The position numbers and the translations under genes were made by a program. Below, piece after piece: positions 1 through 64,000 of a stretch of 64,000 bases of DNA. Each line of letters starts with the position of its first letter. Position 1 is the first letter of the stretch. Source of the stretch: Squalus acanthias (lineage: Eukaryota). The stretch spans positions 7,812,001 to 7,876,000 of the forward strand of contig CM059432.1 of the NCBI GenBank assembly GCA_030390025.1, read 5' to 3'. Under the pieces are notes generated by a model that was not told the origin of the DNA, searched no databases, and saw only the letters and a list, made by a program, of their open reading frames with translations.

Positions 1-385
1 TCAGGGAGAGATCGGAAGGGTCAGGGAGAGATTGGAAGGGTTGGGGGGAGAGTGGAAGGGTTGGGGGGAGAGTGGAAGGGTTGGGGGGAGATTGGAAGGG
101 TTGGGGGGAGATCGGAAGGGTTGGGGGGAGATCGGAAGGGTTGGGGGGAGATTGGAAGGGTTGGGGGGAGATCGGAAGGGTTGGGGGGAGATCGGAAGGG
201 TTGGGGGGAGATAGGAAGGGTTGGGGGGAGATCGGAAGGGTTGGGGGGAGATCGGAAGGGTTGGGGGGAGATCGGAAGGGTTGGGGGGAGATTGGAAGGG
301 TTGGGGGGAGATTGGAAGGGTTGGGGGGAGATCGGAAGGGTCAGGGAGAGATCGATAGGGTTGGGCCGGTGGGGGAGATCGGAAG
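1..385. repeat. 20-bp G-rich minisatellite (TTGGGGGGAGATYGGAAGGG)n
   Basis: Unit repeats continuously from the window start. It explains the low-complexity ORFs at 1-612. A Harbinger-like terminus GGAAATTTAGGGCC follows at ~521-535. Confidence 0.95.
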
Positions 386-598
386 CTGCAGTTGGGGAGC
401 GCAGAGGATGGGGGGTAGGATTGGAAAAAAGGAGGGCTTCGGGACTTTGCCAGATCCAACCTCCACTCCAAATCCCAGCCCTTCGAACATTGCAACTCAA
501 AACAGCTCTCCCCACTCCTTGGAAATTTAGGGCCATTTCCTGTTCCCCAGGGGTAAAGGTCAGGAAAGTCGGCCCTGCGAAAGGGACAGTTAAGTAAT

Positions 599-1000
599 GG
601 GCACGGTAGCATAATGGTTATGTTACTGGACTAATAATCTTGGACTAATGATCTGGAGATATGAGTTCAAAATCCCACCACGGCAGCTGGGGAATTTAAA
701 TTCAGCTAAATAAATCTGGAATTAAAAGCTATTTCAGTAACTACCGGATTATCGTAAAAGCCCATCTGGATCACTAATGTCCTTTTTAGGGAAGGAAATC
801 TGCCGTCCTTACCCGGTCTGGCCTATATGTGACTCCAGACCCACAGCAATGTGGTTGACTCTTAACTGCCCTCTGAAATGGCCTAGCGAGACACTCAGTT
901 GTATTCAAGAAGGTGGCTCACCACAACTTGCTCGAGAGCAATTAGGGATGGGCAATAAATGCTGGCCTTGCTCGTGATGTCCACATCCCGTGAATGAATA
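599..1000 (+). mobile_element. tRNA-headed SINE made of the 5' head and 3' tail of the LINE family at 57.1-60.4 kb
   Basis: A box TAGCATAATGG and B box GAGTTCAAAATCC. 599-903 matches the reverse complement of ~60110-60430. 904-1000 matches the LINE 3' end seen at 17321-17415, 20297-20392 and 57115-57210. Confidence 0.85.
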
Positions 1001-1170
1001 TTTTTTTTAAATGGAGACGTAGGCACAAGTAAAGTAAAAGGCAAGTCAGGAGGCATTCAGCACACAAGGAGTGATAACTACCTGGAATGGGCTGCTGGGT
1101 CGGGTAAGATACATCAGAGAGTTAGATGCTTTGATGTTAGGGCCAGAAATGAATGTGGAAGGAGGAACTA

Positions 1171-1624
1171 GAAAGAAAAACTTTCATTTATATAGCGCCT
1201 TTCACGACCACCTGAGGTCTCAAAGCGCTTTACAGCCAATCAAGTACTTTTTGAGTGTAGTCACTGTTGTAATGTAGGAAACGCGGCAGCCAATTGCGCA
1301 CAGCAAGCTCCCACAAACAGCAATGTGATAAATGACCAGATAATTTGTTCTGTTGATGAGGGATAAATATTGGCCAGGACACCAGGGATAACTTCCCTTT
1401 TCTTCTTCGAAATAGGGGTCTTTTACGTCCACCTGAGAGAGCAGACGGGGCCTATGGTTTAACATCTCATCCGAAAGACGGCACCTCTGACAGTGCAGCA
1501 CTCCCTCAGATGCCAGCACTGGAGTGTCAGCCTAGATTTTTGCGCTCAAGTCCCTAGAGTGGGGACTGCGAACCCACAATCTTCTGAGTCAGAGGCGAGA
1601 GTGCTACCCACTGAGCCACAGATG
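1171..1624 (-). mobile_element. Deu-domain tRNA SINE (SacSINE1-like), near full length
   Basis: On the minus strand: tRNA-like head TGGCTCAGTGG...GGTTCG, core TTGCTGTTTGTGGGAGCTTGCTGTGCG, L2-like tail GGCGCTATATAAAT. Many copies in the window. Confidence 0.85.
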
Positions 1625-2424
1625 GGTTGAATGGCTCCTTCACGTATACTTTGTAATGTTTATGAGAGACAGAGTGAGACGGCAGATGGATTAAAATCTG
1701 TTGAAAGCCGAATGGGTTTTCTCCTTCTATTTCTCACAATGCTTATGCTCTTCTAAATATTTGCCTCATAAGCCTGACCAGCAAAATGTGATCGAAAGTA
1801 GAATCAAGTTGAAATTCATTTTTGTCACAATAGACTTTGCTTAAATCCAATCACATCCCGTTGCTCATCGTGATGCTAAAAGAAGGCAGTACACAGCTCT
1901 AGAAAATGACTTTCTCATTTCTTGATCACTAATTAAACTCCCTGGCAGCCATTACATTTCTTTATCCTCAGAAAACGAAAGTGTAAACATTGATTGCCTT
2001 GGCCTCGCCGTGATCCCAGAAAGAACGCGCTCCGAGAGAAACTCTTTTATGTAGAAAGCAATTGCAGAGTCGCTGGTTCTTAACCAAGCCAAACATTCAA
2101 TATATGCACGTGAAATGTTGCATGCAATTGAAATGCATGAACCATTGAGTGTGTGATAATATTTTGCCTTGAGAGATTCATTTGCAATCCATAACCCCCA
2201 AAATGAGACGACTCCACGAATGAAGAAAATCTCCCCATTCTTACTGTGCACTGCGTCCTTCCATCATATCATACCCCAAAAAATGACTGGTCGGCTAACA
2301 GGTGCAGTGTGTAATTACATCAGATTTTCATGACGTAATTATGCTTTGCATTGAATGGAAGCACTTTGCCGAACCTTGCGATTTAACTCTGCATTTTGTG
2401 CAGTGACTGCATTGAATTTCAGAT

Positions 2425-2850
2425 GTTCAACAACAACAACTTGTTTATATCTAGCACCTTTAACGTAGTAAAACGTCACAAAGTGCTTCACAGGAGCGTT
2501 ATCAGAGAAAATTTGACGCTGAGCCACACAAGGGCAGGTGACCAACAGCTTGGTCAAAGAGGTCGGTTTGAAGGAGCGTCTTAAAGGAGGAGAGAAAGGT
2601 GGAGAGGCGGAGCGGTTTAGGGCAGGGAATTCCAGAGCTTAGGGGCCCAGGCAGCTGAAGGCACGGCTGCCAATGGCGAAGAAAATGGTGGATGCACAAG
2701 AGGTCAGAATTGGAGGGTAGCCAGATATCTCGGGGGCGGCTGTGGGGCTGGAGGAGGTTACAGAGATAGGGAGGGGCGAGGCCATGGAGGGATTTGAAGG
2801 CGAGGATGAGAATTTTCAATTTGAGGCAATGGCAGACCAAATTGAGCAAA
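2425..2850 (-). mobile_element. L2 LINE 3' fragment
   Basis: Translation LKILILAFKSLHGLAPPYLCNLL matches the L2 ORF2 C-terminus. Ends in a (TTG)n tail. Confidence 0.85.
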
Positions 2851-3796
2851 TTGAATGCTGTAACTCCTAATTAGAGAAGATGACTGTGGGGTAATAGTGT
2901 ACGTGGCAGCAGTTAGTCATGTTATGACTAGTATCTTGCTGCAGATCCATGTCGATTTGTTATGCTCTTTGCTTCACACCACAGCATGAATTAATCTGTG
3001 TCCATGGGTACCAATGTTACCGTGCGACCCGTCAGTGTAATACTGTGTTGATAATATCGTTCCTGAAACATCTGTTCCTGTTTTGTATTATCCGTGCATC
3101 ATCTCATCACAAGTATTTCTTTGCACAAAGTGCGGTCAAACATTGGCAACAAATATAATTGCTGTTTACAGGGAGGGAAACTTCTTTGGAACCTCGCTTC
3201 GCTCACTTCCACTAGTTTCCCTCCAGCCGCGCTGCCCTCCCTACAGATCTCAGAAATAAATCTGGACTGCGTGGCAAGTGTGGTTCAGTTTATTCAGGCA
3301 AGTCACTATCCTGTCATGGTTCACAGTAAAAGAGAAATATAACTGTAGTTTTCAATTCAGTTGTGTTACATTTAACTAAAAGATAGATTTAGTACGCAGT
3401 GGAACAGCCGGTTTGGCCCAGTGCTATTAATTCCAGTAGCGAAATATTGGAACTGGGCAGTGAGTTGGCAACCCTGGCATCGGTGCTGGGACTCTTATGA
3501 GATTTGGCGTTAGGATGCATTAGAGTGAGATTGCTTCTGATAAGGCGATCAAAATAATATGAACACAAATTGGGATTCTGACTCAGGTCTCCCGTCGTCA
3601 CTCCAGTGAGAGCCAGATGCAACCACCAGGGAACCAGCATAAATAGCGGAAAAACTCCCACCAGTATCCTACCAGAGTTACAGTCGGAGACCTGCGGGAC
3701 CGCCCGTGGAAATTAATCCCTAAAAGTATTACAAAATGTCCGAATACATTTTTTACCATGATGAAAAATGGGCTACATTTCACTTGGGGTTATGGT

Positions 3797-3938
3797 CAAT
3801 GTTCTCTCTAATCTTTTTCTGGGTGCGCGGCCCGTTCAAATTTCCACGCACGCCCGTTATTTTTCATTTAAAGCCATGTGAGCCGGCTGCGCGGGACCTC
3901 TAGACCGCCGGTGGCCAGGCAGCCTAACGGGAACATTG
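3797..3938. mobile_element. hAT-type MITE, 142 bp
   Basis: TIRs CAATGTTC/GAACATTG. Perfect 8-bp TSD GTTATGGT at 3789-3796 and 3939-3946. Confidence 0.85.
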
Positions 3939-4387
3939 GTTATGGTTACAGATGGGGGTTTCTTGTACAATTGATTCATTTTGATGTATTTTGTGTGAGC
4001 GTTAATGAGATCTTTCACCACAGAAAATCATTTTAATTCTACATCAAGTATCCAATTCTGTGTCACTCAAGCAGCGGAATAGACCAGCTGCTCCCGGGGT
4101 TCCGTTGGCCAACCTCCAAAGTTATGGTGGAAATCGGGCTGCCAGCTCTGATTGGACATATTCCTGGAGGTCTCATCATGTGACCTCCTGCCTCCTACCG
4201 CCCCGCCCCCACATTCTCGCCATCGGTCGCCCGACACATCCACCCTCGCGGTGCATCGCCTTTGTATGGCAATCGGAAAGTGAACAGACTCTTCCTTTCC
4301 TGATCGGATGATTCTAGGTGGGAGACGGTGAGAAGTCATGCAGAAGTTCAAGGCCTTCCTGTTTTGTTCCCACACTGACATTTTCAC

Positions 4388-5425
4388 TCTCCGCCTCTCT
4401 CCACTCCACCTCTCCGCCTCTCTCCCCTCCTCCCCTCCGCCTCTCTCCCCTCCGCCCCTCCGCCTCTCTCCCCTCCACCTCTCATCCCCTCCATCTCTCT
4501 CCCCTCCACCCCTCCATCTTTCTCCCCTCCACCTCTCTCCCCTCCGCCCCTCCACCTCTCTCCCCTCCACCTCTCTCCCCTCCACCCCTCCATCTCTCTC
4601 CCCTCCGCCTCTCTCCCCTCCGCCCCTCCACCTCTCTCCACTCCACCTCTCATCCCCTCCATCTCTCTCCCCTCCACCTCTCTCCCCTCCACCCCTCCAC
4701 CTCTCTCCCCTCCACCCCTCCATCTCTCTCCCCTCCACCTCTCTCCCCTCAACCCCTCCACCTCTCTCCCCTCCATCTCTCTCCCCTCCGCCTCTCTCCC
4801 CTCCGCCCCTCCATCTCTCTCCCTCCACCCCTCCGCCTCTCTCCCCTCCGCCCCTCCGCCTCTCTCCCCTCCGCCCCTCCGCCTCTCTCCCCTCCGCCCC
4901 TCCATCTCTCTCCCTCCGCCCCTCCCTCTCTCTCCCCTCCACCTCTCTCCCCTCCACCCTCCACCTCTCTCCCCTCCGCCCCTCCATCTCTCTCCCCTCC
5001 GCCCCTCCATCTCTCTCCCCTCCACCTCTCTCCCCTCCACCCCTCCACCTCTCTCCCCTCCACCCCTCCATCTCTCTCCCCTCCGCCTCTCTCCCCTCCG
5101 CCCCTCCATCTCTCTCCCCTCCACCTCTCTCCCCTCCACCCCTCCACCTCTCTCCCCTCCATCTCTCTCCCCTCCACCTCTCTCCCCTCCACCCCTCCAC
5201 TCTCTCCCCTCCACCTCTCTCCCCTCCACCTCTCTCCCCTCCACCTCTCTCCCCTCCACCTCTCTCCCCTCCACCTCTCTCCCCTCCGCCCCTCCGCCTC
5301 TCTCCCGTCCACCTCTCGCCCCTCCACCTCTCTCCCCTCTGCCCCTCCACCTCTCGCCCCTCCGCCTCTCTCCCCTCCGCCCCTCCGCCTCTCTCCCCTC
5401 CGCCCCTCCTGCCTCTCTCCCCTCT
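4388..5425. repeat. ~1 kb polypyrimidine minisatellite of CCCTCCRC and CTCTCTC modules
   Basis: Directly visible. Produces the spurious Pro/Ser/Leu and Gly/Glu/Arg ORFs. Confidence 0.95.
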
Positions 5426-5592
5426 CTCTCCTCCTTTAAGACGCTCCTTAAAACCTGCCTCTTTGACCAACCTTTGTGTCACCTGTCCCTCGTTAAGCAG
5501 CTCAGAGTCAGATTTTGTTTGTTAATACTCCTGTGCAGCGCCTTGGGACGTTTTACTACTTTAAAGGCGCTATATAAATGCAAGTTGTTGCT
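5410..5592 (+). mobile_element. L2 3' end
   Basis: CCTTTAAGACGCTCCTTAAAACC...GGCGCTATATAAATGCAAGTTGTTG, shared with the other L2 copies. Confidence 0.85.
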
Positions 5593-5809
5593 GCCAATTC
5601 AGTTTCTTTCATTACATATTTATAATGGCACATCTTTTCAACCTAATTGCAACAGTTTACATCTCTCAGTGTTAACTTATGTATGCCATTCATCTATTCA
5701 GTCTAACTATTGCTGCAAATATTTTCTCTATTTCTACAGCTCTCCTTATATTAGTATTGCCCATAAATTTTGACAAGCTTATATTTGTATTCAATGCCCA
5801 GGTCATTAC

Positions 5810-6014
5810 ATAGTATTACAAAGTATTTACAGCACAGAAACAGGTCATTTGGCCCAACTGGTCCGTGCCGGTGTTTCTGCTCCACACGAGCCTCCTCCCA
5901 CCCTCTTCATCTCACCCTATCAGCATATCCTTCTATTCCTTTCTCCCTCATGTGTTTATCTAGCCTCCCCTTGAATGCATCTATGCTATTCGCCTCAATT
6001 ACTCCTTGTGGTAG
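5810..6014 (-). mobile_element. CR1 LINE 3' end fragment
   Basis: Reverse complement ends ...GGGCCAAATGACCTGTTTCTGTGCTGTA, the CR1 3' hairpin region. Confidence 0.75.
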
Positions 6015-7505
6015 GGATTCTATAATTAGGGGATAGATAGCGTCCTCTGCAGCCAAGAACGAGAATCCCGAAGGGTGTGTTGCCTACCCAGTGCCAGGGT
6101 AAGGGATATCTCGAGGCAGCTGGAGAGGAATTTGGAAAGGGAGGGGGTAAATCCAGTTGTTGTGGTCCATGTCAGAACAAACGACATAGGTCAGAACAGG
6201 GAGGAGATCCTGCTGAAGGAGTATCAGGAGTTAGGAGCTAAATTAAAAGGCAGGACCTCGAGGGTAATAATCTCTGGATTATTGCCCGAGCCATGTGCAA
6301 ATAGGCATAGAAGCAGTCAGATCAGTAGAATTAACATGTGGCTAAAGGGCTGGTGTGGGAAAGAGGGGTTCCTTTTTATGGGACACTGGCACCAGTACTG
6401 GGACTGGAAGGATCTGTACTGATGGGATGGGAACCATGTCCTTGCGGAAAGGGTAAATAGGGAGGTGGGAAAGGCTTTAAACTAATAAGATGGGGGGAGG
6501 GAGCTACAAGAAATGAAACCAACCTAAATATAAACAAAACAGGAAAGGAGAGCGTAGGAAACAGTGCATAAGGGAGGACATTGATGGCCAGGGAATAAAT
6601 GGGGTTATAGAACTGGAGTATAAAAAGATGTTTAAAAATAAAGTGAAAGGAACTGCTATTAAAAATGAGTTAAACTGTCTGTACAGCAATGCACACAGTG
6701 TCCGTAATAAAACAGGGGAGCTGGAGGCAATCATGCGTTGCGAGGAGCCAGATATAGTAGGGATTACTGAGACATGGCTACAGAAAAATCAGGACTGGGA
6801 ATTAAACATTGCAGGGTATAACATATTTAGAAAAGATAGGGAGGGGAAAAGGGGAGGTGGAGTAGCTGTACTTACTAGGGATAACATAATGGCAGTATAG
6901 AAAAAAGTGATGCAGCTATCAGCAAAACAGTAACAGAATCCATGTGTATAGAGATAAAAGATAATAAAGGACGAATCACACCACCTAATAGTGGATGGGA
7001 GGTGGAGGAAGAAATATGCAAACAATTTATGGAAATGAGTAAAAACATAGAATAATAATCATGGGAGATTTCAACTACCCCAATATTACTTGGACAGAAG
7101 AGGTAGGTAAAGGGGACAAGTCAATGGGGTTCCTACAATGTATACAGGACTCCTTTCGAACCCAATATGTAAAAAGCCTAACAAGGGAAGATTCGGTATT
7201 GGATCTAGTAATGGGGAATGAACCAGAGCAGATAAGAGAAGTAAAAGTAGGGGAACATCTAGGCAATAGTGACCATAATATAATACGCTTTAAAATAATA
7301 ATTGAGAAGGACGTAAGTATGACGAAGACCAGGGTGATAGATTGGAGAATAGCTGATTTTGAGGGACTGAGAATAGAACTTGGGAAAATAAAATGGGCAG
7401 CAATATTGGCAAGCAATGACGTAGAACAGCAATGGGAAACATTTAAAATGGTGTTTAACAGAGTCAGGAAAAATATATTCCGCTTAAAAACAAGAACAAG
7501 CTAAA
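6015..7505 (+). mobile_element. CR1 LINE: ORF1 esterase (SGNH-like) remnant and ORF2 AP endonuclease, disrupted
   Basis: DSIIRG...CCLPSARVRD...VVVVHVRTNDIG (ORF1). CLYSNAHSV, DIVGITETWL, GDFNYP and SDHN (APE motifs). Stops and frameshifts present. Confidence 0.92.
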
Positions 7506-7509
7506 GACT

Positions 7510-7790
7510 AATGAGACACCATTTCAGGGTCAAATATGACACCAAGGTTGCGAACAGTGTGGTTCAGCCTCAAACAGATGTTAGGGAGAGGGATGGAGTC
7601 AATGGCTAGGGAACGGAGTTTGTGGCGCGGACTGAAAACAATGGCTTCGGTTTTCCCAATATTTAATTGGACAACATTTTTGCTCATCCAGAACTGTATG
7701 TCGGACAAGAAGTCTGACAATTTAGACAATGTGGAGGGTTCGAGAGAAGAAGTACTGAGGTAGAGCTGGGTGTCATCAGCGTACATGTAC
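7510..7790 (-). mobile_element. L2 reverse transcriptase fragment inside the CR1
   Basis: MYADDTQLYLS...LNIGKTEAIVF...VRNLGVIFD. Confidence 0.88.
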
Positions 7791-7809
7791 ATCTCAATTA
7801 ATTAGAAAA

Positions 7810-9322
7810 AGGTGTAGTGCCAGAGGACTGGTGGAGAGCTAACATAATACCTATATTTAAGAAGGGAGATAAAACATGTCCAGGGAACTATAGCCCAGTC
7901 AGCTTAACATCAGTGGTAGGAAAAATAATGGAATCCCTACTAAAGGAGAAAACAGAAGAACATCTAGAAACCAAAAATATAATAATGAATAGTCAGCATG
8001 GATTTCAAAAGGGAAAGTCTTGCTTGTCCAACCTCATTGATTTTATTACATAAGAACATAAGAACATAAGAAATAGGAGCAGGAGTAGGCCAATTGGCCC
8101 CTCGAGCCTGCTCCGCCATTCAATAAGATCATGGCTGATCTGATCCTAACCGCCAATCTACTATCACAGAACCATCTCCTGAACCTAACAGAATTGGACA
8201 CATGAAATAGGAGCAGGATCAGGCTACATGGTCCCTGGGCCCGCTATGCTACCCACAGGGCCATGACCGATCCGAACCTAGACTCATGTCCAAATTCCTG
8301 CCCGCTCCCCGTAACCCTTAATTTCCTTTACCTCTAGGAAACTGACTATTTCTGTTTTAAATTTATGTAATGATGTAGCTTCTACAGCTTTTTGGGGCAG
8401 CATATTTCATGGACCTACCACCCTCTGAGTGAAGTAGTTCCTTCTCATCTCAGTTTTGAAAGAGCAGCCCCTTATTCTAAGACTATGCCCCCTAGTTCTA
8501 GTTTCACCCATCATCGGGAACATCCTCCCCGCATCCACCCGATCCAACCCCTTCACAATCTTATATGTTTCAATAAGATCGCCTCTCATTCTTCTGAACT
8601 CCAATGAGTAGAGTCCCAATCTACCCAACCTCTCCTCATATGTCCATCCCCTCATCCCTGGGATTAACCGAGTGAACCTTCTTTGTACTGACTCGAGAGC
8701 AAGTATGTCTTTTCTTAAGTATGGACACCAAAACTGTATGCAGTATTCCAGGTGCGGTCTCACCAATACCTTGTACAACTGAAGCAATACCTCCCTATTT
8801 TTATATTCTATCCCCCTAGCAATGAAAGCCAACATTCCATTGGCCTTCTTAATCACTTGCTGCACCTGCATACTAACCTTTTGAGTTTCGTGCACCAGGA
8901 CCCCCAGATCCCTTTGTACTTCAGTACTTTCCAGTTTCTTGCCATTAAGATAATAACTTGCTCTACTATTTTTCCTGCCAAAGTGCATAACCTCACACTT
9001 TCCAGTATTGTATTCCATCTGCCAAATCTCTGCCCACTTACTTAGCCTGTCTATGTCCCCTTGCAGATTTTTTATGTCCTCCTCACTCACTACTTTCCCT
9101 CCCATCTTAGTATCATCTGCAAACTTTGATATGTTACACTCTCTTGAAGCGGTAACAGAGAGAATAGACAAGGGTAATGCAGTAGATGTAATTTATCTAG
9201 ATTTTCAAAAGGCCTTTGCTAAGGTGCCACATAATAGACTAATGAATAAGATCAGAGAATGCAGAGTCAGGGGACAAGTAGCAGAATGGATAGCTAGCTG
9301 GCATCAAGACAGAAAGCAGAGA
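7810..9322 (+). mobile_element. CR1 RT fragment split by an antisense CR1 insertion
   Basis: PEDW...NYSPVSLTS...QHGF...SCLSNLIDF (7817-8045) resumes as EAVTERIDKGNAVDVIYLDFQKAF (9146-9322). Confidence 0.88.
8048..9145 (-). mobile_element. 5'-truncated CR1 with two successive 3' UTR modules
   Basis: ORF 8407-9171 contains SKFADDTK and LYKVLVRPHLEYC. (TTCTTATG)n terminal repeats at 8050-8072. Confidence 0.92.
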
Positions 9323-9752
9323 GACTGGGGGGGAGGCCGACGGTTTCCTTGAGGAGCCTGGGAGGGGCTTGGGCGGGGGGGGGGAGGGGACAACACTCCT
9401 GCTCCTCCTGGCCCACAAGGAGTGCTAAAGGAGCCACGTCCCTTGGGGCGCCGGCAGCTCATGCTTCAGATCAGCTGCCGGGAATCCCAGAGGCCGAGCA
9501 TTCCCCCTCACTTAATGTGGCATTTAGGTTGCGACACTGATGATGTCATCAGGCGGCGATGTTGGTATGTTAATTATGCCCCCGCCTGCCTTGTGCGGGA
9601 GCCTCGGCCACGGCTTGATTTTTGCACTTGCAAATTTAAAGGGGCGGGTATGGGGTTGGGTTTCCCGATCCTGATATTTTAACCCCCCGCCCCCGATCCT
9701 CTCACGTGTGCCGGGGTGAGGGGGGGTGGGGGGGCGGATTTAGAATCAAGAC
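9322..9752. mobile_element. GC-rich non-autonomous DNA transposon fragment, probably Harbinger-type
   Basis: GC-rich segment interrupting CR1 sequence, with motifs resembling other MITE arms. TIR and TSD are unclear. Confidence 0.45.
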
Positions 9753-9754
9753 CA

Positions 9755-10340
9755 TTGATTACAAAAGTGAGGAAGTTATGTTAAAACTTTATAAATCACT
9801 GGTTAGGCCTCAGCTGGAGTACTGTGTCCAACTCTGTGCAACTCTTTAGGAAAGATGCCGAGGCTTTAGAGATGGTTCAGAGGAAATTTACCAGAACGAT
9901 TCCAGGGACGAGGGACTTCAGTTGTGTGGAGAGGCTGGAGACGCTGGGATTGTGCTCCTTAGAGCAGAGAAGGTTAAGGGGAGATTTAATAGAGGTGCTC
10001 AAAATCATGAGGGGCTTTGATAGAGTAGAGAGGGAGAAACTGATTCCACTGGCAGAAGGGTCGGTAACCAGAGGACACAGGTTTAAGATAATTGGCAAAA
10101 AATCCAGGAGGGAAAGGAGGAGAATTTTTTTTTTAAATGCCGTGAGTTGTTACGCTCTGGAATGCGCTGCCTGAAAGGGCGGTGGAAGCAGATTCAATAG
10201 AAGCTTTCAAAAAAAAAATTGGAAGATATACTTGAAAAGGAGAAATTTGCAGGATTTGGGCCGATTGGATGGCTCTTTGAAAGAGCTGGCACAGGCACGA
10301 TGGGCCGAATGGCCTCCTTCTGTGCTGTGGGATTCTATGG
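9755..10340 (+). mobile_element. CR1 3' fragment
   Basis: LEQRRLRGDLIEV...TRGHRFKI and the 3' hairpin GGGCCGAATGGCCTCCTTCTGTG. Confidence 0.9.
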
Positions 10341-10789
10341 AAGTCTCTTCAGACCCTATCCCAGCACACTGGTCTGCAGTGACTAAATATTTGAGTTAAT
10401 TTATCAAAAACAATTTTTTAAAAACCCCTCACATAATCCACATGTTTATTCCTGCATGCATTGGCCATCTGGTCATGCAGACGGCAGAAGTAGATTGAAT
10501 AGTCACTCGGTGGGCGATTGGTTGCAGGGGGAGCGATTATGTGTGTATTACGTCATGTTGAAAATGGATTTTACTGATGTTTCCAAAGTCAAAATGAACC
10601 CAAAAACAGAATGATTTGATGAACGATAATTACCCGCATGGTTGATTGTCAGGAAATCTGGGCTGTAGCTTAAAAAATGCGGCTTACACGTTGCACAGCA
10701 AAGCACAGGCACAAGGCACTTAGGGCAACGCACTCTGCCACAGAGAAATCATTTCAATCCCGAAATAGTTACTCTGCTGTATTGTGACA

Positions 10790-13020
10790 TGGGTTACTAA
10801 TTAGTTGGGAAAGAGGAGACATAGAGTAGGGATAAAGGGATTGTTCTCTCATTGGCAGGATGTGACAAGCGGTGTTCCCCCCGGGATTTGTACTAGAGGC
10901 TTAGGGGGAAAAATTAAGTCGGGCCCCCTTTGGGGCGCTAACTTCGCCGGGGCACTACTTCCCGAAACAATTAGCGCCCCTGCAACCGAAATTGAATGGT
11001 AGTGCCCCAAGAGGGAAGCGGGGTGCTACTGGAAGCGCCCTGCCACCCTCTTGGGGCGCTGCGAGGGAATATCGCGGCGCTACGTGCTGCAGCGCCACAC
11101 ATGTCGCGCCACGGTACTGCAGGCCTTCTTCCCCTTCTTAAAGGGGAGGGGCCTTGCGCAGCGTGACCCGGGGCCCAGCTGGGCCACCAGGGATTGGAGT
11201 GCCGGCAAAAGAGCCCAGCACTCAAGAGAAGTACCGGGCTCATGGAGCGCAGCCGGCACTCTGCGGGGGGGCTTCACAGAAGGGCAGGGCACGGCAAAGC
11301 GGGCAGGCGCTGGCAGGCGGCCAACAGCAAAAATGGCCGCCCGGCACCTCGCCTTTAATTAGTACCACCCCGGCCGCAGGTAGGCCCTCCTGACCCTGTT
11401 GGACATAGCATCCGGCGGTAAGTCAGGGGGCGCTACTGAAGATCGCGGCCGGGACATGGGTGAGGCGCTGCGCACGGCGATAACGTCATTGCCGGCGGTT
11501 TGCAGCGCCACAGGGCGCCAACGGTTACCGCCGCCGCTAACCTCCCGCTCGGCTCGGCTCGGGCGCTAGTTGATGTGCTCCCCATTAGCGCCCTTGTAGG
11601 GCGCTAACGGGAGGCGCAAAGCAACCGAATTTTCCCACTTAGGTTTTAACCATAGATATTAATGGCTTGGATGAAAGAATGGAGATCTGTCTATCCACGT
11701 TTGCAGACGGCACTAAGTTAGCAGGCACAGTAAGTTGTGTGGACGAGTGCAGCAAGTTATACTAAGAGACATGGACAGGCTATGAGTGGGCAAAACTATG
11801 GTAGATGGAGCTCAATGTGGCAAAGTGTGAGGTCATTCATTTTGGATCCGGGAAAAACAAATCAGAATACTTTCTTGATAGGGAGAGACTCGGAGCTGTG
11901 GAGGAGCAAAGGAATTCAGGTGTCCATGTATAGAAATCACTAAAGCTAGTGTGCAGGTACAAAAAGCAATCAAAAAGGAATTCAAAAGTAAGGAAGTTGT
12001 ACGGAACCTTGGACAGACCCCATCTGGAGCGCACCATATTGTTTTGGGCACCGAATATCAGGAAAGATATATTGACCTTGGAAGGGGTACAGTGTTGATT
12101 CATCAGAATGATATCAGGGCTTAAAGTGTTAGAAAGAAAGGAAGAAAGAAAGACTTGCATTTATATAGCGCCTTTCACTGGACGTCCCAAAGCGCTTTAC
12201 AGCCAATGAAGTACTTTTTGAAGTGTAGTCACTGTTGTAATGTGGGTTAAAATATGGGGGACATGTTGCAGAAACTTGTTTTGTATTCCCTTGAGTATAG
12301 ACGGTTGAGGGGTGATCTAATTGAGGTGTTTAAAATGATAAAGGGATTTGATAGGGTGGATGGAGAGAAATTAGTTCCTCTGGTGGCGGAGTCCAGAACA
12401 AGGGGGCACAACCTTAAAATTTGAGCTAGGCTGTTCAAGGTGATGTCAGGAAGCACTTCTTCACACAAAGGGTGGTGGAAATCTGGAAACTCTCTCCCCC
12501 AAAAGGCTGTGGATGCTGGGGGTCAATTGGAGCTTTCAAGACTAAGGCGTGTAAATGCAGTTAGGGTAAGAACATTAGAACATAAGAAACAGGAGCAGGA
12601 GTCGGCCATTCGGCCCCTCGAGCCTGCTCCACCATTCAATAAGATCATGGCTGATCTTCTGCATCAACTCCACTTTCCTGCCTGATCCCCATATCCCTTG
12701 ATTCCCCATGAGTCCAAAAATCTATCAATCTCTGTCTTGAATATACTCAACGACTCAGCATCCAAAACCCTCTGGGGCAGAGAATTCCAAAGATTCACAA
12801 CCCTCCGAGTGAAGAAATTTCTTCTCATCTCAGTCCTAAATGGCCGGCCCCTTATCCTGAGACTATGCCCCCTAGTTCTAGACTCTCCAGCCAGGGGAAA
12901 CAGCCTCTCAGCATCTACCCTGTCAAGCCCTGTAAGGTGCAGATCAGTCACGATCTAATTGAATGGCGGGACAGGCTCAAGGGGCGGAATGGCCTACTCA
13001 CGTTCCTATGTTCCTATGTG
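10790..13020 (+). mobile_element. Degenerate CR1 RT-to-3' end with nested insertions
   Basis: RT motifs (VTSGVP, FADGTKL). Interrupted by a MITE (10904-11638), a SINE tail (~12132-12245) and an antisense CR1 3' end (~12570-12935). Confidence 0.85.
10904..11638. mobile_element. Harbinger-type MITE, GGCGCTAA-rich family
   Basis: TIRs GGGGGAAAAATT/AATTTTCCCAC and 3-bp TSD TTA. Removing it restores CR1 sequence. Confidence 0.88.
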
Positions 13021-13421
13021 TAGATGGGGGTCACTTGTCGTGCTGTGGGGGTTGGGTGGGTGAAAGAGAGCTTTACAGTATGAGCAACTAAACCATGCAG
13101 AATATCTGTGGTCTCCTGTGCTTTGCATAATCTGTCATCGAGAAGGAGTTGCCCTTGAAGAACACACCCATGCTATGAAGATGGAAGACGTAGTACCACA
13201 TTGCATATTTATGTAGTTACTATGAGGTGGAAGGGTTTCAATAAACTCTTAAGACATCCTGCCTTGTAGGAGCGATCAGTTTTAAAACTTTATTCTCCTA
13301 GTCCGCTGGACAAGCAGCACTTTGTATCCGAATGAACTTCTTAACTTGATGCTTCACCCCCTCCTTCCGGCACCTCCCTACATATCCTCCCAAAACATCA
13401 ACAAGTACATTTAAATTCAAT

Positions 13422-14171
13422 GGGCCGGATATTCCGATCCCTACGGGTGTGTACGCGCTGTGTACCCACCTGTAGGGACTTTGGAAATGCTGGTTTCAGG
13501 CATGCACTGCGCATGCGCTGGAAACCGGCATTTCCGATCTGTCAAGAAAGCTCTTGACAGATCCTCCGGCTGCCCTGGAGAAGGGCCTCTGCGGGCGGAT
13601 AGTTCCGCTTTTTGGAGACCCTCCGCCCGCAGAAAACCCTTACAATTCTTGCGCCTGGTAAAAGCAGGCGTAAGGCCTACTTTTACCAGGATAAGAGTTG
13701 AAAAAAGTAAAAAAAAAAAATTCCACTGATTTATCATTTAAAAATACTTTTAAAAAAAGGTAAGTTTAGCCCCGTAAAAAACTTTAATTATCTTTTTCAA
13801 AAATTTAAAGTTTTGTTTAAAATAGTTAATTTATTGTACTTTCAAGTCATTTTAAAAATGTGATTTAAAAATAATATATTTAAAGTTTTACTATGTTTTG
13901 GGGGTGATCTCCCTTCATATATTTGACAGGTCTTCCTGTCAAATGTATGAAGGGAGATTCCCTTCTGTGATTGGCTCCCCATGGCCCACGTGATCCCAGG
14001 GACGTTGCGAACTACCTGCGCCCCTGGGATACGTGGGCCCTGCGCACCAGCAGTTTGGAGAGGCCCAGCATCGGAACTGTGCGCCTCCCGGGAGCCCTCA
14101 GGTAAGGACGCAGATTTTTCCAGATCGCGGCCCTCCGCCCGCGGGAGGCCCGCGATCGGACTTTCTGGGCC
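13422..14171. mobile_element. Harbinger-type MITE with AT-rich centre
   Basis: Termini GGGCCGGATATT/CTTTCTGGGCC and TSD AAT. Related copy at 50685-51437. Confidence 0.85.
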
Positions 14172-14461
14172 AATATGAAATGAAGCAGTTATTTTATATT
14201 TAGAGATTCCTGTTTAACCCTTTAAAACTGACTCATGCATAAGACGGGAACAAACCGCCAGGTAACAACTCTTGACGGTGCGAGTAATTATTTCAACTTA
14301 CGCGGTTTTCAGTACAAATGAACTTAGATGATGTGTCAAGATCATTTCGATCATACCTTCCTTATAAATGGTACGGACGAGCCAGATAGGCAATTACATC
14401 TTCAAGGATAGTTGAGCTGAGAGAGACGAGGGAAGAGGTTCGTGAGGCACTGACAATCATT

Positions 14462-15005
14462 GGGGGGAATTTTAACCTAAAAAACGGGTGGATTGGGGTC
14501 GGGTGGAAAGCTAAAGTGTTAAAAATCTGAATCTTGACTTGACGCCGCCTCCAATCCGCCCACTTCCGGTTGTAACGGAGGCGGGACGGGGGTGTGGGCA
14601 GCCAATTCGCTGCCAGGAGGCAGGCCATCTATTTAAATATTATAATGAGGCTGGAAGCCTCTTCTTTAACCTCCATTTTGTATTTAATTTTGCTGGTCGG
14701 GTTTTTGCACACCTCGTGAAACCCTGCCAGCTAATGCAAGGCGAGGACTGCTGGATCCAGAAGGTAAGTGCCTTTACACTGACCTCCTGAATCCAGGGTC
14801 GCTGACTAACCCACCCCCCCCACCCCCCCGCGATCGGAGACACCCCCCCAACCACCCGAGACCTCCGATCCCACTACAAGGACACCCCCCAACCACCCTG
14901 AGACCTCCGATCCCACCACGAGGACACCCCCACCCTTCCCCCCCCCACCCTTCCCCCCCCCCCACCCCGGGCCTCCGATCCTCCCCACGGTGCCTCCCCC
15001 CCACG
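14462..15005. mobile_element. Partial Harbinger-type MITE with a short ~39-bp tandem repeat
   Basis: Starts GGGGGGAATTTTAAC. ACACCCCCCAACCACCCGAGACCTCCGATCCCAC is repeated at 14840-14930. No right TIR seen. Confidence 0.55.
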
Positions 15006-15394
15006 TGCGAAACGTGATTTAAGGAATGTGACGGGTGTTTCCATCTTTCATGTGACACAAATGACATTTACTTGATTGTGTCTCATGGGAGGATCATGGC
15101 GGACGTCCTCATTTACCGCATGAAGTCAAACATTTTAACCTTGGCAATTATTGTTTATTTTGATATCTGCAATTTGCTGCAACCATCACAAAGCTCATTG
15201 CACTGTGTACGGATGTGGAAGAATTCCCTGCTCCTTTCAGCTGCCTGCTCATAATGGAAAGAAGAGACAAAACCTAAAAATCCTCCACCCATGTGTACTG
15301 CTTCTGATTCTTAACAGCTCTCTGTGCGGACCCATTCTCAGGTATCAGTCCTTGCACACACCCATTGCAGATATTCATTATAATGCACTCCTCA

Positions 15395-15655
15395 CGTGAT
15401 CTCTGTGCTCCTCTAACTCTGGCCTCATGAGCATCCCTGATTTTAATCGCTCCACCATTGGCGGCCATGCCTTCAGCTAGCTAGGCCCTGAGCTCTGGAA
15501 TTTCCTAACTAAACCTCTCCGGCTCTCTACCTCTCTCTCCCCCTTTAAGACGCTCCTTAAAACCTACCCCTTTGACCAAGCCTTTGGCTGCCTGTCCTGA
15601 TATCTCCTTTTGTGGCTCGGTGTCAAATTTTGTTTGATAATCGCTTAATAAATGC
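15395..15655 (+). mobile_element. L2 3' fragment
   Basis: Similar to 19800-20050. Confidence 0.8.
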
Positions 15656-16304
15656 CTAAGGCACAGATCCCGGCTAACATGAGCAGGACTGCCAGATGCC
15701 TCCATCAGCGCTGCGCCGCGACTTGTCAACAGGAAATGTCAGTCACCTCTTCGCTGCGCTTTCATAGGTCACTATCCCACAACAAGTAAAGGAACACATT
15801 TCCTCGCATTGCCATTCAGCTGCTTACAGGAAAGGGTATAATGTGCACCTCCCCCCTCCCCACCGCCCCCCACTCCCTCTCCTCCTAAAGCATGACGTGC
15901 GCTGGCATCGGAGCAAAGCATTCCACACTCAGTGGGTGCACTGAAACTATATCCCGCTCCACCTCAATGCTTAGGATTCCAGCGTTGCTGTCGTGAGCAC
16001 TGCAGAGCTCTGCTGACGGTGGCAATTGTGAGGGTGAAAAAAGAAAACAAATCCGTCTTTGTTTCAGCACAAGAGCACATGCAGCCCTCATGAGGACTGA
16101 ACGGAAACAATAGGTCCTCTGAAAACTCCTTGAAAGCTGGTCACATCTCAGTACACAAACACAAGTTCAATAACTCAATACTGTAATTCAATAATCTTCA
16201 GTAAACATGTGGGTCATGGCTAGATGTCAAGTCGCATTTATTTTCAGAGAGACTCAGTGTGGTGGAAGAAAGGAAAAAGCAACTTGTTTCAGTGCATCTC
16301 ACGG

Positions 16305-16640
16305 CGCATCCGTCTTTCGGATGAGACGTTAAACCGAGGCCCCGTCTGCCCTCTCAGGTGGACGTAAAAGATCCCACGGTCACTATTTCGAAGAAGAGCA
16401 GGGGGGGGAGTTCTCCCCGGTGTCCGGGGCCAATATTTATCACTCAACCGACATCACTAAAACAGATTATCTGGTCATTATCACATGGCTGTTTGTGGGA
16501 GCTTACTGTGCACAAATTGGCTGCTGCGTTTCCTACATTACAACAGTGACTGCACTTCAAAAAGTACTTCATTGGCTGTAAAGTGCTTTGGGAAGTCCTG
16601 AGATCATGAAAGGTGCTATATAAATGCAAGTCTTTCTTTT
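16305..16640 (+). mobile_element. Deu-domain SINE, 5' truncated
   Basis: Core and tail match the other copies. Confidence 0.85.
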
Positions 16641-16877
16641 AAAATAATTATCTTAGCTCCATTCATTGTAATGAGGCTGAAATCTGCCTCACAGTTTTCC
16701 TGAAACAAAAACACTCGAGCTTCCAATGGCATAATATTTCCTCTTTGTTGTTATTCTCTTCCCCATCTTCTTTGTTCATGATTCTATTAAACAGTTAATT
16801 CATCTTTCATTTTCCAGTCTCAAAGGACCCAGCCGAAATCGTCCACTATTCTCTCCACAGATGCTAACAGATTGTTT

Positions 16878-17423
16878 CCACCATCTACAAGGCACAAGTA
16901 AGGAGTGTGATGGAATACTCTCCACTTGCCTGGATGAGTGCAGCTCCAACAACACTCAAGAAGCTCGACACCATCCAGGACAAAGCAGCCCGCTTGATTG
17001 GCACCCCATCCACCACCTTAAACATTCAATCCCTCCACCACCGGCGTACCGTGGCTGCGGTGTGTACCATCTACAAGATGCACTGCAGCAACTCGCCAAG
17101 GCTTCTTCAGCAGCACCTCCCAAACCCGCGACCTCTTCCACCTAGAAGGACAAGGGCAGCAGGTGCATGGGAACACCACCACCTCCAAGTTCCCCTCCAA
17201 ATCACACACCATCCTGACTTGGAAGTATATCGTCATTCCTTCATCGTCGCTGGGTCAAAATCCTGGAACTCCCTCCCTAACAGCATTGTGGGAGCACGTT
17301 CACCACATGGACTGCAGCGGTTCAAGAAGGCGGCTCACCACCACCTTCTCAAGGGCAATTAGGGATGGGCAATAAATGCTGGCCTTGCAGTGACGCCCAC
17401 ATCCCATGAACGAATAAAAAAAA
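16878..17423 (+). mobile_element. 3' fragment of the tRNA-headed LINE family
   Basis: MEYSPLAWMSAAPTTLKKLDTIQDKAARLIG is nearly identical to ORF 57168-57863. Ends in an A-rich tail. Confidence 0.92.
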
Positions 17424-18900
17424 TCAATTTGACATATTGGCATATTTGACATATAGCCAAATAATGCTTTATTATTATTATTCAGCATTATTATTATAAT
17501 GAATCTTTAACGTCAGAGATGATCTATGAAAGCTACTCAATAAAATGGCATAGAATGTACAGCACAGAAACAGGCCGTTCGGCCCCACTGGCCTCCCCAC
17601 GCGAGACTCCTCCCAACCTAATTCATTTTTAACGTATTGTAGAGTAGTTTTCAATGGACTAGTTGTCAAAGGGCTCTTCAAACAGTCCGTCTGGAATTAG
17701 TATAATCAACTCTCTTCAAAAGGTAACAAATTGGCCTCAGCTGTGTGTGAACATTATTTGCATCTGGTAACTCCAGCTCCCGAAAATACAGCCCTATAGT
17801 TTGAATCCTGGGATCGCCGTGGTCGGATTGTCAATTGTGAATATTTTGTAAGTTGGTTGCGAGCGACAAAAATTTTGCTCCCACATCAAAAGAGATCAGA
17901 TGAATAAAGAAATATTGCTGGTAATTTTAACCCAACTCGTTTGGGATTATCCAATTCACGGCCTGAGGGTCAGGTCTGATTTACAAGCTTCGGTTGTCCA
18001 ACCTTCAAAGCACGAGTTCCCAATCAATCATTTCTTATTGTTGCGCACGAGTGCCTAAAGCGAGCTTCTTCTGCTGCTGGCTTCAACTTTCTAAAATTCA
18101 CAGGACTGGAGAGTCAGAATTTTTTTTTTTCCTTTGGTTGGTGGACCAAGGCTCCTCCTTCTTTGGTGGGCTTCCCAACAAGTGTGGGAATGTTCTATTG
18201 CGAAGGAAAGCGATTGCGTTGTCGTTGAACATGCAGCTCAAACCTGACCGTCTCTGACATAAAAAAAAGTTTCGATGATGAATGGTCCATTCACTCGCTC
18301 CAAACAGTTGGACATCTGTGCTTTACACGCTGGTTGGGTCAGAAGAAAGAGAAGTGGGATCTTTCCTCTGCAAAAAAAAAGGGTTACATGACCTGGAAAG
18401 AGCTGAACAAATGAAAAAAAAAAGATTAAAGACACTTCCGAACTTTATGAACTGTCAACCGGATGATTTAAGATCAACTGTCATTAAGAATGACGTATAT
18501 ATCTACAGACACTGAAGAACCGCTTGTAGTGGACGTTTAGTTCCATGCTTGTCCGTGATTTGTCACTTTCTGTCAGATTTATCAATTAGATAATAATTGA
18601 CCAAACTGAAGCAATTACCAGTTTAATGATACTTTTATAACTTACTCTAAGGGTCAATGAAAATTGCAGCAACTCCACATTAAACTAACAGCCTTCCCAT
18701 GTTGAAGTAGATGAGGTGACTGTAGAGGTGATCTCGCTCCTAAATGGAAGCCACACGGAATGGAACTGAAGGTTGCAGAATCGCTCTGCAGTATATTACA
18801 GCCCAATCAGCCACCCACCCTCCCTGCAAGTGTGGCTGCCCTGCGGGCAATGTGGAATCGTGGGATCACCCCTAATATCTCCCATACTGGCAGGTTCAAT

Positions 18901-19168
18901 GGGGGCGAATTTAACCCTACTCGCTCAGCGGAAACCCGGCGGGCGGGTAGTTAAAATCGCCCTGGGCTCTTGCCTGTCCGAAAGCCGCCATGATCGCAAC
19001 CTTCGCAATTTTAACCTGCTCTCCTGAGCGGGCAGCAAGGACAAGCGCCCGGAGCCAACCGGGTCCTTCTTCACAAATGCACGTTGCGGCCCGATGACAT
19101 CATTGAGACCCGACTGTGATTTTAACTCGGGCCTAAGCGGGGAATCCACCTGGAGTTAAAATCGGGGC
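18901..19168. mobile_element. Short Harbinger-type MITE
   Basis: GGGGGCGAATTTAAC...GTTAAAATCGGGGCC. A second copy at 53606-54160 is split by a CR1 fragment. Confidence 0.7.
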
Positions 19169-19449
19169 CGTTACTAACTACATCAGTTATTGATGAATTA
19201 ACTAGTTTCCTGGACAGCAGCTCCGTGAATATACATCTGTAAAATACAAAAGATTGATAAGAACATTTATTATTTATAACTATAATGTCTTACTCACAAC
19301 AGGACAACAGAATGCCTGATAAGGTGCCTTTTACGAATGCTGCACTAGATGACACAGGGCGCTTCAGTTGCAGTCAGTATTAAAGCTGAAATATCCCTTT
19401 TTTCAGGGAACTAAACCAGGAATATCAACCCTCTTAGGTTTGTCTGAAT

Positions 19450-20120
19450 TCCGTAACATCGCCCGTCTCCGCCCCGCCTCAGCTCATCTGCTGCTGAAAC
19501 CCTCATCCATGCCTTTGTTATCTCTAGACTTGACTATTCCAACGCACTCCTGGCTGGCCTCCCGCAGTCTACCCTACGTAAACTTGAGATCATCCAAAAC
19601 TCGGCTGCCCGTGCCCTAACTTGCACCAAGTCCCATTCACCCATCACCTCTGTGCTCGCTGACCTACACTGGCTCCCAGTTAAGCAACACTTCGATTATA
19701 AAATTCTCATCCTTGTTTTCAAATCCCACCGTGGCCTCGCCCCTCCCTATCGCTGTAATCTCCTCCAGCCCCACAACCACCACCCCCCCAACCCCCACGA
19801 GATATCTGCGCTCCTCTAATTCTGCCCTCCTGAGCATCCCTGATTATAATCGCTCACCCATTGGTGGCCGTGCCTTCTGTTGCCTCGGCCCTAAGCTCTG
19901 GAATTCCCTGCCTAAACCTCTCCGCCTCTCTACCTCTCTTTCCTCCTTTAAGACGCTCCTTAAAACCGACCTCTTTGACCAAGCTTGTGGTCACCTGCCC
20001 TAATTTCTCCTTATGTGGTTCGGTGTCAACTCTTTTTTGCCTTATAACACTCCAGTGAAGCACCTTGGGACATTTAACTGCGTTAAAGGCGCTATATAAA
20101 TACAAGTTGTTGTTGTTGTT
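19450..20120 (+). mobile_element. L2 3' fragment
   Basis: RNIARLRP...IGGRAFCCLGPKLWNSLP and a (TTG)n tail. Confidence 0.9.
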
Positions 20121-20164
20121 ATTTTGAAGTGAAATGAAACAAACAAAATCTTTATTCTTCCATC

Positions 20165-20565
20165 AAAGGGCATGTACCTAGAATTTACAGCACAGAAAGA
20201 GGCCATTCGCCCCATCTTATCCATGCCGGTGTTTGTGCTTCACACGAGTGTGGTTCCAGCACCGATCCCTGTGGAGCCGCACACGGACTGCAGCGGTTCA
20301 AGAAGGCGGCTCACCACCACCTTCTCAAGGGCAATTAGGGATGGGCAATAAATGCTGGCCTTGCCAGCGATGCCCACATCCCATAAACGAATTAAAAAAA
20401 ACACCACTTCCCACCTTTTGCCAGTCTGAGCAGCTGCCCTTAACCCTCTTAATCACTGCTTTCTGTTTTTGTAGCCAGCTTGCTATCCATTCTGCTACTT
20501 GTCCCCTCACTCCACACGCTCTGACCTTAGTCATGAGTCTACTGTTATCGAAGACTTTTCGAAAA
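20165..20565. mobile_element. Cluster of short LINE fragments: CR1 tail, tRNA-headed LINE tail (20268-20400), CR1 RT piece
   Basis: Each piece matches a longer copy elsewhere in the window. Confidence 0.75.
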
Positions 20566-21076
20566 TGCAAGGGATCAAGAGGTAGTGACTGGCCTGTGGT
20601 GCTGTGAAAGGGATGGAGGGCGTGTGCCTCGAGGATGTGAGATTTGAAGATAGCTGCTGAATGCAAAATGGGCAGGGCTGGATGAGGAGTGAAGGAAGTT
20701 ATTGATAAGAAGAATGAATCGAGTGAGAGAGATTGCGGAACCTTGGAGATCCGCTGCTGTAATGAGAAAATGTCAAAGGATGAGTCATAAACTGGAGCAG
20801 CTTGACAGGACACGACAGAACCCTCAGTAAAGCCTTAGTGGAGGAACATGTAATGGTCATTTGCTCAGAATTGTCATGGTGTCAGATTCTGTCAAAGGCT
20901 TTAGAAATGATTAAAGCTTGACAAATGATTCTTGCCAAATGTCCAAGAGCAGAGTTCCAGTCGTTTGTAACTAAACCAGGATTATATCAACCCTGTAGTT
21001 AAAACGATATTGGCCAGATTGCTGCTTCTCCCCTTTTTAGAAATTATATAATTTAAAATACCCGGCCTAATACAGA

Positions 21077-21318
21077 TGTCAGCCGTGGCTCAGTGGGCAG
21101 TGCTCTCGCCTCTGAGTCAGGAGGAGAGTTGAGGAAATATCTAGGCCGGCACTCCCAGCGCAGTGCTGAGAGAGAGCGCTGCGCTGTGGGAGGTGCCAGC
21201 TTTTGTTAAACCGAGGTCCCGTCTGCCCTCACAGGTGGATGCAAAAGATTACACAGCACTATTCGAAGAAGAGCAAGGGGTGGCCTTGGCCGATGTTCAT
21301 CCCTCAACCAACATCACT
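21077..21318 (+). mobile_element. Deu-domain SINE, 5' part
   Basis: Head GTCAGCCGTGGCTCAGTGGG and body match the full copies. Confidence 0.8.
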
Positions 21319-21368
21319 GGCGAGTGGACGAAACTGTGGCAGATGGATTTCACTGCTGGTATGTGTGA

Positions 21369-22306
21369 ACTTACAGGAGAACAGCGACCACGACACCACA
21401 CAACCCTGCCACGGCAACCTCTGCAAGACATGCCAGATCATCAACACAGATACCATCATCACACGTGAGGACACTACCCACCAGGTACATGGCACATACT
21501 CATGTGACTCGGCCAACGTTGTCTACCTCATACGTTGCAGGAAAGGATGCCCCGGAGCATGGTACATCGGCGAGACCATGCAGACACTGCGACAACGTAT
21601 GAACGGACACCGCGCAACAATCGCCAGGCAGGAGCGTTACCTCCCAGTCGGGGAACACTTCAGCAGTCAAGGACATTCAGCCTCCGATCTTCGGGTAAGC
21701 GTTCTCCAAGGCGGCCTTCGAGACACACGACAACGCAAAATCATCGAGCAGAAACTGATAGCCAAGTTCCGCACCCATGAGGACGGCCTCAACCGGGATC
21801 TTGGTTTCATGTCACGCCACATGACGTAGAGTCATCCAGACTTGAGTCGTCGTTGGCTTGTTCACAGATGCGGCCGGACCTGCTGTGATTTCCAGCAAAA
21901 AAAGTAAAAAGTTTAAAGTTTTTGGTTTTCCATACAGACTGCAGCATCTGCCACATTAGACCCCTTGTGACCCCACCTCATTGTCTTTGTTGTATTTTGC
22001 TATCATCTTTGATGTAATGTCTTCCTGACTGACCTGGTTGGATTTGATTGCCGTGATTGTCTCTCTGCCGAGGTGTGATAAAGGGCAGTTAGAAAGATTA
22101 ACTGTAATCGTCTGGCATTGTTCTCTGCACAGGCATTGATCTCTGTCTATATATGCTGTGCCCATTTGTATTTCTTCACTTCACCTGACGAAGGAGCAGC
22201 CGCTCCGAAAGCTTGTGATTTCAAATAAAGCTGTTGGACTATAACCTGGTGTTGTGCGACTTCTCACTTTTGTCCACCCCAGTCCAACACCGGCATCTCC
22301 GCATCA
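21369..22306 (+). mobile_element. 5'-truncated Penelope-like element: GIY-YIG endonuclease region plus pseudo-LTR
   Basis: CKTC...SCDSANVVYLIRCRKGCPGAWYIGETMQTLRQRMNGH...GLN. 12-bp TSD TGGTATGTGTGA at 21357-21368 and 22307-22318. Inserted into a CR1. Confidence 0.93.
22181..22218 (+). ncRNA. Minimal type I hammerhead ribozyme motif
   Basis: TCAC-CTGACGA-A-GGAGC..GCTCC-GAAA-GC-TT-GTGA: conserved cores, stems I and II, palindromic AAGCTT helix III. Confidence 0.8.
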
Positions 22307-22318
22307 TGGTATGTGTGA

Positions 22319-23540
22319 GGTCCTCCAGTTTGAACCAAAAAAAAAAAATTTTTATATGGTGAAAATCTAGGAACAATGGAGGTCCAAAGAGATTTAACGG
22401 TCCATGTACACAGATCATTAAAAAGTAGTAGTCAGGTATAAAAAAAAATTAAAAAAGCCTAATGGAATGTTATATATCTAGAGGGCTAGAATATAAAAGG
22501 GAGGAAGTTTTGCTACAACTATACAAAGCCCTGGTTAGACCACATCTGGAGTACTGTGTACAGTTCCAGGCACCACAACTTAGAAAGGATATATTGGCCT
22601 TGGAAGGGGTGGAGCACAGGTTCACCAGAATGATACCAGGGCTCCAAGGGTTAGATTATGAGGAGAGCTTACATAAACTAGGCTTGTAGTCCCTGCAATA
22701 TAGAAGGTGATTTGGTTGAGGTTTTTAGATTTTGAAAGGAATTGATAAGATAATTGATTGGTGGGGGGAGTCTAGGACAAGGGGACATAACCGTAAAAAT
22801 CAGAGCCAGGCCATTCAGGAGAGAAGTTAGGAGGCACTTCTTCACGCAAAGGCTGGTAGAAGTGTGGAACTCGCTCCCACAAAATGCAGTAGATGCCAGC
22901 TCAATTAATAATTTTAAATCTGAGATCAATAGATTTTTTGCTAGCCAAGGGTATAAAGGGATATGGAGCCAAGACAGGTAAATGGAGTTAGGATACAGAT
23001 CAGCCATGATCTCAATGAATGGAGGAACTGGTTCGAGATGCTGAATGGTCTACTCCTGTTCCTATATTCTGTTCCAGAATGATAACCAGACTCCAAGGGT
23101 TAAATTATGAGGAGAGATTACACAAATTAGGGTTGTATTCCCTAGAATTTAGAAGGTCAAGGGGTGATCTGATCGAAGTCTTCATGATATTAAGGGAACA
23201 GATAGGGCAGATAAAGAGAAACTATTTCCGCTGATTGGGAAGTCTAGGGCCAGGAGGCATAGTCTAAATATTAGAGCCAGATCCTTCAGGAGTGAAATTA
23301 GGAAACACTTCTACACACAAAGGGTGGCAGAAGTTTGGAACTCTCTTCCACAAATGGCTATTGATTGTTAATTTTAAATCTGAGATTGATAGATTTTTGC
23401 AAGCCAAGGGTGTTAAGGGATATGGAGTCAAGGCGGGTAAATGGAGTTAGGATACAGATCAGCGATGATCTCATTGAATGGCGGAAAAGGCTCGAGGGGC
23501 TAAATGACCTACTCCTATTCCTCTGTTCCTATGTTCCTAT
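22319..23540 (+). mobile_element. Two tandem CR1 3' fragments
   Basis: LYKALVRPHLEYCVQF. Two 3' ends at ~23065 and ~23538. Confidence 0.88.
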
Positions 23541-23544
23541 TTTC

Positions 23545-23912
23545 ACAGTGCTGCTTGTGGGACCTTGCTGTGCGCAAAATTGGCTGCTGCGTTTCCTACA
23601 TCACAACAGTAACTACACTCCAAAAGTATTTCATTGGCTGCAAAGCACTTTGGGACATCCTGAGGTTGTGAAAGGCGCTATACAAAGAAAAAAAAGAAAG
23701 ACTTGCATTTCTATAGCGCCTTTCATGAACACCAGGCATCCCAAAGCACTTTACAGCCAATGAAATACTTTTTGAAGTGTAGTCACTGTTGTAATGTAGG
23801 AAATGCGGCAGCCAATTTGCGCACAGCAAGCTCCCACAAACAGCAATGTGATAATAACCAGATAATCTGTTTTTTGTTATGTTGATTGAGGAATAAATAT
23901 TGGCCAGGACAA
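23545..23912. mobile_element. Two tail-to-tail Deu-SINE fragments
   Basis: Plus-strand tail at 23545-23685 and minus-strand copy at 23690-23912. Confidence 0.8.
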
Positions 23913-23915
23913 TAT

Positions 23916-24674
23916 GGGGGCAAAATTGGATGCCTTTGTGCCTCCCATTAGCACCCCCGGGGGGCGATAATGGGGCGCAAATGGCTTTGTGACCGGACGC
24001 GGCGCTGACGTCGACTCCCACCATATTCAGCGGGAGTTTTGCGGCGGAGCTACGGCGTTGCGCCCTGATCTCCTTCGCCCGGAGATCGTGACATCATCGC
24101 TGTGCGCATCGCCCCGGTAGTGCCCCGGACCCGAAGTTGACCTCCGCCCCCTGCAGCAGCACCGGGTGAAAACACCGACAGCTGCAGGAGGTGTGCATCG
24201 GGCGGCCGGCCGCTTCAGGGGCGATGATTAAAGGCGAGGTGGTCGAGGTAAGTAAAAAAAAACTTACCCTTTTGTTCTAGTTTTTTTCACGGGTTCTTGC
24301 CCGCGATCGATCAGCCTGGCGCTCTGCTTGAGTACCGGGCTGATCGCGCGGGATCGCGGCTGCCTTGGCGGTCCAGGTCGGTACTGTTTAAATTGCAGAG
24401 CCTGCAGCGATGGCCCTTCCCTTTAAGGGAGGGGAGGAGCCTTTGAACGCGGCAGCGCTGCACGGCCCAGTGTGCAGCATTGCTGAAGTCTCTGCCCCGC
24501 CTGCTGCCGATTGCGCCCCAAGAAGGAAGTGGAGCGCTTGATTTAGCGCTCCACTTCCTTCTTGGAGCGCAAAAGCGAATTTTTCAAAAGTTTAGAAACT
24601 TTAGCGCCTGGCGCTAACTTTCTCAACTTTTAAAAGTTAGTGCCTCAAACAGGGCTATAATGAATTTCTCCCCC
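23916..24674. mobile_element. Harbinger-type MITE, GGCGCTAA family, opposite orientation to 10904
   Basis: TIRs GGGGGCAAAATT/AATTTCTCCCCC and TSD TAT. Confidence 0.88.
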
Positions 24675-25181
24675 TATAGATTCAAGTCTTACTTTTTTTC
24701 TTTCAATACTACATCAGTCATTTCACTGGACACAACTGACTGATTGATCTCTGCTGAAATGCATAGAAAGAGCCTGTACCTTAAAGATCAAGGCATCAAC
24801 GGCATCTGCAAGGGTTCATCTACTGGGCCAAAATTGACACGGGCAGTCTAGGAGTGATTCTGCAATTCAGCGTTCCCAGCAGGCAGGAACAATCACAATA
24901 AGACATCTTGGGAAACCCATGATTCCCAGTCATTGAAATGAATGGGCGAAAAGTCATAGGTTTCCTCCTGCGATTTCAAGGGATGCTCTTCCTAATGAGA
25001 GAGCTAGGTCGCGGAATCACTGCTTCTTTTTCTGCTATAGCCAAATAATTTGGACTGCAAATAACCTTGTCCTCCAAACTCTGCTTTTCTTATCGACCCT
25101 CTTCTGCATAAGAATAAGTGTATCAGGTAGAATGGCCACAGTAAGCTTTTCTTTATATATAAGATATACACACACATATTA

Positions 25182-25897
25182 AACAACAACAACCACTTGC
25201 AATTATACAGCATCTTTATGTAATAAAACGTCCCAAGGCCCTTCACAGGAACGATATCAGGCAAAATTTGACACCGAGCCACATAAAGAGATATTGGGAC
25301 AGGTGACCAAAAGCTTGGTCAAAGAGGTAGGTTTTAAAAGAGCGTCTTAAAGGAGGAAAGAGAGGTAGAGAGGCGGAGAGGTTTAGGCAGGGAATTCCAG
25401 AGCTTAGGGCTGAGACAGTCGAAGGCACGGCTGACAATGGTGGAGCGATGAAAATCAGGGATGCACAAGTGGCCAGAATTGGAGGAGCGCAGAGATCTCG
25501 GAGGGCTGTGGGGCTGGAGGAGATTACAGAGATAGGGAGGGACGAGGCCATGGAGGGATTTCAACACAAGGGTGAGAATTTTGAAATCGAGGTGATCCTG
25601 GACTGGGAGCCAATGTAGGTCAGCGAGCACAGGGGATGATGGGTGAACGGGACTTGGTGCGAGTTAGGACACGGGCAGCAGAGTTTTGGATGAGTTGCAG
25701 TTTATGGAGGATGGAAGATGGGAGGCCGGCCAGGAGAGCGTTGGAATAGTTGAGTCTGAAGGTAACAATGGCAGGGATGAGGGTTTCAGCAGCAGATGGG
25801 CTGAGGCAGGGGCGGAGACGGGTGATATTACGGAGGTAGAAGTAGGCGGTGGTGGTGGAAAGGATATGGGGTCGGTTGCTCAGCTCAGGGTCAAATA
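25182..25897 (-). mobile_element. L2 3' fragment
   Basis: LADLHWLPVQ...FKILTLVLKSLHGL and LQLIQNSAARVLT. Confidence 0.9.
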
Positions 25898-26017
25898 TAT
25901 TAAAGACTAATTCTGCAGTAGCTGCAAAAGTATGAGGCCAAGCCAGGAGTATAGCAAACATTACCTCATGAACAGTATGTGGAAGAGATGAGAAATATAG
26001 CCAGATGGTTGGGAGAA

Positions 26018-27465
26018 TGTAAGGGTGAAGGGATAATTACTAGTCCTAGCCCTTTTCGGGCTACCCCAGATCAGGCATATTCCCCAGATGTTCACCTTCA
26101 ACTAAAGTTAGAGATAGCCGAATCCTAGAGATGCTTAATTGGGTCTAAAGGTTCAGACTATCTCTCCCTAAAGGAAAGGAAATGCCTGAAGATGTTACCG
26201 TCCTCCGGATAGCACTTTTAACAAGTTTAGCTAGACTGTAACCTTCCGGATATTATGAGGGTCCTGAAAACCCCCCAGGATTCTGCAACTCCTCTCAGAA
26301 GAGTGTACAGAAATTGAATTCGTGAGTTGATACAGAAATACTCTGTGAGACAATTTTAAAAATATATAGATTTATTAAAGAACCGACATCTAGTTAACAG
26401 CTGGTATGGCAATCACAACTTTAACCGTTCAAAATACAAAAAGCTTACATTTCTTATCAGAGATCCTTATTCTCAAATCTTAACTTCGTTACATTTCCAC
26501 GCTTCTACTTATTTCTTAATCCAGAATATCCACCAAAATCAAATACCTTGATTACCCGAGACTCAGAGTTAAAAACTTACAGAGCGTGCCTGTGAAGTTG
26601 AGAAACGCTTGCCCTTCCAGCGACTTCTGACTTTCCATCTGAAAAGCTCTATTTTTATACCTTTTTTTAGTGGTTTATTCTTTTGAAGTTTTCTGCTGAT
26701 GTAAGCTAATTATCTCTAGCCATACCTCTGTTGACTTCTTTCTATTCTTACTGTTAATTCAGCTGTTAGCTTTCAGAATCCTGTCTGCTGTATAGGTGTT
26801 TCAAAAACTTATCATTTTTATGGTTATTATCGATTAATCTATTTGATGCTATTCTTAGGAAGTCTTTCTACTGAATTCTTAACTCCCTTTAGCTGCTTGT
26901 TAGCAGACGTCGTGTCTCCTAACTATTCCATTTTTAATACAAACACAATGTGATTGCTTGGTGTCATCTATTGATATTATATCTTCAAAGTGTTCTGTTT
27001 GTACCTTTTACAATTTGTAAATCAAAACCACTTCATCTAGGGTGTTTGTTTTCCTAGCCATCTTAGTTGGTTTTTTATATAATCGTGTTTCCTGTTTCAT
27101 TTGATGTTACTTTTATCAAAGGCACATGGTTTTATAATATTCTGTTTTTCTGTTCGACGTGTTAGTTTTTAACACTTTACTTGGGCATTACTATTGTGTT
27201 GGTTCCATACTGTAGACATCTCGGAAGAAAGCCTTTGCTTTTTCAATAGGGCCTTTGTATTTACAAACCAATTCCCATTTCAAAGCTTGTTTGGTGTTTA
27301 CAGCTTTTGTTATCAACTGTTCTTATCTCAAAAGCCTGTATTGTGTTTGCAGCCTGTGTCGCCGAGGCTTTCCAGACTTTTAACCCCAGTATGTCATGTA
27401 TTAATAATATCAGAAATCTGTTCATAGGATGGTGTATTTTTCTGAAATATGGCTATTCCATTACA
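26018..27465 (-). mobile_element. Candidate long retroviral solo LTR (~1.45 kb)
   Basis: Termini TGTAAGGG...CCATTACA. On the minus strand, TATAAAAA (26659-26652), GTAAGT (26580-26575) and AATAAA (26376-26371) occur in U3-R-U5 order. No clean TSD. Confidence 0.6.
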
Positions 27466-27634
27466 AGGGAGTAGTGGGTATGAATAGAGCTAGTTGTATG
27501 GAAGGAGCTTTGAAAGTAAGACCATAACTGATTCCCGCAGTTTCTCATTAGTGAGTACAATGAACAAAAGATAGCTATTGCGCAGATGTGTTGAAGGGAG
27601 ATTAACCAGTCTTAGGGTGGATGCATTGGCATAA

Positions 27635-27925
27635 TGTCATCACGTTAGGAGGATGTGATTAACACTATAAAAGATTCAATACACTGTAGCTCCTTGGGGA
27701 CTTTGACCTAGTCTTGCTGAGGCTCGCGTAAGCAGTCAAGACGACATGCTTGCGACCTCCTGATAATGAGTCCTCTGCACGTGAGTTACAATTGGTACCA
27801 CTCTCATGGGCACTGCATGTACGGGGTTGTGCTTCATCACTGATTTGGTAAATAAAGAGTATTAACCAGCTGTCTCTGTGCTTCCTCGTTCTCGAGCGTG
27901 TATGAGAGGAAAAGGATGTATGACA
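27635..27925 (+). mobile_element. LTR-like segment, 5' boundary uncertain
   Basis: TGTCAT...ATGACA ends, TATAAAA at ~27666, AATAAA at ~27851, flanks ATAA/ATAT. Confidence 0.45.
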
Positions 27926-28189
27926 ATATCCGATAAAATCCAGCGTGTCATTGTGAGGCTGCTGTTGTGAGAGTAAAGATTCCACTAACAGTTGGCACGT
28001 CTTGAACCAGCTGCATGCCAGTTCTCGGTGGCAACGTTTAGTCCAGTTATCCCTACCCCTCCTTTATTGGTTTCAGTTCTGACTGTATAGGTCCTTCAAA
28101 GAGCAAGCACTGGCACGATGGGGTGAATGGCTTCCTTCTGTGCTGTCTCATTCTATGATTCTAAACCTCAGCAGTAATGCTCAAAGCCA

Positions 28190-29300
28190 ACAACAACAAC
28201 TTGCATTTATATAGCGCCTTTAACATAGCAAGAAGTACCAAGGTGCTCGAAGGAGATTTTTTTCCAGGGGCTAACACAAAAGTTAGTGGGGTTGTGAGGA
28301 GGAAGGGGGATGTGGGTGGAGAGCGATACAAGGAAATGATTATTTAAGAAAGAGGGCCTTATCTGTGATGGTCATGATGGGAGCAGCAAGGTCACCTGAG
28401 ATGGCGAGATCGTGGGTTGGCCGTGAATATGGGTAGGAGAGTTATATGGAGGGAGTGATTTAGGGAGGAAAGGAGGGCAATGAACTCAGAGGAAAGAGAT
28501 CAAGAAGCGTTGAGATGGAGGTTGAAATCACCGAGGATGAGAAGTCGCTCGGTGCAGAGGCTGAGGGAGGAAGGCAGAGAAGATATCTCAGTGAGAAACT
28601 TGGCGTGGTACTTGGGTGGGCAAGGATTTTAAAAGAGAGGCGTGAGGAGTGGAACAAGGTGAGATGCTCAAAGGAGGCGAAGTTGCCAGAGGAGTAGAGA
28701 GATAGACCAAGGGATAATTTAGAGATAAGGGCCACACCGCCACCGTGGTGGTTTGAGCGGGGCAAGTGGTGGAAGGTATAGCCAGGCGGGGAACCTTCAT
28801 TAAGGGGAAAGGTGTCATCACCCCTTAGCCATGTCTCCGTCAAGGCTATGACGTCGATGTGATCATCCACAATAAGCTCATGGATGGCAAGCGAACGTAC
28901 ATTCTGGAGGGAGATGCAGAGAGGGTCGGTGATAGCCGATCCACGGGCAGATTCCAGTGAGTCAGCGCTGGGAGCGACGAGTGGGACGGGACGGAGGTTG
29001 GCAAGATGAGCCCCCGGCAGGCGCGCTGGGTGGGAAGGGCGGGGAGAGAGTAGGATGGGGCAATTGGGGTTGCTGCTCATTCGGAGCCAGCGACGAGTAT
29101 CTCGGTGGGCCCTTTGGAGGATGCCAAGGGAGGCACAGCGGGAATCTGTAGGATTATTTAAGAGGGCTTCAAGCCTTGGATGGCGGCAGGGGAGTAGGAA
29201 AGACGATGAGTGCTGAAGGTCGGGGTTTGTGAGGGTAGAGTACCTGAGGGTGGAGAATCGAAAGGAGGCATGGCGGGGTAAAGAGGAAAAACGGGGGAGT
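28190..29300 (-). mobile_element. L2 ORF2 N-terminal (AP endonuclease) fragment
   Basis: ISLQNVRSL...DVIALTETWL...PPGYTFHHLPR...GGGVALI. A SINE tail abuts it at 29300-29410. Confidence 0.85.
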
Positions 29301-30104
29301 AAAGAAAGAAAAGAAAGAAAGACTTGCATTTCTATAGCGCCTTTCACAACCACCGGACGTCTCAAAGCGCTTTACAGCCAATGAAGTACTTTTGGAGTGT
29401 AGTCACTGACATGAATCTTGTCATTCATGTATGAAGTAATACTGGGCGGCCTGCTGGTGGCGCTGTCCAGGGAGAGTGTAAATACTTGGGCATGGGCCCA
29501 GCTTGCTTAGGACATTCCTCAACAGGAACTAGTGAAGGACACAACTAGATCTCCATGTTGAAAAACAGTTGATTAAAGCTTTGTTTAACGCTTAGACCAA
29601 GTGCCTAGTAGTTTTCTTACATCAGTCACTGTTGCAATGTGGGAAACGGGGAAATAGAAGTGATGGGCGCGGGTCCGGAGCAGCAGCCAAAACACGCACG
29701 CGAATGGACACGGGGAAACTAAGCTACACGAAATTGGTTACATGCAAGATCAAGATAGCAATGCTCTGAAATACACGGGGAGTAGGGAGGAGACAACACG
29801 CGGGAAAACTAGAGTTAAAGTCAGAGGTGCGATAAAGCCGATGTAGGTTGGGTGGAATCAGCGATGAACTGATGTCCAGGTGCCAAGACAGGTGAGTGAG
29901 ACCAAAGGCTATGTGAAGGGCAGAGCATTGATGCGTGTATATCCATGAATTCAAATATTTCCTGTGACCATATTGAATCAGCTGTTGCTGGTGCCTAGAC
30001 TTCCGTATGACGAAGTGATTAGTAGCAACACCAGACAGCTACTGGTGCCTGTGGCTAGACCCCCCAGGAACCATTGCTGATAAATCTAAAAGCCGCCACA
30101 ACAA

Positions 30105-32022
30105 AGCACCACACTTTAGGAAGGACATGAAGGAGAGATTACAGAAGAGATTTACTAGAATGGCTCCAAGGAGAAGGGAATACAGTTACGTGGATAGACT
30201 GGAGAAGCTGGGGGTTGTTCTCCTTGGAGCAGAGAAGGCAAAGAGGAGATTTGATCGAGGTGTTTAAAATCATGACGGGTTTAGATAGAGTAAATAAAGA
30301 GAAACTGTTTCCAGTGGCTGAAGGGTCGGTAACCAGAGGGCACAGATTTAAGGTGATTGGCAAAAGAACCAGAGGCGACATGAGGAAAAACGTTTTTACG
30401 CAGCGAGTGGTTTGGATTTGGAATGCACTGCCTGATAGGGCGGTGGATACAGATTCAATAGTAGCCTGCAAAAGGGAATTGGATCGATACTGGAAGGAGA
30501 AAAAATTGCAGTGATATGGGGAAAGAGCGGGGGAGTGGGACTAACTGGATTGCTCTTTGCAAGAGCCGGCGCAGACTCGATGGGCAGAATGTCACTGTTT
30601 AAGAATGACGAGAGGGGGAAACCAGGGAATTATAGACCAGTTAGCCTAACATCTGTTGTTGGGAAATTGACAGAGTCTATAATTAAGGATAGGGTGACTG
30701 AACACCTCGAAAATTTTCAGTTGATCAGAGAGAGCCAGCATGGATTTGTGAAAGGTAGGTCATGCCTGACAAACCTGATTGAATTTTTTGAGGTGGTGAC
30801 TAAAGTAGTGGATAGGGGAATATATGGATGTTATTTATATGGACTTCCAGAAGGCATTTGATAAAGTCCCACATAAGACACTGTTAACTAAGGTGGAAGC
30901 CCGTGGAATTGAGGGAAAAGTATTGACCTGGTTAAGAAATTGGCTGAGCGGCAGGAGACAGAGAGTAGGGATAATGGGCAGGTACTCTAATTGGTAGGAT
31001 GTGACTAGTGATGTCCTGCAGGGATCTGTGTTGGGGCCTCAACTATTCACAGTATTTATTAACGACTTAGATGATGGCATAGAAAGTCATATAGTCAAAT
31101 TTGCCAATGACACAGAGATAGGTGGCATTGTAGGCAGTGTAGATGAAAGCATAAAATTACAAAGGGATATCGACAGATTAAGTGAATGGGCAAAACTGTG
31201 GCAAATGGATTTCAGTGTAGGCAAATATGAGGTCATCCACTTTGAACATAAAAAGGATAGAACAGGGTACTTTCTAAATGGTGAAAAGCTAAAAACAGTG
31301 GAGGTCCAAAGAGACTTGAGGGTCCAGGTACATAGATCATTAAAATGTCATGAACAGGTACAGAAAATAATTAAAATGGCTAATGGAATGCTGGCCTTTA
31401 TATCTAGGACTAGAATACAAGGGGGTAGAAGTTATGCTGCAGCTGTACAAAACCCTGGTTAGACCACACCTGGAGCACTGTGAGCAGTTCTGGGCACCAC
31501 ACCTTAGGAAGGATATATTGACCTTGGAGGGAGTGCAGCGCAGGTTTACCGGAATGATACCCGGACTCCAAGGGTTAAGATACGAGGAGAGATTACACAA
31601 ATTAGGGTTGTATTCCCTAGAATTTAGAAGGATAAGGGGTGATCTGATCCAAGTTTTCAAGATATTAAGGGGAAGAGATAGGGTAGATAGAGAGAAACTA
31701 TTTCCGCTGGTTGGGGATTCTAGGACTAGGGGGCATAGTCTAAAAATTAGAGCCAGACCTTTCAGGAGTGAAATTAGGAAACACTTCTACACACAAAGGG
31801 TGGTCGAAGTTTGGAACTCTCTTCCGCAAACGGCAATTGATGCTAGACCAATTGTTAATATTAAATCGCCGATTTAAAGCTTTTTGTTAACCAAGAATAT
31901 TAAGGGATATGGGCCAAAGGCGGGTATATGGAGTTAGGTCACAGATCAGCCATGATCTCATTGAATGGCGGAACAGGCTCGAGGGGCTCAATGGCCTCCT
32001 CCTGTTCCTATGTTCCTGTGTT
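30105..32022 (+). mobile_element. CR1 3' fragment followed by a longer CR1 RT-to-3' copy (30590-32022)
   Basis: PGNYRPVSLTS, QHGF, QGSVLGP, KFANDT, LYKTLVRPHLE. Frameshifted. Confidence 0.92.
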
Positions 32023-32555
32023 CTTGGGTACTGGCATTTCAGGTGTGTGACCTTTCATCGGGGCCGCAAAACATCATAACCTGTCGTTTCTCCTCGCAGG
32101 TGATTTCTGACCTGCTGCGTATGTCCAGCAATTTTATGTTTTTATTTCCAAGGGTGCAGCGCTGCAGCACATGTTTCTGCTCTGCTGCTGTGGACGATTA
32201 GTCAACTTTCCCTGCCGCCTCCACAAATTTCCCTTTAATGACGAGCTGCTGCCCTTTTTAAGAGCCTCTTGTCTTGGTGGTTTCCCCAAGTCGTGTGACC
32301 AAGGTCCCTGGCCAAGCTCCTCCTGTGCCAGTTAGCAGTTTAAGTGAGCGAGGGAGGGGACTTCCCGTCGCAAGATCCGGCACAGCCAACTCCGAGCTGC
32401 CAGCCCAAGTGAACCTGAAACATAGGCCAGTACAGTCCCATCGGAAGGTCACCAACCTGAAAAGTTAACTCTGTTCCTTTTGCCGTGGCTCAGTTGGTAG
32501 CACCCTTCCCTCTGAGTCTAGAAGGTTGTGAGTTCAGGTCCCGCTCCAGAGACCT

Positions 32556-35198
32556 GGGCTGGGATTTTACTAACCTTGGCGGGTCTGGGGCGGGCGACGT
32601 CGGTGGCGAGTCTCGACCCCGCTGCTGGCTCCATCCCGGCCTCTGAAATGAATTTCCCTTGATTGGACTTGTTAAGCCCCGCCCAGCGCGTTTCCCGGCC
32701 AATTAGAGGAAGCGGGTCTGGTGACGTCATTTGATGGCGCATCATCGGCCGGTTTCCTTAAAGGGACCATGTCCAACTTTATTTTGACATTTGTTCTCTC
32801 AGTGTTCTACAGCATTGAGGTGCGGCAAACACTGACAATCACTGCACAAAGGCACAGGGCTGCCCCCAGGCTCTCCCATGACTCCCACCATATGCTTATG
32901 GAGGGAGTCACAGCACGCAGGGGGGTCCTCTTCCCTTCCCATGGGTGGAAGAGACCTCCCCAGGAGATCAACGCAGCCTGGTTGCACACTTCAGAGGAGG
33001 GCACAAGCAGGGATGTGGTCAGCAGTGCCGCAAACGTTTCAATGATCTCAGTAGATCATGAAATGTTAGTACAAAGCCACACTCAACCTCATCCTGCTGT
33101 GCCTCTCATCACATCCCCATCACTCTCCCTTCCCTACCCTACTCCTGCGCATCCTTACTCACACCAACTTACCTTACTCACACCAACTTACCTTGGACCT
33201 TCACCCATCCCTCTCTATTTACATTATCACTTCCCATCTCACTAGCCACCCCTCACACTCACCCTCATCCTAGTCCAATCATACCAACTAACGACACACA
33301 AGGGTAGGCACTTGGGTGTTTTAGCCAATGTTCATGTGAAGTTTCTGTTAATGTGCTGTCAAACATTGAAACCTATATTTTCAACACTTTGGGCTGGATT
33401 TTGAATCTGGGGTCGGGTTGGGGTCGGGAATCACACATTCTGGCTTGTGAACCCGCCTCCATCGAGATGTGGCCAACCCACTGTATTTTCCCTTGATTGA
33501 CCTTGTTGAGCCCGCCCAGTGGGCTCAGCAGGCCAATTAAGGGCCACCCGGCAACAGGTGATGTCACAGATTGACATTTCATCTGTCAAGAGCTTTTGAC
33601 AGATGAAATATCAGCGTTTGACAGCTCTGTGAAGCTGTCAAACACTCACAATATGATTTCTAACTTCAGTCCTTCCTCTCAGGCTGAGTTAGAAATCATT
33701 CCACCACAGAAAACAGAAGGCTGCAGTTTCTGACAGAACCACGGCTTTCCTGCTTTCTGTGCCGGTGAGATTTCTAACTCCTGAGAACTGAAGGGCTGAC
33801 ACCTGCAGGAGGAAGTTAAGGTAAGTAAAACTTTTTCCAACACTTAGCACTTACCTTACACACTTACCTCTGCACACATGCACCCATCACTCACCTGCCC
33901 ACTGGACATATCGACCCCTCCAATCCCTGCAGACCCACGGCCCGCCCCGATAACTTGGCGTGGTTGCCACCTGTCGGGAAGCCCACACTTTTCTTTTTAA
34001 AATAGGGATTATGCAAAAAACTGCCTGTTAACTACCTGTTAACAGGCAGTTAATTGTCACTAATCCCTTCCCGCCTCAGGGAGTCAGGTCTCAGAACAGG
34101 TCGGGTACCCGCCGCCAGAGAAACTGGCATGGAGGCGGGTTGGAGGCGGGATGGGGTCGGGACCCCCGAATCTGCAACTTTAACCCCCCCCCACCGCCCG
34201 CCTCCAAACCCGACTCCACGGGTCATTGAAAATCCAGCCCTTTGTGTCCTTGGACAGATTTGTGTGCACCTTTGGAAGTGGCTTAGTGAGTTGCAGTGAA
34301 TGGTGAGACATAACGGTACCCCCCATAATGGTGATGAGTGTGAAAAGAATGGGTTGGGCATTGTAGGAATGCTTCATGCTGTTGGTGTGGGGTGGTGCCA
34401 ACAGCGCATCATGTGGCAGCCAGGGTGTACAGCATCAAGTGAACTAAATCTGGCTATGGTGAGTCCATCCCTGACCTCCCGGGCAGCAATGTAGTCAGGT
34501 GCTGATGCCCTGTGTCCTGTGCAGCATCAATTGATTGCAGAGAAGGTTGGTGTTGTTGTTGGTGCTGTTGGTGTGCCTGGTACTGCTGGTGTTGGGGCTG
34601 ATTGTGTTCAGATTCTGAGGATCAAGGTGAGAGAGTATAAAGGGCACCCATGTTGATGGAATAGACGGCAGGTGAAGTTGAGATGACAGAAGCATTCTGT
34701 CAATGGTGAGAAAGGTTCTTCCAAAGGGGTGACACTGAATAGAGAGTTTGCTCCAAACACTTGCAACCTGCATAAAGCTCAATCTGTCTTCCAAATGCAG
34801 TAAGTAACAGCATCTAAGCTTGGAAAGTGAACAGCTGTGAGGTGGGAGCTTTTATCGTACATTTCAAGCAGTCAAGTAATCAAATGATTCAATGGTCATT
34901 CATCTCCTGCCTCAGTTTACCTGACGTGATCCCCGAGCAGCGAGGACCCCATGGGTGAGCATGTAAAGTCAAAAAGTAAGCTAAAATGTATTCTTAATGA
35001 TGCCTAAAAAAGGTCATACTGAGCTTAGTTGGGTCCCCTGCTGCTGCGTGTCGGGTCTGCTCAGCACTGACAGACCCGACATTGGGAAAGGCATGTTGCA
35101 GCGGGTTCACAGAGGGGTCCCGACCCGCTGTGAAAAAAAACGCTTTCCCACCCGACCAGCCACCAATCGCACCCGCTGACCCCCTGGAAAATTCTGAC
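32556..35198. mobile_element. Internally deleted Harbinger element
   Basis: Myb/SANT exon 1 remnant RAAPRLSHDSHHMLMEGVTARRGVLFP and nuclease-end remnants on the minus strand. Colinear with 45673-49433. Termini GGCTGGGATTTT/AAAATTCTGACC. Confidence 0.85.
33391..34240. mobile_element. Harbinger-type MITE nested in the deleted Harbinger
   Basis: Perfect 12-bp TIR GGGCTGGATTTT/AAAATCCAGCCC and TSD TTT. Confidence 0.9.
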
Positions 35199-36135
35199 CT
35201 TGGGTACAAAAATCTAGGCTGACAGTCCAGTGCAGTACTGAAGGAGTGCTGCACTGTCAGGAGGTGCTGTCTCTCAGGTGGAGGTAAAAGATCCCACGGC
35301 ACTATTTTGAAGAAGAGCAGGGGAGTTCTCCCCGGTGTCCTGGGGCTAATATTTATCCCTCAATCAACATCACTAAAACAGATTATCTGGTCATTGTCAC
35401 ATTGCTGTTTGTGGGAGCTTGCTGTGCGCAAAATTGGCTGCCGCGTTTCCTACATTACAACAGTGAGCACACTTCAAAAAAGTACTTCATTGGCTGTCGA
35501 GTGCTTTGGGATGGCCGGTGGTCGTGAAAGGCGCTGTATAAATGCAAGTCTTTCTTTCTCTCTCCACAGATGCTGCCTGACCTGCTGAGTGTTTCCAGCA
35601 TTTTCTGGTGGTATTACAGTGCCATTCTTGCCTGACTCGCAAAATTCACAGCCTAAAATGTGATGTTGGGTTGATTTTACTCTCCCTGCTGCTTGCTATT
35701 ACCACAACACTACCATAAATACTACAGTTCCACCGCTTCGGCTTAATTTGACCCTTTGAGCCGAGTAAGTGCCGTCTCATTCAGCCCACGGCTGCTGTGT
35801 TGGCTACTTCTGGTACTTCAAATGCGTCAGCAGCACCTGGACCAGAACCCATAAATCAGAGGACTGTACCGCTCAATGTTTTGATCTCGTAATTAAGACT
35901 TATTTGGAACATTTGTTATTCACCATTCATTAATTTCAAGATCTAATAAAATTTGAATATTTCAACTCGACTATCAAGGACAATCCAAATAAGCCAGTGA
36001 GAGCTCTTTCAGAAAGAACAAAGCAAAGAGCAAAGAGCTGAGTATTGGGCGGTCAGTGCCCTCCAAGGACAAGATTAGCTACATATTTATATTTTGGAAT
36101 AAAATCCTTGTTTCCCACATTACAACAGTTACTAT

Positions 36136-36970
36136 GGGGGCGATTTTGCCAGCCCTGGGGAGGCGGGTTTGGAGACGGGACTGCCGGGAAAATGGCAGAA
36201 TCTGGAGGCAGGTGCCCATCCCGCCTCCATGCCATCTTGCCAGGAGGCGGGTAGCCGACCCGCGCCGGGTCCCATCTCCTTGGAGGCAGGAGGGGGATTA
36301 CAGCCACTTAACTGCCTGTTAACAGGTAGTTAACAGGCAGATAAGAGGATTATCCCCATTTTACACACACAAGTGCGGGCTTCCCGAAGGCTCCGAACCC
36401 CGCCAGGGTCGCCGAGGCGAGCAGTGGGTCTGCGGGGGTCGGAGGGGTGCAAAAGTGCGCTGTGAAGGTAAGTGATGGGTGCAAGTGTGGAGAGGTGAGT
36501 ATGTGAGGTAAGTGGAAAGTGTTAGAAAAAGTTTACTTACCTTTGTTTCTTCCTGCAGGCTTCAGTCGGTGGGTATGCGGAGAGTCTCGGACCTCCGCGG
36601 TAGAGATGACAGATGGCCGTTGCATTCTCCAATGCAACAACCATCTAATTTCTACAAAAGAAAGAGGTTTGATGAGTCTTGAATTCAAGAACTCGTCAAA
36701 CTACAGAGAATGTCAGTGTTTGACAGCTTCACAGAGCTGTCAAACGATGACAATTCATCTGTCAAAAATTTTTGACAGATAAAATGTCATACGCTGATAT
36801 TCTCTGTAACCGGCTTCCCCTTAATTGGCCTGCTAATCCCACTGGGCGGGCATAACAAGGTCAATCAAGGGAAATTAGCGTGGGTTGGCCACAAATCGAT
36901 GGAGGCGGGACTAAAACCCGACAAGTGGGAGTCCCGCCTCCAAAAGCTCCCCATTGGCAAAATCCAGCCC
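36136..36970. mobile_element. Harbinger-type MITE, family of 33391-34240 in opposite orientation, inside a SINE tail
   Basis: TIRs GGGGGCGATTTTGCCA/TGGCAAAATCCAGCCC, TSD TAT/TAC. SINE tail sequence resumes on both sides. Confidence 0.88.
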
Positions 36971-37069
36971 TACAATTCAAAACTATTTCATTGGCTGCAA
37001 AGCGCTTTGGGACGTCCTGAGGTTGTGAAAGGTGCTATATAAATGCAAGTATTTCTCTCTTTTGTCACA

Positions 37070-37340
37070 ATCATAGGAACCAGAGTAGGCCATTCAGCCC
37101 CTCGGGCCTGTTCCGGCATTCAATTAGATCATGGCTGATCTGTATCCTAACTCCATCCACCCGCCTTGGCTCCAAATCCATTTATACCCTCGGATAGCAA
37201 AACATCTATCGATCTCAGATTTAAAATGATGAATTGAGCTAGCATCTGGTGCTTTTTTTGGTGGGAGAGACTTCCACACTTTCAACAGCCTTTGCATAAA
37301 GAAATGTTTCCGAACTTCTCTCCAGAATGGCCTGGCTCTG
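37070..37340 (-). mobile_element. CR1 3' fragment
   Basis: RGHNLKIRARPF...VWKSLP. Confidence 0.85.
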
Positions 37341-37499
37341 ATTTTAAGGTTATGTCCCCTGATGGTGGGAGGGAGGGGTTGGGTGGGAGGGGGTTGGGGG
37401 AGAAGCTGGGGGGAGAGAGGGGAGGGGAGGGGGAGAGGGTGGGGGGAGGGGGGAGAGGGTGGGGGGAGCGGATGGGGGTGGGGGAGATGGTGGGGAAAG

Positions 37500-37990
37500 A
37501 GGGTGGTAGGGGGGCAGATGCCTCCATCCACCCCGTCACTCAGAATGGAGGAGGAAGCGATGCAGATTTGGGGCAAGGAGCAGCCAGAAGCATTGGTGAT
37601 GGTAAGCCTGGCACATGCCCACAGTATGGTGTCTACCTTTATTACTACAATCTCTCTTTCCTCTCACTATCCTGCATGTCGTGGCACTTTGGTGCCGTCT
37701 AACGTTGACAGTCATCCCCTGCTCTGTTAGCTGTTTTCTCCATAATAACCCTTGTCCCTTCTCCCATCTCTAGGTTCGCCTCCTCCTTCGGAAGGTGAAG
37801 CAGAAGCCTGGGAAGGGGGAGAACCCTCCCGAAGAAGCACCGTCTCTTGTTCTATCTCTTCCAAGCACCAGCTCAGAGATCGGCTCCGCGATTGGGATAG
37901 ATAGTGAGGTGGTGGATGCACAATGGGATTCGCACAACACTCGTGAGCAGGAGCAGGAGGCAGTGGAAAGGGAAGCCGAGGACATGTGTA
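37500..37990 (+). pseudogene. Probable fragment of a second Harbinger Myb-like gene (exon 2 and 3 region)
   Basis: RMEEEAMQIWG and EEAPSLVLSLPSTSSE resemble AEEAALDISG and SEGAAP...STSAD of the 46.5-47 kb gene. Confidence 0.45.
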
Positions 37991-38308
37991 AATCAGTTCA
38001 ACAAGTCAACCAATACGGTGGCAATCAGGAATTTTAATGATTATATACAACTAGTTACACAAAGAAACAAGGCAGTAAGTACAAAAGATGGATATCACCC
38101 CAGCCTTTGGAGAGCAGGTGTTCAAGCTGTCTGATCCTTTGTTCTGACCCCTCTTGCTCCGGTCAAATGCCTTAAAGCCGTTCTTTATATCCCCCGAACT
38201 CCATGCAGCATCCACATGACCATGACATAATCCATCCTCAGCCAATCAATGGTACTGTAACCAATTTTGCCTATATATGGGCATGCTTCCATTTTGTTTC
38301 TCCCTGAA

Positions 38309-38755
38309 TCAGCCGTGGCTCAGTGGGTAGTGCTCTCACCTGAGTCAGAAGGTTGTGGGTTCAGGTCCCACCCCAGAGACTTGAGCACAAAAATCTAGGC
38401 CTGACACTCCAGTGCAGTGCTGAGGGAGTGTTGCACTGTCGGAGGTGCCGTCTTTCGGGTGAGACGTTAAACCTGCTCTCTCAGGTGGATGTAAAAGATC
38501 CCACGGCACTATTTTGAAGAAGAGCAGGGGAGTTCTCCCTGGAGTCCTGGCCAATATTTATCCCTCAATTAACATCACTAAAACAGCTTATCTGGTCATT
38601 ATCACATTGCTGTTTGTGGGAGCTTTCTGAGCACAAATTGGTTCCCGCGTTTCCTACATTACAACAGTGACTACACTTCAAAAGTACTTCATTGATTGTA
38701 AAGCGCTTTGTGACGTCTGGTAGTCGTGAAAGGCGCTATAAAAATGAAATACTTA
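38309..38755 (+). mobile_element. Deu-domain SINE, full length
   Basis: A box TGGCTCAGTGG, B box GGTTCAGGTCC, Deu core and L2-like tail. Confidence 0.9.
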
Positions 38756-38774
38756 CTTTCTTTTTTTTTAGAAA

Positions 38775-41150
38775 ATAGACCTGGCTCAAAAAAGGGCAGG
38801 ATTGGGTATTAAATATTCCTGGTTATAAGGTGTTCAGGAAAGATAGGGAAGGAAAGATAGGAGGTTTTGTGACAGTATTGATTAAGGAGAATGTTACATT
38901 GCTGGAGAGAGATGATGTCCTGGAGGGGTCAAAGACAGAATCTATACGGCTAGAGTTAAGAAATAATAGATGTGCCATTACACTACTGAGTGTATAGTGG
39001 GAAAGATATGGAGGAGCAAATTTGCAGAGAAATTACAGAGAGGAGCAAGAACTATAGAGTAGTAATAATGGGGGACTTCAACTATCCTAATATAGACTGG
39101 GATCGTAATAGTGTTAAGGGCAGAGAAGGGGAAGAATTTCTGAAGTGTGTTCAGGAGAACTTTCTTGATCAGTATGTTTCCGTTCCGATGAGGGAGGAGG
39201 CATTGCTGGATCTGGTTCTGGGGAATGAGGTGGGTCAAGTGGAGCAAGTGTCAGTAGGTGAACATTTAGGGAACAGTGATCATAGTATCATAAGGTTTAG
39301 ATTAGCTATGGAAAAGGATAGGGAGCAATCTAGAGTAAAAATATTTAACTGGGGGAAGGCCAATTTCAGTGGGTTGAGAACGGATCTGCCCCGGGTAAAT
39401 TGGAATCAAAGATTGGCAGGCAAAACTAGAATGGAACAATGGGCTGCCTTTAAAGAGAAAATAGTTCAGGTACAGTTGAGGTACATTCCCACTAGTGGGA
39501 AAGGCAGGGCAACTAAAGTCAGGGCTCCCTGGATGATGAAACAGATAGAGAATATGATGAAGCAGAAAAAGAGCACGTATGACAGATGTTAGGGCGAGAA
39601 TACATCTGAGAATCAGGCTATATATAAAAAGGTCAGAGGAGAAGTGAAAAAGAAAATAAGAAGGGCAAAGAGAGGGTATGAGAATAGAATGGCAGCCAAC
39701 ATAAAAGGTAATCCAAAAGTCTTCTATAGACATATAAATAGTAAACGGGTAAATTGGAATCAAAGATTGGCAGGCAAAACTGTAATGGAAGGGGAAGGGG
39801 AGGGGTGGGGCCGATTAGGGACCAGAAAGGAGACCTATGCATGGAGGCAGAGGGTATGGCTGAGGTACTAAACGAGTACTTTGCATCTGTCTTCACCAAG
39901 GAAGAAGATGCTGCCATTGACATAGTGAAGGAGGAGGTAGTGGAGATACTGGATGGGATAAAAATTGATAAAGAAGAATTATTAGCTATATTTAAAGTAG
40001 ATAAATCACCAGGAGTGGATGGGATGCATCCTAGGATGCTGAGGGAATTGAGGGAGGAAATCACGGAGGTACTGGCCATAATCTTCCAATCCTCCTTAGA
40101 TAAGGGGGCGGTGCCAGAGGACTGGAGAATTACAAATGTTACACCATTGTTCAAAAAAGGGTGTAAAGATAAACCCAGCAACTATTGGCTAAGTGACAGG
40201 CAAGAGAGAGTAGTGGTGAACAGTTGTTTTTCGGACTGGAGGAAGGTATACAGTGGTGTTCCCCAGGGGTCGGTTCTAGGACCACTGCTTTCCTTGATAT
40301 ATTAATGACTTGGATGTGGGTGTACAGGGCACTATTTCAAAATTTTCAGCTGACACAAAACTTAGAAGTATAGTGAACAGTGAGGAGGAGAATGATAGAC
40401 TTCAAGAGGACACAGACAGGCTGGTGGAATGGGTGGACACGTGGCAGATGAAATTTAAGGCAGAAAACCTGCACAAATCGTTGAAGGTGGCAGGGCAGGT
40501 TGAGAAAGCAGTTAAAAAAGCTTACGGGATCCTGGGCTTCATGAATAGAGGTATAGAGTACAAAAGCGTGGAAATTATGATGAACCTGTATAAAACACTG
40601 GTTTGGCCCCAACTGGAGTAGTGTGTCCAATTCTGGGCACCGCACTTTAGGAACGATGTGAAGGCCTTAGAGAGGGTGCAGAAAAGATTTACGAGAATGG
40701 TTCCAGGAATGAGGGACTTCAGTTACATGGATAGACTGGAGAAGCTGGGGTTGTTCTCCTTAGAGCAGAGAAGGTTGAGAGGAGATTTGATAGAGGTGTT
40801 CAAAATCATGAGGTGTCTGGACAGAGTAGATAGAGAGAAACTGTTCCCATTGGCAGAAGTGTCGAGAACCAGAGGACACAGATTTAAGGTGATTGGCAAA
40901 AGAACCAAAGGCAACATAAGAGAAAACTTTTTTACGCAGCGAGTGGTAAGGATCTGGAATGCACTGCCTGAGAGGGTGGTGGAGGCAGATTCAATCTTAT
41001 CTTTTAAAAGGGAGTTGGATAAGTATTTAAAGGAAACAAATTTGCAGGGCTACAGGGAAAGGGCGGGGGAGTGCGACTAGCTGAGAGTCGGCAAGGGCTC
41101 AACGGGCCGAATGGCCTTCTTCCGTGCTGTAACCATTCTATGATTCTATG
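38775..41150 (+). mobile_element. CR1 ORF2 (APE-RT) with internal deletions and a complete 3' end
   Basis: GDFNYP, SDHS, KSPGVDG, GVPQGSVLGP. Terminal CATTCTATGATTCTATG repeats. Confidence 0.93.
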
Positions 41151-41409
41151 AGGTCATTGACACAGTGGACAGGGGAGTGATAGAATGTTGTCGATATAGA
41201 TTTCCAAAAGGCATTTGATAAGACTCCGCACAAGAGATTATCAGCCAAAATGATAGCGCACGGAATTGGAGGTAGCCCCGTGACATAAATTGGTAATTGG
41301 GTCAGAGGTCGGGGTCAGAGAGTAGGAATAAAGCTCTCTGATTGGTGGGATGTGACAAGTGGTATTGGAGCCTCAGCTTTTCACCACATAGTGATGAAGG
41401 AATAGCGCT

Positions 41410-42090
41410 GGGGACAAAATTCGGTTACGCCCCGTTTGGGGGTGGTAACAGAATTAGCGCCGGAGATTTACCGCCCCGGCCACTAAATTTGGCTTACCGC
41501 CCCGGCGAGCAAGTGGAACACTATCTCGGGCGCTCCACTTCCTCTCAGGGCAGTGTCGGGGTGCAAAGCGCGGTAGTGCCGGTGCGCTACGCTGCCGCTC
41601 CGCGTAGCGCGGATGCTTTTCAGCGCCCCTGCCCTTCCATTAAAGGGGAGGGATACTGCAAGCTCTGCAGGGCCTCAGATGGCCCACCAGGGCGGCGTGG
41701 TGCCGTGGCTGCAGCCCGGCACCGGTACCGGGCTGCGCGATGGTGGCCATGGACCACGCCCATGGGCCATCGTGGAAGGCAGAAAAAATAAAATGGCGGC
41801 GTAGGCCCTTTAATTAGCGACCCACGAGCGGAGGTCAGCCCGGCCCGCGACCCGCGAGGCAGGCGCTGACACTGCCTGCCGCAGCCTCGCGGGGCGCAGC
41901 CGAATTTCTGCCGCGGGGCGCTAAGGTGTCACGTCGCACGCCGATGACCAGCGGGAGTACGGCGCTATCGGCTAGCGCCCTGCCGAATTTCTCGTGAGGC
42001 ACTATCCCCCCAGGTGATAAGCCCTTTGTGCCCCGTTAGCGCCCCCCAGAGGCGATAACGGCAGGCGCAAAGGAGCCGAATTTTGCGGCC
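41410..42090. mobile_element. Harbinger-type MITE, GGCGCTAA family
   Basis: GGGGACAAAATTCGG...CCGAATTTTGCGGCC, colinear with 10904-11638, inside a CR1 remnant. TSD unclear. Confidence 0.8.
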
Positions 42091-42112
42091 AGAGAATTGT
42101 TTATCCAAGTTT

Positions 42113-43565
42113 ACATAAGAACATAAGAAATAGAGCAGGAATAGGCCACTTGGCCCCTCGAGTCTGCTCTGCCATTCAATAAGATCATGGCTGATCTTGG
42201 GCTCAAAGCCACTTCCCAGCCCGCTCCCCATAACCCTTCACTCCCTTATCTTGTAAAAATCTGTCTATCTCCACCTTAAATGTATTTAATGACCCAACCT
42301 CCACAGCTCTCTGGGGCAGAGAATTCCACAGATTTACGACCCTCTGAGAGAAGAAATTCCTCCTCATCTCAGTTCTAAAAGGCCGACCCTTTATTCTGAA
42401 ACTATGCCCCCGAGTTCTAGATTTCCCCACGAGGGGAAACATCCTCTCTGCATCTACCTTGTCGAGACCCCTCAATATCTTATGTGTTTCAATAAGATCA
42501 CCTCTTATTCTTCTAAATTCCAATGAGTATAGGCCCAACCTGCTCAACCTTTCTTCATAAGTCAACCCCCTCATCTCTGGAATTAACCTAGTGAATCGTC
42601 TCTGAACTGCCTCCAATGCAAGTATATCCTTCCTTAAATAAGGAGACCAAAACTGCACGCAGTACTCAAGGTGTGGTCTCACCAATACCCTGTACAGTTG
42701 TAGCAGGACTTCCCTGCTTTTATACTCCAACCCCCTTGCAATAAAGGCCAACATTCCATTTGTCTTTTTGATTAATTTCTGTACCTGCATGCTAACTTTT
42801 TGTGTTTCATGCACAAGGACCCCCAGGTCCCTCTGAACTTTAGCATTTTGTAATCTCTCTCCATTTAAATAATAATTTGCTTTTTTATTTTTCCTGCCAA
42901 AGTGGATAACCTTGCACTTTCCCACATTATACTCCATCTGCCAAATGTTTGCCCACTCACTTAGCCTGACTATATCCCTTTGCAGATACTTTGAGTCCTC
43001 TGCACAACTTGCTTTCCCACCCATCTTTGTATCATCTGCAAATCTGGCTACATTACACTCGCTTCCTTCATCCAAGTCATTAATATAGATTGTAAATAGT
43101 TGGGGCCCCAGCACCGATCCTTGTGGCACCCCACTAGTTACCGTTTGCCAACCAGAAAATGACCCATTTATCCCGACTCTCTGCTTTCTGTTAGTTAGCC
43201 AATTCTCTAACTATGCTAATATATTACCCCCAACTCCATGAGCTCTTATCTTATGCAATAACCTTTTATGTGGCACCTTATCGAATGCCTTCTGGAAATC
43301 CAAATACACAACATCTACTGGTTCCCCTTTATCCACCCTGCTCGTTACATCCTCAAAGAACGCCAGCAAATTTGTCAAACATGATTTCCCTTTCATAAAA
43401 CCATGCTGACTCTGCTTGACTGTATTATGATTTTCCAAATGCCCTGCTACTGCTTCCTTAATGAAGGACTCCAGCATTTTCCCAACGACAGATGTTAGGC
43501 TAACTGGTCTATAGTTTCCTGCTTTCTGTCTCCCTCCTTTCTTAAATAGGGGTGTTACATTTGCT
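42113..43565 (-). mobile_element. Young 5'-truncated CR1; RT nearly intact with one in-frame stop
   Basis: ORFs 43211-43636 and 42203-43129: NYRPVSLTS, LDFQKAFD, PQGSVLGP, FADDTK. Confidence 0.95.
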
Positions 43566-43987
43566 TTTTGTATATTTTTTGGTATTTTTTTTTGTATATT
43601 TACATAGTTTGTAGATGACATTAAATTAGGAAGCAAACAAAGTTGTGTAGATGGGAGCAGGAAATGACAAAAACAGACTGATTGAGTGGGTATAATTCCG
43701 CCGACAAAAAAATTCTCTTTTGCATCAAAGAAAAACTTTTTTTAAAAGAATCCTTGAAACTAAGAATCTGGATTTCATCTTAAAGATAAAGTTACAACTC
43801 TCGAAAACCAGGCTGAAATATTATTGAACATCTGGACAGCAGCTTCTTAGCAGTAGAGTTAGCTTATGCTCTGGCTCGAGTGGAGCATAAACGCCGGCAT
43901 GGACTGGTTGGGCCGAATGGCCTGTTTCTGTGCCGTATATCCCGTGTAATTTGCATTTCAGTGGCTTCAGAGTCTTCAGATGTCTAA

Positions 43988-44915
43988 GATAAGAACATAA
44001 GAACATAAGAAATAAGAGCAGGAATAGGCCACTTGGCCCCTCGAGCCTGCTCCACCATTCAATAAGATCATGGCTGATCTTGCGCTCAAAGCCACTTCCC
44101 TGCCCGCTCCCCATAACCCTTCACTCCCTTATCTTGCCAAAATCTGTCTATCTCCACCTTAAATGTATTTAATGACCCAGCCTCCACAGCTCTCTGGGCA
44201 GAGAATTCCACAGATTTACGACCCTCTGAGAGAAGAAATTCCTCCTCATCTCCGTTTTAAATGGGTGATCCCTTTATTTGAAACTATGCCCCCGAGTTCT
44301 AGATTTCCCCACGAGGGGAAACATCCTCTCTGCATCTACCTTGTTGAGCCCCTCAGTATCTTATATGTTTCAATAAGATCACCTCTTATTCTTCTAAATT
44401 CCAATGAGTATAGGCCCAACCTGCTCAACCTTTCCTCATAAGTCAACCCCCTCATCTCTGGAATTAACCTAGTGAATCGTCTCTGAACTGCCTCCAATGC
44501 AAGTATATCCTTCCTTAAATAAGGAGACCAAAACTGCACGTAGTACTCAAGGTGTGGTCTCACCAATACCCTGTATAGTTGTAGCAGGACTTCCCTGCTT
44601 TTATACTCCAACCCCCTTGAAATAAAGGCCAACATTCCATTTGCCTTTTTGATTACTTGCTGTACCTGCATGCTAACTTTTTGTGTTTCATGCACAAGGA
44701 CCCCCAGGTCCCTCTGAACTGTAGCGTTTTGTAATCTCTCTCCATTTAAATAATAGTTTGCTTTTTTATTTTTCTTACCAAAGTGGATAACCTCACACTT
44801 ACCCACATTATACTCCATCTGCCAAATGTTTGCCCACTCACGTAGCCTGACTATATCCCTTTGCAGATTCTTTGAGTCCTCTGCACAACTTGCTTTCCCA
44901 CCCATCTTTGTATCA
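43988..44915 (-). mobile_element. Young 5'-truncated CR1, same subfamily as 42113-43565
   Basis: Near-identical protein (GGKASCAEDSK...) and 3' UTR. Confidence 0.95.
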
Positions 44916-45156
44916 TATTGTTCCGAGCGAGGGTGCTTCCTAATGAAACTAGCCTCACATGCTTGACCAGATGAGTCATCAGTTCGAGGAGGCTAAAACT
45001 TTAGGCTTGTTTCCAAACATGTTGCCAATGTTCGATGTGGGTGGAAAAAAAATACAAACTTTTGGAGGAACATTAATGACTCCTCTAGCAGTAAGTATTC
45101 TAGCAAATGGCATTGACATCCTGTAATTAGTTATTTAAGCAATGGACCTCCATGGT

Positions 45157-45672
45157 TACAAAAGCAAAATACTGTGGATGCTGGAAATCTGAAATAAAAA
45201 CAGAAAATGCCAGTAACGATCAGCAGGTCAGGCAGCATCTGTGTAGAGAGAAACAGAGTTAACGTTTCAGGTCGATGACCCTTCGTCAGAACTGAAAGAA
45301 GTTGTAACAGGTTTTTAAGCAAGTGTAGGGGCAGGGAAATGGGGGAGGGGAGGAAAGAACAAAAGGGAAGGTCTGTGATGGGGCGGAAGGCAGGAGAGAT
45401 TAAGAGACAAAAGGGATGATGGTGTAAAGTGAAAGGAGATGGTAATGGGACAAGTTAAGAAACAAAAGATGGGTCTAGAAGAGGCGTAAATGGGAATAGC
45501 AGAATCATCAACAGCTGCAATGTGAAAAAATAGGGGTCAGAGGTTATGGTCTGAAATTGTTGAACTCGATGTTGAGTCCAGAAGGCTGTAAAGTGCCTAA
45601 TAAAAAGATGAGATGCTGTTCCTCGAGCTTACGTTGAGCTTCATTGGAACAGTGTAAGAGGCGGAAGACAGA
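45157..45672 (-). mobile_element. Penelope-like element 3' end (second family) with pseudo-LTR
   Basis: LLHCSNEAQRKLEEQHLIFLLGTLQPSGLNIEFNNF is a GIY-YIG C-terminus. Resumes briefly after 49433. Confidence 0.85.
45257..45293 (-). ncRNA. Minimal hammerhead ribozyme motif
   Basis: Reverse complement AGTT-CTGACGA-A-GGGTC-ATC-GACCT-GAAA-CG-TT-AACT. Confidence 0.8.
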
Positions 45673-45952
45673 GGCCATGATTTTGCCTACCTGGGCGGGT
45701 TGATGGTGGGAGAGGTCGATGGCGGGCCGCGAGTCCGTTGCTGCTTCTATCCCGCTGATAGAAAAGATCTTACTGTAATGGGCCTTGTTAAGCCCGCCCT
45801 GCGCGTTACCTGGCCCAATTAAAAGGTGCGGGTCTGGTGACGTCAGTGCTGACGCGTTTGGTTCCGGTATATTTAAAGGGGCCATGGCCCCATTTGATCT
45901 CACTTCTGATCTTGACAGGCTGTAGTTCTGACATTGTTTGTTGGAGGTGAAA

Positions 45953-47831
45953 ATGACTTCCCAGAAGCAGAGAGCTGCTCCTCGCTTCAGCAATGACGCC
46001 CTCCATGTTCTTGTGGAGGGAGTCAGAGCACGCAGGGAGGTTCTCTTCCCTGCCAGTGGGTGGAAGAGACCTCCCCAGGAGACCAAGGCAACCTGGCTGT
46101 AGATAGCAGAGGAGGTGGCCAGCAGGTGTGTGGTGATGCGGACCTGGGTGCAGTGCCGCAAGCGCTTTAATGATTTTCTAACATCGGGAATAGTGAGTAT
46201 AAAGCCACACTTACCTTCATGCTGCTGTGCCTGTCATCACATCCCCATCACTCTGCATTCCCAACCCTACTCCTGCACATCCTTACTCAAATCAACATCC
46301 CTTGCACCTTCACCCATCCCTCTCTCTCTATCTACATTATCACATCCCCATCTTACTAAGCACCCCTCACACTGACCCTCATCCTAATGCAATGACACCA
46401 AGTAACAACACAAAAGGAGGCAACTTCGTATTGCCACCCCACTCCATCATAGTCTCCCTCTAAAGATCTAAGCCATCCATTCCTTACACTCATTCCATCA
46501 CTCTCACTCAATCTTCTCTTCTTTCCCTCCTTGCAGGAAAAGAGAGCCCACAATAAGAGGGAGAGGGAGAGAACAGGAGGAGGCCCTCAATCCATGGCAA
46601 TTCTGACGAGTGCAGAGGAGGCAGCCCTGGACATTAGTGGTGTGGTGGACCAGCCGGAAGTGGGGAACGGCGAGAGGGGCTCACCAGAACAACCTGGTGA
46701 CAGAATCACTTTCCATACATCTACATGGCATTCATCATTCACTCATATGGGGGCTGATGTGAAGAGACATTGAATGCTCATCAGGTGCTTAATGGTATCT
46801 GTATGCAATTGACATATCATATAGCTAACTGATGTCTTTACTCTCGTACAGGTCCATCAAGAGCACCCCCACTGTCCAGGAGAAAGAGCAAGATGACTCC
46901 TCAGAGGAGCCTCCAGCCTCTGAGGGCGCAGCGCCACCCCGGACAAGGCAAGCCAGCACCAGCGCAGATGCACACACCTCGGTGGGGCCGTCGCAAGATG
47001 GAGTAGAGATGTCACCTGGTGTGTCTCACAGCACAGGTGAGCAGGAGCAGTTGGTGGAGACAGGAACAGCAGTGGAGACTCCTCGTCGGAGGGCGCAGGA
47101 CTCTCCCAGCTCTGCTCAGCTGCATGCAGACACTGAGCCTCGGGGACCAGCCAGGAAGAGGGCGATCCTGGAGCTGCAGGAACAAGTGCAGGAGGCTCTG
47201 ACTGGTTTTGCAACCACGGTGACTGCGAGTGTGCAGAGAATGGAGGAGTCCATCTCAAAACATGACCACCACCGTGGCGCACGCACTCGCGACTGTAGGT
47301 TCCTCCATGGATAGGATGGCCACCTGCATGGAGGACCTAATGCACCAGTTGCACGAGCACATGGTTTCAATTCAAAATAGCTGGGCATCTATGGAGGAGA
47401 GAAACCAGAGGCTCATAGACATCCTTTCTAGGAGGGATGTCAGTGTAGAGGTGGTCCCTCATGGCCCCACTGATGTGCAGCAAAGCGCTTTTCAGCTACT
47501 TGCTAGCAGAGAAGTGCGGGTGGCCCATGAGAGGGATGATGGTGGGAGGGGACATGGAAGTGGGGGCTCCTCTCCAAGCGCTCACACTTCTACCCCCTTG
47601 CCAACCCCTCGGTCAGAGCCCCAGATGTCTCCCCGGACAGCGATGGCCGAGTCTGTCCCTGCACAGTTGCAGGAGGAGCAGACTTTGGCGGGGTCCTCAC
47701 AGGCTCCAAAACCCAGAGGACAACTGCCAAAGGCGTCTAAGCAGGTGCAGCAAGGAAGTGAGGAGGCTGCTGAAGCCACAGGGGTAGCACCACGTAGAAG
47801 CACTCGGAAAAGAAAGATGCCACACAAATAG
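45953..47831 (+). pseudogene. Harbinger Myb/SANT-like DNA-binding protein; exons 45953-46192, 46537-46696, 46852-47831
   Basis: MTSQKQRAAPRFSNDALHVLVEGV...W..IAEEV...RTWVQCRKRFND | EKRAHNKRERERTGGG. GT-AG introns. TAG at 46100 and frameshifts in exon 3. Basic C-terminus RRSTRKRK. Confidence 0.85.
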
Positions 47832-48123
47832 AGTCACAAGGGTAGTCACTTGGGTGTTTTCTTAAATGTTATTGTGAAGTTTATGTTCAATTAATTTTGT
47901 GTATTAAATCATTTATTTTGGAAACTTTGTGGTCCTTGCCGAATGTATGTGCACAATTGGAAATGGCACGGTGAACGGTCAGGGCTAATTTGAGCTTCAG
48001 CAATGGTGGTGACAGTGAAAGGAATGGACTGGTGATTGTAGGGATGCTTTATGGTGTTGTTGTGGGGTGATGCCAACCTGCCTCCGCATGTGCCCACCAC
48101 ATGGCTGTGCCGTGTAAAGTTAA

Positions 48124-48900
48124 TTAAATCTGGCCATGGTGAGGCAGCAATGCGGTCGCGTACTGGTGGCATTTCGACCGCCGGCTCCTCCAGGTCTTCC
48201 TTATCCTCGTCTTCAACCTCATGCTGCTCCTCCTCCTCCTCCTCCTCTGAAGAGGCTCTGCAGCTTGTTTCTCATGCAGTGCTAATCCTCGCTGCTGTGC
48301 TACGTTGTGCAGGACGCAGCAGACCACGCCGATTCTGGAGACCCTGGCTGGTGCGTGCTGAAGGGCTCCGCCAGATCTGTCCAGGCATCTGAAGCGCATT
48401 TTGAGCAAGCCTATTCTCTGCTCTTATGACACTTCCGGTGGAGATCAGGCTTTGGTTGTAATGTTCCTCAGCCTCGTTTGTTGGCCTCCTCAAAGGTGAG
48501 AAGTCGCACAACACCAGGTTATAGTCCAACAGCTTTATTTGAAATCACAAGCTTTCGGAGCGCTGCTCCTTCGTCAGGTGAAGTGAAGAGATGCATATAG
48601 GCACAGCATATATAGTCAGAGAACACAGTGCGATAGCCTGAGCCTCCTGAAGCACTGCTGCTCAGTCATGTTGAGGAAGCTCATCCTCTGCCTGTATGCC
48701 CTGTGTTGTGGGTGTCGCCTCTGGCGCGGTGCAGCCCTGCACTGATGCCCTCTGCCCTGTGCAGCATCAGGTGGTTGAGGAGAAGGTTGGCGCTCTTGTT
48801 GTTGGTGCTGCTGGTGTGCCTGGTTCTGCTGGTGTTGCAGCTGTTCGTGGTCAGATTCTGAGGACCAAGGTGAGAGAATATAAACCGTACCCCATTCTGA
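48124..48900 (-). pseudogene. Harbinger (HARBI1-like) transposase with central domain deleted
   Basis: N-terminal YRQRMSFLNMTEQQCFRRLRLS and C-terminal EEHYNQS...LKMRFRCLDRSGGAL...VCCVLHN, separated only by a Penelope fragment. Confidence 0.85.
48498..48625 (-). mobile_element. Penelope pseudo-LTR fragment with hammerhead motif (48545-48581)
   Basis: Reverse complement of ~22140-22265. Confidence 0.9.
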
Positions 48901-49524
48901 TGTACTAGATGGCAGGTGAAGTTGAGATAACAGAAGCAATCTGTGAATGGGGAGAGAGGTTGTTCCAATGAGGCGACACTGGATAGAGTTTGCTCCAAAC
49001 ACTTGCAACCTGCATAAAGCTCAATCTGTCTTCCAAATGCAGTAAGCAACAGCTTCTGAGCTTGGAAAGTGAACAGCTGTGAGATGGGAGCTTCTATACC
49101 ACATTTGCAGCTGTCAAGTAATCTGATGATTCCATGCTGATTCAAATCCTGACCCGCTGGCCTGACGTGATCCCCAAGCAGCGTGGACCCTGTGGGCGAC
49201 CTCGTAAAATGTTAAGGTGAGCTCAAAATACTTCTTAATGGGCTGTTAACAAGTTCAGAATGAGTTGGATTGCCTCCCCCGCTGCTGTGTGTCGGGTCTG
49301 TTCAGCCCTGACAGACCCAACATCTGGGAAAGTCGCGGGGAGGCGGGTTGACAACGGGATCCCGACCTGCTGTCAGAAAAAAAAATTCCCAACCGAACGT
49401 GCTCGCTGACCGACCCCCGAAAAATTCCCCCCCAGAGAGGTCAGACTTCCATGGTTTAGGCTATGTGCACTGCGGGTGAGGCCAATAATTCCCGACATGA
49501 AGCAACATTTTGTCAGAAGACTAC

Positions 49525-50415
49525 GGGGTAAAAATTCAGTTGGTTGCGCCTCCCGTTAGCGCCTTAAGAGGGCGCTAATGGGGCGCAAAGCCGCTAACGC
49601 CCGGGCGCAGCGATGTTTGCGCCGCTTGGGAACTTAACTTGACATTGTGCGGCGGCGCTAAAACTTACCGCTGCGACCACCTGCGCGCGCAGATTGTGAC
49701 GTCATTCCATGGTGCAATGCCCTTGTGGCGCCCCGGAGCGGAAATTGAGTGGCGCCCCCTGCCTTACCGCCTGGCGCATCCAATGACCAGAAGACTGGAA
49801 CGCTATCAATCGCTGTGGGGCTGGGGGGGGAGCTATTTAAAGGGGGCCTCTTCCTGTCTTTTATTGTTGGCGGCATTTTTGAATTACGCATTCTGAGAGA
49901 GAGGGAGAGACTTCTGGAGAGATTCAACGTTGTGTGAAGGAGTTTTGGGTACTGAGCAGCACTTTGCAGGTTCATTTTGATTTGCCATTCCTTGTATCGA
50001 TTTAGCAGAGACTGTGGGAGCTGCACTCTGAGCTCTTTGCCTGGTACTCTCCATTGTTCTTTCCAGCACATTTGATGTGCAAGTCTCTCCAGGCCGAGAT
50101 TCAAGGCTGCAATGAACAGGATGTGGATGGAAAGCAAGATTAACCATCCCCTTTAAGAACTGGCCCGTGCCATTGTGTGTGTGTTCCATTGCTGACTGAC
50201 ATTACATGAGCTTCGCCAGCGCTCTGAGTTAGCGCCTCACTCCTTGGCTTTTGCGCCTTAAGACAGGTGTGCAGCGCCTGATTTAGCACTCCACTCACCT
50301 CCCGGGGCGGCAAAAGTGAAGTTTCCAGTCAGTGGCGATAATTAGCGCCAGGCGCTAATATTTGCGTCCAGACGATATTTGCGCCCCAAATGGGGCGCGA
50401 CCTAATTTTTACCCC
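49525..50415. mobile_element. Harbinger-type non-autonomous element, 891 bp
   Basis: TIRs GGGGTAAAAATT/AATTTTTACCCC and TSD TAC. Sister copy at 60543-61442. Confidence 0.92.
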
Positions 50416-50684
50416 TACATGTCCCCATCAAGCCAAGAGTGCATCCAATGACACAGAAGTATTTAAAATACAATAAAAATATAATTTATTTAGACTATAA
50501 TGTCAGTGGATGTTCTGGGATATATTTGTCACGGATGCAGATCTGGTCAGCGACTTAGCTGTAACCAAACTATGTACAGAGTAGGCAACAGAGAACTTTA
50601 CGCAAACAAGCATGTTTGTGGATCACCTGTCCCTGTAGAGGTAAAATAGCAATGTTATTTTCCTAAAGCGCTCAAGAAATTATT

Positions 50685-51437
50685 GGGGCAGAAATTCGTC
50701 TGTTGTCGGGTGAGTATGCACTGTGTACTCACCCGTGGACGGAACGAAAGTGCCGGTTTCTTGCATGCGCGGGAAACCGGCACTTCCGTTCCGCTGAGGA
50801 AAGGGGTTCAGAGGTCGAAAGCGCACGCCGGAGGGCCAGCGCGTTCGCCTCGCACTTCGGGTTTTTTTACAGGTTCCTCCGTGAGGTAAGCACGGAGAAG
50901 ATACACTTTGAAAAAGGATGCGCAAGGCCTTCTTTTAACAAGGTAAATGTTGATTTATTAAAATTTAAACATTCTTTTTCACAGATTTATCTTTTTTAAT
51001 TACTTTAAAGAAAGGTAAGTTTAGTTTTAGCCCCGTTAAAAAATGTAATTAATTTTTTCAAAAATTAAATTTTTGTTTAAAATAGTTAATTAATGTAATT
51101 TATAGTTATTTTAAAAATGTGATGTTTTTTAAAAAATGTATTTGTAGTTTTAGGGATGTTTTGGGGCCGATCTGTATTCATAGATTTGACAGGTCTTCCT
51201 GTCAAATCTATGAATGAAAGATGGTCTGCTGCCATTGGCTCTCCAGGGCCCACGTGATCCCAGGGGACGCATCGCACTAACTACACCCCTGGGATACACA
51301 AGCACTGCGCGCAGGCAGCTGCAGGAGGCCCAGGAGCCGAAGCCCCCATGGGCCCAGAGGTCAACGGCAGGCGCGGTAGGTAGGTGCGCGCATGATCCTT
51401 GCACCCGCGGGAAGCCAGGGAGCCAAATTTCTGGCCC
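50685..51437. mobile_element. Harbinger-type MITE, family of 13422-14171
   Basis: TIRs GGGGCAGAAATT/AATTTCTGGCCC and TSD ATT. Confidence 0.88.
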
Positions 51438-51462
51438 ATTATTTTAATAATAAGTTGGAAGG

Positions 51463-51910
51463 TGTCAGCCGTGGCTCAATGGGTAGTGCTCTCACCTCGG
51501 AGTCAGAAGATTGTGGGTTTGAGCCCCACTCCAGAGACTTGAGTATATAATCTAGGTTGACACTCCAGTGCCGCACTGAGGGAGTGCTACACTGAATCGG
51601 AGTCAGATGCGATGTAAACCGAGGCCCCGTCTGCTCTCTCAGCTGGACGTAAAAGATCCCATGGCCACTATTTCGAAGAAGAGCAGGGGAGTTATCCTCG
51701 GTGTGCTGGCCAATATTTATCCCTCAATCAACATCACTAAAAACAGATGATCTGGTCATTATCACATTGCTGTTTGTGGGAGCTTGCTGTGCGCAAATTG
51801 GCGTTTCTTACATTACAACAGTGACTACACTTCAAAAGTACTTCATTGGCTGTAAAATGTAAAATTTCCTGAGGTTGTGAAAGGCGCTATGTAAATGCAA
51901 GTTCTTTCTT
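51463..51910 (+). mobile_element. Deu-domain SINE, full length
   Basis: Head, core and tail as in the other copies. Confidence 0.9.
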
Positions 51911-52694
51911 TCTAATAAGTACTCTTAAAATACAACAGTCTTAAAATGTCAGGGAATGCAGCCAGAAACAAATGGGATTTTTCCATGCAAGATATCATCT
52001 TGTTTTTATAAAAACTGGGATAAAGTACTCAGAGACTCTCACGTAAATGGGACTAAGTGCAAAACACCGTCCTATCCAAATTTTATAAATCAAAGCGAAA
52101 AGTATTTAACATTTGACAGGCGATGCCCTGACAGCTGCAACATCTGATCTACTTAAAGTCAGCTGCCACATCAGTTCTTAAAAAAAAAACCTTTACGAGT
52201 TTGCCAATAAAAATGATTAGCTAACAGAGTTTGGGCACTTTGATGAATTGGTGCAAAAGACAAGTTCAAGTTGATTTATAGTCAGAAAAATAAGCTGCTG
52301 CATTCTTGATAGTGATTCAAAGACCCCATCCCTGGAACCTGCCCCCTGGTTAGGGTGCGACCCTGACCAGAAACCGAACAAATACTGATCAGGAAAGATT
52401 GGTAACCTGAAACGAAATGAAATTTTTAAATAAAGCGTAATTAAGAGAGCCAGTCTCGGCGCAGAATGTAAGTGCCTTGTTTTAAGAATGAGCCTTACGC
52501 GTGGTGAACTTAAAGTAAGCTTTAATCAACTAAAAAGGTGCTACATACAAAAGAGGTCTTACTCTATGCCTCTCCAGGATCCAACTGATCAGTCCAGTAT
52601 TTATCCTGGACTAATCACAGGAAGTGATGCAATAAAGTTCGAGTCACAGGAAGCTGTATTGTGTTACCACATGCCTTATGACTGGAGGCGTTTC

Positions 52695-52810
52695 CAATGT
52701 TCCCTCTTATTTATTTTTGGCTACGCGGCCCTTTCACAGTTTCGCGCTGGCGCAAGTCTTAACGTGGAAGAAGCCGGTCCTGGGCTGCGCGGGGCCGGCA
52801 GAGAGCATTG
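52695..52810. mobile_element. hAT-type MITE related to 3797-3938
   Basis: CAATGTTCCCTCT...AGAGAGCATTG with flanks GGCGTTTC/GGCATTTC. Confidence 0.65.
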
Positions 52811-52811
52811 G

Positions 52812-53260
52812 GCATTTCTATAGCGCCTTTCCGGACGTCCCAAAATGCTTTACAGCCAATGAAGTACTTTTATTAAAGTGTAGTCGCTGTTGTAATGTGG
52901 GATACGCAGCAGCCAATTTGCGCACAGCAAGCTCCCGCAACAGCAATGCGATAATGACCAGATAATCTGTTTTTCGTGATGTTGGTTGGGGAAATAAATA
53001 TTGGCCCCAGGACACCTCCCCTGCTCTTCTTCGAGATAGTGCCAGGGAATCTTTTACATCCACCTGAGAGTGCAGACGGGGCCTACGGTTTAACGTCTCA
53101 TCCGGAAGACGGCACCTCTGACAGTGCAGCACTCCCTCAGCGCTGCACTGGGAGTGTCAGCCTAGCTTTATGTGCTCAATGATCCTGGAGTGGGACTCTG
53201 AACCCACAAACCTCCCTGACTCAGTAAGCAAGGGTGCTACACACAGAGCCACGGCTGACA
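52812..53260 (-). mobile_element. Deu-domain SINE, full length
   Basis: Reverse complement of the SINE consensus, ending ...AGCCACGGCTGAC. Confidence 0.9.
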
Positions 53261-53689
53261 CTAGGAAGAATATAAAAGGGAGAAAGCAGGAAAAGGGAAC
53301 TGTGTAAAATCAGTCGTCAAGAGGAGCCTAAATTCCACACAGGCACGAAAGGTCAAATGTTCTTTTCCAATGCTAACACATCTCGGGCTGTTTTGAAGAC
53401 ATTTCTTTAGCATTCATAATGGTCTTCACCCTGTTCCTCTCAAGAGTTATTTGGTCCACATTGCCAATATATTCCTCATAATTTGTTTGGCTCAAAATAA
53501 TCAGATTTCTCAGATAGTTTAGCATTCATTTCTTTTGGGTTCCAAGTGGTATTCCACTCACGGGTTTCCAGTATTGTTCCGGAAGATTTTTTGGTTTGGT
53601 TTCTATGGGGGCGATTTTAACCCCTACTCGCTCAGCAGAAACCTGGCGGGCGGGCAGTTAAAATCGCCCTGGCTCTTCCCTGTCCTCGG

Positions 53690-54002
53690 CTAATAAAGGC
53701 AAGTATCCCGTATGCCTTCTTAACCACCTTATCTACCTGTTCTGCTACCTTCAGGGATCTGTGGACGTGCACTCCAAGGTCCCTCTGATCTTCTGTACTT
53801 CTCAGTGTCCTACCATTTATTGTGTATTCCCTTTGCCTTGTTAGCCCTCCCTAAATGCATTACCTCACACTTTTCCAGATTGAATTCCATTTGCCACTGT
53901 TCTGCCCACCTGACCAGTCCATTGATATCTTCCTGCAGTCTGCAGCTTTCTTCTTTCATTATAAACCACACGGCCAATTTTTGTATCATCTGCAAACATC
54001 TG
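53690..54002 (-). mobile_element. CR1 RT fragment inside a MITE
   Basis: MFADDTKIG...WAEQWQMEFN. Confidence 0.85.
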
Positions 54003-54414
54003 CTCTCTGCTTCTGCATTTTAACCTGCTCTCCTGAGCAGGCAGCAAGGACACGCGCCCGGAGCCAACAGAGGGGTCCTTCTTTACAAATGCATGTTGCG
54101 GCCCGATGACATCATTGAGACCCGACTGTCATTTTAACCCGGGCCTGAGCGGGGAATCCTTCTTGTGGTTTTTGATTGCAACGTCTCGTGGATTGTTCGG
54201 GCTGCTTTAATTTTTGTTAACATTTTCCTTTACCCATTAGTAATGTCAGAGTGGCAGATAATCCCGATTGTCATGTGGAAAAAATTCAGCGACTGGTCGA
54301 GCGAAAACAATTTGATCTGCAACGCAAGTTAAATTATTGGTTCTATTACTGTCTACGAGAATGATGAGTTTTAGGAACCTTTATTCTAATGCACGCAAAA
54401 TTCATAAAATAATG

Positions 54415-54760
54415 GAATCATACAATGATACTGCACAGAAGGAGGCCATTCGGCCCATCGTGCCTGTGCCGGCTCTTTGAAAGAGCTCTCCAATTAGTCC
54501 CACTCCCCCCTGCTCTTTCCCCACAGCCCTGCAAATTTTTCCATTTCAATTATTTATCCAATTCCCTTTTGAAAGTTACTATTGAATCTGCTTCCACCGC
54601 CCTTTCAGGCAGCGCGTTCCAGATCACCACAACTCGCTGCCTAAAAAAAATCCTCCTCATCCCCCCCCTCTGGATCTTTTTCCAAATACTTTAAATCTGT
54701 ATCCTCTGGTTACCAACGGTTTCTCCTTATTTACTCTATCAAAACCCTTCCTGATTTTGA
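54415..54760 (-). mobile_element. CR1 3' fragment
   Basis: Reverse complement of the CR1 3' end seen at 10010-10340. Confidence 0.85.
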
Positions 54761-55548
54761 AATCTTTTTTATTATTATTTCTATTGGTCACCATCAAAGT
54801 TTACAGCCTTCATAATCCGATCAATTTGAAATTTGATCTGTTCAGTATGCTGGGTGGCAAAGAACGCTACAGTAGTTTGTTTTTTAATGGTATTGGATAT
54901 AATATTACAATGAGAATAAATCCGACTGGATTACACCGTGAATTTAAATAGCAAACTAAATGAATATGACATAAATCTATACACAACAGTTGGGATTTTC
55001 ACCTTCGTACATCAGAAAGGTGGCCAGAGGCATCATCCTTAGCCGTTCTGAACCGACATAAACACAGTGCATTCGTGACAAAAGTTCGAAGCCATTAGTG
55101 AGCATTTGGATTTATTTCAACCGCGCATGCATATATTTTCCAGCCTGTGCTGGAATGAGATCAGATGAAGTGCATTAGCAAATTTTTATACAATATCAGC
55201 ATATTTCTTTAAATCAGTGTAAAATAATATTAATACCATTCAGTCTGGGCTAACGTAAATAGAGCACTTTCCCATTTTGGTCAAACTCTGGCGTCTAAGA
55301 TTCATGCTTTATTCAACTTCGTAATTGATGAATAATTCAACACAGGCGTAACATGGATCATTCAGATCAAAGCTCCTCTGTGGGAGAAGAATTTACTGCG
55401 GTCTTTATTGTAACAAATTCATAACAAACACATTCTTTGCAAAGCTGCTTAGGATGGTGCTACACGAAGGAAGTGGAGCTCTTTCCCCATTCTACCTCAA
55501 CTTCGAGTCGCACAACACCAGGTTATAGTCCAACAGTTTTATTTGAAA

Positions 55549-55585
55549 TTACGAGCTTTCGGAGCGCTGCTCCTTCGTCAGGTAA
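55549..55585 (-). ncRNA. Minimal hammerhead ribozyme motif
   Basis: Reverse complement TTAC-CTGACGA-A-GGAGC-AGC-GCTCC-GAAA-GC-TC-GTAA. Confidence 0.8.
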
Positions 55586-56695
55586 AGTGAGGGAATACAA
55601 ATCAGATACAAAGCATATATAGACAGAGAACAATGTGTCTGCAGAGATACAATCCATCAGGGAGGCATTACATCAAAGACACAGCAGAATACAGCTAAGA
55701 CAATGAGGTGGGGTCACAGGGGGTCCAACGTGTCAAATGCTGCAGTCTGCAGTTAAGCTTTTTACTTTTTTTAAAACTGGAAATCACATCTGTGAACAAG
55801 ACAACGACGACTCTAGTCTGGACTCTAGTCTGGACTCTAGTCATGTCCTGTAGCGTGACATGAAACCGAGATCCTCATGGGTGCGGAACTTGGCTATCAG
55901 TTTCTGCTCGATGATTTTGCGTTGTCGTGTGTCTCGAAGGCCGCCTTGGAGAACGCTTACCTGCAGATCCGAGGCTGAATGTCCTTGACTGCTGAAGTGT
56001 TCCCCGACTGGGAGGTAACAATCCTGCCTGGCGATAGTTGTGCGGTGTCCGTTCATACGTTGTCTCAGTGTCTGCATGGTCTCGCCGATGTACCATGCTG
56101 CGGTGCATTCTTTCCTGCAACGTATGAGGTAGACAACGTTGGCCGAGTCACATGAGTATGTACCATGTACCTGCTGGGTAGTGTCCTCACGTGTGATGAT
56201 GGTATCTGTGTGTATCCGCAACAATCACCAGGCAGGATTGTTACCTCCCAGTCGGGGAACACTTCAGCAGTCAAGGACATTCAGCCTCAGATCTGTGGGT
56301 TAGCATTCTCCAAGGCGGCCTTCGAGACACACGACAACGCAAAATCATCGAGCAGAAACTGATAGCCAAGTTCCGCACCCATGAGGACGGCCTCAACCGG
56401 GATCTCGGTTTCATGTCATGCTACAGGATGTGACTAGAGTCCAGACTAGAGTCCAGACTAGAGTCGTCATTGGCTTGTTCACAGATGTGATTTCCAGTTT
56501 TAAAAAAAAGTAAAAAGCATAACTGCAGACTGCAGCATTTGACACGTTGGACCCCCTGTGACCTCACCTCATTGTCTTAGCTGTACTCTGCTGTGTCTTT
56601 GATGTAATGCCTCCCTGACGGATTGTATCTCTGCAGACACATTGTTCTCTGTCTATATATACTTTGTAACCAATTTGTATTTGTATTCCCTCACT

Positions 56696-56732
56696 TTACC
56701 TGACGAAGGAGCAGCGCTCCGAAAGCTCGTAA
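56696..56732 (+). ncRNA. Minimal hammerhead ribozyme motif
   Basis: TTAC-CTGACGA-A-GGAGC-AGC-GCTCC-GAAA-GC-TC-GTAA. Confidence 0.8.
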
Positions 56733-57111
56733 TTTCAAATAAAACTGTTGGACTATAACCTGGTGTTGTGCAACTTCTCATTTTTGTCCACCCCAGTCCA
56801 ACACCGGCATCTCCGCATCATACCTCAACTTCAACTACAATAGAACTTTACTCCCCCGCCCCTTTACGTCAACAGGTCTTTGCTTCCATTTCTCAGGCCA
56901 GCTATCGTTCTCTGAGTGACAATCCTAATTTAGCAGCTACTCCTGACAACATATGGGAAGTTTTGTGCTTATTTCTTCTAAAACTTTGAGCATCTTGGAT
57001 AGTTTGCCCAGCAAAAATAACAGGTTCACCTGTCTTTCGATGAGACTTTGGGGAAAAAATTGGGTGGAACCCCCCTCGGGGCTCTAACTTCGCCGGGGCG
57101 CTACTTTTTAA

Positions 57112-60100
57112 AATTTTGTTTATGGGATGTGGGCGTCGCTGGCAAGGCCAGCATTTATTGCCCATCCCTAATTGCCCTTGAGAAGGTGGTTGTGAGCCGC
57201 CGCCTTGAACCGCTGCAGTCCGTGTGGTGAAGGTACTCCCACAGTGCTGTTAGGGAGGGAGTTCCAGGATTTTGACCCAGCGACGATGAAGGATCGGCGA
57301 TATATTTCCAAGTCAAAATGGTGTGTGACTTGGAGGGGAACTTGGAGGTGGTGGTGTTCCCATGCACCTGCTGCCCTTGTCCTTCTAGCTGGAAGAGGTC
57401 GCGGGTTTGGGAGGGGCTGCCGAAGAAGCCTTGGCGAGTTGCTGCAGTGCATCTTGTAGATGGTACACACTACAGCCACGGTACGCCGGTGGTGGAGGGA
57501 GTGAATGTTTAAGGTGGTGGATGGGGTGCCAATCAAGCGGGCTGCTTTGTCCTGGATGGTGTCGAGCTTCTTGAGCGTTGTTGGAGCTGCACTCATCCAG
57601 GCAAGTGGAGAGTATTCCATCACACTCCTGACTTGTGCCTTGTAGATGGTGGAACGGCTTTGGGGAGTCAGGAGGTGAAACACTTGCTGCAGAATACCTA
57701 GCCTCTGACCTGCTCTTGTTGCCACAGTATTTATGTGGCTGGTCCAGTTAAGTTTCTGGTCAATGGTAACCCCCAGGATGTTGATGGTGGGGGATTCAGC
57801 GATGGTAATGCCGTTGAATGTCAAGGGGAGGTGGTTAGACTCTCGCTTGTTGGAGATAGTCATTGCCTGGCACTTCTGTGGCGCGAATGTTACCTGCTAC
57901 TAATCAGCCCAAGCCTGAACGTCGTCCAGGTCTTGTTGCATGCGGGCATGGACTGCTTCATTATCTGAGGAGTTGCGAATGGCACTGAACCCTGTGCAGT
58001 CATCAGCAAACATCCCCACTTCTGACCTTATGATGGAGGGAAGGTCATTGATGAAGCAGCTGAAGATGGTTGGGCCTAGGACACTGCCCTGAGGAACTCC
58101 TGCAGCAATGTCCTGGGGCTGAGATGATTGACCTGCAACAACCACGACCATCTTCCTTTGTGCTAGGTATGACTCCAGCCAGTGGAGAGTTTCCCCCCTG
58201 ATTCCCATTGACTTCAATTTTACTAGGGCTCCTTGATGCCACACTCAATCAAATGCTGCCTTGATGTCAAGGGCAGTCACTCTCACCTCACCTCTGGAAT
58301 TCAGCTCCTTTGTTCATGTTTGGACCAAGGCTGTAATGAGGTCTGGAGTTGAGGGGTCCTGGCGGAACCCAAACTGAGCATCAGTGAGCAGGTTATTGGT
58401 AAGTGCTGCTTGATAGCACTGTCGGTGACACCTTCCATCACTTTGCTGATGATTGAGAGTAGGCTGCTGGGGCGGTAAATGGCCGGATTGTATTTGTCCT
58501 GCCTTTTGTGGATAGGACATACCTGGGCAGTTTTCCACATTGTCAGGTAGATGCCAGTGTTGTAGCTGTACTGGAACAGCTTGGCTAAAGGCACAGCTAG
58601 TTCTGGAGCACAAGTCTTCAGCACGACAGCCAGGATGTTGTCGGGGCCCATAGCCTTTGCTGTATCCAGTGCGCTCAGCCGTTTCTTGATATCACGTGGA
58701 GTGAATCGAATTGGCTGAAGACTGGCTTCTGTGATTGTGGGGACATCAGGAAGAAAGAAATAAAGAAAGAAAGAAAGAAAGAAAGACTTGCATTTATAGG
58801 AGGATGCCGATATGGATCATCCACTTGGCACCTCTGGCTGGAGATGGTTGCAAATGCTTCAGCCTTGTCTTTTGCACTCACGTGCTGGGCTCCGCCATTA
58901 TTGAGGATGGGGATATTCATGGAGCCTCCTCCTCCCATTAGTTGTTTAATTGTCCACCACCATTCACGACTAGATGTGGCAGGACTGCAAAGCTTTGATC
59001 GGATCTATTGATTGTGCGATCACTTAGCTCTGTTTATAACATGCTGCTTTTGCTGTTTAGCATGCATGTAGTCCTGTGTTGTAGCTTCCCCAGGTTGACA
59101 CCTCATTTTTAGGTATGCCTGGTGCTGCTCCTGGCATGCTCTTCTGCACTCCTCATTGAACCAGGGTTGGTCCCCTGGCTTGATGGTAATGGTAGAGTGA
59201 GGGATATGCTGGGCCATGAGGTTACAGACTGTGGTGGAGTACAATTCTGCTGCTGCTGATGGCCCACAGCGTCTCATGGATGCCCAGTTTTGAGCTGCTA
59301 GATCTGTTCTGAATCTATCCCATTTAGCACAGTGGTAGTGCCACACAACACAATGGAGGGTGTCCTCAGTGTGAAGATGGGTCTTCGTCTCCACAAGGAC
59401 TGTGCGGTGGTCACTGCTACCAATGCTGTCATGGATAGATGCATCTGTGACACGTAGATTGGTGAGGATGAGGTCAAGTAGGTTTTTCCCTCGTGTTGGT
59501 TCTCTCACCAACTGCCACAAGCCCAGACTGGCAGCTATGTCCTTCAGGACTCGGCCAGCTCGGACAGTAGTGGTGCTACCGAGCCACTCTTGGTGATGGA
59601 CATTGAAGTCCCCCACCCAGAGTACATTCTGTGCCCTTGCTACCCTTACTGCTTCTTCATGGTGTTCAACATGGAGGACTGATTCATCAGCTGAGGGAGG
59701 GCGGTAGGTGGTATTCAGCAGGAGGTTTCCTTGCCCATGCTTAACCTGAAGCCATGAGACTTCATGGGGTCCAGAGTTAATGTTGAGGACTCCCAGGGCT
59801 GCTCCCTCCCAACTGTATACCACTGTACTGCCACCTCTGGTGGGTCTGTCCTGCCGGTGGGACACAACATACCCAGGGATGGTGATGGAGGAGTTTGGGA
59901 CATTGGCTGAAAGGTATGATTCTGTGAGTATGACTATGTCAGGCTGTTTGCTTGACTAGTCTGTGGGACAGCTCTCCCAATTTTGACACAAGTCCCCAGA
60001 TGTCAGTGAGGAGGACATTGCAGGGTCGACTGGGCTGGGTGTGCTGATGTCGTGTCCGAAGTCGATCGTCCTGTTTTATTCTTCTTATTGTTTTCTGCAG

Positions 60101-60430
60101 CCGTTTGTTACAACTGAGTGGCTTGCTGGGCCATTTCAAAGGGCAGTTAAGAGTCAACCACATTGCTGGTTGTCTGTGGGTCTGGAGTTACATATAGGCT
60201 AGACCGGATAGGATGGCAGATTTCTTCCATAAAAGGACATCAGTGAACCACTTTACGGCAATCTGATAGTTTAATGGTCATCGTTACTGATGCTAGCTTT
60301 TTATTCCAGATTTATTTGATGAACTGATTTTAAATTCCCCAGTTGCGACTTGAATTACATACATGTCTCTGGATCATTAGTCCAGGCCTTGGGATTACTA
60401 GTCCAGTAACATAACCACTATGCTACCGTT
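57112..60430 (-). mobile_element. Apparently full-length single-ORF LINE (APE-RT, CR1/L2 group but distinct from the CR1s here) with a tRNA-like 5' head; frameshifted
   Basis: NVLLTDIWGL, YRPPS, GDFNVHH, LDLILTN, SDHR (APE). GPDNI, QFGFR, GVPQGSVLGP, FADD (RT). No ORF1 between head and APE. A truncated SINE tail is inserted at ~58750-58797. Confidence 0.9.
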
Positions 60431-60542
60431 TCCAGTAGCAGGTTGGACTTGGTAAAAGAGCAGGATGGATTTAAAAGTCTGAACAGCACTGATAGCCGAC
60501 CGAGAAATGGATTGTTTGTTTCGAAAGACCGCTGGAACCAAG

Positions 60543-61442
60543 GGGGGAAAAATTCAGTTGGTTGCGCCTCCCGTTAGCGCCTTAAGAGGGCGCTAATGGG
60601 GCGCAAAGCATCTAGCACCCAGGCGCGACGATGTTTGCGCCGCTCGCGAAATTAACTAGACATTTTGCGGCGGCGCTAAACACTACCGCCACGATCTCCT
60701 GCGCCGGCAGATCATGACGTCAGTCGAGTGCGCAACGCCCCGGTATCGTCCCGGAGCAGATATTGAGTGGCGCCCCCTGCCTTACCGCCTGACGCTAGCA
60801 ACGACAGGTTGAGGGGAGCATTTTGCAGTCATGAAGGGACTGGGGGAGCGCTATTTAAAGGCGACCGCTTCCTGCCTTTTATTGTTGGTGCCATTTTTGA
60901 ACCACGCATTCTGAGAGGGAGAGAGAGAGAGAGAGACTTCTGGAGAGATTCAACGCTGTGTGAAGGAGTTTTGGGTACTGAGCAGCACTTTGCAGGTTCA
61001 TTTTGATTTGCCATTCCTTGTATCGATTTAGAAGAGACTGTGGGGGCTGCACTCTAAGCTCTTTCCCTGGTACTCTCCATTGTTCTTTCCAGCAGATTTG
61101 ATGTGCAGGTCTCTCCAGGCCGAGATTCAAGGCTGCAATGAGCAGGATGTGGATGGAAAGCAAGATTGACCATCCCCTTTAAGAACTGGCCGGTGCCATT
61201 GTGTGTGTGTTCCATTGCTGACTGACATCACATGAGCTTCGCCAGCGCTCTGAGGTAGCGCCTCGCTCCTCGGCCTTTGCGCCTTAAGACAGGTGTGAAG
61301 CAGTCTGATTTAGCGCTCCAATCACCTCCAGGGGCAATAAAAGTCAAGTTTGCAGTCGGTGGCGATAATTAGCGCCAGGCGCTAATCTTTGCGCCCGGCC
61401 GATAATTGCGCCCCAAATGGGGCAACACTGAATTTCTCCCCC
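60543..61442. mobile_element. Harbinger-type non-autonomous element, sister of 49525-50415
   Basis: TIRs GGGGGAAAAATTCAGT/ACTGAATTTCTCCCCC and TSD AAG (or CAA). Confidence 0.92.
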
Positions 61443-62119
61443 AAGGACTATGGGAACTTGACCGAAACCAGAAGGCATGCTGGTCTATTGTTAAACTTGA
61501 CCAAGTTCGAAGAAGTTTCATGGATTTTATTATTGCTTCAAAATGCCTTGGGAAGACGGTCTGTTTCTCTGTAGTCAAGGACAAAGGACAGATAAAGAGC
61601 GAATAACAAGGATATCTGCTTTGCTGAACTGTGAGAAAATGGTTGTAAACACCAGCCTGTTATAAGAACATAAGAAATAGGAGTCGGCCAATTGGCCCCT
61701 CGAGCCTGCTCCGCCATTCAATAAGATCATGGCTGATCTAATCTTGGCCAACAACCAATTTGGTAAAGAAGATATAAAAACATAAGCTTACAATGATTTC
61801 TAGGAGATCAGAAGAAGCAGTCAAAGAGAAGTCACCATGGACCTGTGGTGTCGAATGGCCTGTTTCTGTGCTGTAAACACCGTGTAAAGTCGTCAGCGAA
61901 AATTAACCCCTCATTTCCGGGAACAGATGTATTGATCACTCTCGGTGCACTCCCCGCAATAAGGTTATACGGCATCTTTATCTGGAAAACTCTCATGGCT
62001 TAATATCAATAAAATGATTTGGAGTGTTTAAAACCATTCTACGGCATTTCAAGCTTGGTTGATTCTTACCTTTTGTACCCTAAAGAGTTAAATAAATCTA
62101 CACTGCTTTGCCCATTTTT

Positions 62120-62560
62120 GTCAGCCATGGCTCAGTGGGTAGCACTCTCGCTTCTGAGTCAGAAGGTTGTGGGTTGAAGTCCCACTCCTTGAGCACAAAA
62201 AATCTAGGCTGACACTCCCGGTGCAGTACTGAGGGAGTGCTGCACTGTCGGAGATGCCGTCTTTCGGATGAGACGTTGAACCGAAGCCCCGTCTGCTCCC
62301 ATAGCACTATTTCGATAGAAGAGCAGGGGAGTTCTCCCCGGTGTCCTGGGGCCAATATTTATCTCTCAACCAACATCACTAAAACAGATTATCTGATCAT
62401 TATCACATTGCTGTTTGTGAGAGCTTGCTGTGCTCAAAATGGCTGTAACGTTTCCTACATTACAACAGTGACTGCACTTCAAAAGAACTTTATTGGCTGT
62501 AAAAGCGCATTGGGAAGTCCAGAGGTCGTGAAAGGCACTATATAAATGCAAGTTCTTTCT
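62120..62560 (+). mobile_element. Deu-domain SINE, near full length
   Basis: Head, core and tail as in the other copies. Confidence 0.9.
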
Positions 62561-63009
62561 ATTTTGGGGCGCAGAATGGGGCAAAAGCACCAATTTCCCA
62601 GAGCAGTCTCCTGTGCCCCAAGAGCGCCTTAAATACATCCAGTACCATATTGGGTCAAGCGATATTCAGGCGTCATTGGCAGCTGCCTAAAACAAGTGTG
62701 AGGCCCCTTGAATATATTAATGAGGGGGCTCACACCTGTTACAGGACCACTCCTGGAAATGTGTGAACTTTGCTCAGGCTTGTGGGTGCTTTAGCGGCCT
62801 AACTGGTGGTCCTTAAAGAGACTGATGGAGCGCAGCAACAAAAAGGTATTTTCTTTTAAACTTACCTTCATATGGAGCCAGTGGGGGGACGGTTGCGGGT
62901 GGCGAAGGAGTCCTCCTCCTAGCTCCACAAGACTACTGCGGGCCCACGCTAGCTCCCTCACAATCTCCTACCCATCTCCACCGCCGCCCCCCCCCCCGCC
63001 CCACACCCC

Positions 63010-64000
63010 TAGGGTCTGTTCCACCGTTCAATTAGATCCTGGCCGATCTGTGTCTCAACTCCATTTACCCGTTTTGGTTCCGTAACCCTTAATATCCTCA
63101 CCTAACAAAAATCCATCAATCTCAGTTTTGAAATTTTCAATTGACCCCCAGCCTCAACAGCTTGTTGCGGGAGAGAGTTCCAGATTCCCACTACCCTTTG
63201 TGTGAATAAGTGCTTCCTGACATCACCCCTGAATGGCCGAGCTCATTAAGTATGAAATTATAGCACATTTTGTGCAGCGAACTAGCAACCCATTGTCAAA
63301 ATTGAGTAGAATGGGCCTATATTCTCTGGAGTTTAGAAGAATGAGAGGTGATCTCATTGAAATACGTAAGATTCTGAGGGGGATTGACAGGGTAGATGCT
63401 GAGAGGTTGTTTCCCCTGGCTGGAGAGTCTAGAACTAGGGGGCATAGTCTCAGGATAAGGTCCATCATTTAGGACTGAGATGAGGAGGAATTTCTTCTCT
63501 CAGAGGGTTGTGAATCTTTGGAATTCTCTGCCCCAGAGGGCTGTGGATGCTGAGTTGTTGAGTATATTCAAGGCTGAGATCGATAGATTTCTTGACTCTA
63601 AGGGAATCAAGGGATATGGGGATCGGGCGGGGAAGTGGAGTTGAGGTCGAAGATCAGCCATGATCTTATTGAATGGCGGAGCAGGCTCGAGGGGGCGAAT
63701 GGCCGACTCCTGCTCCTAATTCTTACGTGCTTAAGTAAATTGGTATCAAGATATGCATTGTTTTGGGCTCGATCAACTCATTAATCATGAATTTGTTCCT
63801 GTACACAATGAGGGAGTTCAAACAGATTGCAGCTGATACATTGAACATTTAATACCCTATAGAGCAGGTTGAACAAGAACTGTACCAAATATAAGAAGAT
63901 AAGAATATAAGAAATAGGAGCAGGAGTAGGCCATATGGCCCCTCGAGCCTGCTCTGCCATTCAATAAGATCATGGCTGATCTTCGACCTCAACTCCACTT
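63010..64000. mobile_element. Three CR1 3' fragments: minus 63010-63245, plus 63300-63735, minus 63895-64000
   Basis: LYSLEFRRMRGDLIE...RTRGHSL and CR1 3' hairpin/tail sequences. Confidence 0.88.

Follow-up and report, generated by a model that had tools for sequence, protein, structure and literature searches.

The 64,000-nucleotide stretch of Squalus acanthias DNA analyzed here, referred to below as the window, carries a LINE whose first part looks like the head of a SINE located in the same window. In the textbook distinction, LINEs are protein-coding transcripts of Pol II, whereas SINEs are transcribed by Pol III, do not code for protein, and take only their tail from a LINE. The question raised by this locus is whether a coding LINE that begins with a SINE-type head represents a genuine family or a local accident, and what such a head might do for the element and for the SINE. 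The original prediction, made from the letters alone, was that of a SINE-headed LINE of the autonomous type (APE and RT, without ORF1), possibly transcribed by Pol III, with the SINE as its internal-deletion derivative.

The LINE is ~3.3 kb long and consists of a 325-nt head, an APE-RT frame, and a short poly(A) (Table 1). It had been placed at 60430–57112; the element is real, and its ends were reset to about 60433–57105 on the minus strand by alignments that include the flanks. Eight of the 20 fetched copies are colinear with it from end to end at 83–87% identity, and its APE piece has 126 relatives in the genome at 86–89% amino acid identity. The ORF of the window copy is disrupted by frameshifts and by a microsatellite at about 58750–58790, and a repeat scan of both flanks of the LINE found nothing.

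Table 1. Positions and strands of the LINE and its parts, of its truncated copies, and of the SINE in the window.
Feature	Position	Strand	Remarks
Decayed full-length tRNA-headed Zenon-type LINE	57105..60433	-	Head, single APE-RT frame, 3' UTR, short A tail; ends from flank-bearing alignments
Head: A/B-box (tRNA-type) promoter part and conserved ~150-nt body	60109..60433	-	Alignment to SINE 599–903; other copies start alike, flanks unrelated
A box TAGCATAGTGG	60415..60425	-	Read from sequence; kept in LINE and SINE copies
TAA in GTTG-TAA-C, head end	60108..60110	-	Family APE-RT frame opens directly after TAA
Endonuclease (APE) ORF piece	59020..59955	-	311 open codons; Pfam Exo_endo_phos_2 PF14529 E=2.2e-11, PF03372 E=9.3e-8
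Reverse transcriptase ORF piece	57900..58244	-	Pfam PF00078 RVT_1, E=4.5e-13
C-terminal ORF piece	57168..57896	-	Stop TAG 57170–57168
(GAAA)n microsatellite inserted in window copy	58750..58790		Contig mapping skipped 58745–58794 as repeat
3' tail common to LINE and SINE	57105..57209	-	Two AATAAA; short A run at end
5'-truncated copy of same LINE, last 540 nt	16876..17414	+	blastn 95% identity to element nt 2777–3316
5'-truncated copy of same LINE, last 112 nt	20280..20391	+	blastn 95.5% identity
SINE: head (599–903) and LINE tail (904–~1000)	599..1011	+	~400 nt; private T8 replaces A tail

A search with a 181-nt query placed across the boundary of the head and the ORF yielded 2927 candidates, 40 of which, including the window itself, were scored. 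The junction is spanned at all of the 39 other scored loci, on many contigs and at 84–89% identity, and thus recurs at the same place in independent insertions, as expected of the SINE-headed LINE that had been proposed. The match begins at nt 1–10 of the element in 24 of the 29 fetched loci. The 5' end is kept in 11 of 14 other copies, with unrelated flanks up to GGGAAYGGTAGC, which is also the point where the SINE copies start, and an exact 24-mer at the end of the head, followed by AC, occurs 1828 times in the genome. Headless copies (8 of 20 selected by their APE region) are preceded by DNA that is unrelated from one copy to another, so there is no alternative 5' UTR or ORF1 of the kind that would have spoken against the prediction. 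The predicted absence of ORF1 is likewise borne out, since none is present in the window LINE and no shared sequence is found upstream of the head or of the truncated copies. A LINE unit starting with a SINE-type head is therefore supported as a family trait. The opposite explanation, a one-off chimera in which a SINE lies beside a 5'-truncated LINE or in which the template was switched during one insertion, found nothing in its favor after testing; it is refuted by the recurrent junction with its unrelated flanks, by the abundance of the 24-mer, and by the presence of the same junction in published consensuses of five species, which leaves it a negligible probability.

These consensuses, 3.2–3.3 kb in length, are those of CarCar_, HypSab_, RhiTyp_, ScyCan_, and SquAca_Zenon-1 to -3 (Stuart et al. 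2026, PMC13343379, Suppl. Table 2). Over the first 400 nt, which were compared, the Zenon-1 consensuses of five sharks and rays all start with the same head, body, and GTTGTA junction, and GTTGTAACAAACC is present over the same length in all three SquAca_Zenon rows. Judged by this match over the first 400 nt, the window LINE belongs to the same family as the published elasmobranch Zenon, and the sequence of the family has already been catalogued (Stuart et al. 2026, PMC13343379). The window element is a dead copy of this LINE, which is abundant in sharks and rays. A single APE and RT ORF, the lack of ORF1, and a poly(A) tail are features of Zenon that are all found in it. The poly(A) tail is said to be unique to Zenon among the elements of the CR1 group (Stuart et al. 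2026, PMC13343379), and nearly all of the 33 aligned LINE 3' ends read ...GAATA followed by a short run of A, commonly 5–10 residues. The premise that LINEs of the CR1/L2 group normally have an ORF1 is contradicted for Zenon and Rex1, both of which are without it in all sequences surveyed by Stuart et al. 2026 (PMC13343379). The text of the same paper mentions SINE once and tRNA or Pol III not at all, and it contains no description of the head and its boxes, of the SINE derivatives, or of the missing AUG. No description of a tRNA-headed LINE was found in the open-access literature searched, including searches with motif strings of the element.

The first ~325 nt of the window LINE (60433–60109) align to the SINE at positions 599–903, and the likeness ends in both at ...CACTCAGTTGTA; according to blastn, the two elements are 76% identical over the head and 84% over the tail. 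In LINE and SINE copies alike, the A box TAGCATAGTGG occupies nt 9–19 and the B box GAGTTCAAATCC lies at about nt 72–83. The copies have a perfect A box and a near-perfect B box, which counts for a Pol III promoter. The A box and the decayed B box noticed originally in the LINE head are both confirmed, the former at 60425–60415, and the decay is a property of the window copy, as GAGTTCAAATCC is intact in most of the others. The A box fits TRGCNNAGTGG, which we take to be its consensus, and the form of the B-box consensus is likewise assumed. Both boxes are kept in all five published species consensuses, in which the stretch between them varies (read by eye). The ~150-nt body that follows is about 97–98% identical between the species consensuses (by eye), compared with the element-wide value of ">84%" (Stuart et al. 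2026, PMC13343379). Mean identity of the heads in a small sample, only 5 from LINEs and 10 from SINEs, is 0.89 among LINEs, 0.91 among SINEs, and 0.89 between the two. ARAGORN found no tRNA in the window and Rfam gave no tRNA match there at the gathering score; for the heads at three LINE and four SINE loci, Rfam gave no match at E ≤ 1. Single-sequence folds of heads were without a cloverleaf. The head as a recognizable homologue of tRNA was rejected on all three counts.

The relationship between the LINE and the SINE is set by their second region of likeness. Positions 904–~1000, within the SINE, align to the last about 95–100 nt of the window LINE, including its final 13 codons and the 3' UTR, so that the SINE, as was proposed and as alignment and blastn confirm, is the same head joined to the last ~95 nt of the LINE. 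The head/tail junction of the window SINE recurs at 39 of 39 other scored loci. A second SINE family, its junction also found at 39 of 39 other scored loci, keeps 14–17 LINE-specific nt beyond GTTGTA, and its part of the tail is longer by ~40 nt. The presence of LINE-specific bases on both sides of its deletion indicates that the SINEs derive from the headed LINE, at least twice, and gives the direction of the change expected of an internal-deletion derivative; since full-length LINE copies all begin with the head, the matching SINEs correspond to the LINE minus its coding middle. At the level of sequence, at least two multi-copy SINE families are thereby shown to be the headed LINE with its middle deleted. 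At least seven distinct deletion junctions are present in 12 head-and-tail forms (20 places sampled), and some of the contigs from four sequencing runs, which carry no information on transcript start or strand, connect the tail with the head end and skip ~2930 nt, as in the SINE form. Both SINE types consist of nothing but a 5' part and a 3' part of their autonomous LINE, as do bipartite non-autonomous LINEs. The element at 599–1011 is also short and non-coding, with a tail from its partner LINE, as is characteristic of SINE2, a definition from which the 3.3-kb LINE departs by being neither short nor non-coding. The T8 at the end of the SINE and the T4/T5 run in the two heads turned out to be private to the window copies and are not features of the family; a terminal T run as a built-in terminator was accordingly rejected. 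A crude script for target-site duplications found a shared word of at least 7 nt in 0 of 3 LINE and 1 of 11 SINE copies, a result that says little for old copies.

In the family unit, the ~325-nt head is followed by one APE-RT frame of about 970 codons and then by a 3' UTR of ~70 nt with a short poly(A). The frame opens 0–4 codons after the end of the head, with the Pfam APE and RVT_1 domains on one strand. An open frame running from the head into APE-RT, as originally described, is peculiar to the window copy and is caused by an 11-nt deletion found only there. Across the family, the APE frame is open from the junction TAA onward and lacks an AUG; its fourth codon is ACA in 25 of 29 copies, ACG in two, and ATG in two, ACG being the state of the published SquAca_Zenon consensuses. 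An ATG within the head was considered as a general start codon and rejected, as only 3 of 13 copies have it in the APE reading frame, and these owe it to differing private indels. An intact ORF was found in none of the 35 copies examined, the longest open frame having 789 aa. A conserved AUG is located one frame off the APE frame, and a −1 slip at GCA-AAG-U, in the region ...GACCCUGCAAAGUCC..., would join ...DPAK to VLLTN of the endonuclease. A frameshift-stimulating structure after GCA-AAG-U received no support (z = −1.69, with 12 of 200 shuffles folding equally well).

Runs of four or more T residues (T4+) on the sense strand, considered as Pol III terminators, number 25 in 35 copies (107 kb), compared with 147.7 expected; A4+ runs in the same copies number 486, with 503.5 expected, and five other LINE stretches in the window have 51 T4+ runs with 36 expected, i.e., no depletion. 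All 25 runs are private to one or two copies, so the ancestor had none in its 3.3 kb. As the 35 copies descend from that one ancestor, the real test is of zero runs against the ~4.2 expected from composition (Poisson ~0.015). When a second-order Markov model serves as the null, 29 runs were counted against a pooled expectation of 38. Depletion extends to TT and TTT (0.76 and 0.68) and Phe codons are mostly TTC (217:78), so composition or codon use could explain a part of the effect. Thus, the depletion of T runs suggested by the original prediction stands as regards the ancestor, in which T4+ runs were absent, but its significance is modest and disappears with the Markov-2 null.

The window element is a dead Zenon LINE, and the SINE-type head with its A and B boxes may well be its own internal Pol III promoter; we put the chances of this at about even. 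On this promoter, Pol III would start ~8 nt before the A box, as on SINEs, and would read through the whole 3.3 kb, presumably because the sense strand had no T4 terminator. The transcript would pass the encoded A tail into the flank, and the same RNA would serve as message and template, its translation being of necessity unconventional for want of an AUG in the APE-RT frame. The boxes, the identical 5' end of LINE and SINE copies, and the ancestor without T4 runs permit Pol III transcription of the LINE. The two AATAAA hexamers and the L1-like A tail fit Pol II polyadenylation and count against it, as do the heads not recognized as tRNA and the lack of an intact ORF in the 35 copies. Pol III products are uncapped and usually short, and we know of no 3.3-kb coding Pol III transcript that would serve as a precedent.

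The same hexamers and A tail, as well as the 3.3-kb protein-coding nature of the element, speak for transcription by Pol II, as in other LINEs. The head would then be a SINE-like 5' UTR, whether captured or retained, and its role would be that of an RNA element (in stability, RNP assembly, or translation) or of an internal Pol II promoter; only the short deletion derivatives would use the A and B boxes with Pol III. We regard this as a substantial possibility, clearly below an even chance. The body is far better conserved than the full-length element, which suggests a role, at the RNA or DNA level, different from that of the boxes. The depletion of T runs is not significant with the Markov-2 null, and Kojima 2018 (PMC5786205) treats LINEs and bipartite LINE derivatives as Pol II units. 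Pol II transcription is opposed by the two boxes, which all five species keep in their LINE consensuses as the intervening sequence varies, by the coincidence of the LINE and SINE 5' ends, by the ancestor free of T4+ runs when other LINEs of the window show no such depletion, and by a main frame without AUG, odd for a capped message read by scanning. A fixed 5' end at the start of the box-bearing part could also result from processing, if the LINE were co-transcribed with host genes and a tRNA-like fold were cut on its 5' side (RNase P-like), in the manner of the 5' ribozymes of R2, RTE, or L1Tc; six LINE clades are known to have 5' ends that cleave themselves (Kojima 2018, PMC5786205). This is improbable, as the heads match no tRNA model and fold without a cloverleaf, the avoidance of T runs is left unexplained, and the SINE derivatives require a promoter of their own.

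Returning to the head as a Pol III promoter, we can speculate further that an autonomous protein-coding retrotransposon has persisted in sharks and rays for hundreds of millions of years as a Pol III unit, starting at a tRNA-type promoter, having no cap-dependent AUG in its enzyme frame, being decoded by recoding, and providing in its 5' UTR the source of a highly conserved SINE body, which would show how SINE "bodies" arise; this extended reading appears rather unlikely. If transcription by Pol III is correct, the element would provide a rare case of a coding Pol III message, decoded by frameshifting or from a non-AUG start. As for the family itself, it crosses the line between LINEs and SINEs, since its coding LINE bears the head of a SINE and needs just one deletion to become a complete SINE, a step that occurred more than once. 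It offers a concrete origin for a conserved SINE body, namely the LINE's own 5' UTR, and extends bipartite derivatives to the CR1 group. Because Zenon sequences are public with the head unannotated, repeat libraries may split or mislabel the family as a SINE plus a LINE.

Among known systems, the ingi/RIME and L1Tc/NARTc pairs of trypanosomes are similar in that the SINE-like element consists of the first and last parts of the LINE and the shared 5' end holds a promoter; in these protist hosts, however, the shared 5' element combines a Pol II promoter and a ribozyme in place of an A/B-box head. Sharks and rays reportedly also carry the HE1 SINE and the HER1 LINE, described by Ogiwara et al. 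in 1999, a pair that resembles the present one in its common 3' tail and in the tRNA-type head of the SINE. The HE1 sequence presumably differs from the head of this LINE. In the table of PMC3747384, HE1 is a V-SINE that shares only the tail with HER1. SacSINE1 and LmeSINE1 (Luchetti et al. 2017, PMC5499810) are tRNA-headed shark SINEs (Deu-SINEs) whose body is highly conserved and whose tail is of the CR1-group or L2 type, but, in the part of that paper describing them, the tail matches L2-2_CM over ~140–160 nt and the body is the Deu domain. Similar in principle are bipartite non-autonomous LINEs, together with the SINEs based on them (Bov-A/Bov-tA, WALLSI, and SINE2-1_ACar, with Vingi or RTE; Kojima 2018, PMC5786205), in which an internal deletion removes all but the two ends of an autonomous LINE and the 5' region of the LINE becomes the SINE "body". 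In the sections of that paper devoted to them, only the 5' regions of RTE and Vingi were found in SINE bodies, and bipartite forms were known only from RTE, Ingi, Vingi, and R2. The paper also states that Pol II signals may conflict with Pol III and that "SINEs cannot encode a protein". As presented there, the tRNA head is thought to have been added later to a headless bipartite LINE, the autonomous LINE being headless, whereas here the head sits on the autonomous LINE itself, a member of the CR1 group.

The first ~325 nt of the window's LINE, a decayed tRNA-headed element of the Zenon type, align with the window's SINE. This head consists of a tRNA-type part with the A and B boxes followed by a ~150-nt body, and the similarity ends in both elements at ...CACTCAGTTGTA; SINE positions 904-~1000 align to the final ~95 nt of the LINE. 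The B box of this LINE copy is decayed, its frame is broken by frameshifts and a (GAAA)n insertion, and no ORF1 lies between the head and the endonuclease. The alignments and domain matches confirm the original prediction of a LINE with a SINE-type head, an APE-RT (endonuclease and reverse transcriptase) frame and no ORF1, accompanied by a matching head-plus-tail SINE, with slightly wider ends; this structural reading is right, and the finding is real. Elsewhere in the window, all six frames of the CT-rich array are open over 360-480 codons, with no Pfam match in them.

Table. Positions of the LINE, the SINE and other features in the window
Feature	Position	Strand	Evidence or remark
LINE, 3.3-kb	~60433 down to 57105	minus	read from window sequence
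A box, perfect, TAGCATAGTGG	60425-60415	minus	in LINE head
Endonuclease domain Exo_endo_phos_2	within 59955-59020	minus	E=2.2e-11
Reverse transcriptase domain RVT_1	within 58244-57900	minus (as endonuclease)	E=4.5e-13
Short repeat (SINE), 400-nt	599-1011	plus	alignment to LINE ends
Other LINE copy, CR1/L2-type with ORF1	6030-9349	plus	ORF1 of esterase type (similar to GDSL lipase), E=2.9e-4, short of the Pfam threshold
Its endonuclease	7043-7501	plus	domain match
Its RT piece	8957-9349	plus	domain match
Decayed LINE coding stretch	28463-29371	minus	APE or RVT_1 match
Decayed LINE coding stretch	30439-31459	plus	APE or RVT_1 match
Decayed LINE coding stretch	38990-41788	plus	APE or RVT_1 match
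Decayed LINE coding stretch	42206-46233	minus	APE or RVT_1 match
Minisatellite, 18 copies of 20-nt unit GGGGGAGATCGGAAGGGTTG	4-365		94% matches
CT-rich low-complexity array, ~1 kb, periods 15, 23, 38	4389-5434		

The point at which the head meets the APE-RT frame (GTTGTA) is a family trait. A 181-nt query across it, searched against the window's own 3.7-Gb genome, gave 2927 candidates, 40 of which were scored, and the junction was spanned in 39/39 scored loci other than the window, on many contigs and at 84-89% identity. In 24 of 29 loci taken with ±1.5 kb, the match to the window's LINE begins at nt 1-10 of the element, the remaining five beginning at nt 46-160. Among 20 longer stretches, eight match the LINE in one colinear block that starts at nt <=5 and reaches >=3307; another six are also colinear but contain internal gaps or lack a little of the 5' end. 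When LINE copies are aligned with 40-nt flanks, the upstream DNA is unrelated until GGGAAYGGTAGC, which precedes the A box by eight bases, and SINE copies start at the same place, as GGGTACGGTAGC. A sample blind to the head was chosen via the endonuclease protein (132,542 candidates, 127 scored, 20 kept as having the longest open frames); the head is reached in 12 of these copies, and the other eight stop at nt 367-483, the DNA upstream of them being unrelated between copies. No alternative 5' UTR or ORF1 was seen in the junction-selected and endonuclease-selected copies. Two LINE loci of equal score lie 9 kb apart (L007 and L008, contig G000:C2), and two SINE loci have identical flanks (L096 at 119.99 Mb and L097 at 119.89 Mb of G000:C10); each pair stems from a segmental or tandem duplication rather than from two insertions.

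At the 3' end, nearly all of 33 aligned LINE copies finish ...CCCA(T/G)(A/G)AACGAATA followed by a short run of A's (commonly 5-10); one AATAAA precedes this end by ~48 nt, and a second is placed at the extreme end. SINE copies finish ...GTGAATGAATA plus an A run, and the T8 that ends the window's SINE is private to that copy.

A search with the window's SINE junction, GTTGTA|TTCAAGAAGG, gave 3679 candidates; this junction was found again in 39/39 other scored loci at 90-93% identity and is visible in every row of the alignment block inspected (L080-L100 and the window). In a second SINE family, GTTGTA is followed by 14-17 bases specific to the LINE (CCAAACCGCTACGA...), and the retained LINE tail is ~40 bases longer; the junction of this family was present in 39/39 other scored loci (2398 candidates, 88-92% identity), and 10 copies were inspected as an alignment. 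Since this family retains, on either side of its deletion, sequence found only in the LINE, the SINEs, as read from these junctions, are internal-deletion products of the headed LINE, formed at least twice, which bears out the derivation originally proposed. Descent from SINE to LINE is disfavoured because a SINE would have had to acquire an ORF by insertion. In a small sample, the heads of LINEs and SINEs resemble each other about as closely as copies do inside each class. The genome contains 4503 exact matches to a 24-mer at the head end; the next two bases are AC, as in the LINE, in 1828 of them, TT in 258 and others in 2417. Twenty places of this last group, which are not a random sample because all come from the beginning of contig C1, comprise seven LINE variants (AA, CC, TC or CA after GTTGTA), 12 head-plus-tail forms with at least seven different deletion junctions, among them the second SINE family, and one something else. 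These results show the LINE unit, its ends and abundance, and that it has given rise to SINEs more than once. At locus L115 (G000:C1:14.078 Mb), unrelated sequence (TCAAAATAAAAACAGAAAATGCTGG...) directly follows the head end and could be another inserted repeat or another chimera. At locus L073, a perfect palindromic hairpin (2832-2904) adjoins a SINE; its weak match to mir-7094 on both strands (31.6 bits, gathering score 90, E=0.0037) is probably due to chance or to an inverted repeat.

The LINE family is old and decayed in this genome. Its copies are 80-91% identical to that in the window, and none of 35 examined has the full ~970-codon frame, so that the single intact ORF sought was not recovered; the best open frames are of 789, 716 and 690 codons, and one of 929 codons has a single stop. 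The top ORF2 listed for SquAca_Zenon-1 in Table S3 of PMC13343379 has 739 aa. The original prediction that the head runs into the APE-RT frame holds for the window's copy, where the frame is open from within the head into the endonuclease because of a private 11-nt deletion, and not for the family, in which the TAA of GTTG-TAA-C marks the opening of the APE frame, with no ATG ahead of the endonuclease and KVLLTNIWGL as the first conserved residues. Of 29 distinct junctions, 25 have ACA as the fourth codon, two ACG and two ATG; the published SquAca_Zenon consensuses seen and the second SINE family likewise carry ACG, which makes ATG look like CpG decay. An ATG within GAATGAAACC, present in the available consensuses of all five species, sits 101 nt upstream of the anchor codon in 8/9 copies of a subfamily with a 15-nt insertion, a spacing that places the endonuclease in the -1 frame relative to it. 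The other subfamily has ATA at this site, and its own head ATG lies in the same frame as the GAATGAAACC ATG (modal spacing 173 nt), open by eye. Among these species consensuses, 8 of ~12 differences in this stretch fall, by eye, at third positions of the ATG frame. Hypothetically, a -1 slip at GCA-AAG-U would fuse the ATG and APE frames exactly before VLLTN; GCA-AAG-U departs from the canonical heptamer, and no unusual RNA folding was found downstream of it.

The head may be an internal Pol III promoter of the LINE and SINEs alike, with a T-free sense strand that would let Pol III run to the A tail, a reading to which we give an even chance. In 35 LINE copies (107 kb), 25 sense-strand T4+ runs were observed vs 147.7 expected from composition, A runs being as expected (486 vs 503.5); 16 copies have no T4+ run. 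No single T4+ run is found in more than two copies, so none was ancestral; ~15 A runs are common to >=12 copies. Coding stretches of five other LINEs in the window, used as controls, have 51 T4+ runs vs 36 expected (14 vs 8.8 in the CR1/L2-type copy), and none of the four decayed ones shows any depletion. The predicted depletion thus stands for the ancestor and is absent from the window's other LINEs, but its significance is only modest: the 35 copies are not independent, the fair test being 0 runs vs ~4.2 expected (Poisson ~0.015), and a second-order Markov null expects 38 pooled TTTT words vs 29 seen. TT and TTT are depleted too (0.76 and 0.68), and Phe is encoded by 217 TTC vs 78 TTT. This depletion of T runs is genuine, and peculiar to the one LINE family, yet it is no proof of selection against terminators. 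The main rival, in which the LINE RNA comes from Pol II and the head has another role, is possible but less probable. The body (~nt 190-325) differs by eye at 3-5 of ~150 positions among the available dogfish, white-shark and stingray consensuses vs a reported whole-element identity of >84% (PMC13343379), and is therefore under strong constraint, whichever polymerase is used. Between the A and B boxes (head nt ~40-70), the dogfish-type consensuses read, by eye, CTGGA...TCCAG vs CCCAG...CTGGG in the white-shark type, and a hairpin seems to be maintained there despite the sequence change.

Whether the family was already catalogued, a question raised with the original prediction, can be answered: it is public as sequence. 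Supplementary Table 2 of Stuart et al. 2026 (PMC13343379) has Zenon-1 consensuses for a white shark, a stingray, the whale shark, a catshark and the spiny dogfish, the last with Zenon-1 to -3. In the available rows of that source, the elasmobranch consensuses (2.9-3.3 kb each) all open with the same A/B-box head, body and GTTGTA junction, and those of hagfish and coelacanth have a different start. Zenon elements are described there as having a poly(A) tail and no ORF1, and no elasmobranch Zenon as being present in a repeat database. The head is published there without description, 'tRNA' and 'Pol III' having zero occurrences in the available text, and no description of it was found elsewhere in the open-access literature searched. 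The family consists of the Zenon LINE and bipartite SINEs derived from it. In the available part of Kojima 2018, LINE 5' regions in SINE bodies are recorded for RTE and Vingi only, and bipartite derivatives for RTE, Ingi, Vingi and R2 only; a head is assumed there to be gained later by a headless derivative, whereas in the Zenon family the LINE itself carries the head.
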